A DNA stretch of 64,000 nt from Amphiscolops sp. MND2022 (lineage: Eukaryota): positions 69,442,001 through 69,506,000 of the forward strand of contig OZ076409.1 in assembly GCA_964187785.1 (NCBI GenBank). Direction: 5' to 3'. The notes under the pieces were generated by a model. It was given only the letters and a program-made list of their open reading frames with translations. It searched no databases and was not told the origin of the DNA. Shown one piece after another: positions 1 through 64,000 of this stretch (positions within the stretch are counted from its first letter, which is position 1; each line of letters opens with the position of its first letter). Position numbers and translations under genes: made by a program.

Positions 1-744
1 TTACGTAATTAACTAACATGTACAAGTTGTTCCGCTCGCTGAACAGTCCGTGTCGAGTTGAAGCTTGCAAGTGGTAGTTGCAACTGTAAAAGTAGTAGGG
101 GAGTCACTGTAGACAACGTAAACAGTGCCCTCAAAATTCTCAGGCACTTCAATCGTATTTGGCAAGTTTGTGATAGCAGCTCCTCCCAGCACACCAGGAG
201 CCCCGAAATAAACTGAAATTTCATCTACCTTGAAACTACCACTAATTTTTTTCTTTCAACTTGTTTAAATCTCATTTAAAAAAACTGAAATATTCCGAGT
301 TCTTGCTTCTACTTAACGCCAGTCATAACATTTTCATTCATAGCTTTTTCTCAAAAGATTTTCTCGAGAAATCCAGCATGGTTTTGTTTAACTTAATTTG
401 AATCAGACCCGATTTTCTAACGAAAGTACTTTTCGTTGAACACTTGGTGATAAAGTAGGTTTTCGGGGAAAGTACGTTATTTTTTGTACGGAGACAACTC
501 ATCAATCGGCAACTCATATAACTCAAAACTCGGGTCAAAATATTAGATCCTATCTAAAGAATAGTTTAAAGATTTTATTCCAAATAATTTTATCAATAAT
601 TTAAGGCAACTATTTGGTTGACAAACGGTTATCAGAAATTTTATTATATGATATCAGGAAAAACAATACAAGCTGAAGGGTTGTCAATATCCAATTGATA
701 TACCAGGATGAATTCTACGAGGGGTGGCTGATGGATTGTGAAGT

Positions 745-947
745 GTGGTACATCGATGAATTCAGAGTGGTCGTTGTGAGTTTCGGATGTTTTCGAGAGA
801 TTTTGAATTTTGGTTTTCATCCCCGGTCCGTCAGTGGCAATCTACACTTTTACACCTGGCCCTGGCCAGTGTTGGAAACCAAAAATTAAAAATTCGCAAA
901 AGCAGCGGGAACTCACAACGACCATTCTGAATTCGTCGATGTACCAC
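745..947. mobile_element. Small foldback/MITE-like element
   Basis: GTGGTACATCGATGAATTCAGAGTGGTCGTTGTGAGTT at 745 is a near-perfect inverted repeat of AACTCACAACGACCATTCTGAATTCGTCGATGTACCAC ending at 947; weaker pairing continues inward; no clear TSD. Confidence 0.65.
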
Positions 948-2160
948 CCGTGACTATCAATGGACCATCAATGGTAGAATGATACCTTCATCAATTGCAT
1001 ATTAAAACACTTCATTGTCAATTTTTCTGAATTACAAATAACGGTAAAGTGAAAATACGCTGACAAAACAGATCAATTTACTCACCAAACCCAGTCAAAA
1101 TCACAACAAAGAACACCATTCTTAGGCTATAACGCAACGCGTGTTCAATTTATTCATTATTGTTTCGAATGAAGCGTTTTTAAGTCTAATTTTGACACAT
1201 GTCATCAAGAGCTGAATAAAAATTTATGACGTAGAAAATCATTAAAAGCAATAGAACATCGCTTTCAAGTACGTGCTTAACAAATGTACACTTTTCACAA
1301 TCTTTGTTGCTGGCGAAAAGCGATTTTTTGAAATGGGACCAAAAACAGTTTCGAATCGATATGCGAAGCGTTTTTAGCTGTTAGACCATGAGACTAGTCA
1401 ATAGCTGAAAGTCTTCTTTGGTATAACTTTTATGACGTCATTGATTTCAAGACGTTCCACCTGCTGAGACATATAAGAAAAATCGCCCTCTCAAGTATAA
1501 AGAAAGTCACCACTCAAAAAAACTGTTCAGTTTTTAACCACTTTTGCTACTTTTGGGTCCGAATAGTCAAAACATTAACATCGAAAAAATGACAGTGCAG
1601 ATGAACATTTTGAATAACACTCAACGATGCCAACGTCTATCTTCCTTCCTTCCGGATTAGCATTTTATCCGGTGCTCAAAAACTTGATTTGACGCTCGCG
1701 AAAAAATTGGCGTTCTTTGTATTTGATCCCCGGATCATTTGCCAAAAAATTGAATACAGTAAACATTAGGCAGCCTTTTTTTAAACATTTCGCTATACCT
1801 CTTCGGAAGACATCACATGCTTAAACCAATCAACCATACGGACTTATTAGGAAGAAGTTTTGGTCACTTCCATCGAACTGAAGGACCGACCAAATCCAAA
1901 CTGGTAATCTATTTTTCACAAAGAACGTACTGAAAACTTCTCAGAGCCGTGAAAGCTTTTCCAAATGAGAGGAGATAGTTTTAAAGCCATAGAACCAAAT
2001 TAAGATCACAAACATTATTCCCTGTGGCAGTTTCTAAATTTGTTGAGGCTACATGGGTTGACAACCAAACCAATCAATCGCTGGCATTCAGGTTTCCCGC
2101 CGCAGCTAGACTGGTGACCACTGTGGTTATTATGACACGTTTTGCAGTACATAATCGATG

Positions 2161-2991
2161 CCCAGTGACACGAATCTTGGTAGCCTTGCCAAGATCTTGG
2201 AAAAACATGGAAACGCATGGTAGGCTTACCAAGACGCATGGAAAAACATGATGCATGCTACGCTTGGTAAGATCTTGGCAAGATCTTGGCAAGATCTTGA
2301 CAAGCGTTCCATGTGGAAATGCTTGCCAAGATCATGGCAAGATCATGGCAAGATCTTGACAAGATAACCATGGTAAGACATGTAAGCTGGTATTAATTGT
2401 GCATAATTTATTCTTTTCGCAAAAATTCTTTGTCGTCTGCAATTTTTGAATTAGCCATTGTAATAACTTTGGACATAATATTTATTGATTGAAAATAGTT
2501 TTCAATTGAAAATTATCCAAAATTTGCTCAATAATTTGCTGCACTTATTGACCGAGTTTTGTTACTTGAGAGCACGGCATTGTTACTACTAACATGACTT
2601 ATCATACCAAGCAAACTCCGAATCAAGTTATTGCAACTTGCGGGTTTGCGATATCGGTGTGAAAACCAACTTTTCTAGCTATTATTTGTTTAGAATTAGC
2701 TATTACCTGATCTATTGAGATAACGGGTTCTAATTACTGAAAAATGCATGAAAAAATCCTGGTTGGATTGGCAAGATGGATAGAAAAATCTTGGTATGCT
2801 TGGCAAGACACATGGAAAAGCTTGGTAAGATACATGGAAAATCTTGGTACGCTTGGTAAGACGCATGGTCAGCCTTGCCATGATCTTGCATGATCATGGT
2901 AGCCTTGGTAAGATCTTGGCAAGATCTTGCCAAGATCTTGGCAAGCATACCCATGCATCTTGGCAAGCGTGCCAAGATTCGTGTCACTGGG
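2161..2991. mobile_element. Non-autonomous TIR element (CMC/EnSpm-like MITE) with subterminal CCAAGATCTTGG repeats
   Basis: Perfect 20-bp TIR CCCAGTGACACGAATCTTGG / CCAAGATTCGTGTCACTGGG; TG on both sides (possible 2-bp TSD); arrays of GCAAGATCTTG-type repeats near both ends. Confidence 0.75.
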
Positions 2992-4329
2992 TGTCGCTAT
3001 GGTACACTACCATAAAATATAGGCGACGCCTTATTCGAAGTATTACAAAAACGTTGGACCTGATTTCCATACAGTTGCTTGACAGTCGGACTGGAATTCG
3101 CACACACGCTATGCCAATGCTAACCCGGACCATCAAGGAGCCTCAGATCAACATTTTGTGGTTTTGAAAATTTTTGGAGTTAGTTGTAATACGGTTGATA
3201 CCGATTGAACTTTACCGAGTTTCTGCCTAGACTTCCTAGCAAGTTGTTTACAAACAAACTTGAATGCTTGAATTAAAAACTGTCCTTCTATATTCAATAT
3301 AGTCAATTGTATTGCTGAGATATTCGTGATATAGAAATAGACTGCTATTTTACAATTGCGTTATTACCATATTAGCTTAGAATATAAAAATAACATTAGG
3401 GTTCTAAGAAAAAGATCTTACCCAACTTTCATGTTCGGAAACGTGACCAAAAAATGGAGATAATTTTTCACACAGGAGAAGTTTGAGAAAAGTTGAAGAA
3501 TCCTCAGTTTCAAGGTAGTCTATGCGACTTACCAAGTAGAGAAATGTTTTGAAATTTTCTACCAAAACAATTTTCGATAAACGTTTTCCGCAATTTTAGA
3601 TTTTGAGGTTTTCTGTATAAATAAGTCGGAAATAGGTTTCCCGAGTCTTGAGGGTGACCTCTTTGTTAGTTTTTTATCATGTGGAACTGATGAGTTTCCT
3701 TATTGATTGTGGAAAATACCTCATATCCTTTTTTGCGGCTTGAGAAAATTAGTTTTGCGAGCTGAAACTTGTTTCCTCTGCAGGACTTTACCAAAAGAAC
3801 TCAAAAAATTGTTTTTTTGTGATTCCTGTTGGGAAAGAAGTGGTTCCTGAGTCTCAGGCGTATCTCTCTCCAGGTAATTTTTGGCACTGAGAAAACGGTA
3901 TAGGCTCTAGTGCGTAAAGTCAACATGCTGATGGCGTTGACTGCTTCAACTATGTTTCACTCCGGACAGCTGTTACGGATAAGCCTGCGACAGTCCAGCA
4001 TGTTTGAAGCAGGTCAACGCCGCTCCAAATCAATCAATGAATGTCCTCGATTGTACCTTTCGATCTCGTACGGCATCCTTTTTTTCAACTTTTGTTGGCT
4101 TTGTTACTCTACTAGATCAGTTACGGATTTGCTATCCTTTGTTCTCGACATTTCTTTGTTTAAGTCATTTCAGTTTTGCTTCATTACGATTTGTGCCATA
4201 GTTCCAAGTTCAAACCAGTTCGTCGTCATCTGCTTTGTCACATCACAGTCTTTACTGTCAACATTTCACCTTTTGACCTTTGTGATTTTTAGTCTAGTCG
4301 GGTCGTTCTCCTTTTAAGAAAAAGAGCTT

Positions 4330-4798
4330 TTTTCTTTCAGATGACAGACATCACACTGATCGGTGCACGTTTTCTACAGAAACTAAAAAAGCTACTCAGA
4401 CTACCAAAAATACTCGCCGGCCAAAGGAAACTTAGTAAAAAAGAGTTCCCCTGTAATTTTGTACTATTCTAACGTAACCTTCAAAGCCGGACGAGTCTAT
4501 AGGGCCACTCCTTTTGATTTGTTTCGGCACTGTGCCACTATTTCCAAAATATTTTAAAGTATCAGAGGGGGTCCCTCTTCGAGTTTTTAGATATTTTGCT
4601 ACAGAATGTGTGTTAATAAATCCCGAAAGGTTCCCCTTTTGCATTTGTTGGTTTCTGAGTCCTATCGAGCATGAAAGGCGCCCTTTATGTGTCTCAAAAC
4701 TGCTTTCTGAGCTTTGCATAAAAAACCGTGGGAATGATTTACCAACTTTGAGCTTTTTGAGTTTTAATTTTTGCGCCGACTTTAGACGTTCTCTTGTT
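4330..4798 (+). mobile_element. Decayed copy (3' part) of Helentron-like non-autonomous family 2
   Basis: Ends GCGCCGACT...CTTGTT like the copy at 37819-38366; shares AAAGGG..CCC / TTTCGGCACT repeat body; left boundary approximate. Confidence 0.4.
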
Positions 4799-5379
4799 CC
4801 TCTATTTTTTTCTTTTTTTCTCAGTTTCGCAATTCGAACAGTCCGTTATATCTGTTCGTACAGAAATTTGATGATTCAATTACTTCGGGAAGTGGTGAAA
4901 TGCCTGGATATAGTGAAGACTTTGATATTTTTTTAAACGTGTTCGACTATTTTCTAAGTGAAATAATGATTCCAGTGTTTATTTTCACAGATTTCTTTTT
5001 GGGGTTTCCTATGCTAAGTGATGAACATGTTTCGTTTTTTAATCAGCTCTTCACAGATCCAATTTTGGGTTTCCTGTTCGAAGTGATTAACAAATTGGTT
5101 GAGTCGACTCCAGTATGAAAAGTGAGAAGTTACCAGGGTCCCACAGTTTTGATCAAACAACTTCCGTTTCTGATTGGTTTCTGCCTCCTGTATTCAGAAT
5201 GTTTTGGGTTTGAACTCCTTTCTACCCAGGCTCATCTTCCTGAGTTACAAAGGGTGAGTTTTTTGTTGTTTTGATATATGTGTTTCCTCTATATAGCCTT
5301 CGTGTTGTTCTTTCGGTTTTCAATTAGATGCTCTATAGTTTCAGTTTTTACTTTTTTGCCTCGTCCGGAAAACGCATAT

Positions 5380-5920
5380 TACAACAAAATTTTTTTATTG
5401 TTTTGTATTTTGCTACTGTTTTGTGGCATACTGTTGTTTCGCATAGTTTCCATACCTCTGTGATCATTTTCCGAAGTTTGATCATGCTCTTGTCTTACAA
5501 AAACTGCATAGTCCTTATGGTTTTCACTCTGCTGCGGAAAAACTATAACGCAGCACAAAAAATTAAATTTATACTGTTTCGTTCTAAAATACGCAAACTG
5601 CTTCATGTTTTATACTGCTTTTTTTCTGAAAACCGCATATCATTGTTACACCATTCTGATTTCTTCGAAAATGCATTTTGACGTTCCATCATGCTGTGTT
5701 TCACTGAAAACTGCGTCAAATCATTCCACTATGCTGTTTGCTTCTGGAAATCGCATAAACCTCATCATTTTGCTGTTTTCTGTTGACAACCGCGTCAAAT
5801 CATCCCATTACGATGTTTTACGTCCAAAACAGCCTGAAAGTGTTGGCAATGCTGTTTTTCTTCCAAAACAGCCTAAAATTTGTCCACTGTGCCTTTTTTC
5901 TTCCAAAATAGGATAATGAC
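5380..5920. repeat. Degenerate tandem repeat array
   Basis: Recurring CTGTTT(T)...GAAAA(C/T)(C/T)GCAT...CAT motifs at roughly 40-50 bp spacing. Confidence 0.4.
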
Positions 5921-6235
5921 GTCTCCGTTAGATGCATGGTTCATTTCCGAAATGTTCTGCACAATATACTAGTAATGGTTTGGTGTTTGAGCCATCACGA
6001 AAAGTATTCCTTGCGTAATGCTGCTTTCATGTGATTTGCTGAATAAACTGTTTTGACTAATTGCTTTCACGAACCAAGACTTGTTAAATTTGTCGTGTTT
6101 TCTTTTGAAAATTGAATGGAATGTGATGCTGTTTTGTTCAATATGTTCGTTCTTTGATGTTTTTCCTAGTACTGATTTTTTTTCAGCTACAGGCTGGTTA
6201 CAATTGATTTGGTAAACTTTGGTCCATGTGCCGAA

Positions 6236-6284
6236 AAGATATGTCCTCCGAAGATATGTCCTCCGAAGATATGTCCTCCGAAGA
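6236..6284. repeat. 15-bp tandem repeat x3
   Basis: AAGATATGTCCTCCG repeated three times. Confidence 0.9.
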
Positions 6285-6599
6285 AGATTTTGACTGAAAC
6301 GAAAACTGATAAAAAAGATAAAACGAAACGGTAAAAACGAACGAGACTATTGTATTTAGGTTAAGTCTTTGACTCTCTCGATTTGAGTTTTTCTAATATC
6401 TTTATGAGTCGGAAGTAAAGGTTTGGGCGTGATTGGTACTTTTTACTTCTTGTTTCGACAACATCTTCTGTTTCTTTTGCATCAGTTTTCGGGTTGTTTT
6501 CGACAGGGTTAAGAGAACTCTAGAGATGTGTTTTTGAGAGTTTTCTGTTTTTCTCGAAATTGGCTTTTGCTCATAGTTTTCAGTTTCTGAAGGCTGTTT

Positions 6600-8000
6600 T
6601 CAAACCATTTGTTATTCATTGTCAATCACAACAGGCTCTTTTGCAACTTTTGTTTGAAAAACCGTGGAATCGTGGTTGGTAAATCTCAGGTGGACCGGTA
6701 GTTTCATATTCAACCATGTCCCCTTTGTGGTCACAGTTCCCCAGCTCAGAATCAAATGGACTAAAACCAATGTTAGTGTACGAAGTGTGGGCAAAAAGTC
6801 TTCTTGAGATGTAAGAATGTCGCCTTTTTGAACATCACGATGAAGTCTTCTTGGAATTGGAAATTAGCTACCTCGAACTCGAGGAGGGCAGATCATCCAA
6901 TTGGGTGTTGAAAAAGACCAGTTGATACCATCATTTGAAAATTGGGCGCTGGTCCACTGTCTTCGAATGCTTCGTTTGATACGAGATTTGATTATGTTGA
7001 GATCTGCATCAGAAATGGCGCTGTTAAAGACGCTGGTGTCAATGAGTCCATCCAGAGTACATTTTTCGAAATCCAAATGACAAAAGTACATGTGGCGTTT
7101 CTTTCCGAGACTAGGTATAGTGGAGAGACTGAATTATAAAGCTTTGTTACCGTCAATTTTTGTGAAACGATTAAAAAAATCGTCGTCAAGTAGGTGTTGT
7201 TTTATAGGTGATGCTCAGAAGAAAGTTTTATTAATTCAGACACTGCTGGATCGTCAGCTGTAGTTGTTGATGTATATTATTGATTTGCGCATTTAAATTG
7301 TGTTTCGTGAGGTTGTGAAGTTGCGGGTGTTGGTTTTGTGGCTCTTGTTCATTTTCGTGTTAGAAAGATTGTCGAAGAATGTATTCATCTGGGGCATCCT
7401 TGTAAAATTAATACAGGTCCTCAGGATGGGTGTTAGACGTTGAAGGTCGTGATTTTGTAGTCTTCGAGTCGTTCTCTAGTGCTGTAGTTTTCATGGGTTT
7501 TGGGTTCAGCGCATGCTGCAACTTGTTTTCCGATTTTGTTTTTGTGGCAGTTTAAAGTGAAAGAGTGGCGTTATTAGTTAAATTTTTCCGATGTCGAAGA
7601 TTTCCGGTTTTGAGCAATGTTAGGTTTGTTTGAGATTTTATACTTTTCATCGATGGTTTGCTGGGTTTCTCTGAGTTTCCGTTTGGGTGGCAATTTTTCG
7701 TATTTGCTCCAAAGTAACACGTAGGTGCTTCATGACCATAGCTGTTACATTTGGAACAATTTGGTGCATCTGCGTTTTTATCCATTTTTTGTCGTGTGGC
7801 AAGTTTTGGGCACTCTTTTGCTGTATAGCCTTCGTGCTTGCAATATCGACATTGGTTTTTTGAATAGTGTTATTGGGGACTCTGTTGGAATTTTTTGTCT
7901 CCGCGTTTGGGTTTGCGACGGTCCTTTAGTGTTTTGTGAGCTGAATTGTTGCTTTGCAATAGTCATCTGTGTTGTTTACTAGGAGCTCGTCTGCTCCGAG
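6600..8000 (-). pseudogene. Decayed Ty3/Gypsy-like gag-protease remnant
   Basis: CCHC knuckle CSKCNSYGHEAPTC (ORF 7552-7785) followed downstream on the minus strand by an aspartic-protease-like DGLIDTSVFNSAIS (ORF 6864-7091); frames broken. Confidence 0.6.
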
Positions 8001-9799
8001 TCCGCTGAGCTCCGATTCACTTTCAGAGGTGCTTCCTTCTCTATCTGAAGAGTGAGATTGTATTCTCCTTGAACATCTAGTTCTTTTGTTTCCCACGATC
8101 GCAAATTGTCACAACTACCCTATTAGCCAAGTAATTGGGTTTCAAGAATATATAAACCCAATTCTGAAAAACAGAAAATGACCCGACTACCAACTAATGG
8201 ACGACCATAGTCTTGACATGAAACGCAGCGGATGCCTTCACCAATCGTCGTGACAGTTCCAGTACATTAACAAAAAGCTAAGACAAGGTTTCAGAACCCT
8301 CTAAAACAAAATCTGGCTAAGCTGGATACGTTTTTCTTACAGATACTATTCAGTCGAGCAGGATACTTTGCTATAAATCATCAATTTTTTTCTGCCACAC
8401 CTCGGAAATACACAGGAAATGCATGGATTCTACTAAAAGGAAGCCTACCAGGCTCAAGAGAACCATTTAAAAAATATCTGTGACCCTTCCATGAGTTTTT
8501 CCTAGATCAGGACCTTACAGGGCCGGAAAGCAGGGAAAACTCCAAGTTTTGACAAAAAGTGAAAGTTAACCCTCGGTGGTCTTCATAAAAACTGTTCTAG
8601 GTGTAACGTCAAGCTAGCAGCGTACATCCCCAAGAGCTTGCACAGTGCCTAGACAGCTTAAACAGGAGACCATTGTCTTACTACAAGTCTAGACACTAGT
8701 TTTTCTCACAAAAAATCTCCTGGGGACTTTTATTACGTTGAAGAGACTACACATTTTAGAGCTCTGAGGCAACGTACTGGCGCTGACAAGCCTGGACACG
8801 TCCCACAAGCCTGTAAAAGCGGTTTCTAGAGTTCATGGGAATTTCTACCTACTTTCGAGGTCCAACAATGGCAATTAGCTAAAGTACATTCTATTGGGGC
8901 AAAAAGTCTAAAGAGATGATCTACTGGAACGAAAATCACCTATAAACCTGCAAAAGCCACAAATACGTTATAACAAACCGAGAAAATGTCATTTTTTCTT
9001 CTCAGTGAGTCTTGGACTTGCGGGGTGGCACATGAAGAAGTTTGCAAACTTCCACTATTGAATTTCATCTCTCGGGCCATTCTTCAGGTCCTGCCGTTAA
9101 CTGGGGCGTTTTCCGAGGGGGATCGCACCACGCGTCGATTTCGGGAAACATCTACGTCTTTTTACGTCTTGGTAGTGTTCTCTCACAGCAAGACTGTCTT
9201 TTGTTGCTTTTGGTTTTCCTGACTGATGCAAAGTACCTGCCAGGTCGGCCATTTTTCTTTGTGCGGTACTTCGAATTCTTCATTTTTTGTCAGGTGATGA
9301 ATTTTTTCACTGGTCGTCTAAGATGGTTGACGTTACATCCTCTCCGAGCCGTAGTTTGTTGTCCTCGGTAGAAGAGATGAACGTTCACGTCTTGGTTGCT
9401 ATCATCCAGCGATACTGTTTCATCAACATAGCGCATCACGAACATAAGTAGAAGTTGCTGCCCCGAATGGAATATGAGCTTTTTGCAGGCATAGCAGGTT
9501 TTCTTAGAATCCACGTCAACAATGGGTTGTAACACTGCAATAGCAATAGCATTTTTCGACACTTAGCATCATTTTGAAATTGTTCTCAGACGTCTGATCT
9601 CGCACAAAATTTTCTAGCACTTGTGCCGTTAACTGGGGCGTTTTCCAAAAGGGATGGTACCAACGTCGATTTCGGGGACAAATGTGAGTCCCATTACGTC
9701 GTCAGGGTGTTCTCTCTCAGGGTGTCTCAGTTTTTGGTCGTCGTGACTGATTCGGAGTACCTGCCAGATTGGCCGTTTCTCTTTCGTGTGATAAGAATT

Positions 9800-10150
9800 T
9801 CTCGAAGATTGGCAGACAAATCTTATGGGTCTTTCCCAGTGTTAACGACGTAACTATCACTCGCAAAGTTGAATTTCTGAGTAGGTCGTTCAAGACGATG
9901 ATGAAGAGTAATGGTGACAACACACTTCTCTGTGGAACGCTAGTGGTAATCTGAATCCTCGGATCTTGGTGTTCATTCATTTCATCGGAAGCCGCTCTGT
10001 TTTTCAAAAGCAATTCAATTATCTGATACATTCTGTCAGAAATACTGTGTTCTAACAGTGTAAAGAGAAGACCCTCAACCCACAGGCTATCAAAAGTTTT
10101 ATCGAGATCATTGTTTAGCAAGCCTGTAAGAACGATTCCTAGAGTTTCTG
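9800..10150 (-). pseudogene. Non-LTR reverse transcriptase fragment
   Basis: DLDKTFDSLW (DxxKAFD) and SVPQRSVLSPLLFII (GVPQGSVLSPLLF) motifs. Confidence 0.75.
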
Positions 10151-10899
10151 TGAATTTATACATCATTTCGAGGTATAAAAATGGCAATTAGCTAAAGTAC
10201 ATTTTATCGTGGGAATATGATTTGAATTGATAATCTAGTGAATTGAACATCGCTAAACATCTGCGAAAGCTACAATTACGTTATAACAAATTGAGAAAAC
10301 ATCGAGGATCAGTCTCAGCAAGTATATATTTTTACGCACCAAAGAAAATGTGAATTCTCTGCAGATCACAATTGTGTGCCATCTTCCCCCACATTGAATC
10401 ACAACTCAAAAAAGGAACAAAATCTGCCCGAAACATGGTGAGATCCGGGCACGACGACAAACATTAAGCACAATAGCATTAGCCAGACAGTTGGAAACCC
10501 ATCACATGAACAATCGAAAATGGTCTGCGTATGAATCCCTCTGGGAACCACGTTCAACGTTCTTCCAGAGAGTTTTGTATTGGCTTGAATTAACTAAGTT
10601 GAGTCAAAATCGAACTAAATTTGGAATCTTATATCAAACACGAATTTGCTTTCAAACGTTATAATCATATTGAATCTGATGAAAATCTGTATCGATTTCT
10701 AGATAGACTGTGCAACTACTCTGGATAGATTCAAACTGGAGAACGTCTCCAGGTCTCGTGGCTGCAATAAAAGTTGAATGTTGAAACTGAGAACCACTTC
10801 CTGATCTCTTTGATTTTTTTAGTAGAGCGGATATTTATTCTGTTAAGACGATCGATTCGAATTTCATGTTATAGGACGCTGGCCATGATGTTGATGTCA

Positions 10900-12490
10900 C
10901 ATTCATTGATTGGTGTGGTCCTCATGATATTTTTCCTCTTGCTTCTCAAAGCTTTGAGCGCTGTACGAATGATTGGTAGAGGAGATCCGCTTTCGAATGA
11001 ATGAAATCGCTTCGACGTATGACGATTTAGTTTTTTCACTCAATTTCTCAGCAAAAACTTTGCGAAAATTAGTGTGAAAAATCGCCTCTTCACCTGTAGC
11101 ACCGTTAGTGCTAAAACCGAGTGAGGTAAAACTGGGGTTTTCATTTTCACGAACACGGTCATTATATTGGGTCTTATTAAACATTTCGTTTTTCTTCAGA
11201 ATTGTTTTCTGGGGTTTATTCCTGTGACTGGGACAAATTCGCAAGGGTTTAGCTCACCTGTAACGGCTCCTAAGTGTTTCTGCGGAGTTTGAGTGATGTT
11301 GATTCTGGTTTTTTTGAAAATTCTTCCAGCTTTATTCGCTACTTTTTGCAAATGAGCCAACATTTGGATGCTTTAGCAAAGTAACCGTATTTTGGGCCAA
11401 AGTCATTTTGTTGATCCCACCATTTCTTGACAGAAGTTGTTAACCTAGGCATGCCGCGTCATCGGCCATCTGCAAACCAATCTTGTTTTATGTCTGTTCC
11501 TTCGATTCTGTCAATTAAAGGTTTCCGATCGTGTAATAGATCACTGCGATGTTGTCGCTTTGAGTAGTGCCTTCCAGCACAAGATAGTTCACAAGTGTTC
11601 ACAAGATAGTTATGGATTTTGGGGCAGGCGAACAGAGCATTGTGAAGCGACAATTCTCGGTTCATTTTGTTGAAAGCTTTAGATGCGTCTAATTGTAGCA
11701 TGCAATCGGTTGATGCTAAACCATAGACTTTGGTAGCAGCATGAATAGCAGCCTCGATGCCACCTTGTTGTCGAGGGCAGGTTTGTCGCACACCAACTGC
11801 TTCGCAAACATCCGCGTTCAAGAGCTTCGAAACATTTTAACCTAATACTCGTCGCAGGATTTCCCCAATGCCCTTAGGTCTGACAGCGCCCTGGTCCTCT
11901 TTGTCTAATGCGATGGTTCTGCATGCAGTGTAGGTTTGAAGTGCGACCGGATTAACTTCTGAACAGCATATTGGCTTGGCAATGTCAGACACAGTTGTGC
12001 AGAAACTCTAACTAACTTGTTTGAACTACGTCGAGCATGCCATTCGTCGGAAATTCGCAGTGTCTAGACCACTCGGTCCACCGGACCCGTGCATCTGCAA
12101 GGCAGAGTGGTAAATTGCCGAGTGGGTTATGGATTCAAAGACAACTGGGTTAGTTTCGGCAGGTGATCACTGAATCATTTCGGATGTTGTGACATGTCGA
12201 CGTGGTGGATGCAGTTTCTGTAGCTCTTCCAGCACGTTCTAAATTGGGAGCTTCCTCTTTAAGGAGAATCATCGCTGATGTTAACCTTCTTTAAGAACTA
12301 GTTCAGCAAATACTTAATTGATATTCGACTGACGTGTTTTAGATTTGAGCAGTTCTTGTTAGATGGCTTCATATTCCTGGTATATATTATCTATTCCACC
12401 ATTACTCAACAATTTTAGTCGTTTCTCTAAAATTTTCAGGTGATCTTTTGCTTTGGACTCCTTGAAAAGTTTCTGTAGCTTTAACATGCA
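10900..12490 (-). pseudogene. Decayed CRE-clade-like non-LTR retrotransposon RT region
   Basis: Minus-strand motifs QMHGSGGPSGLD, VRPKGIGEILRRVLG, GGIEAAIHA, QLDASKAFN, WFAD, FGPKYGYFAK; many stops and frameshifts. Confidence 0.7.
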
Positions 12491-12535
12491 GTAGACGTGA
12501 AAGATTTTCACTTATGTGCGGTGAAGGGAGAGATG

Positions 12536-12705
12536 GTTTGGAACCAGTTTGTAGAAAACCAGTTTGTAGAAAACCAGTTTGTAGAACCCAGTTTGTAGAG
12601 AACTGAAGTCAAGTTTGTAGAACTATTTTCTACAAACTGGATTCTACAAACTGGGTTTTTACAAACTCGTTAGGTCCAGTTTGTAGAATACCAGTTTGTA
12701 GAACT
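12536..12705. repeat. Array of CCAGTTTGTAGAA repeats in both orientations (MITE-like subterminal repeats)
   Basis: Multiple direct GTTTGTAGAA copies plus inverted TTCTACAAAC copies. Confidence 0.7.
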
Positions 12706-12769
12706 CTGGAATTGAAGCAAAACAATGAGACCAATAATGTAGGATTGATGCAAAGTATAAAACAAGGCT

Positions 12770-12946
12770 CGGATATGTCCCCATTTCCTCTAGTGCCCCG
12801 TGGCCTTCTGGGCCGCTTATTTTCCTATCTTGCTAAGCGAGGTTAAACAGGCGCAAAGATCTAGCGGGAACGGAGATCGGGAAGCAATCGTAGTGGGAGC
12901 TGGTCTTTGCGACGGTGATGGCAAGCGTATATACACCGGATATGCC
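12770..12946 (+). repeat. ~167-bp interspersed unit (copy 1)
   Basis: CCCCATTTCCTCTAGTGCCC...CTTTGCGACGGTGA...ATACACC; further copies at 15360-15540 (+), 15688-15836 (-) and 15955-16855 (+, interrupted). Confidence 0.8.
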
Positions 12947-12949
12947 AGA

Positions 12950-13960
12950 CATTTCAATTTTCAGATCTTCTTCCTTTAGACCTTACTACCTGAACTGTCA
13001 AACTATTCTCAAACAACTGGAACGGTGGTGCAAAAGTTGGAGGATCGCAGTCAATGGTGACAAGACGTCAATAATCTACCTCAACACTGAGAACACGCAC
13101 GCCTCGAAGTTTTCCGGCGAGGCCTGCAAGGTCACCAGAAACACCAAAATCCTGGGTTTGTTTGTGGACAACAAACTGAATTTCAACGAACATCGTCAGC
13201 AGGTAGGAAACAGCTAAACAGCTGAACATATTTAAAATGTTTCGCGGCTCTAATTGGGGTCAAAAGCAAGCAACGCTCATAAAGTTTTACAAAACCCTAG
13301 TGCTCCCCCAATTTCTGTACGCTGTCCCTGTGTGTGCTAGTAAACATGTTTAAGCACTTAGCTGATTCCATTACACTGCGCTCAAACTTATCATAGGTAC
13401 AAGTACGATATTCGACCAGTTGGCAGCAGAAATACTGTGCGGTCTCCCGCCTATGCAATTACAAATCACATTATCATTATTAAATTTGGAAACAACCTTT
13501 CTCAACAGATGGACGTTTTGTGGAAACTGTATCGGAAATGTCAATTGCCAGGAATAAAAAGTGATCAAAAATTCATTGATGATTTTTATAAAGTCATAGG
13601 TCCACCAAATTGTTACACGGTGTCAACCGGTCATGAGTACCTGAGGAGTAGATCAGAAGATTCAAGAACGCGCTCACGACCACCCCGCTGTATTGTTCAA
13701 TCACTCAAATTGAACTGGAAGGGATTGCCTGTCCAAAAACGACAAGCAGACACCTATAAAGAACTATCAACAAGCTTCTTTTGAATTGCAAAGTGGAACT
13801 GGTATAAGATGCGTACAAAATTTCGCGAGCGGAGACCTGTCCTGCACTACTTATTCTTTTGCCCCCTATACGAGCCGTTTCGTGCGCCCGACCTTGCTAT
13901 AGGAAATATCTATTCACTTACCTGGACCACGAACCTAATAAATTTCATCTTAGATCCTGG
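12950..13960 (+). pseudogene. 3' part of a LINE ORF2 (RT thumb plus C-terminal Zn knuckle)
   Basis: LERWCKSWRIAVNGDKT, KILGLFVDNKLNFNEH, YKTLVLPQFLYA, LHYLFFCPLY; interrupted by stops and frameshifts. Confidence 0.75.
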
Positions 13961-15136
13961 ACGTTCCGTAAGTAGAACAGAAAGGAAACGGTACTTTCAA
14001 AAGAGTACGCTACTACCGAAGACTCATAATTTCTGAGGCTATGACTAACAGACCTTCAACGTTTACTTTATTTACACAGAACTGCTACCATGTGCCTAAA
14101 ACATTTTTGTCAGAGTACTCCGCAATTTAGGGGTTGTGTAGATCATATATATGAATGGAGGTTTGAACAGAGCGTGGTTGGTGTAGAAATGAATTCTGCA
14201 GCTCTGTAATTTGCCGAAATTTCAGACAGGTTGGAGCTGTGGTCCATCGGGCATGTTAATAAGCCGCTTTAACAGAATCCAAATGCATAGATATATTTCT
14301 ACCAAATACAAATATAATGACAATTCAAGACCGATAAATCAAAGAATCAAATCTCCATGTCTAGGTGGCATGACTGCAAATACTTACGAGTCATGGTATG
14401 ATTCATGATAAGATAACACAGGCCGTAAAAATCTCGCTCACCGTTGGACAATATCCAAGTGTTTGAAGGTTGCAACAGTCTGTAACTTCCTAATGAGCAA
14501 AACAATCTTAATGCGAACTAATATGGGTCTAGATCGAAACTATGCACTCCGGGAGGAAATTGTCTTGAGTGGCTCAAGTCCTATTTAGTTGATCAAAACA
14601 ACCAATATATAACTGTGTGGTTATGTCCATGTCATGTGCAGTGGACTTCCATTGTCGAAAAAATGGACAAGCATTTTCGTCTGCAAAAAATGTGAAGATT
14701 CTCACACTGGACTCACCCAAAGGATAGCCATCCTAAAAATCGACGCAAACTACGAAAATGTTTCCAGTAGTTTAACGCAGGGCATGGACGCGCTATCAAT
14801 CACCCCGCCTTGCCTGGAGCCGAATAGTCCAACGAAGAACGAAACATTCTATCGTAGAATAGATGAAACTCAAGAAAAAGAGGTCTTTCGGAAGAAAAAC
14901 TCTTTCGATTTACAACATGGTATTACGGTGAAACACTTTGGTGGGGTATTTTAGGATCGGATTTATGTGTGAGCGAAAAGCGAGATCGAAAATGGATCGA
15001 AAGTTTTGAGACCGAATTGTTCCGTTTTTGCAAGGTTTTTGCTCCTGCAAAGCGTTTAAAATATTTTAGGTACATTTTTCCACCTAATACGGGGTCATAT
15101 ATGGTGTATGCACGCTCGCCCTCACTGTTGCAAAGA

Positions 15137-15687
15137 TAAATGGTCACTTGGCTTAATGCCATTTGGCTTAAAGTCACTTGGCTTAATACAATTGGTCACT
15201 TGGCCTAATTTCTTAGGCTAAGTGTCTCGAGTATTGGTAACTTGGCTTATAGTCATTTGACTTAAAACCACTTAGTTGAAAACACGTGGCAGATTTTGTC
15301 GAATTTATCTTTACAACGTAGTCAGCGTATTATTATAACATGTCATATCAAGTACCCCTCGGATTTGTCCCCATTTCCTCTAGTGCCCTGCGGCCCCTTG
15401 GGGCCGCCTATATTCCCATCTTGCTAAGCGAGGTCGAACAGGAGCAAAGACCTAGCGGGAACGAAGATCGCGAAGCGATCGTAGTGGGAGCTGATCTTTG
15501 CGACGGTGAGGACGAGCGTGCATACACCGCATATGCCCCACATTATGATATTTCCGGGAGTTGACATATTTATTCCTTGAGTTGGAATGGAGTTGACTTG
15601 ATTTTGCGGTCACTTGGCCTAAAATTTTTAAACCAAAAGACTGGACGAAAAAATTAAACCAAATGGTATTTAGCCAAGTGAGTGGTA
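15137..15687. mobile_element. TIR element with GGTCACTTGGC subrepeats inserted in the left arm of the palindrome
   Basis: Imperfect TIR TCACTTGGCTTAATGCCATTTGGCTTAA / TTAAACCAAATGGTATTTAGCCAAGTGA; flanked by an imperfect 13-bp duplication ACTGTTGCAAAGA / ACCGTCGCAAAGG. Confidence 0.55.
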
Positions 15688-15971
15688 ACCGTCGCAAAGG
15701 CCAGCTTCCACCAGGATCGCTTCGCGATCTCTGTTCTCGCTAGGTCTTTGCTCCTGTTCGACCTCACTTAGCAATATGGGAACATAAGCAGCCCCAAGGG
15801 GCCGCATGGCACTAGAGGAAATGAGGGAATATCCGACGGCCAAAAACATTGTTATTTGAAAACGCTGTGTTCGAAGTAAAATGGTCAACGATAATGAGAT
15901 CGAATCAAGGTTTTCAAACACTTAGCGTTTCCAAATAACAATGTTTTTGGGCGTCGGATATGCCCCCATTT

Positions 15972-16322
15972 GGGTGGCTGTAAATAGGTCGAATTTTTCT
16001 GGTCGAAGAGACAGAGGTCGAACCTTTTGATCGACTTGCAGGGATCGAATGGAATGCCGTCGAATTTTATCGTATTTGTTGTATACAAATACGAATTTTA
16101 TCGTATTTGTTGCAAGTAGCAACAATGAGGCATGGTCATATGGCACGTCGCTCCGCTTCGCTTCAATCCTGCATTCAGGTCACTAGGAGTATGTGAACAT
16201 ATCTGACTACGTTATAAAAATTTCGATCCGAGTTGTTTTGATCTCATTCAAAAATTTGTATGTCGATCTGAGGACTAACTCTGATTTTCGATCCCGTTCC
16301 TTCGACCTACTTCCGTCCACCC
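15972..16322 (-). mobile_element. ~350-bp MITE (Mutator-like, 9-bp TSD), copy A
   Basis: TIR GGGTGGCTGTAAATAGGTCGAA / TTCGACCTACTTCCGTCCACCC; CCCCCATTT on both sides (right C-run expanded); strand arbitrary, opposite to copy B. Confidence 0.7.
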
Positions 16323-16373
16323 CCCCCCCCATTTCCTCTAGTGCCCCGCGGCCCCTTGGGGCTGCTTATGTTC

Positions 16374-16724
16374 GGGTGGGCGGAAATAGGTCGAAGTAAC
16401 GGGATCGAAAATCAGAGTTAGTCCTCAGGTCGACATACTCTGATTTTTGAATGGGATCGAAACAACTCGGATCGAAATTTTTATAACGTAGTCAGATATG
16501 TTCACATACCCTTAGTGCCCTAAATGCAGGAGCGAAGCGAAGCGGAGCGACGTGCCATTATGGCCATGCCTCAATGTTGCTACTTGGCGAAGGGAGCGAA
16601 GCGACCGAGCCATACAACAAATACGATAAACTTCGACCGCATTCCATTCGATCTCTGCAATTCGATCAAAAGGTTCGACCTCTGTCCTTTCGACCAGAAA
16701 AATTCGACCTATTTACAGCCACCC
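16374..16724 (+). mobile_element. ~350-bp MITE (Mutator-like, 9-bp TSD), copy B
   Basis: TIR GGGTGGGCGGAAATAGGTCGAA / TTCGACCTATTTACAGCCACCC; perfect TSD CTTATGTTC at 16365-16373 and 16725-16733. Confidence 0.8.
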
Positions 16725-19569
16725 CTTATGTTCCCATCTTGCTAAGTGAGGTCGAACAGGTGCAAAGACCTAGGGAGAACGGAGATCGCGAAGCGATCGT
16801 GGTGGAAGCTTGTCTTTGCGACAGTGAGGGCGAGCGTGCCTTCACCATATATGACCCCGTATTAGGTGGGAAAATGTACCTAAAATATTTTAAACGCTTT
16901 GCAGGAGCAAAAACCTTGCAAAAACGGAACAATTCGGTCTCAAAACTTTCGATCCATTTTCGATCTCGCTTTTCGCTCACACATAAATCCGATCCTAAAA
17001 TACCCCACCAAAGTGTTTCACCGTAATACCATGTTGTAAATCGAAAGTTTTTCTTCCGAAAGACCTCTTTTTCTTGAATTTCATCTATTCTACGATAGAA
17101 TGTTTCGTTCTTCGTTGGACTATTCGGCTCCAGGCAAGGCGGGGTGATTGATAGCGCGTCCATGCCCTGCGTTGAACTACTGGAAACATTTTCGTAGTTT
17201 GCGTCGATTTTTAGGATGGCTATCCTTTGGGTGAGTCCAGTGTGAGAATCTTCACATTTTTTGCAGACGAAAATGCTTGTCCATTTTTTCGACAATGGAA
17301 GTCCACTGCACATGACATGGACATAACCACACAGTTATATATTGGTTGTTTTGATCAACTAAATAGGACTTGAGCCACTCAAGACAATTTCCTCCCGGAG
17401 TGCATAGTTTCGATCTAGACCCATATTAGTTCGCATTAAGATTGTTTTGCTCATTAGGAAGTTACAGACTGTTGCAACCTTCAAACACTTGGATATTGTC
17501 CAACGGTGAGCGAGATTTTTACGGCCTGTGTTATCTTATCATGAATCACACCATGACTCGTAAGTATTTGCAGTCATGCCACCTAGACATGGAGATTTGA
17601 TTCATTGATTTATCGGTCTTGAAATTTCATATTTTTTGTATCTGGTAGAAAGATATCTATGCATTTTGATTCTGTCAAAGCAGCTGATTAACTTGCCCGA
17701 TGGACCACAGCTCCAACCTGTCTGAAATTTCGGCAAATTACAGAGCTGCAGAATTCATTTATACACCACGCTTTGTTCAAACCTCCAGTTCGAAATTTGG
17801 AGCTTTATTGCTGCTTCAACGCCATGACATTTTCAAAAGCATAATACTCTGCATGAATCGGATACCATTCAGACTTTAATCCTTTTCAACTAGTGTACAT
17901 TCAGACTTTAATCCATTTAACCTGGTTATTTCAGTTGTGTATGATCATGATGGCTTTTGGTTGCTTTTTGCTTCTCTCGAACACTATGTAATCGGAAAGT
18001 GTTTGGGATAACTCAGCTGCAATCAAATATGGGTGGTGTTATTTACAGTACCTATTTGAGCACAAGAAGTGGTCTTGATGGTTAGACTTAATTTACTTGA
18101 TTGATTTATGCTTAATTTTAACGTCAGCATTGGTGAAAAATATATTGAATCACAGCTGTCGACACTTGCAGCATATCATTTGCATCGGCATAAGATAAGT
18201 GGGCTCAAGTTTCTCAGGAAGCGTTTGTTTGTGCTGCGATTACCCTGCTTGTTAGTAGGCATTTGCATTAAATGTATTTTGTCAAAAGTATCTGCAATAA
18301 ATAATGATTTGCAGCAGTGACAATTATTGCAATATATTGAAAAACAAATCAGAGAAATTATCTTATTCATAACTTGCCATTATTGATGAATTGTTGTTAG
18401 AATTGACAATCGTATTCACCATAGTCATGTTCCAAATGTCTTGGACTGAGTGACTGTTGCATCTCATCAGTGGCATATTCGGCAGTGCTAAAATCTCGTC
18501 AGTTTCGATTTCGGCTTGATTATACTCACAGTAGCAGCTTTTTTAGTGAGATTGCACCCTTCTTTCTTACCCATCGGTATCAAGGTTTGGCACTTTTTTC
18601 AAGGATTCATTTTCAGAATATATATTTAAGTCTTTCTTGGCCTATTGTCTGGGAAATTTTTCATACTGATTTTATCGGGAAAACTTTCGTGGTCATGATA
18701 GACGAAGGGTTTGAAATTTACTTGCAATTTTTTGCAATGTCAGTAACAAGGACCGAAATAAGCCTCGAAAGGACCAATTGTTTGTGAAAGCAAAAACTTT
18801 TCCTGTCCCGAGTTTGATCCCTAAGGCTCTTTGGCACTTTTGGTTTATGCTCAACAGTATATTTTGTTAGAAAATAAGCAAATATTTATAACGGAAAATA
18901 TTTTCTACTCTTATCGATGGCAAGTTTTCGGCGTATTTTCTTGGTTTGAGTGACTGCATAAATTCCTTCTTGGCTTTTTGAAGCTTTCTGACGGCTCCAG
19001 ATGAATTATTTGTTGAATTTTATTACACATTGATGCAAATTACCTCATGACACCTGGAGAGTCATTACATAATCAGACTGTTGACAAAATGATGCAACAT
19101 GGGTTGTAAGCTTCTATCGAATATTTATGGGCTTCTTTTCAGAAGTGGGTGTGCTCGTTGGCACTGCCATGAGAAAGGAAATATGAATTGAAAAATGTCA
19201 TTAAACAATAAACCGATTTTTGTCAGTATTCTGTGAGATAATACATTAGTCTTGCCGTGGTTGGTAGCTGTTGGTTCTTCACCGCAGAATTGATGTCGCC
19301 GTGTGCTGTATAAGTTTTTATCTGAATTGAGCTGAAACTCGGACGGAAACAAAGTCTAGTCTACTGAGGAATCGATATTCATCAGTCATATTTTCAAGTG
19401 GCAACAGAAATAGAATTAACATCTGTCGAAGTTCGTCTCAAGCACAATTGATCGATGCGGAGAATTGAAGGAACATTCGTTTTAGAATCATAAGATTTCG
19501 TGATTTTTTGAGCTTTCTGAACGTTTTTGTCAATTTTCCGAATCAGAGCACCGATTATCAAACTAGGTA

Positions 19570-22500
19570 ATGGGAACATCGCTCACTGTCTTTTCAGACT
19601 CCGAGGAAGACCTAGCCAGCACAGACGAGGCTGATAACTCGTCGTCGTTAACATTCAGTCAGAATCACGGGAAGAACTTGCAACTCTCCAAAGGGGGTCT
19701 CGTCGCACGCAGACTCCCTGGTGGTTTCTGCAATGCAATTGTCTTCACAAACCAGCCAATCACACCGTACGGATTCAAAATGCGACTGAACAAAGTGGCC
19801 CATAACTGGAGTGGGTTTATCCGTGTTGGTTTCACCTCTAAAGACCCTTCTCGGATAAACCCAAAATCGTTGCCAAAATCTCTGGTGCCAGACCTCTGTG
19901 CCAAGAAGGGGTTTTGGGCCAAGTCTCTTGACTACGAGAACTTCTCGTCTGGCGATATCATCAATGTCTGGATCGACTCGACCGGACTAGCCAAATATAC
20001 AGTCAACTCACATTTGCCGGGTAATGAAGCGTGTCGCGTGTTTCTGGAGAAGCTGCCGATAGCGGACTATCTCTGGGTTGTGTTTGACGTGTACGGCAAC
20101 TGCACAGAAATCGAGTTGCTGCCAACTAAGAATGAAGACAGTGTTTTTCATTGGCCTGCATCACATAGTGAGTACCGCATCTCTGCTTGCTCTAAAGTAG
20201 TCCTGAAATTATTACACTTGCGATAAGCAAGTGTTATGGGAAAGTGGGTGCTTTTTTCCGCGCGACAACTCTCATTTCACGCGGCAAGTCCCACATTTCA
20301 AGCGTTCGTGGTCTTGTGGTAAGATGCTTGCTTTTCAACCCAGAGGTTTCGTGTTCGAACCCGTGGGTATGCGCTTATTTTTTTACAAGTATTCCGTAGC
20401 AGAAGGTTCTCACTTTTTTCGGCACTGAGACTTATCGGCTTTGTGAGATAATTTTGCAACAGAACGAATGTTAAAAATCCCAAAGGCACTATGGGACTGT
20501 TCAAAATTCTCATTTTTTTTTCGAAAATTTTTTAAAGACTCCCTTCTCATTTTTTTCATAAATTTTTAATGTATACAAAGGGCCCACCCTTCTCTTTGTT
20601 TGATATCTTGCAACAGAACGAATGTTAAAAAATCCCAAAGGGTCCCTTTTTCAAATTTTTCGGCACTGTGAGACTGCCATTAAAATTTCTCATTTTTTGT
20701 TTTCGAATTTTTTTATTAAAGACTCCAAAGAGCCCCCTTCAATATTTCCACTTGCGATAAGCAAGTGTTATGGGAAAGTGCGAGTTTTTTTTCCGCGCGA
20801 CAACTCTCTCGTTTCAGACCGCAAGTCGCATAATTCAGACTTTTTTGGTCTAGCGGTAAGATGCTTGCTTTTCAACCCAGAGGGTCCGGGTTCGAACCCG
20901 TGCCTATGCGCTAATTTTTTTTACAAAATTTTCGAAGCAGAAGATTCTCACTTTTTTCGACAATATGAGACTCCCCCTCCCCCTTTTCGACTTTTTGAGA
21001 CTTATTTTCGAAAATTTTTAACGTCCCCAAAGGGTCCTCCCTTCATTTTTTTTGATATTTTGCAACAGAACGAACGTTAAAAAATTCAAAAGGGTCTCTT
21101 CTTTCAGATTTTTCGGCACTATGAGACTGTCAAAAATTCGCATTTTTTCGAAAATTTTTCGAAGTCTCCAAATGGTCCCCCTTCAATTTTTTTGAATTAT
21201 CGCAAAAGAATGGATGTTAAAAAATCTCAAAGAAACCCCCTTTCACAGTTTTCGGCCTTGTGAGATTTTTCAAAAGTAATAATTTTTGTCTTAAAGTTAG
21301 GTTTTCTCAGGCCCAGCACGCCATATCCGATTTTTTTCAAAGACCGGTGTTTTTCATATGCGACTTTTTCAATTTTTTTTCATCGAAGTCCCCCCTCAAT
21401 TTTTACCAAAAATGAAACGTTTTGTGACTCTAAAGGACTCGTCAAGGTTTTCGGCACTATGCGACTTCAAAAAAATTGCCGGTGTCCTTCAAAAAAAACT
21501 TTCCTTCAATTTTTGTTTTCTTAAGGTTTTCCGTTGAGGAAGATGGGTTTTTTGCTGTTTTCAGTTGGGGAAGAATGGTTTTCGAGACTTATGCCCATCC
21601 CTTCGGGTATTTTTTGGCGCTGTAAAATTGATGAAATTTTAACATACTCCTTTTACCTACGTGTGTTCTACGTATGATATTGCTTATTTGGTTCTCAAAA
21701 CTTCGCAAGTGTTTGCGAAGCACGGCTTCGCCTCTGTGTTGAAATTTTGCAACAGAATGGATGTTAAAAATCTCAAAGGGTCCCCACTTTCACAGTTTCC
21801 GCCATTGTGACATTTTTCAAAAGGAATAATTTTCGTGTTGAAATGAGGTTTTCTCAGGTCCGGCACGCTATATCCGAATTTTGTTTTAAAAGACCGGTGT
21901 TTTTCTATGCGACTTTAAAAATTTGTTTCACCGAAGACCCTCCTCAATTTTTGCTAGAAACGAAACGCTTTGCGAGAGTTAAGGACTCCTCAAGGTTTTC
22001 GGCACTATGCGACTTACCGGAGACCATCAATTTTTTTTCCTCAATTTTCTGTTTTTCAAAGGTTTTTCGTTGAGAAAGATGGGTTTTTTGCTGTTTTCAG
22101 TTGGGGAAGAATGGTTTTCGAGACTTACGCGTATCCTTTCGGGTATTTTTTGGCGCTGTATATTGTAAAATTGATGAAATTTTAATGTCCTTTTACCCTT
22201 GGTTCTCCTTATGATATTGCTTATTTGGTTTTCTTCAAAAGTTCGCAAGTGTTTGCGAAGCACGGCTTCGCCTCTGTGTTCAAAAATCCAAATGCGTTTG
22301 CTGACAAGTTAAACTCAGTGTTGGAACGTTTCTGGTCTGCTTGTGGACGGGAATTGAAGTTAAATATTGAAAAGTCAAACTGATGAAAAATTCCAAGCCT
22401 ATTCAACTTACATTTTGCTATGTGAAGTAGGCCTTTTTGCTAAAATCTCAACAACTGCGGATATTCTCTTTGCCTAAAGTCCTCGACTAAACTGCTTCTA

Positions 22501-25500
22501 GGTTCCCTGAGAACTCCATGTGGAAAGATGTAGTTTTTCCCGCTACTTGGATGTATTGATTTACTTTGTATGCTGATGTATTTCTCACTTCAGTTACCTC
22601 ACCAACAGTAGCAGGAGCGGGTGGTGATGAGTGTTGCTCGTCGTCTGCTGCCAGCAGTCTCATGTCTTCTCTGACGTGGTCCTACAGACGTCTCCACTCT
22701 GTGTGTGGTAGTCACGAGTTGTCTCTCTCCACTGCCGCCTCCCTCATGACCAACAACTTCTCTATCCGCTCCGGATCCAACATCTTCCTCCCAGACGACC
22801 TCTTCGACATTTATTTCCACAAAATATCAGGTTACATAACACAAACACATCTTGTTATCAACAAGCCCTGGAGGCACCAAGTCGGCGTCACGTTCAGGAC
22901 TCAAAAGAGTAAGAATTCCGAAGAATATATTTTCCACATAGTGCCGGTTAAAATGAGACCGTATGCACTGAGCATGTACAGACAAAAGCGCCTCTAATGT
23001 TCTGATTGAATTGTTCCGGCTCTAATTGAACGGAAATGAAGAAACTCAATGAATATAATGCCCCAATTTAAAATTTTCACACTTAACCAAATCTTATGAA
23101 ACCAGTTAAATTGATACTTTTGGCACTTCTGAAAAATTAGTGCAATTAGTTCAAAAATCTTTGTTCTTGATGGAGCAACTTGTTTGAGAACTATTCAACT
23201 GGAGTGAATGAAATTCAATATGGTTGTGTGAAAGGAGTTATCAAACTATCAGCCGCTTTGGGGCGCTTTTGTCTGGTAATCGTACTGAAACCCTGTTGGT
23301 ATAATGTAACTGTCAATGAAAGCCCATGTGGGATGTGACATTCTTGAAAAAAATTGAGTTTTTTCTCTTCAAGTTCAAATTATTTTCATTAAATGTCTAT
23401 ACAATTTTGAGCCTCAAAAGGGCTCTAAGTTGAGTAGTTTCCTGTTTTTAATTATTATTTTGAATGAAAAATCGGTTTTGCAATTACCACGTGATGAAAT
23501 TAATATGTATTTATCTTTCAGGATCAAAAATCAAGTTCTCCAAATGCCAGACGATAGCTGTGCGGGACCCCGACTCGTATCATGACGGCAATGTGTTTAT
23601 AAACTCACCTCTGCTGTGCAATAGAACGTACCTGTTCGTGATTCTAGACAAAGCAGAGCGGTGTCTGGGTAATCTGCGGATTGGCGTTACTGATTGCAAC
23701 CCCAACGAACTCATCAAAGAAGGCAGCACCTGGCCGTCGGATTCTCTCGACTTCGAAGGCAGTGATGATATCCTTCTAATTATTTTTGAAATACTTCATA
23801 TTTGATGAAACAGCGAAATTTGTTCCATTAAAAATTCAAATCGCTCATGAACCCTCGTCATGTGAAGTTTGAAGTATTTGTCTTGGTGACCTCTTGTACT
23901 TCAATTTTCAATCGAAACATTTGCTGATGTTGGTTCTTTGAAATGATGGAAACTTCGAAATGCTTGAACTTGAAGGGAATCTCAGTTCGAAGTCAATCAG
24001 AAACTGGTTTTATATAAGCTGGTCAATTTTCGACAACGAGGTACTAGGTATATTTTTTCTTACTTTTTGCTTCAACTACAAAAACCAGAGTTAAAGATCT
24101 TGAAAATGTGCTAAAACAAAGTTCTCATTAGTGCTCATCACTGTACATTGAAGGAGTGCGTGAGACTGAGTTCTGGCACGTGTGTCAGATGAGTGAGAAT
24201 TGCAACATAGGAGACGTGGTGGCAGTCTACGTGGCCAAGAGCATGCACAGCAACGCCAAGAGGGTCGTCATGTTCAACGTCATTCGCCCCAATGTGTCAC
24301 AGGGCTACAACATGCAGTTCGAGTGGAAGCACTTGTGTGACGTGCCCTCTGGCAGTGGTCAGCTCTGGTTGCTCATTGATCTGTTTGGCAAGGCTAACTC
24401 CATTGGTTTAATCGGTGAGTTGATTCATAGTCTGTTTCCATTTGATCAGGCGCAGAGTTGGAACCGGGTCATAATTTTCTACCCGAAGCCAGGCCTGAGC
24501 CCGTTTTAGAAATCCTAACACGACTCAATATTTTAATACCTGACGAAACTTACTGAAAACGATTTTCTTACCCGAAAGTTAATTGTCAATGATAATCAGG
24601 AATACGCATCATGAGAATTCAAAAATGCCATTTTTCTTACAAAAGAATTCAACCTCAGAACGTTTTTTGGCAAACATCTGAGCTCTACGAGCTGTGCGAA
24701 TAAGACTCGCTTGACTAAAATCTCGCCCCGTTTAATGTATAAATTTTCGATTTATTTTCCGAATTGTTATACCCGGCCCGAAAAAATTTAAGCTCGAAAA
24801 AGCTCGGCTGTGAGCCCACCCGGCCCGGTAACATTTTATCAAGTGCTTGGTTCCAACTCTGATCAGGCGAAATGGTTTCATTGTTACACTTTTTGGCTGT
24901 AAACTATTGCATCTTTTTTAATTATGATGTCAAAGAGAACATCTCTAAATCTGCCAGATGTTTTCTTAGTCAGTAATTCTGTTAGGGCATAGTTCAAATT
25001 GACAAACTGAATAATTGTACTGAGAATTTTTAAGTGGTAGGTGGATTTGATGGGAAATGCAATCATTATATTGGTAAGTTAGTCAGCTCAGTTAAACGAT
25101 GTAGATATCTGAAAATAGCGGCCTTCATCATCTCATCTTACACAGCTGTGAAGTTTTCATGAACTACTTTACATTTTATCGTCTCTATGACTTAGGTATG
25201 ACGGCTCAAATCCGACCAGAAAGCAATGGCAACGAAGAACAAACAGAAGGCGCTGCTGGGTCAAACTCTGAATGCGGTGAGGTTGAAAGGTCAATTGCCG
25301 AGGGAGGGTCAGTAGGTAGATGTCACTGCAAAGCAATCGCTAACCCATTGGAATGTGCTCAGAATGGTACCCAAGATGGTTCCTCGCCCACTTGCTGCAG
25401 TGACCCAATCGACCTTGACACTCATAACCCGGAATGTGCAGTGTGCATGCAAAATAACAGTGACACGGTCATATACGACTGTGGCCATTGTTGCTTGTGT

Positions 25501-25593
25501 TACAATTGCGCCCATGACCTGTTGAGATTAAAGCACCATTGTCCAATCTGCAGAAGACCAATCAAAGACGTGATCAAAGTATTTTATGGGTGA
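19570..25593 (+). CDS. neur: Neuralized-like E3 ubiquitin ligase (2 NHR domains + C-terminal RING), ~576 aa; exons 19570-20167, 22594-22830, 23522-23758, 24154-24414, 25196-25593
   Basis: NHR1 FSQNHGKNLQLS...FCNAIVFTNQPI...LWVVFDVYG; NHR2 FHKISG|SKIKFS...LWLLIDLFG; RING CAVC...CGHCCLCYNC...CPICRRPIKDVIK; all introns phase 1 and in frame; MGxxxT myristoylation-like start; exon 3/4 junction uncertain by one codon. Confidence 0.9.
20749..21740 (+). mobile_element. Family 3 inner copy nested in the outer copy
   Basis: Same termini; inserted at a T-run so that CCCTTCAATATTT / GAAATTTTGCAACAGAA rejoins the host repeat unit. Confidence 0.7.
20846..20905 (+). pseudogene. tRNA-derived segment (Glu-TTC-like) within family 3; second copy ~20307-20365
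   Basis: A-box-like TGGTCTAGCGG, TTTCA loop, B-box GGTTCGAACCC; acceptor and anticodon stems do not pair. Confidence 0.5.
24453..24861. mobile_element. hAT-type MITE in neuralized intron 4
   Basis: 13-bp TIR CAGAGTTGGAACC / GGTTCCAACTCTG; perfect 8-bp TSD ATCAGGCG at 24445-24452 and 24862-24869. Confidence 0.88.
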
Positions 25594-28500
25594 CAAAGCC
25601 CGCCATTACGTAATTTGAAACTTGTAGCTGCTGGTCAGTTTGATTCATGTGCAGTACCATCGTTGGAAGGTGCAATATTCTAATTATTGATTGGGACAAA
25701 AGTTCTTTAATGAGATCTTTACCAATTTCACTCAATTCTTGGCCTACTATATACAGTGTAATCTCTATACCGTCATTGGTATATACCGTCTCTTTATACC
25801 GACATTGGTCAGTGTCGCATAGCTCGCGGAAATGTGATTTGCAAGTCGAAACAAATCAATCTTGGGACATCTCCAGGCGGATTTTCGTCTGAATGTTGAA
25901 CCTCGGCGGTCAGTCCTTGGTAGACTACATTTCCTATTGCTGCTCGTGTAATTAGTAGTTTAGGATAATTATGTTCCCGACAGAAAAACACACCTTGCCC
26001 TCCCAAGTACGTCAAGTATCACAGTTTCGTAGACTCCGGTGAAGTTGTTTTTAATACATAAACGAGAAACTTCCAGTTTCGATTGTACTGCTTCTGCAAG
26101 GTGGGATCTTTCACCGGTCGGTGTCCATCAGACGACATGGTCCAAAAACAGAAAAAAAAGGTGGTCCATGACGCACGCTAGCTCTGTTTTCTGCAACTAT
26201 CAATGTTAAATGGAACGAATGACCTTTTCCTGAAGGTAATTCAAACGAAATTTGAAGATTTCTACCAGTTGAGCCTATGCAAGCATGGACAAAAACGTCA
26301 TTCCTAGTACAATCTACCCGAATATCAAATTCTCTGCGTTGAAGCTGAAGGACAATACAGCCGTCGAGTATCTCACACATATTTAGAAAGGCATCGATTT
26401 TAGAGCCAAAGATTGTTTTCGAACGCTGATGTAAGCGCATTAACAGCTGATATGTCTATATATGTGTATATTTTGTTGAAATTTTGCCTAAGTGTATGAA
26501 GTGTTACACATGTCATGAACATCAGAGTTGTCTTCACAATTTGGCACAAGCTTGGACCATAGTATTTCCTGATTAGAAAAAGCCACTACAAACGCAAATG
26601 AATCGAAGTTTCCAGAAATTCTGTGCGGAAGAGTTGGTGGTACTGGGCCATAGTCATCTATTGTGTGTCCAAAAGCTATGAGTGTCTTGAAGTAATCCTT
26701 ATTTTTCATGTCGTCAGGACAACTTTCCACACAATCAAAGTTTCTTAACTTATGGAGCACAGTGCAGCTCACATCACTTACCCGTCCACTGTCGACTCGG
26801 CGCAAGTAGCACTTTTGTATCCTATTTTAGAGATGGAACAGTTCGGAAACTAGATACCATCAAAGCTAACCTGTCTGCATGATTGATACATTTCCTACCA
26901 CTGGGTTAGTTGACACGTGGACGTATTTCAGTTTGACACCATTCTCATGATCGGAACAAGTTACTAATTGCAATCCGTTGTGATTTAATGACGCATGCGG
27001 AAATTTCGAACTTTTCTAACATCGCTTTACGCTCTAAGAAATTTTTGCGCGCGCCCTTGAGAAATCTAGAACTGTTTGCTATGAAACTTGTAAAAGTAGG
27101 GTGTAAATAGTTCGAAAATTGTGCAAAAGAAATACAGCATGTCTTTTCAATAAACTCGAAGCAACCTGCCGGGCATCTAACGTTTGGGAAAAAAATACTA
27201 AGTTAGAGCTTGCACCAATGTTTTAGCTGTTCGTGTGTTAATTAGAGTCCAAAACTATGTTTTGGACAGACAATGTTTAAGTAGTACCAAAAAGAAAGTC
27301 TTATTTCGACTGGCAGTAACTTCAATAGATTCTGAGTATTAAAATTGAACCTATGTGTTTCAAATAAAGTATACATAACGCTGGGCCAAGCATTAGGCCT
27401 ATTTCTGGACCGGTTGTCATTGTTGTTGTATATGAGGCACTGTTGACACATTGTTACTGTATCTACGACCGAGGAGGTTTACCAAACATTGTTGAATGTA
27501 CAGAGTCTGCTCAAAGTTTGAAAGTTAAGTCGTCAGTACTAGCCCTGCAACACTTACTACACATTGTTTCCTCCTCTGTCATCTCTATATCGTTGGGAGC
27601 ATCTGGGGGCATCGTAGCTCCTGCCATGTCTACGTCGTTGGGGAAAACTGGGTGTATGGGGGGATTGGCGTCATGAATTGTTATACTCACTCATTGTTGT
27701 TAATCCTCTTCTACTTGCTCTCTCTCCAAACATCTATTACAAATTCGATCACCGAGAAATAGGCCACATGTCGGATAAATAGGCGGCCGTTTTTTCCTCT
27801 TCTGCCTTGACCAGAGGGCATCGTTGACTTTCAGCCAAAAGCTGCTTAATTGCAAAGTAAACCAAGTGAATGGAAACAATACAATTGAATCTGAAAAAAC
27901 GCACAAATGGTTAGGCTCCGTCCTTTTGCGTTGGAAAACGTATCCGATTCACAGAAACGAATAATTGAATATGCGCCTTTTGGATTAAACCTGTGACTGA
28001 TTATCAATACTACTTTGGCTTACGCTCAAGATGTTAATTGAAAACATTATTGATTTTTTATTATCGAGAATATTACACTGATAAATTAATGAAAGCAGTC
28101 ATTTTCAAGCGTATACGCAGACATTAAATGCAGGTATATCAGTTTTGACAATTGGAACAGTTGCAATAGAAAAGAAAGCACTTCCTTGCTAACTGTATCG
28201 AGCTGGAAAAACATCGTTTTTAAAGCTGCAGTTCATTCACTTACGGATTGGAATTGTAGAAAAATCGTTTGATTCAAGAACAGGGGAAAACACTGAAACT
28301 AACATATTATTCTGTCGTTTATCAGTCTTTGCAGCTTGGCCTTCCCCGCAACATTCAGGTGGACTTTATCGTCAGTTAGCACGAATCTATTGCTGTGGGT
28401 AGATCCTCTGCCCAAATGTTTATACCCGAACCCTTTTCAATGGCCACCAACTAATTTATTTTTCATACACTCATTCGTGCCACCAAGGCGAGGTGGCACA

Positions 28501-31500
28501 CCCATAATTATTATGCGGCCTGATGACCGGGACATAATGATATTTGCTAAATCAATTAGCAGACGGTACGCCTGAAAACAAATCCTATGACTATTCAGAG
28601 TGAGGCATCTCTTAACTAAGCAATCTGTATCGCATTTGAAAATTACTCACACGAAAGAGCGAACAGCTAGGCCTGGTGATCCCATTCTAAATCTGGTGCT
28701 TAAAGCAATTGCCCCCACAGACAACGGCAATTACTCGGTACCTTGTCCCGATTCTTACTTTGGCAATTTTGACAAAGATCTTGAAACAAAGCTGCCACCA
28801 CTTCTCGGAGCATTGCCGAACTCAAACTCAGAACAGCCGACATTGTGTATCATACCTGACTTGCGAATGCAACCAAAAACAGTAGTTTCAAAGTAAAACT
28901 CACTGCGGGATTTCAGGAAATTCCTTTTGTCACTTTCTATTGCGTCCCTATGCCCTGGGATCTAAAGAAATTGCTGTATCATTCTCTTGCTATTGCGTCT
29001 CTTTATTAATTCTTTTTTTGAAGAGATTTCTAGTGCTTGTTCAAGAATAAATGAGTATTTCTGACGCTCACAATTAGTTAGGACAGTTTACTGCGGAATG
29101 ATCATGCGTGTTTGCAGGGGGAGCTTATCAGTTTTTTGAAGTCACATGATTGAATGATTGTGACTGGTACAAAAATTATTGGCTGCCAGATTTGAGTGAT
29201 TTCGTGTCCATTAAAAACAATTCACGAGTCTTTGCAAAGGAGGAACAGATGATGTCCACGCTACATAGAGAACTATGTGGCATATTCTCTTTTTTCCAAA
29301 CGTACGGAACACTACATCATTGGATCTCCTTTCCCAATATATCTATACTGCAACCACAAACCGATACTATATCTCTGTAAAGGACAAGTTTCACCGCTTT
29401 TCTTCATGTACCAAATGATCATATCCAATTTCCCAAATCTGAAGATAATATAGACGCCTGGAAGCAACTTCGCCTTCCCTGTTATACTCAGCCGAAATGT
29501 CTCCGTTGGAGAACACAAGACACATCAACTCAGCCACAAGTTCTCACCAAATGACATCCACTTCTTTTACGAACATGCGACACGAGTACATCACAAAATG
29601 AAACATGAGGAAAACTACGAGACCTCCAACATATCTTGTACGAAATATGAGACGAACGAAAAATCCTTCACTTACAAAATGAGAGGAAAAACCTCACAAT
29701 CAACAGTGTCTGAAGAACCTAACCTGCCTAAAATAGAATCAGCACATAATTTCGAATCCGGAAAAGAACTTGGAAAATACGAAGACCTATGAATCAGATG
29801 TGGTACACCGGACAGCACGTCGATCTATCCCAAAATAGTTACAGTTGTCAACAGCGACCGTGACGATGAAGCACTTGCGCAAGACGAACCACCAGAAGTG
29901 AACGAAACCAACTACGAGCTGAATACAGAGGACCTCACAGGAACTAACCAAAGTACTCCTGAAACAGATAAGCATTCCAAGATCTCTAGTTCCAAAATGC
30001 GATACATCCAAGAACGGGAGAATGAAACACCTGAACCCGCGACTTCGTCAACAAACTCGACAACCATACATAGAAGTGGATCTCGACGTCACAACAATCT
30101 CACAAGAACAGATAAATGTCGAGCTATGAACAACGTTCTGGCTAACCTTGTTCGAATAAAACAGTTCTGTTTGCATCAAAATAACGCGCTAAAATGAAGA
30201 GGAAATGGAACTGACATTGTTTGTGGGAAGAGAAGAAAGTGGGAATAATAATAATGGCGGCGGCCGCGAATAGTAATTTTGGTGGGAAGGTACTACGAGA
30301 AATGAATTGCACAAGTAAAAATTTCTAATATATACCGCGATGATTTGAGATTCGAGCGAAGCTACGGTAGGTTGCATGCAAAAGATGCCGGCCAGGCAGT
30401 CTTGCAGATTTTCTTGACTTTTTTATACTGCCTACACCGGCTAGAGATTCATTCTTCTCGCCAAACGTCAGAGCGTCAACTCAAGAGGTCTCTTCCTCTT
30501 TCCCCTCTATTTCTCGTCGCTCCCCTTATTCTTATTCTCCCTCGTCTCTCCCTTTACTCTAACTTCTCCTCTTCTCTTATTTTTTTCGGCCTTCTTTACC
30601 TTTATTCCTTAGACTGCTAATAGCGAAACATATACTGCTATGCCTAGAAAATATTACTCAGCGCTGATTTCTATTTCCTTTTGGTAATTCAAGATATTTG
30701 CTTCGTTTTCGGATACAGAAAGCTCACTTACAGATACTTCTCCGTTTAAATTATTACGGATTGTAAGTTTATAGTGTCTTATAAGTAAATTTCCGAAGAT
30801 AAATGGAAATTGCTATGATTTTCTCGATGTGGAATGTCTCAACAATTTGCCCTAAAAAGTATTAGGTAAAGGTAATGCTGATTCGGTTGTAAATATGTAA
30901 GTTGTTGAATTTGCTGAAGCAACTGCTTTGTTAAAGAAGTTACAGCGGTATGAAGAGATTACACTGTAGTTCATGTTGAAGACAATCAGGATATTCATAA
31001 TGAATTTTGAAATTAATTTCAGCTGAGATCGCAAAATGACAGTCTCGTTTTGTTCACAAGAAAACTACGTTGAAAAAACTCAAACGGAAGAAAAAACACG
31101 CCCTTTTTGAAAACAGCACGCCCGTTTTGAATTTTTGTGCTCCTGATTAACTACGTTGTGTAGTATTTCTTGACAATCCACATGTGTAGTATTACAATAT
31201 GTACACGTGGCAAGCTTAACCTCTTGATATGGGCATTTTTGTATATCCATGACCAACACAGTGTAAGAATTTGTATAAATCTTTGTATTTGTTCGCATGT
31301 GTTTTTAGTTTTTGCAAATATGTTTCAAAGCCAACGTCGTCAGGTTGAGGTCGATTTTGTGGGTCATTTTCAATTTGACAAGAACATTTCTTCTAGTTGA
31401 AAACTTTAATTTTTCTTGTTTCTCCTACTTTTCTCGACCCAGCTAAAGTGACACTCACCCTCAATTGTTGTATACTTTTTTGTTCGACCAGGATCGGTGC

Positions 31501-32285
31501 TAACGTTTCTGTTATGAAATAGATATTGCTTCTCAAGTCAACCTCTGTCTCATATACCAAGTGTTATGTAATTATTACCTCGAAATAAATGTTCTAGTCT
31601 GTTATGATTAACCTAGATGCTTTATTTTTGTATTCCCTGCAATTTGTCAATCATTATCCAAATAATTTATCATGAGTTATCCAAATGTTTATTCCAATCT
31701 TTTTAGAAGTACCTTCAAATATATCAGTTTTATATGAAAGGAATCATTTTGTAAGGGAGGACATTTGATGTTGCTGCTGATGAAAACGCATTCGTTTTTT
31801 TTAAAATCTGTCATATTAGTTGTTTATGGTTTCAAACTTTCGAACGATTTATAAGTGGTGGTATTTTTGCATTGGATTACAAATTGATTCCTGTATGCAG
31901 TTGCTATCTCTGACCAAAAATCACTAGAAGTTAAAAGTATGCAATTGTAATAAAATTTGTTAATTAGCTTAGAAGATATCATTTGATCAAATGATATCTA
32001 ATAAATTATCATTTGTAAATTCTCCCTCCGTCACATAGAGAAGTAGCTCGAACTTCATTGGTTGTACTTTGACCATTGCTGATCTGTCTGACATTGTCGC
32101 TGTTTTGATTATGGAGCGTTTCTAAATCCCAGAGGATTCATCGAGTGAGGGTACTCAGGATTAAACTAGCGAGCAACCTTATTTCTAAAATCTTTCCTTC
32201 GATTCTATATTCCTGAGAACCCTTTACGCATGCTTTTTGTATGGAGGTCGACCCCGGTCGTATACCGCAATTAGCTACAATTTTT

Positions 32286-33605
32286 AGGAGTCGGAAAAAA
32301 TTTTCGACTACTTATGCAATCGTGTTTTTTTTCTCCCGACCTTTTCATGAAAATTTCAAATTTCTCAAAAACTGTCCATACGATTTTCACGAAATTTTGC
32401 ACAGTCATTCTACACCCAAAGGGGCCCCTGCGTGTGCAAAGGCATCAAAATCGTATGGCTGGGATGTGAGAAACATAGCCAAAATTAGCCCAAAAATGGC
32501 CAAAAAACAGCCATTTTTCGACTTTTTTCGATTTTCTCAAAAACTGTCCATACGATTCGAACGAAATTTTCTACAGTTATTTTACACCATATTAGAGTCC
32601 TATATGTGCAATGGCATCAAAATCGTATGGCTGGGATGTGAGAAACATAGCCAAAATTAGCCCAAAAATGGCCAAAAAACAGCCATTTTTCGACTTTTTT
32701 CGATTTTCTCAAAAACTGTCCATACGATTCGAACGAAATTTTCTACAGATATTCTACACCATATTAGAGTCCTATATGTGCAATGGCATCAAAATCGTAT
32801 GGCTGGGATGTGAGAAACATAGCCAAAATTAGCCCAAAAATGGCCAAAAAACAGCCATTTTTCGACGTTTTTCGATTTTCTCAAAAACTGTCCATACGAT
32901 TCGAACGAAATTTTCTACAGTTATTTTACACCATATTAGAGTCCTATATGTGCAATGGCATCAAAATCGTATGGCTGGGATGTGAGAAACATAGCCAAAA
33001 TTAGCCCAAAAATGGCCAAAAAACAGCCATTTTTCGACTTTTTTCGATTTTCTCAAAAACTGTCCATACGATTCGAACGAAATTTTCTACAGATATTCTA
33101 CACCATATTAGAGTCCTATATGTGCAATGGCATCAAAATCGTATGGCTGGGATGTGAGAAACATAGCCAAAATTAGCCCAAAAATGGCCAAAAAACAGCC
33201 ATTTTTCGACTTTTTTCGATTTTCTCAAAAACTGTCCATACGATTCGAACGAAATTTTCTACAGTTATTTTACACCATATTAGAGTCCTATATGTGCAAT
33301 GGCATCAAAATCGTATGGCTGGGATGTGAGAAACATAGCCAAAATTAGCCCAAAAATGGCCAAAAAACAGCCATTTTTCGACTTTTTTCGATTTTCTCAA
33401 AAACTGTCCATATGATTCGAACGAAATTTTCTACAGATATTCTACACCATATTAGAGTCCTATATGTGCAATGGCATCAAAATCGTATGGCTGGGATGTG
33501 AGAAACATAGCCAAAATTAGCCCAAAAATGGTCAAAAAAGGGCCATTTTTCGACTTCAGAAAAAAAGACCTAAGCCGACTCCTTTACCGCACATGCGGCT
33601 CTGGT
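32286..33605 (+). mobile_element. Helentron-like non-autonomous element family 1 carrying a central satellite
   Basis: subTIR AGGAGTCGG (32286) / CCGACTCCT (33575), 5' local inverted repeat, 3' hairpin CCGCACATGCGG (33587-33598), T-rich flanks, no TSD. Confidence 0.72.
32350..33556. repeat. 172-bp tandem repeat, ~7 units
   Basis: Near-identical ORF translations recur at 32611, 32783, 32955 and 33127 (period 172). Confidence 0.97.
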
Positions 33606-36600
33606 TTTATAATCGAAACTTTCGTACATTCCGAGAAAAAGTAATTTTTGAAGGTTTAGTAGTTTCAAATCGGAAAATAGGACGCATGTCAAGAGAGCTT
33701 CCCCAGCAAACTATAGCAAGTTTCGAGGAGATTTATCATTCTAGGTTCAAAATACCTTCAGTTTCAATATAACACCATAAAGTCACAATGTGAAGTATAT
33801 AACACACATTCTTTACTGAATCATCACCACTCACTGGATTAACAATGACGAACAAGATGAAAACGTCTAAAGTGGGCGCCCCGCTCAAGGCTCGAAAAAT
33901 CCAAAGGCTCTTTAGAATGCTCAGTGTGGCTAATGGGATATTTTCTTAATTCAGAGTTGTAAAACTATCCGAGGGCGATTTGCTGACTATTTTTCTGGAA
34001 GCCACCCTTGAGTTCTTGAGCACTATTTAATAACAGCTCTTGAGTCCTGAACTGTTGACTAAGACGGTCCTGTATTAAGAAAAATTTTATAACTTGTCGC
34101 TTTTATATTGTATTTTAATAGGAATTTACGGATTAACTATAATCAATCTACTTTATAATGCAGAAGTTAAAAGTACAACAGTGTAGAAAGTACATGACAC
34201 AAGCGGTATCAAGTAATCTGTGGGTGTCACTCCTTAGCAAAAAGTGGCTTAGTGACAGTAAGTTGGAAAAAACGTTCCAGATATATCTTTTTTTTTTGGA
34301 GACAGTATTTGACAAATTATTATTCTGTTTAAGGTAGCAGGGAAAAAATTTGAAGATACAAGAAGACCAGGTGGATTAAATATTCGTATAGAAGAGATGC
34401 CCATATGGTGGATTTTTTGGGGCTCGGGCTTTGCGAGATGCCCATACGGCCGAGTTTTGTTTTTTTTTCGCAAATTTCGTGACCTGCCCACTTTTCAAAC
34501 TTGAGGCATAGTTCTCAAAACCCGGAATGTGGTCGCGGCGGTTAATTGGATTTGGCGCGCGTCGTCGAAAAGCATGCCTACGGACGGTGGGCGTCAATCT
34601 TTGAGTTGAAAGAACTTAAGGTTTCTTTACGTACAGGTTTTACTTGATTTAGTCTAGTGGCAGAACGTAACTTTCTACGAGATGACCTGTTTAGAAAAAA
34701 AAACAATTTTCGGACTGGCAGTTGTTTTGTTTGCGATTACAGATTCGTAAATTACCGTTGCCTTATTAAAGATAGTCGAGCTAGGTACAGGATAACCGTA
34801 AAAATTAAAAATGACAGAAAAAATAATTTGAATGACAGCTAAAATCACATACAGCGCAATTATAGTAGAGTGTGAGTTATTCAATTTTTCTTTTCGTTCA
34901 AGGTAATCGCAAATTAGTTTCCCACGCAACTCAATGACAGACTAAATGAACGGAAATTATCAACATAACGTTTTCTCGAGCTATTCATATCCAGCACTGG
35001 CATGGTCTTTCGAAACTGTACCTGTATCAAACCTTCCAATTTTTTGCAAGTTTCAATGCTATTGAGAAATGACAAGAGGAAACAACTTTTTCGTAATTTG
35101 AAGATTTGGTCGATATGGCACTTGGAGTCACCAGAAACCAACTTGTGTCAAACGTTGAGGTTCCAACTTTTCAGCTCGAAAGTGTCTGAGAAATAACTCT
35201 GATAAATTTTGTCTAGTTATTTAGTTTACAGTGTAAAATCATTTCTATTGATCCGATCGTCGTTGAGAATTTCATCGTGTTTTATCTTTCAAGCCAATTC
35301 GAGCATTTATAGTTCAACTTGGAAGCCATCGGGGTAGTTCATTTACACTGTGGAATCAACTTAAAACTGTGAAAAAATTGCCAAGCGTTGCGGGAAGATT
35401 GAGAACGTGGCTGCACATGCTTTCGTTTTCCAGGTTGGAAATACACTGTGCATCAAAAAGGTGGTGCTCTGTGTGAAATCTGAAATCATGCCTTATAGAA
35501 AACTCTGGTTCTCTCAAATTTGGAAAGATTGAAAAAGTTTTTCCTCTACGTTTTAGACGCTTTAAAAGTACAATTGTTCGTTGTTTTTAACTGGCTGTCA
35601 CGCTTTATCACTATTCCAACAGAAAAATTGAAATGACAGAAATATGTTTTTAGGGGCATGCTCTTAGCATAAATTTTGGATAGATTGATTTGCGTTTTTA
35701 GGTTGCTTTTGAAGTAGGAAGGAAAATGAGGCTGTCATTGTTTATCACAACCAATTTGAAGCGTTTTGGTGACAATTTTCACAATATCATGCTTGTCTTT
35801 CTTCGCAAAAAGCTGATGTTAAACATTTTGTAATCAACGATGAAATGAAGATATTGTCGAGAAAGGAACCATGAATGCCAATCGCACTGGCTACTTTTTC
35901 AACTAGTTCAGCATGTATTCTGGCCACTAAACATTGTCCAATGGTAACGCATTATAAGAAAATTTATACCCTAATTAGAAACTTTCTTGTTAGTTCCAAA
36001 TTGTATCATCAACTTGTCTTGAATTACAATGTAAAACAGCCCGATCAATGTGTCAAAAACACATTGAATTGCACGTTTTGCGGAGAACGTTGAAATTCTT
36101 ATCGGAAGTAAATTTTCTTGGACGCCTGGAAGTCGAAACCAGAAACTTAACGAGTTTCATGTATTCGGAGAATCTGTAGGACATTATGTTGGCTGATTTA
36201 AAATATTTTTATTACGCCGGAGGATCATGCATGTAATACTATTACATGGAGATGAAATTTTCTCCCAGGTTACAACACTTCATGACAAGCAGAATTTATT
36301 GCTTAGATTGATTCTCAGCAACAATTGTGGAATAAAAAAACTTTCGGATTTGAACCATGTAACCGTCAAATATCATGAAGGAGACAATTACCCACATTTC
36401 GGGTCGTCTATTATGTATCGGGACTTTTAAAACACATGTTCCAAAACATTGAGCTAGTTTTAAAGTTGACCTACAGCATCCGATGAGCAGTTCCTACGCT
36501 TTCATGGCAGAAAAAGCGTTTATAATGGAACTAAAAAAGTTTTCTATTCAAAAATAGCCAATCCCGGTCCAATTCGTATTCTGAACGAAATGTTATCAAT

Positions 36601-37588
36601 TACTTGATGTGCTACGAAGTGATTTTCGGATTCTCATTGAAGAACGGCACATTCACCTGCCACACAAGCGTTCCACAAAGTATCGTTTCAACCTCAAATT
36701 TGCTTCAGGAGCATTTGTTCTTCCCCAAAAAGTCACTTTTATCCACTTCCGGTCCAATTAGCTCACTTCCGGTGCAACTTCCGGTCACTTTCGGAAGCGC
36801 GTGTGGTAAGTGTATAGAAAGTAGGAGGATCCCACGATGCTCGGGGGCTTCATAATTGGCCAAATTTGCACATTTCACTTTTGCAACACAGAAAAAGGAG
36901 GCGTGACCCCTATTCCCGGGAGGGGGTGATAGGAGGGGGCCCAAATGATAATGTTCCTAAAAGGTTTCTGTCCAAACCTACTTTAAGTATTTAGCTGTCG
37001 GTGCGCTCAACTCACTCCTTCACACCGGAAACGGGCTCTGACTCTATCCAAAATTCTCGAATATTGAGACCGAAAGTAACAAATTGTCATTTCTGGTGTG
37101 GGGGGAGATGTGAGCGAAAATTGAAAAACGTCATCAGCAAGCTACTTGGACCGCCTACAAATCCATGCCCCACACCCGTATCGCTAGTACCAACTCAACG
37201 CAAGCTATTAGCTTGTCAAGCATAAAATTCGCACAAAAGGCCATTTTTGTCCCTATTTGACAAAAAAAGTGCAACAAGAAATCAAAAATCAAAAAAACAG
37301 TTTTCACCCATCCTAATTATTTGTGAATACCCACTTGTACGCAAAAAAAACTAGAAAAAGCGTTAGGGCAGGTTTCGAGAAATCGCGCAAGTCACCATTG
37401 TTCTCTCTATATATACACCGTTATTTGAAAAATCGTCCCGCCATAAAGGGGCCCTCCCGACGGACGGCAATTGAACACAACAGTGTTGTTCACCGAGAAT
37501 AAATATGGATACCATGTTTTCGCGCAAGATCTTGGCCAACATTCTCGCTCACAGAAAAAGTTTCAAAATTTGACTTCATGGTGTTTCT

Positions 37589-38545
37589 AGGAGTCGGAAA
37601 TAATTTTCGACTACTTATGCATTCGTGTCGTTTTTTTATCCCGACCTTCCAATGAAAATTTCAATTTTCTCAAAACTGTCCTAACGATTTTTATGAAATT
37701 TTGCACAGTCATTCTACATCCAAAGGGGCTCCTACGTGCGCAAAGGCATCGAAATCATTTGACCGGATGTGAGAAACGTAGCCAAAATTGGCCCAAAAAT
37801 GGCAAAAAACTCATTTTTAGTCGGCGCTTTTCGAAGAAAAACGCAGACTATAGTAGTGACTTCTTTTTTTTAAAGACCAACGAAGTGACAGATTTTATAA
37901 AGAGTTATAAATAGCTGAGCTGACTTCACTGCAGTAACTGCAACGCTAGCTATCACTGCTGGCACTTGGCATAGAGGTTAATTAAGCTTTTTGAGGTCTG
38001 CCAAGCAGAAGGACGTGGGTTCGAGTCCCACCCTTGATCAAATTTTTTTGTGCAGGTTTTTTTCGGCTTTGTGAGACTTTCGCAATTTTTTTTAATGTCT
38101 CCAAAGGGTCCACCCTTCATTTTTTTTCTATTTTGCATAAGAATGGATGTTCAAAACCTCCCAAAGGGCCCCCCTTTTACAATTTTTCGGCACTATGCGA
38201 CTTACCGGAGACCAAAAAATTTCGAAAAAAAATTCAAAAAAATTCGGATTTTTTTAAAGTTTTTCCTCACGCGGGTAATGTAGAAGAGAATACTTGACAC
38301 TTTGAAGTCCTTTTGTTATTTTTGAGCCTTAGATATGGCGCCGACTTGGGCCGTTCCCGGCTTGTTTCAACTTTATACGATTTTCTCAAAAACTGTCCAT
38401 ACGATTCGAACGAAATTTTCTACAGTATTTTTACACTATTTTAAGGTCCTATATGTGCAATGGCATCAAAATTGTATGGCTGGGACGCGAAAAACATGGC
38501 CAAAGTTAGCCCAAAAATGGTTTGAAAAAACAGCCATTTTTGGGC
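37589..38545 (+). mobile_element. Second family 1 copy, interrupted by a family 2 element
   Basis: Same head AGGAGTCGGAAA...TTTTCGACTACTTATGCA and diverged 172-bp units at 37660-37818 and 38367-38545. Confidence 0.7.
37819..38366 (+). mobile_element. Helentron-like non-autonomous family 2 with a tRNA-like segment
   Basis: subTIR AGTCGGCGC / GCGCCGACT, 3' hairpin GCCGTTCCCGGC plus TTGTT; inserted in a T-run; T-arm GTGGG-TTCGAGT-CCCAC at 38015-38031. Confidence 0.7.
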
Positions 38546-39232
38546 TTCGAATTTCGCCCAAATTTTCAAAGTACTGTCAAAATGGGTAAATTCTGCCCAA
38601 ATTCGTGCCAGTGGGGACCATTTGGTCCTTTTTCCGCCGTTTCAGCGTTCCAGCATTCATCGTTGAAGAATGACGAGACTTCAAAATGATCGAAAAGAAA
38701 CTTTTTCAACTCAAAGTTAAGAAGTTTCCACACAACTAGGATTTGAAGTGGATGCATGTGGAAAGTACTCAGTTAGACGACAAAAATGAACATTTTTTCA
38801 AAAAGAACATTTAGACCGGAAACCTCTGAAAATGTTTCAATTTGCTTTTTAAGACTTTGGAACATTTGAGCTGCAAAATCCCAAAAGTTGGAAAAGAAGC
38901 CATCAATGCGATTCAAAGAGCCGCTTTAGCTTTTTTTTCAAGGAGCTGTGGTTGAGAAAGCTTTTCAAAAATGCTCCAACTTGATGCATCGTTAAACAAA
39001 AACTTGCAAAACTGAAAGAGCATTTGTTAGTAGAGAGACCGAAACTGTAAAACAAGTGCCTGATGCGATGAAAATATTTTCGATTTTGGGTTTGTAGACT
39101 TGTATCTCAAAATGAGGCTAGAGACGTTGATACTTGTAGCACATATTGTGGAGAAGTACGCGAAGTTTTAGCATGTTTTGATTTTCCTTTATATTTGGCG
39201 TCGTTTGGTGAAATTTTTGTTTTATTCTCCAG

Positions 39233-39664
39233 AGTAGTATGCGAATTCCCGATTCGGACCAGCAAAACCATCAAATTTAGCCATTTTTTCAAAAAAAATC
39301 GATAAAATTGGTGTTTTTTCACTACTAAAAAAATTGTCAGGTTAATCAAACCATCAAAATTAGATATTTTTTCAAAAAAAATCGATAAAATTGGTGTTTT
39401 TTCACTACTAAAAAATTTTTTAATTAATTCGGGCCAGTCAAATATTTTTTAAAAAAAATGTTGATTATTTTTGAAAAAAATCAACGTTTTTTTCACAACT
39501 AACTGTTAAAAAATAACCAAAGTAAAAATTAGGTATTTTTCACAACTGAAAAATTAACAAAATTGATGAAAAATAACTATTAAATGAATTATTTATCATT
39601 CAAAGAATTTGTTAATAACTATGGATTAAAAAATGAAGCAACTTCCAATGTAGAAATAAAAGAA
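39233..39664 (+). repeat. Polinton left TIR (~432 bp)
   Basis: Reverse complement of 52257-52687 with a few mismatches; contains an internal ~80-bp direct repeat. Confidence 0.93.
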
Positions 39665-39736
39665 TTTTTCACTAATTTTTGAAAAATATTTAATGAAAAT
39701 TTTTTAATTAAACTATTTTTTCCTTAATAAATAGTA

Positions 39737-42700
39737 ATGGAGAATTGTAGTATTTGTAATTTAAATTATAAAAAAGTTTTCAAGTCTGATCATTTAAAAT
39801 CAGTAAAGCATCTTGAAAAATTAGATCAATATTATTGTAAAAAATGTAATTTATTTATGCCCTTATCAGATAAAATTTCTCATTTAAGTTCAGATGAACA
39901 TAAAAATAAAACCGAACAACGACGTGTTTGGTGTGAAGATTGTAGTAAATTTATATCTGATACAACAAGACATTTCCAAAGTGAAATTCATTTACAAAAC
40001 CGTCAACGGGAAAACATGCAAAATTTCGGTAATGGAGTAGAAATAATTATGAATGAAAATACATACATTAAACTTGAAATAAGTCCAACTAGTAATCTCG
40101 AAGATCATATAAATGAATTACTTAGTAAAAATTATTTTCCCCGATATAAATATCAATTGAGTTATCTAGCTAAATTTTCAAAAATAGTTAATGGAGAAGA
40201 AGAAGTATTTATAAAATGGATAAAATCAGATCTAATGAATAACAATATACAACCAGATACTCATAACACATTAATGCAGAAATTAGATGATGAACAATTA
40301 GAAGGATCAGGTTTTGTGTTTCAAGAAATAGAAGAAGTTATTTTAGAAATATATAAAGTTAATGATATTCAAGTTTCATCATATATTGAATTACCAGGAA
40401 AATATAAGGATAATAAATCAATCATAAATATAAAGAATAATGATCAATATTGTTTTTTATGGTGTATTTTAGCCCAGTTGTATCCAGTTGAGAATCATAA
40501 AGATAGAATATCAAAATATATTATTCATTTAAATAAACTCAACCTGAAAGGATTAGAGTTCCCTATGAAAGTTAAAGATATTCCCAAGTTCGAAAACTTA
40601 AATAATTTAAATATAAATGTATTTGAACTCACTGGAAATGTTTTAACACCAATCCACGTTAACAAAAATTACTTACAACCACAAATAGATTTATTATTAT
40701 ATCAAAATCACTATTGTTTAATAACAAAGCTGCATTGTTTAATAAATAAAGATTCACATATGAAACATGTATGTAGAAGATGTTTAACAGCATTTAGTTC
40801 ACAACCAGTTCTAATTGATCATATAGATCGTTGTCAAAAACAGCAACCAACTGAAATCACATTCAGTTGGAAGGATCAGTTAAAGTTCGAAGATTATCAT
40901 ATGAAAGTCCCTCGACCAATAAGAGTATATGCAGGTTTTGAATGTATCAATCAACCTCAAAATACCCCCAACGTGTTATTCAAACAAATTCCAATTGCAG
41001 TAGGATATTATGTAATTTCACCATTCGGAAATTATTACTATTCATACTTTGGAATAGATTGTACCAAGTGGTTTGTAAATAGAATGTTAACTTTAGAAAA
41101 AATTGCATCAAAATATTTTAAAACAAATTTAGAATTAGAAATGAGTCAAGAAGAAGAAGAAGTACAATTTGAACAAGCAGAAGAGTGTTGGCTTTGTGAA
41201 AATCCACTCGATGATACTAAGGTTAGAGATCATGATCATCTAACAGGAAAATACAGAGGTGCAGCTCATAATATATGTAACATCAATTGTAAACAAAAGT
41301 CATCAAGTTTTGTTCCTATATTTTTCCATAACTTTTCTGGGTATGATTGTCATCTTATATTTGAAGAACTTGTAACCGAAGCATACAATCAAAGTTATAA
41401 TCCAACGATAATTCCAAAATCACTGGAAAATTATGTTAGTGTACAAGTAGGTTGTTTGAGATTCTTAGATTCATACCGATTTCTTTCTTCCAGTTTAAAT
41501 AAATTAGTTAAGAGTTTAGACAATTTTCCTATCATGAAATTGGAAGGAATGAGTGATGATTTATTCAAAAAGAAATTAGCTTATCCTTATGAATACTTAA
41601 ATCTTGATAACTTTCAGGAACCATTAAATCTAACCAAAGAAGATTATTGGTCAACATTAACACAATCTTATCCATCAGATGATGATACAAAAAGAACCCA
41701 AGAACTAATTGATAAAAATAAAATTGAAAATGGAAGAGAATTAACAATGTTATATTTAAAAATGGATGTTCTTCAATTAGCTGATGTATTCGAAAACTTT
41801 GTGAAAAGTTCTACACGAGAATATAAAATTGATCCTTTGTATATTTACTCTCTACCTGGTTATACATGGAAAGCAGGTTTGAAGTTGACTGATATAAAGT
41901 TAGACTTCATAAAAGATAAAAACCTACTGCTACTACTTGAAAATAATATCCGTGGAGGAATTTCAAGTGTAATGGGAGATCGTCACGTGCAATCTGATGA
42001 AAATAAACAAATCTTATATATCGATGCAAATAATCTATATGGATGGGCAATGAGTCAAAATCTTCCTACTGGCGAATTCGAAATATTACCTCTTAATCCG
42101 TGTAATTACACAGATAATTACAATCTAGAGCAATTAGTAGAAGATTTATTACAAATACCTGATGATAATGAATATGGATTCTTTATAGAATGTGATTTAG
42201 AATATCCTGTTGAAATTAAAGAAAAAACAAAAAACTTTCCTTTTTGTCCGTATCAAACAAAAGCAGATCCAAACTTATTCTCAGGTTATATGAATAATAT
42301 AAATCAACCTAATTACAAACCAACATCAAAACTTATGTGTGATGTAACCAATAAATCGAAATTTATGATACATTATAGGATGTTTAAGTTTTATCTTAAC
42401 CAAGGGATGAAAGTAACGAAGATACATACTATCTATAAGTTTAAACAAAGTCCATGGTTAGGTAAATATATCGATCATAATACTCAGAAACGCACAGTAG
42501 CGAAAACAAACTTTGAAAAGGATCTTTATAAATTAATGAATAATGCTTTCTTTGGGAAGACTATGGAAAATGTAAGAGATAGAACCAATCTAGAATTCAT
42601 TGATCATTCTCAAATAGATCAAATAATAAAAAGACAATCCAAGTTAAGTTTCAAAGGTATTGTGGATCATTATTCTAAGTTTAGTGTGTACAAGTTTGAT

Positions 42701-43483
42701 AAAGAAAAAACAGTCTTTGATAAACCAATTTATTTAGGTTTTACAGTTTTAGAACTATCAAAACTATTAATGTATGAATTTTATTATAACAAATTACAAC
42801 CATATTGGAAACAATCCATACAACTACACTACATGGACACTGATAGTTTTATTCTGAGTTTTGATACAAACCACCAAGAACTAATAAACTTTTTACAAGG
42901 AAACAAAGATGAATTTGATTTCAGTGAATTACACCCAAGTGATGAATTATATGATCCTATTAACAAAAAAGTTATAGGAAAAATGAAAATTGAAACAAGT
43001 CCAGTTTTGGTGTTAGATACCTTCACGGCATTGCGATCAAAGTCATATTCTTTTAGTTACAATAACATTCAAAAAGCGAAACAAAAAGGAATACAAAATG
43101 CTCCCAAATGTGAACACTACAAAAATTCATTGTTTAATTCAGAAACATCAAGTTCTACAAATATATCAATTAGATCTAATTTACACAACCTTACAGTTGA
43201 AAAACAAAACAAACTAGCTTTGAATCCTTTTGACGATAAACGTTTGTATATAAATCCAATACAAAGTTTACCATGGGACAAACACACTCAAAAAGGCGAT
43301 TGCCCTTGTATATATTGTTTGAAATTAATTGGTTTGTATTATAAAGAATTAACTATAAATGTTGACGGTAGCAAGAAAACAGATGAAGAAATTTATTTCA
43401 ATGTTTGGTATTGGAAACAAGCACTCACCCATCAACAAATTGTGAAGTTGATAAGTGATCGAGCACATGTTTTAGAAAAATAA
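39737..43483 (+). CDS. polB: Protein-primed family B DNA polymerase (pPolB) polyprotein with N-terminal Zn fingers, OTU-like domain and inserted EndoVII/HNH-like domain
   Basis: YIDANNLYG, KLMNNAFFGK, YMDTDS; exonuclease FHNFSGYD and FLDSYRF; CWLC...RDHDHLTGKYRGAAHNICN. Confidence 0.96.
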   Translation: MENCSICNLNYKKVFKSDHLKSVKHLEKLDQYYCKKCNLFMPLSDKISHLSSDEHKNKTEQRRVWCEDCSKFISDTTRHFQSEIHLQNRQRENMQNFGNGVEIIMNENTYIKLEISPTSNLEDHINELLSKNYFPRYKYQLSYLAKFSKIVNGEEEVFIKWIKSDLMNNNIQPDTHNTLMQKLDDEQLEGSGFVFQEIEEVILEIYKVNDIQVSSYIELPGKYKDNKSIINIKNNDQYCFLWCILAQLYPVENHKDRISKYIIHLNKLNLKGLEFPMKVKDIPKFENLNNLNINVFELTGNVLTPIHVNKNYLQPQIDLLLYQNHYCLITKLHCLINKDSHMKHVCRRCLTAFSSQPVLIDHIDRCQKQQPTEITFSWKDQLKFEDYHMKVPRPIRVYAGFECINQPQNTPNVLFKQIPIAVGYYVISPFGNYYYSYFGIDCTKWFVNRMLTLEKIASKYFKTNLELEMSQEEEEVQFEQAEECWLCENPLDDTKVRDHDHLTGKYRGAAHNICNINCKQKSSSFVPIFFHNFSGYDCHLIFEELVTEAYNQSYNPTIIPKSLENYVSVQVGCLRFLDSYRFLSSSLNKLVKSLDNFPIMKLEGMSDDLFKKKLAYPYEYLNLDNFQEPLNLTKEDYWSTLTQSYPSDDDTKRTQELIDKNKIENGRELTMLYLKMDVLQLADVFENFVKSSTREYKIDPLYIYSLPGYTWKAGLKLTDIKLDFIKDKNLLLLLENNIRGGISSVMGDRHVQSDENKQILYIDANNLYGWAMSQNLPTGEFEILPLNPCNYTDNYNLEQLVEDLLQIPDDNEYGFFIECDLEYPVEIKEKTKNFPFCPYQTKADPNLFSGYMNNINQPNYKPTSKLMCDVTNKSKFMIHYRMFKFYLNQGMKVTKIHTIYKFKQSPWLGKYIDHNTQKRTVAKTNFEKDLYKLMNNAFFGKTMENVRDRTNLEFIDHSQIDQIIKRQSKLSFKGIVDHYSKFSVYKFDKEKTVFDKPIYLGFTVLELSKLLMYEFYYNKLQPYWKQSIQLHYMDTDSFILSFDTNHQELINFLQGNKDEFDFSELHPSDELYDPINKKVIGKMKIETSPVLVLDTFTALRSKSYSFSYNNIQKAKQKGIQNAPKCEHYKNSLFNSETSSSTNISIRSNLHNLTVEKQNKLALNPFDDKRLYINPIQSLPWDKHTQKGDCPCIYCLKLIGLYYKELTINVDGSKKTDEEIYFNVWYWKQALTHQQIVKLISDRAHVLEK

Positions 43484-43575
43484 ATATATTATTTTATAAT
43501 TATTTTTATTTATAAAAATAAATTTTTTTATGATATCAGCAGAGCTGTATTATTATATATTTAAATTTTATTTAT

Positions 43576-44805
43576 TCATAATAAATCAAAATGCCTTTGT
43601 CCATCACTACTGATACTTATCAGTTTAGGTGTTAGGACTAGGGCATAAGCTATATAGTCTGCTACATCAATGGCAGTATTAAATTTGAATTCTAATCTAA
43701 TAGGTTGACTCCCGATGGGGTCTTTTTGTTTGGATAAATCAAATACATAGAAATTATAATTTGTCCTGAATTTATGCAAATCAATAAATGGATTGAGTAG
43801 GTTAGTTTCACTTTTTAACAAATAGAAGTTTTCAATTTCACTGTATGCTTGATCATATTTATCTCTATCATAATCACATTCTATTCCATCATCTGGATTT
43901 TTTTCTGATCCTATTTTACAAACTGCATTTGAAACAGGTAATCTATCAAATATTGCATTATCATGTGTTTGTGAATCAATTTTATTTCTAGCTTGAAATC
44001 CAACAATTATAAAACTTGGTGTTGATTCTCCACTATTACCTAATTCAAATGTCCAATTGTTATTCGTGTTAACATCTTTTCTAAATACAATCCGTTCCAT
44101 GTAATATAATTCAGTTGGATCTTTGTCTAATATTTGATCCATCACGAGTTGTTGGTTTTCCATTGATGGTGTGTAGTGTGGAATATACCAGGAGATGTCT
44201 TTTATATTTATTTTTGCAGCATCCACACCATTGTCCCTGATAATAGGATCATTATTATTATTACGTTTTAATGTGAGACTGTAACCCAATCCATAAGTTA
44301 TTTTTTCTTGATCAGCGGATCCAAATATATCAGTTAATTTTATTCTCACAAAAAAGGTTCCTTTCTCTGTTTTATTATTTGTTAGTTCTTGTCTTCTAGT
44401 TGCTTGTGGTTCTTCAAATCCGTACATCAATTGACTTGTTTGTTGATTAGATGTTAAAAGTTTATACATCAATGAAATTGGGTGTAGATTATCAACTTTT
44501 TCTAAATGTTTACCTGAACTAGTAGTTAACTTAGCTTCACTAAATAAAGCAACGGGTCCAAAGTTGACCAAGCTTATTTGATCACTATCTGCATAACTTG
44601 TATCATCATTTTTAAGAACTTCAAATTCTAATGATATATATGAGTTTTGTAAACAAATATATGCATCTTCTCTTGGGAAGATGATGGAAATATTTGAATT
44701 ATTATTGTTGATTGTAGCTAAACTACTAGGTGAGTAGTTAATAAAATCAATTTTATGAGTAGGTTTATCCATAGCATATTTATTTTTCAATGAGAATAAT
44801 TCCAT
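43576..44805 (-). CDS. Major capsid protein (double jelly-roll)
   Basis: 409 aa, beta-rich; motifs PSFIIVGFQ and FYVFDLSKQ...IRLEFKF...AYALV resemble Polinton MCP ends; Polinton context. Confidence 0.8.
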   Translation of the reverse strand: MELFSLKNKYAMDKPTHKIDFINYSPSSLATINNNNSNISIIFPREDAYICLQNSYISLEFEVLKNDDTSYADSDQISLVNFGPVALFSEAKLTTSSGKHLEKVDNLHPISLMYKLLTSNQQTSQLMYGFEEPQATRRQELTNNKTEKGTFFVRIKLTDIFGSADQEKITYGLGYSLTLKRNNNNDPIIRDNGVDAAKINIKDISWYIPHYTPSMENQQLVMDQILDKDPTELYYMERIVFRKDVNTNNNWTFELGNSGESTPSFIIVGFQARNKIDSQTHDNAIFDRLPVSNAVCKIGSEKNPDDGIECDYDRDKYDQAYSEIENFYLLKSETNLLNPFIDLHKFRTNYNFYVFDLSKQKDPIGSQPIRLEFKFNTAIDVADYIAYALVLTPKLISISSDGQRHFDLL

Positions 44806-44873
44806 TTTTTAAAGAATAAATATTCATGATGATAATTTAAAATTTATATTTATATTATTTTTACCAAATAAAT

Positions 44874-45395
44874 TTATCCTAAAAAAGTAAACTCAGAATT
44901 TAGTTTAGTTTTATTGTTTTTATACACATCGTAAGTTTGTTTTAATTTGTTGTATTCATTCAGATCAATTTTATTGTCTTCTAAACATTTTGAATGTAGT
45001 TTTTGGTAGTCGTGTAGTGTTGTACCAGCAAGAGTATATTTTTTAGTATTGTGTTGTTCTTTTCTTTTCAGGTACTCTCCAGCAATTTTACTGATTATAC
45101 ATAAACCTGCACCTATACGACTTGCTATAGGCACAACAACAAGTCCAACTCCTGTGACACTCAACGTGACACAAGTTGATGATACTGCTAGTACTGAAAC
45201 TCCATCAATAGATTGAATTAAATCGTTTATAATTTTATATGTTTTAGATTTCTTTTTATACTTTTTAGCTTCATGATTATAAAAATTTTGAATATCTTTT
45301 ATATTTTGAATTGAATTATTAAAACTATTTATTTCTTCCAATCGCATATCAAGATTATCCGATTCACGTAAACAAGGATACAATTTTTCACTCAT
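44874..45395 (-). CDS. Conserved Polinton membrane protein (PW-like) with a Gly/Val-rich hydrophobic hairpin
   Basis: GVSVLAVSSTCVTLSVTGVGLVVVPIASRIGAGLCII followed by SKCLEDNKIDLNEY. Confidence 0.6.
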   Translation of the reverse strand: MSEKLYPCLRESDNLDMRLEEINSFNNSIQNIKDIQNFYNHEAKKYKKKSKTYKIINDLIQSIDGVSVLAVSSTCVTLSVTGVGLVVVPIASRIGAGLCIISKIAGEYLKRKEQHNTKKYTLAGTTLHDYQKLHSKCLEDNKIDLNEYNKLKQTYDVYKNNKTKLNSEFTFLG

Positions 45396-45419
45396 TTAAT
45401 TTTAAATAAAAACTTAATT

Positions 45420-46130
45420 TTAGTTTTCAAAAAGTATGAAATTTATCTCAGTATCGGTTAGTTTCATTCTATATTTAAGGTCAACTATATCTTTGTATTC
45501 ATCTTTCTTTAAGCACTTCACGATATCTTCTCGCGTTGAATAGTCTAAATCAGATAAATAATACACACCATCTGATGTCTTTATTTCTGTTCCGTATTTT
45601 TCCCACAAGTATTCATCACTAAAATATAAGTACTCATTAAAGATTTGGTCTTTATTTTCAAATGAGTCAAACAATCCTTTGTTGTATAGTAATTGAATAG
45701 TATCTTTGACTGCTTGATTTTTACATTTTTCCAATTCCAAAATAAGGTTTCTCTCAAAATGATTACGTAAAATGGTTTGTTGTTCTTCCACTAACTCGGC
45801 AGCATCCAAAATTATTTCTTTTTTCTTTTTTAAAAATTTATTTTTAATATCTTGTTCTAAATACTTTAAATTTATTTTTATATCTTCTATACTCTTGTTA
45901 ATGTCTAAGAATAACTTTGCATTGACTACGATTTGTGTTTCACCGTTGTCAAATATAATTTCTTGTAGGTTACCGAAGGTGCTTTGCATATCAAAATTTT
46001 CTAAAGTATTAGACAAATCATTAAGTTTTATGTTGATTAATTTGGTTTGTGATTCCAATTCTTTTTCTAAATTCTCAATCTTATCTTTTTGTAAGCTTTC
46101 GGCACTATAACCAAATTTATGAATTGACAT
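45420..46130 (-). CDS. Hypothetical coiled-coil protein
   Basis: 236-aa intact ORF in a tightly packed gene array; heptad-like L/I/K/E pattern. Confidence 0.65.
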   Translation of the reverse strand: MSIHKFGYSAESLQKDKIENLEKELESQTKLINIKLNDLSNTLENFDMQSTFGNLQEIIFDNGETQIVVNAKLFLDINKSIEDIKINLKYLEQDIKNKFLKKKKEIILDAAELVEEQQTILRNHFERNLILELEKCKNQAVKDTIQLLYNKGLFDSFENKDQIFNEYLYFSDEYLWEKYGTEIKTSDGVYYLSDLDYSTREDIVKCLKKDEYKDIVDLKYRMKLTDTEINFILFEN

Positions 46131-46147
46131 TATTTATTTAAATATAT

Positions 46148-47002
46148 TTACTCACTTTGATGGAAAATATTCATACTTTCTAACGTTTTGTTGTTAGATT
46201 TGAAATTGAATACACTTCCTAAAAGTTCTTGTTCATAATATTTTCCTTCTATTTGTTCGTTGTTTTCATCTACTAAACCATACGTAACTGGGTTAGTTGG
46301 AATAATTTTATGTATTTTAAAAAGTTCTCTATTCCAATTTGTTGTATAACCTTTACTATATAAATTGCGTTTATCAGGAACTCTTACATAGTCTCCCACT
46401 TGAAATTTGGGTTGTTTCGGTTTATTAACAAAAGTAGGTGGATCTATTGGTTGATTATTAGCTTCAAAAGGTGTCATTTTGGTTGTGGTATGGACACGAT
46501 TATTATATTTTTCCACAGCAGCATCAAGATGATTCAACCAGTTACCTTTACCTTCAATGTACATTGGTTTTTTCATTAGATCTAATAAGGTTCTATTGAA
46601 TCGTTCAACAAAAACAGCTTTCAAATCTGAGTGAGTTGAATAAATTTGTATTTCATTTTGTTTAAGAAAATCCAAAAATGTTTTATTATAAAACTCTTTA
46701 CCTCTATCTGACCATATTTTATCCGGTTTTCTTTTTGTTTTTTCGATAAGACTTTTAAATGCATTTGTTGTACTTTTTCCTGATTTATCTTCAAGAGGAA
46801 TGGCCCATGCGTATTTAGTATGATTGTCAATTTTTGTAAAAATGAACTTGTAGTTTTTGTTGTATTTTGATAAGCTAGACCTGTCTATCAGATCGATACT
46901 CCAACATTCATCTTTATAATGAGGAATTATTTTAATGCGATCAAACTTTTTAATTACAGGAGAAAATATTTCTTTAGCAATTTCTTTCTTCTTTTCACTC
47001 AT
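46148..47002 (-). CDS. Retroviral-like DDE integrase (Polinton type)
   Basis: WSIDLID, IWSDRGKEF, VERFNRTL, YNNRVH, KFQVGDYVRV...GYTTNW. Confidence 0.95.
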   Translation of the reverse strand: MSEKKKEIAKEIFSPVIKKFDRIKIIPHYKDECWSIDLIDRSSLSKYNKNYKFIFTKIDNHTKYAWAIPLEDKSGKSTTNAFKSLIEKTKRKPDKIWSDRGKEFYNKTFLDFLKQNEIQIYSTHSDLKAVFVERFNRTLLDLMKKPMYIEGKGNWLNHLDAAVEKYNNRVHTTTKMTPFEANNQPIDPPTFVNKPKQPKFQVGDYVRVPDKRNLYSKGYTTNWNRELFKIHKIIPTNPVTYGLVDENNEQIEGKYYEQELLGSVFNFKSNNKTLESMNIFHQSE

Positions 47003-47016
47003 TTATTTCTTAATAA

Positions 47017-48027
47017 TTGAATAAAAAATTATATATAGGTTTATTATGTGTAATTTTTATTATAGTTTTATATATTTATTGGTATTATATTAGACCTAGA
47101 CATTACGAAAAATTATACCAAAAACTAGAACAATTCAAGGGATTTAAATATTCTCATTTAACTAACAAAGAAGAAGAACAAGAAATTACTCCACCAAACA
47201 CAAGTACAAATAGTCACTTTTTAATATATGGTACTAGTGGATCAGGTAAGACTAGTTTCCTTAAGTATTATTTAGATCAAACTAAAACAAATTTTATAGT
47301 ATTCGGTAGAGATGAAAATGAGTTTAAAGATAATTATATACCTTTGTTACAGTTAGAAAATATTGAAATAGAGAAACTTGCTAATAGAACTATAATTTTA
47401 GATGATGCAGGAGCATTCAAACAACTCAGAACTAAAGTAGAAGACTTATTTCGGTTTGGTAGACACAATAATATACAAGTTATATACCTTGCTCACTATG
47501 CAAAAGATGTTCTCCCAATAGTGAGAGAGAATTGTTTTAAATTATATATCACAATAAATAATCCAGATAGTTTCTTTGAAACCATAATACAAACTTATTC
47601 AATCAAAGAAGATCTTAAATGGAAACAATATCGTAGTCAGTTAGAATTTGGTGTAATTGAATTTGATACTAGATCACAAAAGTATAAAATACTCAATCAA
47701 AAGTATCAACTAATCTACGATACAACTAAACATAAATGGAGTCCTGAAGATTATGTAAAATATGAAAGTTATTTCTTTACAGGTGAAGAATACAACAAAC
47801 TCAAGGTGTTTTTAGAAGATACGTCAGATCAAACAATTGAAATAACACCTTTTAATGTAGCTTTTTATTATGTATATTTTTGTAAACAAAATAAAATCAA
47901 AGTAAATGAATCTAAAATAGACAACTACGTTGAACGCATGCAACAACCACTAATTTCAAATCAACTTAAAGAGGAATTTAAGAAAATTATAATTGATCAA
48001 GCAATCAGGTTTAGTAAAAGTAATTAA
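47017..48027 (+). CDS. A32/FtsK-like ATPase 1 with an N-terminal transmembrane helix (starts at TTG, no ATG)
   Basis: LYIGLLCVIFIIVLYIYWYYI; Walker A GTSGSGKT; Walker B IILDD; GRH; VRENC. Confidence 0.85.
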   Translation: MNKKLYIGLLCVIFIIVLYIYWYYIRPRHYEKLYQKLEQFKGFKYSHLTNKEEEQEITPPNTSTNSHFLIYGTSGSGKTSFLKYYLDQTKTNFIVFGRDENEFKDNYIPLLQLENIEIEKLANRTIILDDAGAFKQLRTKVEDLFRFGRHNNIQVIYLAHYAKDVLPIVRENCFKLYITINNPDSFFETIIQTYSIKEDLKWKQYRSQLEFGVIEFDTRSQKYKILNQKYQLIYDTTKHKWSPEDYVKYESYFFTGEEYNKLKVFLEDTSDQTIEITPFNVAFYYVYFCKQNKIKVNESKIDNYVERMQQPLISNQLKEEFKKIIIDQAIRFSKSN

Positions 48028-48170
48028 AAAATGGGTCTGATTTCTTAGTAAAAAATCACTAAGCAAATTCACTAAGAGCATATATTTTTCACTAAGCAAA
48101 TAAGGTTACACTTAAAACATCATGCTCTTAGTGAATTTGCTTAGTGATTTAGTGATTTTTTACTAAATAA

Positions 48171-49239
48171 ATGAAGTGTTTAATTTGTGGAAAAAGTAAT
48201 GAAAAATCTGTCTGCTCCGATTGTCAGAATAAAAAAAAGATGTAAAGTGTGTAATATACTGAAAACAGATTTTTACAATTATAAAATTGGTAAAATGTGT
48301 AGTACAAGTATAGAATGTTTCAATAAAAAAGTAAAATGTGAATTCTGTAATAAAGAATTAAAAAAAATTTATTTATCAAAACATTTAAAAAGATGTATTA
48401 TCAATCATGATAATAATAATTACACAAATAATGAAATTATAAATCATAATGAAAATCATGATAATAATAGTTATACAAATAATGAAATTATAAATCATAA
48501 TGAAAATTATGATAATAATAATTATACAAATAATGAAATTATAAATCATAATGAAAATTATGATGATATTAATTATACAAATAATATCATTACAAATGAT
48601 AATAATGATAATATTGATACAGCTACGCTGGCTTTGCATAACAATTGTAATAGGACATTGATAGTTGGCCCATCATTTTGTGGTAAGACTCATTTGTTGT
48701 TGAATAAATTACGATTGATTCGTTTGGAAGATCCAGAGAAACAAATTCGTATCATTACAAGGAGTCTGGAACAATATGAGGATGTGAAACTAGATTTAGA
48801 ACTAGGAGATATTGAAGTGGAAGAAAATGTGGGGGATTTGGATGAGTATAGGGGGTGTTGTGTAGTATTTGATGATATGTTAGACTCCAACCAGAAAATG
48901 ATTGATCCATTTTTTACTAGGGGAAGGCACAAATCTTGTGATGTTTATTATTTATGTCAGAGTTATTTTGATGCACCAAAAAAGACAGTTAGAAACAATA
49001 GTAATATCATAATTTTATTTCAACAAACACTGATAGATGTAGAACACATTTATAGAGATATTGCTGGTTTTGATATGTCTTATGATGAATTCAAAAGTTT
49101 ATGCAGAGAAGCATGGCGGGATACGTATAATTATTTATTAATAAATAGGTTAGAAGATAAAAATGGGAGTAAGTATATGATTTGTAATGAATCCAATCTG
49201 CAATACCAGATATTTAATCCACAAACTGATCCTTTTTAG
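48171..49239 (+). CDS. A32/FtsK-like packaging ATPase 2 with N-terminal Zn fingers and Asn-rich repeats; one-base frameshift in the A8 tract at 48231-48238
   Basis: GPSFCGKT, VVFDD, GRH, YLCQ, VRNN; upstream frame MKCLICGKSNEKSVCSDCQNKK joins RCKVC if one A is removed. Confidence 0.88.
48404..48585 (+). repeat. 51-bp coding minisatellite (17 aa NHDNNSYTNNEIINHNE, ~3.5 copies)
   Basis: Visible directly in DNA and protein. Confidence 0.9.
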
Positions 49240-50194
49240 TAAAAGCTGAAAGAATGTTTTGATGTTGATTTGTTGTAATACATTGGTATTGTAAAAGTTT
49301 ATCTGCAATTGCTATGATTTGTTCACTAAGCATAGGATTATCATTTCCTCCTACTTTTTCAAAATAGAGTAGTTTTAATTGATCTACAAGCTCATCAGGA
49401 TCCGATGGAAGGAAGACATACTGATTAAATCCACTTCCTAATTGGGATAGTTGATAAGGAATATGTTGATGTATGTATTGATTAATTAAATCTTTAATGA
49501 AATAATATCTCTTTGGTTTTTTATCTCCATAATTTATATTATATTTCATATCATTTAAAAAAGAATAAATTAGATTCACGTTTTGTGGTTGCGTGTCTAG
49601 CTGTGCATTAGTTATAAAATATGAAAGATCCGGATCCTTTAAATTATATTTGTTACCACTACTCAAGAAGGTTAGTGTATTATTTTTAATTAGTACTTGT
49701 TGAGGATTAATAGGGTTAATTATGAATAAATTTGGATTACCTTCACCGAAGGCGCTTTGCGTAACAGGTTCTAAACTAAATTGACTTTTGTTTTTGTCAT
49801 TAAGCAAATTAGAAACTGTCTTGATTATAGTAGAATCAACTTGGTTGGAATTCACAAGATCTGTAACAAGTTGATTATTACGGTAAGTAATTTCATCATA
49901 TTCTTTAATCGATTTTTGTAAATTTTTATTCAAAACGTTACTCGATTCTCGTATTGCTTGTGTTGTAGTTTGAGTAGAATCACGTAACGCTTGTAATTGT
50001 TTTTCAGATTCTAGCTTGGTTTGGTTTTGACTTTTTTTCTGATTTCCAGTAACAGGTTCAAAAACTTCTTCCATATCGTAATGAAAGTCTTGCTTCCCTA
50101 GTTTCTCTTTTAATCTTTCAGCTTTCAAAGAAGATTTTGTTTCTTGCAATTTTTTTAATTTCTCTAAATCATCTCGATTATGAATTGAATACAT
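49214..50194 (-). CDS. Conserved Polinton protein of unknown function (coiled coil + C-terminal helical motif)
   Basis: C-terminal LGSG...LPSDPDELVDQLKLL...GGNDN...IIAIADKLL motif recalled from Polinton ORFs. Confidence 0.65.
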   Translation of the reverse strand: MYSIHNRDDLEKLKKLQETKSSLKAERLKEKLGKQDFHYDMEEVFEPVTGNQKKSQNQTKLESEKQLQALRDSTQTTTQAIRESSNVLNKNLQKSIKEYDEITYRNNQLVTDLVNSNQVDSTIIKTVSNLLNDKNKSQFSLEPVTQSAFGEGNPNLFIINPINPQQVLIKNNTLTFLSSGNKYNLKDPDLSYFITNAQLDTQPQNVNLIYSFLNDMKYNINYGDKKPKRYYFIKDLINQYIHQHIPYQLSQLGSGFNQYVFLPSDPDELVDQLKLLYFEKVGGNDNPMLSEQIIAIADKLLQYQCITTNQHQNILSAFTKKDQFVD

Positions 50195-50253
50195 ATTTTT
50201 TTATTCATAAAAAATAATATTTAATTTACAGCAAGGCTGTAAATCAATGAATT

Positions 50254-50613
50254 TTACCTAAATACAGGCCTTTTCCTTGCGGCTATCATTCGAGGATTTT
50301 TACTTGCTGCTGCTGTACCAATATTAGCTGCGAGTTCTAATGCTCTTCCAGGATTGTTTAAAATTTTCTTTCCGACACTCTTGGCGGCTTTTCCTATACC
50401 TCGGAAAAAGTCACCTAATCCTTCTGCTTGTATAGTTTGATCAGATACTATAGGTGAATTATTTCTTTTACAAGTTGAACAAGTACCTCTTAATAATTTA
50501 ACAGGTGCTCCAGTTTTTTTATTTTGAGTAATATCTCCACGAATATTTGTGGTAGCGGAATAATGTTTTCCACCAACACAATATGAATTATTTTTAAATT
50601 TATTAAAGCTCAT
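50254..50613 (-). CDS. Small basic virion core/membrane-active protein candidate
   Basis: Zn-ribbon-like YCV...RGTCSTC, then EG|LGDFFRGIGKAAKSVGKKIL amphipathic helix. Confidence 0.6.
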   Translation of the reverse strand: MSFNKFKNNSYCVGGKHYSATTNIRGDITQNKKTGAPVKLLRGTCSTCKRNNSPIVSDQTIQAEGLGDFFRGIGKAAKSVGKKILNNPGRALELAANIGTAAASKNPRMIAARKRPVFR

Positions 50614-50701
50614 TTATTAGAAAAAAAATATTCATTTTTTCTTCAGCACAAACTTTCAGTTTGCAAACTTTTAGTTTGTAAACCTTTGGTTTGTATATAT
50701 A

Positions 50702-51747
50702 TTAAATCTTGATGATTTGAATTGCAAATGTTAATGTCTCCCCGTTGAAATCAACTGGGTTATGATTGTTATCCTCAAGGAAAAATTGAATACTATCTAA
50801 CCTTGTTTTGTTTATTTTTTATACAGAATAATATTGGGTTCTTTTATAATTTTATATCCGGGAGGAGCACTAAGATTATATGAAAATAAAATTTGTTCTC
50901 GTATACCATTAACAATTGAACCATCTACACAATCACACTTAAGATGAACTTTGTCTGTCGTTGTTATCATAACTGGTTTTTCTGATATATGAGTTCCCGC
51001 TGGATATTCCTTGTTTGTAAACCCTAAAAGTTTATTTAATTCTGAATTAAAATATATACCACTAGCAGTTGTTAAAACTGATTTCATTGATATTGTATCT
51101 GCTTCTATGTTGAGTTTAAAGTCAGAACTACCACCAGGTAAAGTACAACATTTAATAAGTTCTTGCTGGATAGTATTATTTATATCAACTAATTCATATG
51201 ATCCTGGTGGTAGTTCTATTTCAATGGAATCAGTTACAGATCCAATTCCAGAAATAACAATTGGTTTATCTTTAATGTGCAAAGCACCTTCGGTATTCTG
51301 ATTAATTTGATCAATTATTTTCATCAAATAATCATAATCTGTTTTAGTAATAGTCTTAATTTCAGCATTATCATTAACTATAAGTTTTTTAATTTTTTCT
51401 ATATCACCAGAGGTTTTATATAAATACTCAACATTTGTTACTAATTGAGTGTCAACATCATTTTCTTTTAACATTTTTTCTGTATAAAGAAGTTTAAATT
51501 TATTGTTCTTCTCAGTAATGTTATAAACTGTATTATATACTTCTAAACTTGTTACTCCCATCATCCATTGTTCTGGCAGCTCCCAGGGAACATCGAATGA
51601 AAAAGATTCTTTTTGTTTGTTCATTTTAAATTCTAAAGTTTCTTGTAGTTTGGATAAGGTATTTTCAACAATATCTAAATTAGATTTTGCAATACTCAAT
51701 AAAAGAGATTCTTTTTTATCATAGGTTACAAAATTTGATAGATCCAT
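50702..51747 (-). CDS. Minor capsid protein (penton); one-base frameshift at the T6 tract 50815-50820
   Basis: ELPPGSYE, LNKLLGF, HLKCDCVDGS, PPGYKI; alternative frame continues INKTRLDSIQFFLEDNNHNPVDFNGETLTFAIQIIKI*, a typical penton C-terminus. Confidence 0.85.
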
Positions 51748-51750
51748 TTA

Positions 51751-51933
51751 TTAAACGAAAAATTGTTTAAATCCACTTGCAGAAATCTTATTTATGAATT
51801 CTTGGTTTTGTTTTGATAATTTCTTTTTTTGATTATTTTTTTGTATTATTTTCTCATCAAATTGATTCTCATTGGTATTCATTGGTTTTTGAATAATTTT
51901 AATTTGAGCTGAATAATTATTAATTTTCTTCAT
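51751..51933 (-). CDS. Small basic hypothetical protein (60 aa)
   Basis: Fills the gap between protease and penton exactly; TAAATG start; ends with a possible ASG|F cleavage-like site. Confidence 0.5.
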   Translation of the reverse strand: MKKINNYSAQIKIIQKPMNTNENQFDEKIIQKNNQKKKLSKQNQEFINKISASGFKQFFV

Positions 51934-51940
51934 TTAGGAA

Positions 51941-52336
51941 TTATAAATTTTGGTAGTATAAATTTAAAACTGCATTTTTGAAGCCTATAATTTGTGTGAG
52001 ATACAACACATACAAACAATACGCCGCACAATAACTGTCGTCTTTCTGGATTTGATATTCTGAATAAATACCATTATTAATTTGTTTTGTTATATTTAGT
52101 GGTGGTGGACAGCCATATGAATCGAAATAGTTTTGGTTTGTAAACAAAACCCAATGTGTTCCTTTAGTTGGATGTAAGTTAACTATACCACTGGTGGTTA
52201 TAAATTTATCATCTCTCATATATATTCCACAAGATGTGTTCATGAGTTTTAAGATTTCTTTTATTTCTACATTGGAAGTTGCTTCATTTTTTAATCCATA
52301 GTTATTAACAAATTCTTTGAATGATAAATAATACAT
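51941..52336 (-). CDS. Adenain-like cysteine maturation protease
   Basis: GTHWV (His), YFDSYG (Asp), QIQ...YCAAYC (Gln, Cys). Confidence 0.92.
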   Translation of the reverse strand: MYYLSFKEFVNNYGLKNEATSNVEIKEILKLMNTSCGIYMRDDKFITTSGIVNLHPTKGTHWVLFTNQNYFDSYGCPPPLNITKQINNGIYSEYQIQKDDSYCAAYCLYVLYLTQIIGFKNAVLNLYYQNL

Positions 52337-52687
52337 TTAATAGTTATTTTTCATCAATTTTGTTAATTTTTCAGTTGTGAAAAATAACTAATTTTTACTT
52401 TGGTTATTTTTTAACAGTTAGTTGTGAAAAAAACGTTGATTTTTTTCAAAAATAATCAACATTTTTTTTAAAAAAATATTTGACTGGCCCGAATTAATTT
52501 AAAAAATTTTTAGTAGTGAAAAAACACCAATTTTATCGATTTTTTTGAAAAATATCTAATTTTGATGGTTTGATTAACCTGTCAAATTTTTTTTAGTAGT
52601 GAAAAAACACCAATTTTATCGATTTTTTTGAAAAAATGGCTAAATTTGATGGTTTGGCTGGTCCGAATCGGGAATTCGCATACTACT
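52257..52687 (-). repeat. Polinton right TIR
   Basis: Reverse complement of the left TIR; overlaps the first ~27 codons of the protease. Confidence 0.93.
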
Positions 52688-52735
52688 CTCCAGTTTGGTG
52701 AGTGGTAATTTGAAAACAGCTACAACACCCATTTT

Positions 52736-53730
52736 AGTCGGCGCTTTTCCATTATGGAAAAAGGCCCGACTATTACAGTGACTAGTTTTCTTGTTTTTTG
52801 TCAGTCTCACTCTGAATGGCCCACTTTTTGCACTATGTGTACTTTTACCATGAATACTGAGTACTTGTTTTTGAACGCATCCAAAGCCTCTAATATGAAA
52901 TCCAAAACCATTCCAAAGCAGAAGGATCCCCCTTTACACTTATTTGGCACTATGAGACTTCCCCGCTTTTTCGGGTTTGAGAGACTCTCGAAAATTTCTT
53001 AGTATCTCCAATGGGCCCGGCATTCATTTTTTTCATATTCAGCAACAGAATGCATGTTAAAAAATCACCCTTTCAGCTTTTTGGCCTTGTTCAAAATTCT
53101 CATTTCTCCTTTTTTCGCAAAGTTTTTATTGTCTCCAAAGGGACCCTTTCAATTTTTTGATGTTTTGCAGCAGAAGGGATGTTGAAAAACCCCCAAAGGC
53201 CACCCCTTTTACATTTTTTGGCACTATGAGACTGTTCAAGTTGCGATTTTTTGTCCGGTATTTGGTTTTCTCAATTTATGTGAATACTTTTCGTCAATAC
53301 TATCCGAATTTTTGACGTAATAGCCTCAGTATAACGCTATATCCGAATATCAGACGGTATGTCCGAACTATATTGCGTTTTACTAAAGAGGAGGCAGAGG
53401 TTGATTAACGAGCGCTCCCATTTGTCCCAGCACGCTATATTGGAACTTCTGAAGCGTTTTCCGAGCACGAAAGGCATCCTTTGTTTCGAAATTGTTTGAG
53501 TTTTTTTCCGAAAAAACGTCCTATGCATATTTTAAAAACCGGTGGGGTGCAATTCAGTCGAAACAGTGATGCATACTTTCTTCACGCTGCTTCACGTTTA
53601 CTTCAATTTTTTGATATTTTGCAACAAAATAGGTGTTAAAGAATCTCAAAATGCCCCTTCTACATTTTTCAGCACTATGAAACTGTTCGAAATTCCAATT
53701 TTTTGTCCGATATTAGGTTTTCTAATATAT
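52736..53730 (+). mobile_element. Family 2-related Helentron-like element (5' end clear, 3' end approximate); related copy at 56718-57140
   Basis: Head AGTCGGCGCTTTT...AAAA...GCCCGACTATTACAGT at 52736 and 56718; shared repeat body. Confidence 0.55.
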
Positions 53731-55969
53731 ATCCAATAATGTTTCTCAACAAAACTGAAAAATACAGGATTACCTAATTTTGGAAACTAGGACTTCGAAT
53801 TTAGGAAAAGATGCCTTGGTAATGGTTTAATCCATGTTAGAAGTTCTCCAGAATTCGCTTTTCAGTGTGTTTCGAAAAACCAGAAAAAATAATTTAAACT
53901 AGAAATTTCGACTAAATTGAGCTCGTTTTCATTGTTTTTTTTCTTTTTCCAGAATGTTCCAGCAGAAAACCTTGTGCACCTAATTTCTCATCAGATAAGT
54001 GGACTACACGTTAGTCGAAGAAGGATTGTTCGAAATCCCAAGTTTAAGAAAAAGTATTTTTTCGAAATCCCGAGTTTCTTATCATGCAGCAATGAAAATG
54101 ACTGAAACTCGATATTTGTCGAGTTATAGTTAAATAGGTTCCTAGAAGGTTCCAGTTAGGTTGATATTTTGGTCACCTTCTGAAAAACAGCTCACCGGGT
54201 GTTTATAGAAACTTCACCATTCAAAAAGATCTTTTTAACCATTTTTTCGAAAAAAACATCATCTTGAGCTTTTCAAGTAACGTTCTGTGTTGAGATTCCG
54301 TCTCCTCAGTTCTTACCAAGGGTTTCTTCCGCCATTATGCGCTCCAATTCTTGACGCCTTTGGTTTCATGTCTCTTGGAGACGAGAATTAAAAGGTTCTG
54401 TTTTTCCCACTAGGGAGAAAAAAATCAATTTCTTTGGCCTAATATCCAAATTTTTCAGCAGTAGATACGTTTCATCAGAAATTCCTATAAGGTTAGTTCA
54501 ATTTGAAAACATTTTTTAAATAGTTTTTGCTGATTCGCAAGTTTCACACTCTAAACACTAGGTCAAGTGGCTCACCTCGCGGGCACCAAAGTTTTCAAAT
54601 TTTCTTACTTTTTTATGAACCAAGGTCCTCCTCGCCTACAATGATAAACTCCAACTGAACAATTGGAAAAGGCAAGGACTGCAAATCTCCAAAAAACATG
54701 ATTAAGTTTTTGTGAAGCTTTTGTAAAACATTTTTACCGAGTCATTTTTGTGTTGTAATTATTTTCGAATGAATTTTTTGCTTAGACCACACTGTTTCCT
54801 GATTTCTTCTGAATTATTTAAATGAAAGCCAAATGTAGCGACTCCGAGGGCAATAAACGTCAAAGAAGCAACTGTATGATTATTGAGAACGGCTCTTGCA
54901 TATCAAAAGAAACACCAGAAGCAAAAACTTTGATTACGAAAAACGATTGTTCATTTTGGCTACGTTTTTCTGGAAAGAAATTGGAAACTCAGCACAACAT
55001 GGGTCTCATTCGTTTCATTTAAATTAGGAAACTAATTAGGAAACTTTTGCCGATTTCCTACCAGGAATTCGTGATCATTTGCTGACGTGATTCAAATCAT
55101 CAACTACACTTTCCGTATTCATGGGCATTTGCAATGATTGTTTCTCATATCAGTCTTACCTTTTCAACATGGTTTGCTTTTTCACAAGTATGCGCTGATG
55201 AATGAAATGAGATGAATTTTTCAATCAGCGACAATTGATTTTGTAGAAAAATTGTACTCATTCGCAATTATTTATCATGTTCATTTCTTTGGCCTAATCG
55301 CCTAACTCGAGTAAAAAAAATAAGTTTTTTCTTTTGACATTTAAAATTAATCTGCCCCAGTTTAGTTTTTATATCCTTTTGAAACCCGTTTGCAATAAGA
55401 CGACTTTTCTCAACTTGATTTGCTTCTAGCATTTTTCATCGAAATTCTCAAAAACGTCAGTTTTCAAAATGTGTGATGCTTCCTTATTGTATCATGCATA
55501 TTTCCCAAGAACCCATGTAGGTACACGTAAGAATTTATATTAAAAAATTATCAGTACACTGAAGTTGCACAAGTGCATCCTTTGATCTTCCTCGCTCCGT
55601 CTTTTGAGCATTATGTTAGTTATTGATATGAAGATAATAAATGACGCAGTTCAATTGCTCAAGGCTTTTCACCTCATGCTTCACATTGAATTTACTATGT
55701 CATCCATAGAACAAATCTTTTGTCATTATTGCATTCAAAAAATCGATTTTTCACACAGAATTGGTTCCAGAGTACAATTTGAAATTAAACTTCGCGTGTT
55801 AAGTTTTTCAATAGAAAATCCAAAACGATACAAAATGAACGTATTGAAAACTCAACAATAGGAATTGATTGGGTGGGGGATGAAAAGCAGGAACTCAATT
55901 TGGATAATGATAACAAACGTAATATTCGTTCACAAAAAATATGATGGAATGTTTGAAGAACAGGAGTGT

Positions 55970-57791
55970 TCAAATTTTCCATCTATCTTCAATATCCTTG
56001 GCTTCGTAGGGGGTGTTTATTTCGCAGTGAACAAGTCTCTCCATGACAGATCCTATCAGTAGCTGAGAGGCCCAGTGAGCAGCCGCTGATGAGCACATGA
56101 TTGTGTCGCCATTGTCTGCGAACACTGATACGAGAGAACGTTTTTCTTTTTTGGCAGCATCATATTTCAGCCTCAGCACTTGAGAAGGAGATTTCAAAGG
56201 AGACGATTTATCCAAAATTGGAGCCCGATAAGTCATTGGCTGTGTTCCTTTAACATTGGTAGATGAAAAGCTACAGAATCACGTTACTCTCGAAATGATT
56301 TTCAAAAGCTTCTTTCAAAATTTTGGTTTATTGAAAATTCCAAAAAATGGTCTAACCAAGCCAGAAATTTCCGTCGTAGTCAATTTCGATGTTGTCAACG
56401 TGGGATCCAATATCTATTTGATCATACATATGCAAAGTGGAATCTGCCTGGACTTCGAATACCGCTACTTTTTCTTCCACAGCGAAAGATACATACAAAT
56501 ATTTTCCATCATCTTTACTCAAGGCTACTCCATTGGGACCCAACACCCCGGTAACCAAAACCTGAAACCGAAATGATAAAACTATTCAAAATTTGTTTAT
56601 GTTTCAACCCAGCCTACGAGCCAGTAATCATTTCCAAGATCATGGGAAATTTCTAAAAGAGCACTTACATTGATTCAATAATAGGGCTTATTTTTTCGCT
56701 CAAAATTTCTTGTTTTTAGTCGGCGCTTTTATTAATAAAAGAGCCCGACTATTACAGTCACTCGTTTTTTACTTTAAGACAGATTCGAAGCGAAATAACT
56801 TTTGTCCAGTTTGTTCAACTTAACGAATACCTAGGAAACGCATCTAATTATCGCAAAGGGTCCCGCTTTCAGTTTTTACTTTTTAAACGTAAGATACAAA
56901 ACCAGACAAGACTAAACGGCTCCCCTTTTAATTTTTTTCGGCGCTCTGCGACTTTTTGAAGATTTTTTTGTTCTTCAAAGGGTCCCCCTATCAATTTTAT
57001 TGAAGTCCCCCCTCGTAATATCCGGAGTTAAGCGCTATATCCGAACTTTTGACGTTATATCCGAACTTTTGCGTTTTTCTAAGGAAGAGGCGGAGGTTCG
57101 AAAACAGAAGTTTCTCATGAAAACGTCCTATGCATACTTCAAATCCTTCCCGTCTTGTTCAAATCAACTTTCATAAAGAGACTTTTTCCAATTTTGGTAC
57201 CTCAGAGTCACTTTTCTTGACCTTGACCAAAATTGAAAAAAAGGAGATTCCTCGAAAAGCTATGAAGAGCTTTTGTCACATTGTTTCATCGGTTGAAATT
57301 CTCGTTGTTTGAACCAGGTTAAACTTCCTCGCAATGTTTGACCTGACGCCGAAATATTGTGTCATTGATTATGCCTCAAAGAGCTGCAATTTAATTGGCG
57401 TGTTTCATAAAACTCTCCGAACAATCAATTCCATAGTTGAATAGGCAGTTGAGTTATTTTCTTTTCCGGCCATATTTCCATGTGGGAAAGGGAAATTACT
57501 AACTCGGTGCGGAAACTTTCATGCTGCTCAGTGGGCGTCTTGTAATAACTTACCTCAACTTTATCATTATCCACAAGCAAAATTCGTCCCCATCTGCGAG
57601 AAGTTGCGTATTCTAGTGCTTTTGTATACCAATGAAGGGTGTAACCATCGCTGGAAGCATAGAATTTGTTCTCAGCTACAACTGCAACGTCGTTGATGTT
57701 GAAAAGCAGGTCGTGCTTGAAGGATTTTCTGAAAATGACTTCTGCTTTCTCCACATTGAGATCAAACAGCTCAATTGCATCTCCTGCCGGT
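55970..57791 (-). CDS. PON: Paraoxonase/arylesterase (PON family), 3' exons only: 57791-57554, 56561-56357, 56247-55970
   Basis: LLFNINDVAVV, GPNGVALSKDGKYLYV, HVDNIEID, SQVLRL, LLIGSVMERLVHCEI match the PON six-bladed propeller; GT-AG junctions in frame; 5' exons not located. Confidence 0.88.
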
Positions 57792-58591
57792 CTATTATGT
57801 AACCAAGGGGGATGTAAAATTAACTGCTTGAACAACGTACATATTTTCTAGAGTTTGAAAAATTTTTTAGGTACTCTTTAATTCCACTTTTATGATATAT
57901 TTTTCCGATTGAGTATCAATTATGTTTTTAAATATGCCAATTAGATGCTTAAGAAACTAGAAAGTCACCCTAATCAATCAACATTGATCAGCTACTGAAA
58001 ACTAGTTACATCTGCAACCTATCAGAACTAAATTCAAAGAGGGCGTGAAATCTGCAACTGCTCAATACTCAGGCAAAAGCTATATTTTCATGAAAATGGT
58101 GATTCTTACTCAAGAATCTATTCAATCAGAGACGTTTTTTAGCATGTAGTTTTACATACTTCAGAGTAGTATTTTGGAAACACCTTCAGTTAACGTTCGT
58201 TAGCCATTGATTGTTAACAACTGGTTTCTACATAGAATTGCCCGATGCAGCATTCTTTTTCCGTGGGTTCCGAAGCCTTATAGAAGATGTATTTTTGTTT
58301 TGTTGCTAAGTGACCATCTTCGTGTAATGATTTGGTTCCTTCAATTGGCTTCAAATATATCTTTGAGTAACTACCAGCTACAGCCTAGAGTCTGAACTTA
58401 TTGAAGAGAGTATGCTCTCTATATTGAAAGGACAACTTTTCAACAAGAGACCATATGGGGGAAAATAACTCATTTCAACTGAAGTAAATGTGGGCTGTTG
58501 GTCAACAACTTTTTGTTATTGGTGCTAACTTTATGATTCGTTCAAAGAGCTCTACACTCTACTTAACCTCAACTCCATTATTTGTTGGATG

Positions 58592-58680
58592 ATTTACAAT
58601 AATAAAAAGGAAATTAATATCAAAAAATACTAGTGCACTAGTATTTTTGTGATATTCATTTCCTTTTCATTATTGTAAAT
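58592..58680. repeat. 89-bp near-perfect palindrome
   Basis: Core AAAAATACTAGTGCACTAGTATTTTT; arms extend to ATTTACAAT / ATTGTAAAT. Confidence 0.85.
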
Positions 58681-59745
58681 GCAGTTTTCAACTAAACTTT
58701 CCAAAGTTGAAATCTCGACACTATTGTCAAAATGGTCCGGTTTTTGGCAATGTCTCCATCAACAGTGAAATTAGATGGGCTCTGCTACTTGCTCTGCTAA
58801 TTCTCTTTCTCATTCTGGCGTTCCATCCATACTCGGATCCTTTTTTAATCCGTAGCTTTTGTGCTCTGAGTCTTTCTCCGCAATAGTACTTATTTGATCC
58901 GCCGGCGTTTGCTCTTGCATGCTTTGCTTCTTTTTTAACTTGCTTTTTCTGTTGTAACCGAAGTGGTGATTCCTTTTTCTTCAGCTTCGTTTAAGTCTGT
59001 AGCTCGGTAGATGACGGGTTTACTTTTGATGTCACAATACTCGCATCTCATTGTCTATGTTGTTTGCCAATGGTGCACAATCAGCTAACTCGATTGTTTT
59101 GTCCTTTTATCTTTCACGAGCTCTCGAGAACATCACAGTGCTTTTATTACCACTTCTCTAAGTTAAAAAATTGAGTGGTTGGCTCTTCCTGCTGGAAAAA
59201 TTGGTAATATATTGGGCGATTGCTACATGAGGGATCCCCTTTTCAGCAAAAGTTCCTGGGTTCTTTTTTTGTCGCGCTTGAACAAGGATGGTTGAGTCTT
59301 TTCCACTTTGGAAACCCTCAATTTTTTAAAGGAATAACGTAATCTACAATACTCAATTTGGTTAAACTTCTCTTGACAGTATTTGACTCTCGACCAAGAA
59401 GAGGATGAATGGAGAGTGTCGTTTGTTCGTAGACCTCAGTCTGATAATATTTACTGATACAATCAGCTTATTCACTCTGAGCTGTTCGTTAAATGTTATG
59501 ATCAACCTTTCACATAACAAATGTCATGTTAATCCCCTATCGGACATTTAACATATCCTAAAATTTCCATTCGCACAAAACAGTTAAAAATTCCATTTTC
59601 TAACTACTGTCTCCGAAGTTTTTTGTATTTAACTTGTTTTTCAAATGCTGCTGCGGACCGCAACGCATCTTTAGGATTATCCTTGGGCTCCGTACACAAC
59701 CGTTCTTGTACAGTCAAGGTTTTTTGTATTCTATACGAAAGGGTC

Positions 59746-60889
59746 TGTTAGTGATCATCTCAAAATAATATTTCACGTGGCTTCAAGTCTCAAGAAAGAT
59801 TCTTAAATGGCATTTCAACCCTGCTCAGCCTCCTCATTTCGGCGGTATGTGGGAACACTTGATCCGATCATGCAAGGATGCATTTTACTCCATCCTTGGT
59901 TGCCAAACCCTGACGGACGACACCTTTACAACACTACTTTGCAAAAAAGAAGGTTTCTTGAACTGCCGTCCACTCACTAGTGTTTCCACAGATGTTCGTG
60001 ACAAAGACGCGCTTACTCCTAATCATTTTATCTTGGGGAGAGCTCATGGCAAAATTCCTTTGACATTTTACCATGACAATAGCACACCTTTGACTCGACA
60101 ATGGAAATTTGCCCAACAACTGATCGACCAAGTATGGAAGCGACTGGAGAAAGAATATTACCCAACTTTAGTACCTAGAAAGAAATGGACATCTAAAACA
60201 ATATATTTGAAACCTGGTACACTAGTTTGGGTTTCGAAAGAATTCACTCCAAGAGGTTTATGGCCTTTGGGTCGTGTCATTAAGGCATTGTCACAAGATT
60301 CAACCCAATTCGAGAGATATCTAATCAAAACTCAACTAGGTGAGAAGGAATATCAAGCTGTACAACTTGCACCTTGAAACCTCGTTAATCAAGATGAAAC
60401 TGAAAACTAAAACTTTTTCGATTTTCACTTTGGAAGATTATTTTGCGTTGCAAAATGAGCCGGCTGTTAGTGATCATGTCAAAATAGTATTTCACGTGGC
60501 TTCAAGTCTCGAGAAAGATTCAACTCCGAACTTCAAAAGAAACCTTTCACACTTCCGGAAAAAGCAATTGAACATTTCCGTCAACTTGGACCTTTGGAAA
60601 ACTTTCTTCCACGCAAATTATCATCAACTCAAACTCTTTTGTTGAATTACCTTTATTCAATCGATGCTTACTTTACCTTATCACTGAAATCTAACTAAAA
60701 GTCTTTCATGTAAAATACTTTTACCTCCAAAGAAATAGACTCCCAGATTGATCGGAACGGTCAATAAGCACTAGATATACGGTTTTGTACATTCCAAAAT
60801 TCGACCTCCCAATCAATATGGGCCACTTCAATTGAGCATAACCGCAAAGATAAACGGACATTTATTACAATATCGAACCGGCAATTTCA
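59746..60889 (+). mobile_element. Internally deleted BEL/Pao LTR retrotransposon
   Basis: 5-bp TSD GGGTC (59741-59745, 60890-60894); TG...CA ends; 57-bp 5' LTR stub (59746-59802) matches the start of the 3' LTR (60465-60889). Confidence 0.85.
59805..60377 (+). pseudogene. BEL/Pao integrase C-terminal half (with DUF5641-like region)
   Basis: FNPAQPPHFGGMWE, LNCRPLT, LTPNHFILG, WKRLEKEYYPTL, PRGLWPLGRV. Confidence 0.88.
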
Positions 60890-61636
60890 GGGTCAAAATT
60901 CAGCGAATCTGTCTGATATAGTTTTTCACCCTTCCTGCTTTCGAGTAAAGAGTTTGAACCTATCTAGTATGCGGGTTCCTCTTCTCCTGAATGTTTCCTC
61001 AAAACGCTTCATTATCGTTAGTAGTTGGATATTGGATACTCTCAATTTTGGATTTTATCTTTGAGCTTTTTTCGACCTATTGTTTCCATTGCTAAGAGGC
61101 TGCTTGTTTGTTCCCTCTCAAAGTCGACTCTGCAGTTTTTCATGCATTTTGAATATTAGAGCTGCCACTCTCGTTGTCGCCTCAGTTAGTGTTCGTAGTA
61201 ACTCGTCATATGAAAATGAAATTTTTGCTGCAACTTGCAGCTGGTCCAAATCCTCCAGAATTTTTTCCGATTCTGTTTTACCAAAATTTTCTCCCATATC
61301 CCTGTACATTGGAAACTCCGCTACAGCTGATGTCGGCAACGTCCCAACTTTCATGTTGATGTCGCATGAAGATGCTCGCAGCACCATATAGAAACCTGCA
61401 GTCTCAACTTGTTGAAGTGAGTATTGAAAAAAATTGTTTTGCAACAAGACCATTTGCAACAAGAGAACCCAGGTACGCTGAAGCTCAATACTGTTCCTTT
61501 TACTGTTGCCAACAATTTCTAAATTTAAGAACCGTTCTCGCTACCACACTTTTGTTATTTGTATTCGAACTCAAAGAGTGCTCCTCCGGAATCTCTATTT
61601 TTTAAGAGGAGAACCTTTGCTTTTCTGTATCATATA

Positions 61637-62326
61637 CTAGCTGAGTAGAGAAATAATCTCATACAAAATGTGCAATTTTACGTTGTTGTGATTTGGTTCA
61701 CTACTAACAGAGTCCGCGGAACTCTGTCGAGACATATTTCTACTGTTTTCTTGCATAAAACATTTCTTGGGACGATTTCCCCAAGTTTTCTGGGCATTTT
61801 CCGCTTCGGAGTTCCGTAGTAGCCCACTGAACCTTCGGTCCCCCATGGTGAAATTAGTTGCCCTTCTGCTATCTTGTAGCCCATTGGACCCGTGGTCCAC
61901 CACGGTGTGATTTCCTCGCCCCTGTGCCTCTAACGTATTTTGGATGGATGGAAGTATTTTTTTAGTGATAGCATTGCTAATTGCGTCTTGTATTTGGAAA
62001 TTCAAACTAGTTTTAATCTCATTCAGTTTTCTTGACATTTGATTATAAATTTCTTCACTAATCATCCTTGTGGTTTCGATAGTTATTTCACTATTTTCTC
62101 TACTGTTAGTATTGGGTATTGACCTAACGTCTTCTCCTATTACATTTGAATTTTGTTGTGGTCGACTAGACCCTGAGTCTAAATTCCTACCATTCTCACT
62201 ACCATTGTTTTCCTCATCATCTCTAGAGTAACTTCCTAACATAATATCTACATTCTCCACATCGGACATCAAGTCCATTTGTCTAGATCGGCGTTCCTTA
62301 GCATTTTGCTTTCTAGTTGAAGGCAT
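61637..62326 (-). CDS. Hypothetical protein with a central coiled coil, encoded antisense within the putative LTR
   Basis: 229-aa ATG-initiated ORF; the last ~15 codons run into flanking DNA. Confidence 0.5.
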   Translation of the reverse strand: MPSTRKQNAKERRSRQMDLMSDVENVDIMLGSYSRDDEENNGSENGRNLDSGSSRPQQNSNVIGEDVRSIPNTNSRENSEITIETTRMISEEIYNQMSRKLNEIKTSLNFQIQDAISNAITKKILPSIQNTLEAQGRGNHTVVDHGSNGLQDSRRATNFTMGDRRFSGLLRNSEAENAQKTWGNRPKKCFMQENSRNMSRQSSADSVSSEPNHNNVKLHILYEIISLLS

Positions 62327-62590
62327 TGAAGAATCAGTTATTCCAATAGTGAATTGAAATATTTAACAAGTATTCCAGCAAACTTTAACTGGGTGAAAGT
62401 TTGGACAATTCGTGTGAAATCACAGTAAGCGAAGTAATGGCTGGTATTCAGGTTATCCAAAGAATGATCCCCGGGACTTGCCGTCCCTAGTATATATACT
62501 TTTCGTTGCATGACGCATCAATTTTAGGGTATCATGTTACTATAAATAAACGTTTTGCGCTTAAAATAGATCTAACAAATGACATCAATA
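61684..62590 (+). mobile_element. Probable solo LTR (907 bp)
   Basis: TTACGT duplicated at 61678-61683 and 62591-62596; ends TGTTG...CAATA (one change from CAACA); TATATATA at ~62491 and AATAAA at ~62544. Confidence 0.6.
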
Positions 62591-64000
62591 TTACGTCACT
62601 AAATTGTTGTAGCCTAAAATAGCCTCAAAGCAACTTTGGGGGGGGGCAAGGCGGCATAGCCTTTAGGTCCGACGAATTGAATTGGGACTTGAATACATAT
62701 ATGCGTATTCATGTAAATACATGCTCCTTCAAATATTACATGTCATTCAACCAAAAACCAAGAATATATGTTGATAACATTGTAATAGGTTCAAAAACTA
62801 AATGTCTACATCGTTTCATGTACAGGCTCTTATTTGAGCTAATAACACCACAGCGGACCTTCAGTCCACTCGTCTACAGTACGGTACATGTAAGTTTTGG
62901 ATTGAAAATGAATAGCACCATGGCAGACTGACGGTAGCCGCGGCTACAGCAAATGTATATCAATACTGCGCTGTTATTGGTCGTTATAATAATGGACTGC
63001 GTGTTCAGCTAGCTACAAGAAACGATCATTTGAACGTTTCCTGTATTGTGCTCACTTGTACGTTTTGATTCAAACATTTGAAACTGCATTAACACTTTCC
63101 AATTGCATCATATTGATTAACTTCGCATTATCACAGTAACCTTCTAATTGCGAGCTGTTATTACAAACACTAATAGCAACTGATGTAAATCGTACCAAAA
63201 ATAATCTATATACATGTAACTAATGAAATAAGCGTCAAAATTTATTGTAGGCAAGTCGACTCAAGGTCCCTTGTCGTTGAATTCCGTAGTGGCTAGTTAG
63301 TATATTGTATCATGTTTATCCAGCTGTTCCCATGGTCTTAGTGCTTCAAATAGGCAGTACGCCAGGTGCGGGGATAGGTGCGTTGTCTCCTGCTGGAATT
63401 TGATAGAAAATACCGTCACAGGCGGTAGCCTGTGACAGCTGTCCTCCGGGATAGTGTTACTAGGATTCCAACTGCCATTGTTTCACAAGTAAAAGGTCAA
63501 TATGTCATTACTCAAATTCTTTGCGTCTCATTGTTTTTTGTTCTTTCAGTGTGCTTTTTATCATTTTGGCAAACTCCCTACTCTGACCGAGTTTGACCCA
63601 GTCGTGACGTTGACCTAGGTTTGACTGATATAACAGTTTCGTATAAATAATAACATTACTTCGGTTCATCAATTTTTTTCTACACTTTTTATCAATTTCA
63701 AATTTTTTCCAACCAAGGACCAAAATTGTTGTTTCTGAGCCTTGTGGTAGACCGGATTCAGAAAAGTTTTTAAAATAATGTTTTTGGAATTCTTCCCAGT
63801 ATTCTTGCTCCTCTTAGTTCGTCCCAAACTTCTGAACATTACAGGTGGGGAAAGGTATTGACTAAACCTCGTAACTTGAACTTCTAACGATGTGCGATGA
63901 CTAAGCTTCTGTTAAGTATAATTCAAACTTTCTCTTAGAAATATCGCAAAGCCACTCATTTTCAATATAAGAGTAGTACAGTGTAGTAAGACCAGTTGTG

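What the first reader, a model, noticed from the sequence alone, without database searches (positions are those of the whole stretch)
39233..52687. Structurally complete, compact endogenous Polinton virus with a full virion module
Both TIRs, the 6-bp TSD and 12 densely packed intronless genes are present, including MCP, penton, protease, ATPase, integrase and pPolB in 13.5 kb, which is at the small end for Polintons. This suggests a family able to form virions, possibly an undescribed lineage.
Basis: partly seen in the sequence, partly recalled or inferred. Interest (0 to 1): 0.7.

Follow-up and report, generated by a model that had tools for sequence, protein, structure and literature searches.

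The report
Polinton with second, membrane-anchored ATPase
This is a slightly decayed copy of a common kind of virus-like element integrated in an animal genome; it is unusual because, beside the normal DNA-packaging motor gene, it carries a second such gene whose product has a conserved membrane anchor.

Summary
The element is real: 13,455 bp, 437-bp terminal inverted repeats, a 6-bp target-site duplication and 12 tightly packed frames in an animal genome. It is a Polinton of a high-copy family: database clusters of its proteins hold up to 317 members at 90% identity. This copy is not intact. The putative penton frame breaks 37 residues early, a small basic core-type gene has lost its conserved end, one ATPase frame has no ATG, and a polymerase exonuclease motif is non-canonical. 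It probably cannot build virions alone; the family may.

ATPase-B (48199-49239) is soluble, with a zinc-finger-like N-terminus. ATPase-A (47017-48027) is only about 25% alike and folds like the STIV2 packaging NTPase (Z 15.4). It has an N-terminal transmembrane helix kept in 99 of 120 close and 18 of 21 distant relatives, intact Walker motifs, and His where ATPase-B has Gln. My paper searches found no Polinton described with two ATPases or a membrane-anchored one.

Best guess: ATPase-A is a DNA pump working at a membrane during assembly or entry (inferred, about 40%). Verdict: an ordinary Polinton with one new gene-content variant.

The parts
39227..39232 (.). left target-site duplication (6 bp)
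39233..39669 (+). left TIR, 437 bp, with an internal 83-bp tandem duplication and a dead copy of the first 29 protease codons (39584-39670)
39737..43483 (+). pPolB, 1248 aa: N-terminal Cys/His fingers, vOTU-like Cys237/His324 motifs, exonuclease with inserted endonuclease VII domain (471-516), polymerase motifs A-C; Exo I motif non-canonical at residue 400
   Evidence: motifs (patterns recalled); Endonuclease_7 E 1.6e-4, below cut-off; phrog_423 E 8e-8; no PF03175 hit
43576..44805 (-). major capsid protein, double jelly roll, 409 aa, full length
   Evidence: PF21738 68.7 bits; 1864 relatives; low-confidence model whose named matches are mostly capsid proteins
44874..45395 (-). 173-aa protein with a hydrophobic segment near residue 83; family not identified
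   Evidence: no Pfam match above cut-off
45420..46130 (-). 236-aa acidic protein, unidentified
46148..47002 (-). retroviral-type integrase, 284 aa, D-D-E motifs present
   Evidence: rve 46.8 bits
47017..48027 (+). ATPase-A: A32/FtsK-HerA-type ATPase with N-terminal transmembrane helix (about residues 7-25), P-loop domain (about 60-235) and helical C-terminal domain; no ATG start in this copy
   Evidence: Pox_A32 27.9 bits, cut-off 22.8
48053..48150 (.). perfect 29-bp inverted repeat with a 40-bp spacer between the two ATPase genes; role unknown
   Evidence: I9
48199..49239 (+). ATPase-B, 346 aa: Cys-rich finger-like N-terminus, Asn-rich 51-bp tandem repeat (48403-48603), A32-type ATPase with Gln sensor; no hydrophobic segment; presumed canonical packaging ATPase
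   Evidence: hhalign 94.6% to the ATPase-A profile; motifs; repeat; no Pox_A32 hit
49214..50194 (-). 326-aa conserved protein (121-member cluster); resembles the Polinton PZ / 'GasderminX' class (recalled, untested)
50254..50613 (-). small basic protein (net +17, amphipathic helix near residue 67), core or 'Cupiennin'-like (recalled, untested); a deletion with frame change near 50280 removes the conserved end
50702..51747 (-). putative penton (minor capsid protein), broken: frame ends at 50812 in an A-run, the rest lies in another frame
   Evidence: nearest Atlas clusters are unnamed viral proteins, score 0.97-0.98 but recognition below threshold
51751..51933 (-). 60-aa basic ORF, singleton in the database
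51941..52336 (-). adenain/vUlp1-type cysteine protease, 131 aa, His-Asp-Gln-Cys motifs present; starts inside the right TIR
   Evidence: motifs (patterns recalled; no Pfam match above cut-off); 317-member cluster
52251..52687 (-). right TIR, 437 bp
52688..52693 (.). right target-site duplication (6 bp)

Best explanation
An integrated, mildly decayed copy of a high-copy animal Polinton (polintovirus) family. Shown: ends, duplication, gene set, breaks, two distinct A32/FtsK-type ATPases, and a conserved membrane anchor on one of them. From knowledge of Polintons: the integrase inserts the linear genome and makes the 6-bp duplication; pPolB copies it by protein priming from the TIRs; MCP, penton, protease and a packaging ATPase build and fill an icosahedral particle. 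This copy probably cannot do that unaided, but its intact ends could be moved by proteins of other copies (inferred). Inferred for the new gene: ATPase-B is the ordinary soluble packaging motor, and ATPase-A is an active, single-pass membrane-anchored ring ATPase that pumps or hands over the viral DNA at a membrane, either a lipid layer of the assembling particle or a host membrane crossed at entry or exit. Odds: identity as a Polinton 0.97; this copy defective 0.85; ATPase-A a regular, selected gene of the family 0.8; DNA pump at a membrane 0.4.
For: Ends and duplication. Breaks. ATPase-A type: Pox_A32 above cut-off. A model of a natural relative (P0123) has pLDDT 82 with helix 3-38, a P-loop domain and a helical tail. 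Its best matches are the STIV2 packaging NTPase B204 (Foldseek E 5e-7; VIA Z 15.4, rmsd 2.7 over 164 residues) and A32-like viral ATPases. Anchor kept in 99 of 120 close relatives and 18 of 21 counted distant ones, 30-53% identical. Walker A kept in 113, Walker B in 112 and R-x-N in 112 of 120; His in the sensor column in 114 of 120, against Gln in ATPase-B. The two ATPases are 25% identical over 104 residues and far apart in a tree. ATPase-A has the element's GC3 (0.17; others 0.15-0.27) and a 228-member cluster, like MCP (118) and protease (317). On shared contigs its divergence tier follows the MCP's in 10 of 11 pairs (Fisher p 0.024). Precedent for packaging through a membrane: PRD1 (PMC4267777, abstract).
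Against: No expression, particle or localisation data. No other element could be read as DNA, so that both ATPases sit together in other copies is inferred from cluster sizes and matching contig lengths. The shared-contig counts (11, 8, 13) are no higher than a random spread would give if the assembly had only 1000-2000 contigs, and ATPase-A tiers do not follow penton tiers (rho 0.30, p 0.32). The fold match covers only residues 55-235; VirB4, HerA and TcpA are within 1.0-2.3 Z units of the best hit, so the fold does not single out packaging. The only distant relative with context (L001, 3.3 kb) shows no capsid or polymerase gene. Helix orientation is undetermined. The penton break lies in an A-run where at least 24 of 120 relatives also end, so it could be an assembly error. 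The papers read give no internal membrane for Polintons.
Confidence: 0.55

Rival explanations
1. ATPase-A is an accessory gene taken from another preplasmiviricot or a giant virus and works outside particle assembly, for instance in membrane remodelling, host modulation or exclusion of competing elements. The virion is an ordinary naked Polinton capsid packed by ATPase-B alone.
For: Nearest Atlas clusters are viral A32-like ATPases, mostly Preplasmiviricota. It has a His sensor and an extra helical tail. Bellas et al. report some animal A32-like ATPases that group with PLV ones (10.64898/2026.06.19.733378, section 7). It lies head-to-head with the integrase, away from the MCP.
Against: It keeps all packaging-type motifs, and its best structural match is a packaging NTPase. 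It sits directly upstream of ATPase-B on the same strand.
Confidence: 0.25
2. The two ATPases form one motor: ATPase-A is the membrane-bound base or partner and ATPase-B the DNA-gripping subunit (finger-like N-terminus), so that one ring replaces the ATPase plus membrane conduit of PRD1.
For: Adjacent, co-oriented, homologous. In L001 a finger protein weakly like the ATPase-B N-terminus (32% over 56 residues, pairwise E 4e-4) lies upstream of a distant ATPase-A.
Against: The L001 finger match is weak, and that frame ends without an ATPase domain. The two cores are only 25% identical.
Confidence: 0.12
3. This copy is intact and virion-competent; the breaks are sequencing or assembly errors, or are read through.
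For: The penton break is in a homopolymer and recurs in relatives. The collection's gene caller writes Met for non-ATG starts, so relatives cannot show whether the ATPase-A start is copy-specific. MCP, integrase and protease look whole.
Against: The small basic gene has lost about ten codons, which a homopolymer slip does not explain. The Exo I and start-codon departures are point differences. The TIRs differ by 8 substitutions. Proteins are 90-98% identical to cluster mates, as expected for an ageing insertion.
Confidence: 0.05
4. ATPase-A belongs to a separate small element nested in this one copy and is not a family gene.
For: A perfect 29-bp inverted repeat lies just downstream. Earlier scan notes describe mini-elements built around Polinton ATPases (unchecked).
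Against: Only 14 bp separate it from the integrase start, and no flanking repeat pair encloses it. It has the same GC3 and start context as the other genes, and its divergence tiers follow MCP.
Confidence: 0.03

Closest known systems
Polintons/Mavericks (polintoviruses; class Polintoviricetes)
   Same: TIRs, 6-bp duplication, pPolB, rve integrase, DJR MCP, protease, packaging ATPase, putative penton; size within 13-25 kb (Jeong et al.; Krupovic 2014).
   Different: Two A32-type ATPases, one with a transmembrane anchor; the descriptions read name a single ATPase. The putative penton gene is eight genes from the MCP gene, not next to it or one gene away as Krupovic 2014 calls typical.
Beta adintoviruses (Eupolintoviridae, formerly Adintoviridae; Starrett 2021, PMC8502044; renaming)
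   Same: Animal host; OTU-type motifs in a PolB that Pfam PF03175 does not detect; two small-gene candidates for GasderminX and Cupiennin (recalled likeness); no PLA2 hit.
   Different: No direct comparison with the Terrapene reference was possible; second ATPase.
pPolB2 Polintons of nematodes and oomycetes with an HNH insert (Jeong et al., 10.1101/2023.08.22.554363)
   Same: An HNH-superfamily (endonuclease VII) domain inserted in pPolB.
   Different: Class membership untested; no fusogen-sized gene here.
STIV2 B204 and PRD1 P9 packaging ATPases; membrane-anchored FtsK-family translocases
   Same: Fold and motifs of ATPase-A; PRD1 packs DNA through a membrane conduit.
   Different: In PRD1 the ATPase lies outside the membrane and the conduit is made by separate proteins (P20/P22); here the anchor is fused to the ATPase and a second, soluble ATPase is also present.

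Membership tests
Polinton/Maverick | TIRs of 100-1500 bp | tested here: met
   437 bp, 426 matches; range
Polinton/Maverick | 5-8 bp target-site duplication | tested here: met
   6 bp, identical
Polinton/Maverick | protein-primed family B polymerase | tested here: met
   Exo II/III, polymerase A/B/C and vOTU-like motifs in order in a 1248-aa frame (patterns recalled); no profile hit to the polymerase domain
Polinton/Maverick | rve integrase | tested here: met
   PF00665 46.8 bits, cut-off 32.6
Polinton/Maverick | double jelly-roll MCP | tested here: met
   PF21738 68.7 bits; the model itself is poor, pLDDT 42
Polinton/Maverick | single jelly-roll penton | tested here: inconclusive
   no Pfam, NCBIfam or PDB sequence match for a full-length relative; weak Atlas lead to unnamed viral clusters; not folded
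Polinton/Maverick | adenain/vUlp1 protease | tested here: inconclusive
   His, Asp, Gln, Cys motifs in order (recalled), no profile hit
Polinton/Maverick | A32/FtsK-like ATPase | tested here: met
   two present
Self-sufficient virion-competent provirus (this copy) | all morphogenesis frames unbroken | tested here: not met
Beta adintovirus (Eupolintoviridae) | OTU-PolB divergent from pfam03175 | tested here: inconclusive
   no PF03175 hit at E 0.1; identity to reference PolBs not measured
Beta adintovirus (Eupolintoviridae) | GasderminX and Cupiennin accessory genes | not testable with these tools
   candidates 49214-50194 and 50254-50613 by recalled likeness; no profile for them
Beta adintovirus (Eupolintoviridae) | hexon and penton cluster with Terrapene cognates | not testable with these tools
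   no named reference sequence among stored proteins
Beta adintovirus (Eupolintoviridae) | animal host | tested here: met
   Neuralized domain 117 bits and RING exon in the flank; host group not determined
pPolB2-HNH Polintons (Jeong et al.) | pPolB2 clade membership with HNH insert | tested here: inconclusive
   endonuclease VII domain present; clade not tested
A32/FtsK-HerA packaging ATPases (ATPase-A) | fold, Walker A/B, conserved Arg motifs | tested here: met
A32/FtsK-HerA packaging ATPases (ATPase-A) | Gln sensor after strand 4 (recalled feature) | tested here: not met
   His in 114 of 120 close relatives; Gln in ATPase-B and L002
A32/FtsK-HerA packaging ATPases (ATPase-A) | translocates DNA into capsids | not testable with these tools
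   needs experiment

The most novel reading that the evidence does not exclude
A group of animal Polintons packs or delivers its genome through a lipid membrane with a dedicated membrane-anchored A32-type motor, alongside the soluble one. That would point to membrane-containing polintovirus particles like those of their tectivirus ancestors, and the widespread TM-ATPase family found here (25-50% identical relatives in ENA, JGI and Logan assemblies) would be the marker gene for them.
Probability: 0.2. Interest if true: 0.78.

Novelty: new variant of a known kind. Interest (0 to 1): 0.45.

Why it matters
[quoted passage not shown] A conserved membrane-anchored packaging-type ATPase gives a concrete handle on whether some of them use a membrane, as PRD1 does. 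It also matters in practice: A32 ATPase trees are used to classify these viruses, and a second, distant ATPase in the same genome would misplace elements.

Tried and rejected
No host assembly was at hand, so copy number and gene order in other copies could not be read. Sequencing runs: none was listed, so no reads were laid. IMG/VR scans with MCP, the MCP alignment, the distant ATPase-A alignment, ATPase-B and the pPolB core confirmed no relative. JGI scans: none for MCP, 2 short loci for distant ATPase-A, of which L002 looks like an ordinary soluble A32-type ATPase. PDB sequence searches gave nothing for pPolB, the MCP profile or the penton relative, and only generic P-loop hits for the ATPase-A profile. 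The MCP model (pLDDT 42) is too poor to count as a fold test. Whether the two ATPases bind each other is open: no complex prediction is available. The C-terminal helical domain of ATPase-A (236-336) was not tested on its own.

Rejected: my first null for shared contig lengths (0.03) was the wrong null; one search replaces it. Rejected: Met at the start of all 120 ATPase-A relatives as proof that the start loss is copy-specific. Rejected: mriyaviruses as a precedent for two ATPases, which I had recalled; the 7 ATPase passages shown do not say so. The DUF5901 lead for the penton found no paper. A recalled guess at the host group was not tested and is not used. Earlier scan notes: nothing by sequence, place or the specific words.
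Full report
OBSERVATION. The element runs from 39233 to 52687 (13,455 bp). Both ends carry the same 6-bp flank, and the 437-bp TIRs differ by 8 substitutions and 5 small gaps. GC is 27% inside and 39% outside. Twelve frames cover 95% of the space between the TIRs. The host is an animal: the flank holds a Neuralized domain and a RING exon. A tblastn of 11 element proteins (nine from this copy, two natural relatives) found no other Polinton piece in the window.

GENE IDENTITIES. MCP (PF21738) and integrase (rve) pass curated cut-offs. pPolB was identified by ordered motifs (patterns recalled). It has vOTU-like Cys and His motifs, as described for polinton pPolBs (PMC11161782, passages), and an endonuclease VII insert, and it is not hit by PF03175. 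That fits Starrett's Beta class (PMC8502044, text parts 1-3 of 6 and a word search of the supplement), but no named reference could be compared. The protease rests on motifs. The penton rests on its conservation (1529 relatives among 2916 candidates), a recalled C-terminal motif and a weak Atlas lead; its fold was not shown.

A HIGH-COPY FAMILY. MCP has 1864 relatives among 4846 candidates; the best 120 are 79-96% identical, unnamed, 119 of them from ENA and mostly on long contigs. The window's own proteins are in the collection on one 320-kb contig. Their 90% clusters hold 118 (MCP), 317 (protease), 121 (326-aa protein), 48 (penton), 34 (integrase), 32 (small basic protein) and 228 (ATPase-A) members; pPolB, ATPase-B, the 236-aa and the 60-aa proteins are singletons and the 173-aa protein has 2. 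How many assemblies these come from is not known.

THIS COPY IS DECAYED. (1) The penton frame stops after 311 codons in an A-run; a 348-aa relative, 97% identical, matches on in another frame. Of 120 listed relatives 77 reach the full end, 24 stop near the same place and 19 end elsewhere or were not classed, so the site is a slippage hot spot or an assembly weak spot. (2) The small basic gene has lost about ten codons and its frame near 50280; 11 of 14 listed cluster mates keep the end it lacks. (3) ATPase-A has no ATG until residue 308. Its first codon follows TAA like 6 of the other 11 starts (background 27 of 452 ATGs), which suggests a copy-specific loss, but relatives cannot confirm it because the gene caller writes Met for any start. 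(4) The Exo I motif is non-acidic at residue 400 (no pPolB relatives were at hand). 'Structurally complete' therefore holds for layout, not for coding capacity.

TWO ATPASES. ATPase-A (47017-48027) and ATPase-B (48199-49239) are adjacent and co-oriented, 25% identical over 104 residues and homologous by profile (94.6%). ATPase-B is soluble, has a finger-like N-terminus and an Asn-rich repeat, and has Gln in the sensor column. ATPase-A passes the Pox_A32 cut-off. A model of a natural relative (P0123, 41-row alignment) has pLDDT 82: helix 3-38, P-loop domain, helical tail. Its best PDB match is the STIV2 packaging NTPase B204, with VirB4 and HerA close behind, and its best viral matches are A32-like ATPases. 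A strongly hydrophobic 19-residue stretch precedes Walker A in 99 of the 120 listed close relatives (350 found; many misses are N-terminally short gene calls). It does so in 18 of 21 distant ones; I picked 24 of the 150 listed, added L001, and dropped 4 that lacked 50 residues before the first Walker-A-like match or lacked the match. Walker A, Walker B and R-x-N survive in 113, 112 and 112 of 120, and His replaces the Gln sensor in 114 of 120. A FastTree of 30 sequences on 169 columns separates the anchored family from ATPase-B and L002 (support 0.98), but with only two outside sequences. Distant members come from short ENA, JGI and Logan contigs without informative names. L001 places one beside a finger protein weakly like the ATPase-B N-terminus.

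IS ATPASE-A A FAMILY GENE? It lies inside the TIRs, 14 bp from the integrase start, with the element's GC3 and start context, and its cluster is as large as those of core genes. Hit lists share contig lengths 11 times (MCP with ATPase-A), 8 times (MCP with penton, the control) and 13 times (ATPase-A with penton). That is above chance only if the assembly has several thousand contigs. Divergence tiers agree with MCP in 10 of 11 pairs (p 0.024) but not with penton (p 0.32). I put this at 0.8.

MECHANISM. The Polinton cycle is taken from the literature. The role of ATPase-A is inferred: an anchored, motif-complete FtsK/A32 ATPase most simply pumps DNA at a membrane. PRD1 packs through a membrane conduit built by separate proteins (PMC4267777, outline and abstract). 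An accessory role outside assembly, or a two-subunit motor with ATPase-B, remain open.

WHAT IS IN PRINT. One search (Polinton, two ATPases, second ATPase, transmembrane, packaging ATPase; 3 of 5 terms) gave 15 papers, and none of the 14 listed held Polinton together with 'two ATPases' or 'second ATPase'. One search (Maverick, Polinton, two ATPase, ATPase paralog, membrane-anchored, second ATPase; 3 of 6) gave none. One search listed nematode fusogen-bearing Mavericks (listing only) as the membrane link. Passages of Jeong et al. (passages and section 8), the coral survey 10.1101/2023.10.06.561300 (passages), Bellas et al. 10.64898/2026.06.19.733378 (passages and sections 7 and 17), Krupovic 2014 PMC4028283 (passages) and the ICTV summary PMC12451622 (passages) mention no second ATPase. 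The library lacks most subscription journals and Repbase, and preprint supplements were closed; the annotation files of Bellas et al. could hold such elements. An earlier scan note (e1-7276535) reports zinc-fingered Polinton ATPases as common in marine invertebrate DNA, which agrees with ATPase-B; it is an unchecked lead.

VERDICT. Observation partly confirmed, interpretation partly supported. A Polinton of an abundant family, this copy defective, and the family probably marked by a second, membrane-anchored A32-type ATPase that I could not find described. New variant of a known kind; interest 0.45.

Noticed in passing
window 39584-39670 and 52251-52336: The protease gene starts inside the right TIR, so the left TIR carries a dead copy of its first 29 codons 67 bp before the pPolB start; the TIR may serve as promoter for both terminal genes.
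   Followed up: partly
starts of element genes: 6 of 11 ATG starts are preceded by TAA, against 27 of 452 ATGs in the element; this recalls the poxvirus late-promoter initiator (recalled) and may be a shared late motif.
   Followed up: partly
window 48053-48150: Perfect 29-bp inverted repeat with a 40-bp spacer between the two ATPase genes.
   Followed up: no
window 39210-39232 and 52688-52703: The insertion site looks like a splice acceptor (pyrimidine tract ending in CAG) with a donor-like GTGAGT 4 bases after the duplication; it may have hit a micro-exon, or this is chance.
   Followed up: no
window 50812-50820: The A-run in the penton gene is a recurrent break site: at least 24 of 120 relatives end near it, with different tails.
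   Followed up: partly
window 19567-20226 and 25105-25593: Host Neuralized-type gene exons (NHR domain, RING finger).
   Followed up: partly
window 59769-60377, 9717-10187, 16726-17334: Frames that look like retroelement remnants (integrase C-terminus, reverse transcriptase, finger domain); likeness recalled.
   Followed up: no
window 38088-38250 and 52919-53730: Dispersed AT-rich host repeats occur on both sides of the element (D2, D3, D6-D8).
   Followed up: no
L001 1-282 (-) and 323-1261 (+): Beside the distant anchored ATPase lie a multi-finger protein and a frame with a fibre-like repeat motif (recalled; no Pfam hit).
   Followed up: partly
ATPase-A relatives P0157-P0241: A second subfamily (62-70% identical, about 390-410 aa) carries a Gly/Ala-rich extension ahead of the membrane helix.
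   Followed up: partly

Follow-up and report, generated by a model that had tools for sequence, protein, structure and literature searches.

A Polinton lineage in the genome of Amphiscolops sp. MND2022 carries two adjacent genes for A32/FtsK-HerA-type ATPases, and both genes are real, under selection and intact in their catalytic residues. One of the products, ATPase 1, is predicted to be anchored in a membrane and, as far as sequence comparison can tell, is an old enzyme additional to the usual one; a Polinton lineage with such an extra A32-type ATPase is what appears to be new here. These features suggest that the particles of this lineage are likely built or released by way of a membrane step, which we have not found described for Polintons.

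The window (the whole stretch of DNA that was analysed, 64,000 nucleotides) contains one Polinton of 13,455 bp with 27% GC (positions 39233-52687). It has terminal inverted repeats beginning AGTAGT, or (AGT)2, and a 6-bp target duplication, CTCCAG. The element shows the Polinton hallmarks of an rve integrase and double jelly-roll capsid matches (Pfam). The retroviral-type integrase (rve, 3.7e-12) is encoded on the minus strand at 46148-47002, divergently oriented to ATPase 1, and a Pfam match to PF21738 (6.5e-19) lies on the same strand at 43576-44805. We take the 1248-aa product of 39737-43483 (plus strand) to be a family B DNA polymerase on the basis of its motifs. On the minus strand, 50812-51747 encodes a probable minor capsid protein (named by position) and 51941-52336 a probable maturation cysteine protease (named from a motif). 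These three ORFs are conserved in sister copies and gave no family match in Pfam, the polymerase ORF matching only endonuclease VII, weakly. Two further minus-strand genes encode a 173-aa protein with a hydrophobic segment (44874-45395), homologues of which also occur in single-ATPase Polintons, and a 326-aa conserved protein (49214-50194), which in sister families has its homologue next to the sole ATPase. Outside the Polinton, positions 14179-17768 and 32327-33685 of the window hold a foldback-like element, made up of a 723-bp inverted repeat pair (98%) with nested hairpins, and a 172-bp tandem array.

Both ATPase genes are on the plus strand, and their frames lie 171 bp apart. ATPase 1 (47017-48027) is 336 aa from stop to stop and matches PF04665 with 27.9 bits (cut-off 22.8); ATPase 2 (48171-49239) has an open frame of 346 aa at 48199-49239, with homology starting at 48171. 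A preliminary description of this DNA had reported two adjacent, co-oriented ORFs that each carry Walker A, Walker B, GRH and R-x-N motifs and are otherwise dissimilar, and this was confirmed: the motifs are GTSGSGKT, IILDD, GRH, YLAH and R-x-N in ATPase 1 and GPSFCGKT, VVFDD, GRH, YLCQ and R-x-N in ATPase 2, so that the reported difference between His and Gln at the sensor position (YLAH versus YLCQ) is also correct. The two proteins share 25% identity over 104 aa (E-value: 0.003), and profile-profile comparison related them with a probability of 97.5 (E-value: 6e-12). ATPase 1 matches both the FtsK-HerA fold and the A32 profile. It also has each feature by which the FtsK-HerA family is defined in the part of PMC11703096 that we drew on, namely Walker A, Walker B, an arginine finger and a polar sensor residue (here His).

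ATPase 1 consists of an N-terminal hydrophobic helix (residues 7-25), a basic helix, an A32-type core (residues ~65-237) and a five-helix C-terminal domain. The hydrophobic helix of about 20 aa and the C-terminal extension of about 100 aa had both been noticed previously, and both were borne out. The helix has a Kyte-Doolittle value of 2.40 per 19 residues, compared with 0.63 for the rest of ATPase 1 and 0.76 for ATPase 2. Two Lys/Arg residues precede it and six follow it. According to the positive-inside rule, the flank rich in Lys and Arg marks the cytosolic side of a membrane segment. ATPase 1 is predicted to be a single-pass anchored protein with its motor on the cytosolic or nucleoplasmic side.

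The structural model of ATPase 1 (pLDDT 68) begins with a long N-terminal helix, which a loose linker joins to the core, and ends in a helical tail. The fold of ATPase 1 is closest to that of a viral packaging ATPase: the best match to the modelled core was B204, the packaging ATPase of STIV2 (Z 14.0, rmsd 3.0, 164 aligned, E-value: 1.2e-6), followed by HerA and VirB4 (Z 12.4), TcpA (12.1), Zot (11.2), FtsK (10.9) and TrwB (9.8), with a gap of only 1.6 in Z between B204 and the cellular translocases. The nearest viral-library models and Atlas clusters were A32-like packaging ATPases. When modelled alone, the tail formed five helices (pLDDT 82), for which the fold search gave no match (best Z 3.6; best E-value 1.4), a result that need not mean a new fold. 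A PDB sequence search yielded P-loop matches only.

ATPase 2 is built from a Cys-rich N-terminal domain, an Asn-rich repeat linker and a canonical Polinton ATPase core. The Cys-rich domain, which is probably zinc-binding, and the variable repeat linker span window positions 48171-48640; the sole ATPases of sister families lack the domain. In the window copy ATPase 2 is frameshifted near 48232-48239, close to its 5' end (the Cys-rich domain starts at 48171), and ATPase 1 has no initiation codon, its first in-frame Met being residue 308, while 67 of 70 sisters start with Met. The 119-aa and 311-aa ORFs (window 50254-51747) are shorter than those of several sisters (133-172 and 335-358 aa, respectively), and the window copy may be broken there as well. 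Because this copy is damaged in both ATPase genes, our argument rests on sister copies.

In the 1.07-Gb genome, where only the best candidates were scored, ATPase 1 was found at full length in at least 120 places with 87-100% identity (subfamily A) and in at least 103 places about 65% away (subfamily B). Seventy places of subfamily A and 50 of subfamily B were fetched by means of ATPase 1, a sampling that favours intact copies of this gene. ATPase 2 was located within 1.5 kb downstream of ATPase 1 in 69/70 subfamily A and 48/50 subfamily B copies (117/120 in all). To remove the sampling bias, copies were also chosen through other genes: ATPase 1 was covered to at least 80% in 28 of the top 30 copies chosen by ATPase 2 and in 19 of 20 chosen by the 326-aa gene (every sixth of 123 copies). 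Four zero values for ATPase 2 in this second survey were a filter artefact, those places matching a complete natural ATPase 2 at 96-98%. One copy (L270, G000:C13:38602400-38607000) has lost nearly all of ATPase 1 and kept the integrase and ATPase 2. Gene order around the pair is conserved in ten 20-kb stretches, except for moved 173-aa and 236-aa genes, and capsid, protease and polymerase genes adjoin the pair in both subfamilies.

Purifying selection acts on ATPase 1 as it does on ATPase 2 and the integrase. Pairwise dN/dS values were obtained from 300 random pairs per class, drawn only from copies whose reading frame is continuous across 90% of the query. The comparison between subfamilies gave 0.15 for ATPase 1, 0.19 for the integrase and 0.21 for the core of ATPase 2. 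Within ATPase 1, variants common to at least four copies gave 0.12-0.17 and private variants, which include the stops, gave 0.54-0.60. By region, the values were 0.10-0.23 for the core, 0.14-0.15 for the C-terminal domain and 0.6-0.7 for the hydrophobic helix. The Walker A Lys and Thr, the Asp pair, RH, the sensor His and R-x-N are retained in 118-120 of 120 copies. At the N-terminus, all 120 have a hydrophobic 19-mer. The survey of sister copies proposed in the preliminary description thus found ATPase 1 persisting beside ATPase 2 and constrained, with neither the loss or neutral decay of the gene nor the lack of conservation of the hydrophobic segment that would have spoken against the initial reading.

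The ATPase 2 core of the window copy (48640-49236) is mostly 80-89% identical to subfamily B and 75-79% identical to 58 of 69 subfamily A sisters, and the remaining genes of this copy are of subfamily A. Since its ATPase 2 core is nearer to subfamily B than to the subfamily A sisters, the window copy is likely a recombinant.

Other Polinton families in the genome were located by a PF04665 search. No second ATPase was detected with the ATPase 1 profile in any of 14 single-ATPase stretches of 20-30 kb, and two more sister-family stretches had one P-loop ORF each. The capsid proteins of these single-ATPase Polintons are homologous to those of the window element (23-46%), and the nearest family also has the capsid, protease, 326-aa, 119-aa and 173-aa genes in common with it. 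As sister Polintons with homologous capsids have one ATPase, ATPase 1 is unnecessary for Polinton packaging in general. The sole ATPase of the nearest family is 30-35% identical to ATPase 2 and shares its C-terminal end and its neighbour gene. The genome holds at least six distinct Polinton-type ATPase groups in hundreds of near-intact copies, with His as the majority state of the sensor. Repeat-bounded elements of 15.5-19 kb (L190-L191-L210, L211-L192-L193, L212-L194-L195 and L223-L224) have an integrase, capsids, a protease and one ATPase, with no match to the window polymerase and about 5 kb beyond the integrase unassigned; a relative (L208-L214) has the polymerase, and the replication gene of the elements without it was possibly swapped.

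A tree of 31 ATPase cores, with named reference sequences left out, placed the 20 ATPase 1 sequences on one side of a branch (100/98) and joined ATPase 2 to the sole Polinton ATPases (92/88, below the starred level); the lone giant-virus-like sequence formed a long branch. Its position beside the sole ATPases of sister Polintons makes ATPase 2 the likely packaging motor, the one that fills capsids, as had been proposed. Judged by this tree, ATPase 1 appears to be a separate clade of long standing rather than a recent duplicate, and a single clade of ATPase 1 and ATPase 2 is also compatible with the data (p-AU 0.135). Two earlier suggestions were not supported. The His of ATPase 1 had been read as a sign of new function; this was rejected, as His also occurs in six of the tree's seven sole Polinton ATPases and is therefore an ordinary residue here. 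The membrane protein at 44874-45395 had been put forward as a possible partner of ATPase 1, and its homologues were found in 7 of 11 single-ATPase stretches of the nearest family. Since the 173-aa protein also occurs without ATPase 1, a specific link between the two is not supported, and no other candidate for a dedicated channel or partner gained with ATPase 1 was seen.

Relatives of ATPase 1 also exist beyond this genome. A first protein search gave 350 matches, and the 120 listed had 62-94% identity; these probably come from the same species, as the one that was tested (P0086) was 100% identical to a sequence in the source genome. A profile search gave 303 proteins with an E-value ≤ 0.001 (150 listed), and a further search added four. 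From these, 20 distant long relatives with 26-52% identity where aligned were picked; they lie on short ENA, JGI and Logan contigs, and two that were tested against the source genome had best matches of only 51% and 38%. Among the distant relatives, longer stretches surround P0409 (28 kb) and P0150 (7.7 kb). A hydrophobic segment (Kyte-Doolittle 2.3-3.7) precedes Walker A by 34-74 residues in 19/20 of them, the sensor His is present in 20/20 and the C-terminal domain in most. A metagenome scan found two ATPase 1-type loci (L062/L063), on contigs of 3.3 and 1.3 kb that are too short to show a second ATPase or its absence. Like Polintons, each locus is AT-rich or Cys-rich, and a Cys-rich ORF adjoins its ATPase; these neighbours scored above 500/500 shuffles against the N-terminus of ATPase 2. 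A specific module of ATPase 1 and a zinc domain was considered and rejected, similar-looking Cys-rich ORFs being present in single-ATPase elements too. Scans of viral contigs found no ATPase 1 locus, only one unrelated A32-like gene (20%) on a 295-kb contig, and no locus for canonical ATPases; phage records gave no match, and no RNA source was listed, which does not bear on expression.

A tentative explanation for these observations, which we favour at somewhat less than even chances, is that ATPase 1 acts in particle assembly or exit, at a step linked to a membrane. We favour it because the capsid module is kept, the core belongs to the packaging type, and a single helix that evolves fast is better suited to anchoring than to forming a channel; a dN/dS of 0.6-0.7 fits a plain anchor, not a channel wall. 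ATPase 2 would then be an ordinary capsid-filling motor. ATPase 1 would be tethered to the membrane by its one N-terminal helix and, as its family suggests, would act as a ring-forming, ATP-hydrolysing, DNA-engaging motor that docks the genome or the filling capsid on a host membrane, leading either to packaging at the membrane or to envelopment. It would thus join in one chain what PRD1 divides among soluble P9 and the membrane proteins P20 and P22. Against this reading, the sister families appear to manage without ATPase 1, a particle membrane or envelope would have to be assumed, and no other membrane protein gained together with ATPase 1 was found in the element.

ATPase 1 could instead be a capsid-independent pump that carries the naked linear genome through a membrane from one compartment or cell to another, in the manner of TraB, coupling proteins or inovirus pI. 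This follows the main proposal of the preliminary description. An N-terminal anchor, a linker and a motor are the layout of FtsK in the portion of PMC11703096 used here, the fold scores of HerA, VirB4, TcpA, Zot, FtsK and TrwB come close behind that of B204, and the copy number is very high (at least 120 and at least 103 full-length places). However, the single fast-evolving helix comes without a lumenal domain or a dedicated channel partner (the 173-aa protein being found in single-ATPase elements as well), single-ATPase families are abundant in the genome too, and the sequence profile is that of A32, not FtsK or TrwB; we consider such a pump unlikely. The same holds for the view that ATPase 1 is now no DNA motor, having become a membrane ATPase for remodelling membranes or host proteins (in egress, exclusion of rival elements or host modulation) by way of a C-terminal domain unique to it. 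That domain is constrained like the core, folds alone and is retained in distant relatives, and an accessory role fits the absence from sister families, but both arginine motifs and the complete packaging-ATPase core have been kept, and beyond the P-loop there is no likeness to known remodelling ATPases. It is quite improbable that ATPase 1 was the sole motor of another membrane-using virus lineage, captured by a Polinton with both ATPases then kept, perhaps as a mixed two-subunit motor. ATPase 1 does form its own clade (100/98) with its deepest members outside the source genome, and the two distant contigs show no second ATPase; contigs of this length cannot reveal an absence, the ATPase neighbours on them are Cys-rich proteins resembling those of the source genome's Polintons, and ATPase 2 is still fully selected. 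A redundant recent duplicate in decay is very improbable. The window copy lacks an initiation codon and 13 of 70 subfamily A copies have a stop in ATPase 1, but the stops are private, as in other genes, shared variants are strongly purified, and ATPase 1 has only 25% identity to ATPase 2 and conserved relatives at 26-52%. Neutral decay is refuted by the purifying dN/dS values together with retention of the helix in distant relatives.

A bolder reading, which we regard as rather unlikely, is that a widespread, undescribed Polinton clade has two DNA motors: a soluble one for filling the capsid and another, anchored in a eukaryotic membrane, that packages the genome through this membrane or pumps it across. 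Such elements would have a membrane-bound particle or could pass from cell to cell without a capsid. Polinton virions are unobserved, and envelopment has been put forward only for those nematode elements that have a fusogen, according to the portion of bioRxiv 2023.08.22.554363 that covers this point. Our literature search found no description of a two-ATPase Polinton, which had been named earlier as a finding that would undercut the idea; subscription papers, Repbase and preprint supplements lay outside its scope and may hold one. A second or membrane-anchored Polinton ATPase goes unmentioned in the passages covered of PMC8502044, PMC11131425, PMC4028283, PMC8097293, PMC11071308, PMC11071296, PMC7617512, PMC11703096, PMC4267777 and bioRxiv 2023.08.22.554363, 2022.05.25.493380, 2025.04.19.649669 and 2026.06.19.733378. 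ATPase 1 is one of about 11 genes in 13.5 kb and is retained across 26% identity, and it names a testable protein that bears on how animal Polintons leave the nucleus or cell and on the membrane attachment of DNA motors in the Polinton virus lineage. Two non-orthologous genes can become mixed up in marker surveys that count a single ATPase for each element.

Like the A32-like packaging ATPase (PF04665) of Polintons/Mavericks (adintoviruses), ATPase 1 and ATPase 2 have an A32-type core and motifs. Those elements have one ATPase each in the sections consulted of PMC4028283, PMC8097293 and PMC8502044, whereas the lineage described here has a second with a predicted membrane helix and an extra C-terminal domain; ATPase 2 differs by its fused Cys-rich domain. 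The supplementary map of PMC8502044, in the part seen, has one FtsK label per map row (two matches), and duplicate capsid genes are reported for some adintoviruses in an excerpt of PMC11071296. The best fold match to ATPase 1, STIV2 B204 (Z 14.0), belongs with PRD1 P9 to viruses with an internal membrane. ATPases of this type act at a membrane vertex, and PRD1 packaging requires a membrane-embedded conduit (PMC4267777, in the text available). B204 and P9 are soluble, with P20 and P22 as separate membrane proteins, whereas ATPase 1 is predicted to carry its own anchor and has a second ATPase beside it. A membrane segment joined to the motor, as in FtsK/TraB translocases, is present in ATPase 1 by hydropathy and is a helix in the model. 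In inoviruses, the membrane anchor follows the ATPase domain, and the pI/Zot, FtsK, TrwB/TcpA and TraB ATPases need channel partners or several helices. These systems combine a membrane segment with an FtsK-HerA motor (PMC11703096, in the part covering them), as predicted for ATPase 1 (fold Z 9.8-12.1), but they are prokaryotic, and ATPase 1 is A32-like by profile. Adenovirus IVa2 was not among the listed fold matches of ATPase 1, and the sensor His is no sign of kinship with it, because His is also present in sole Polinton ATPases of the genome. Giant viruses (Medusavirus, Mimiviridae) are represented in the viral fold list by several A32-like genes from each genome, whereas the window element has its pair, with the catalytic set intact, in 13.5 kb and about 11 genes.
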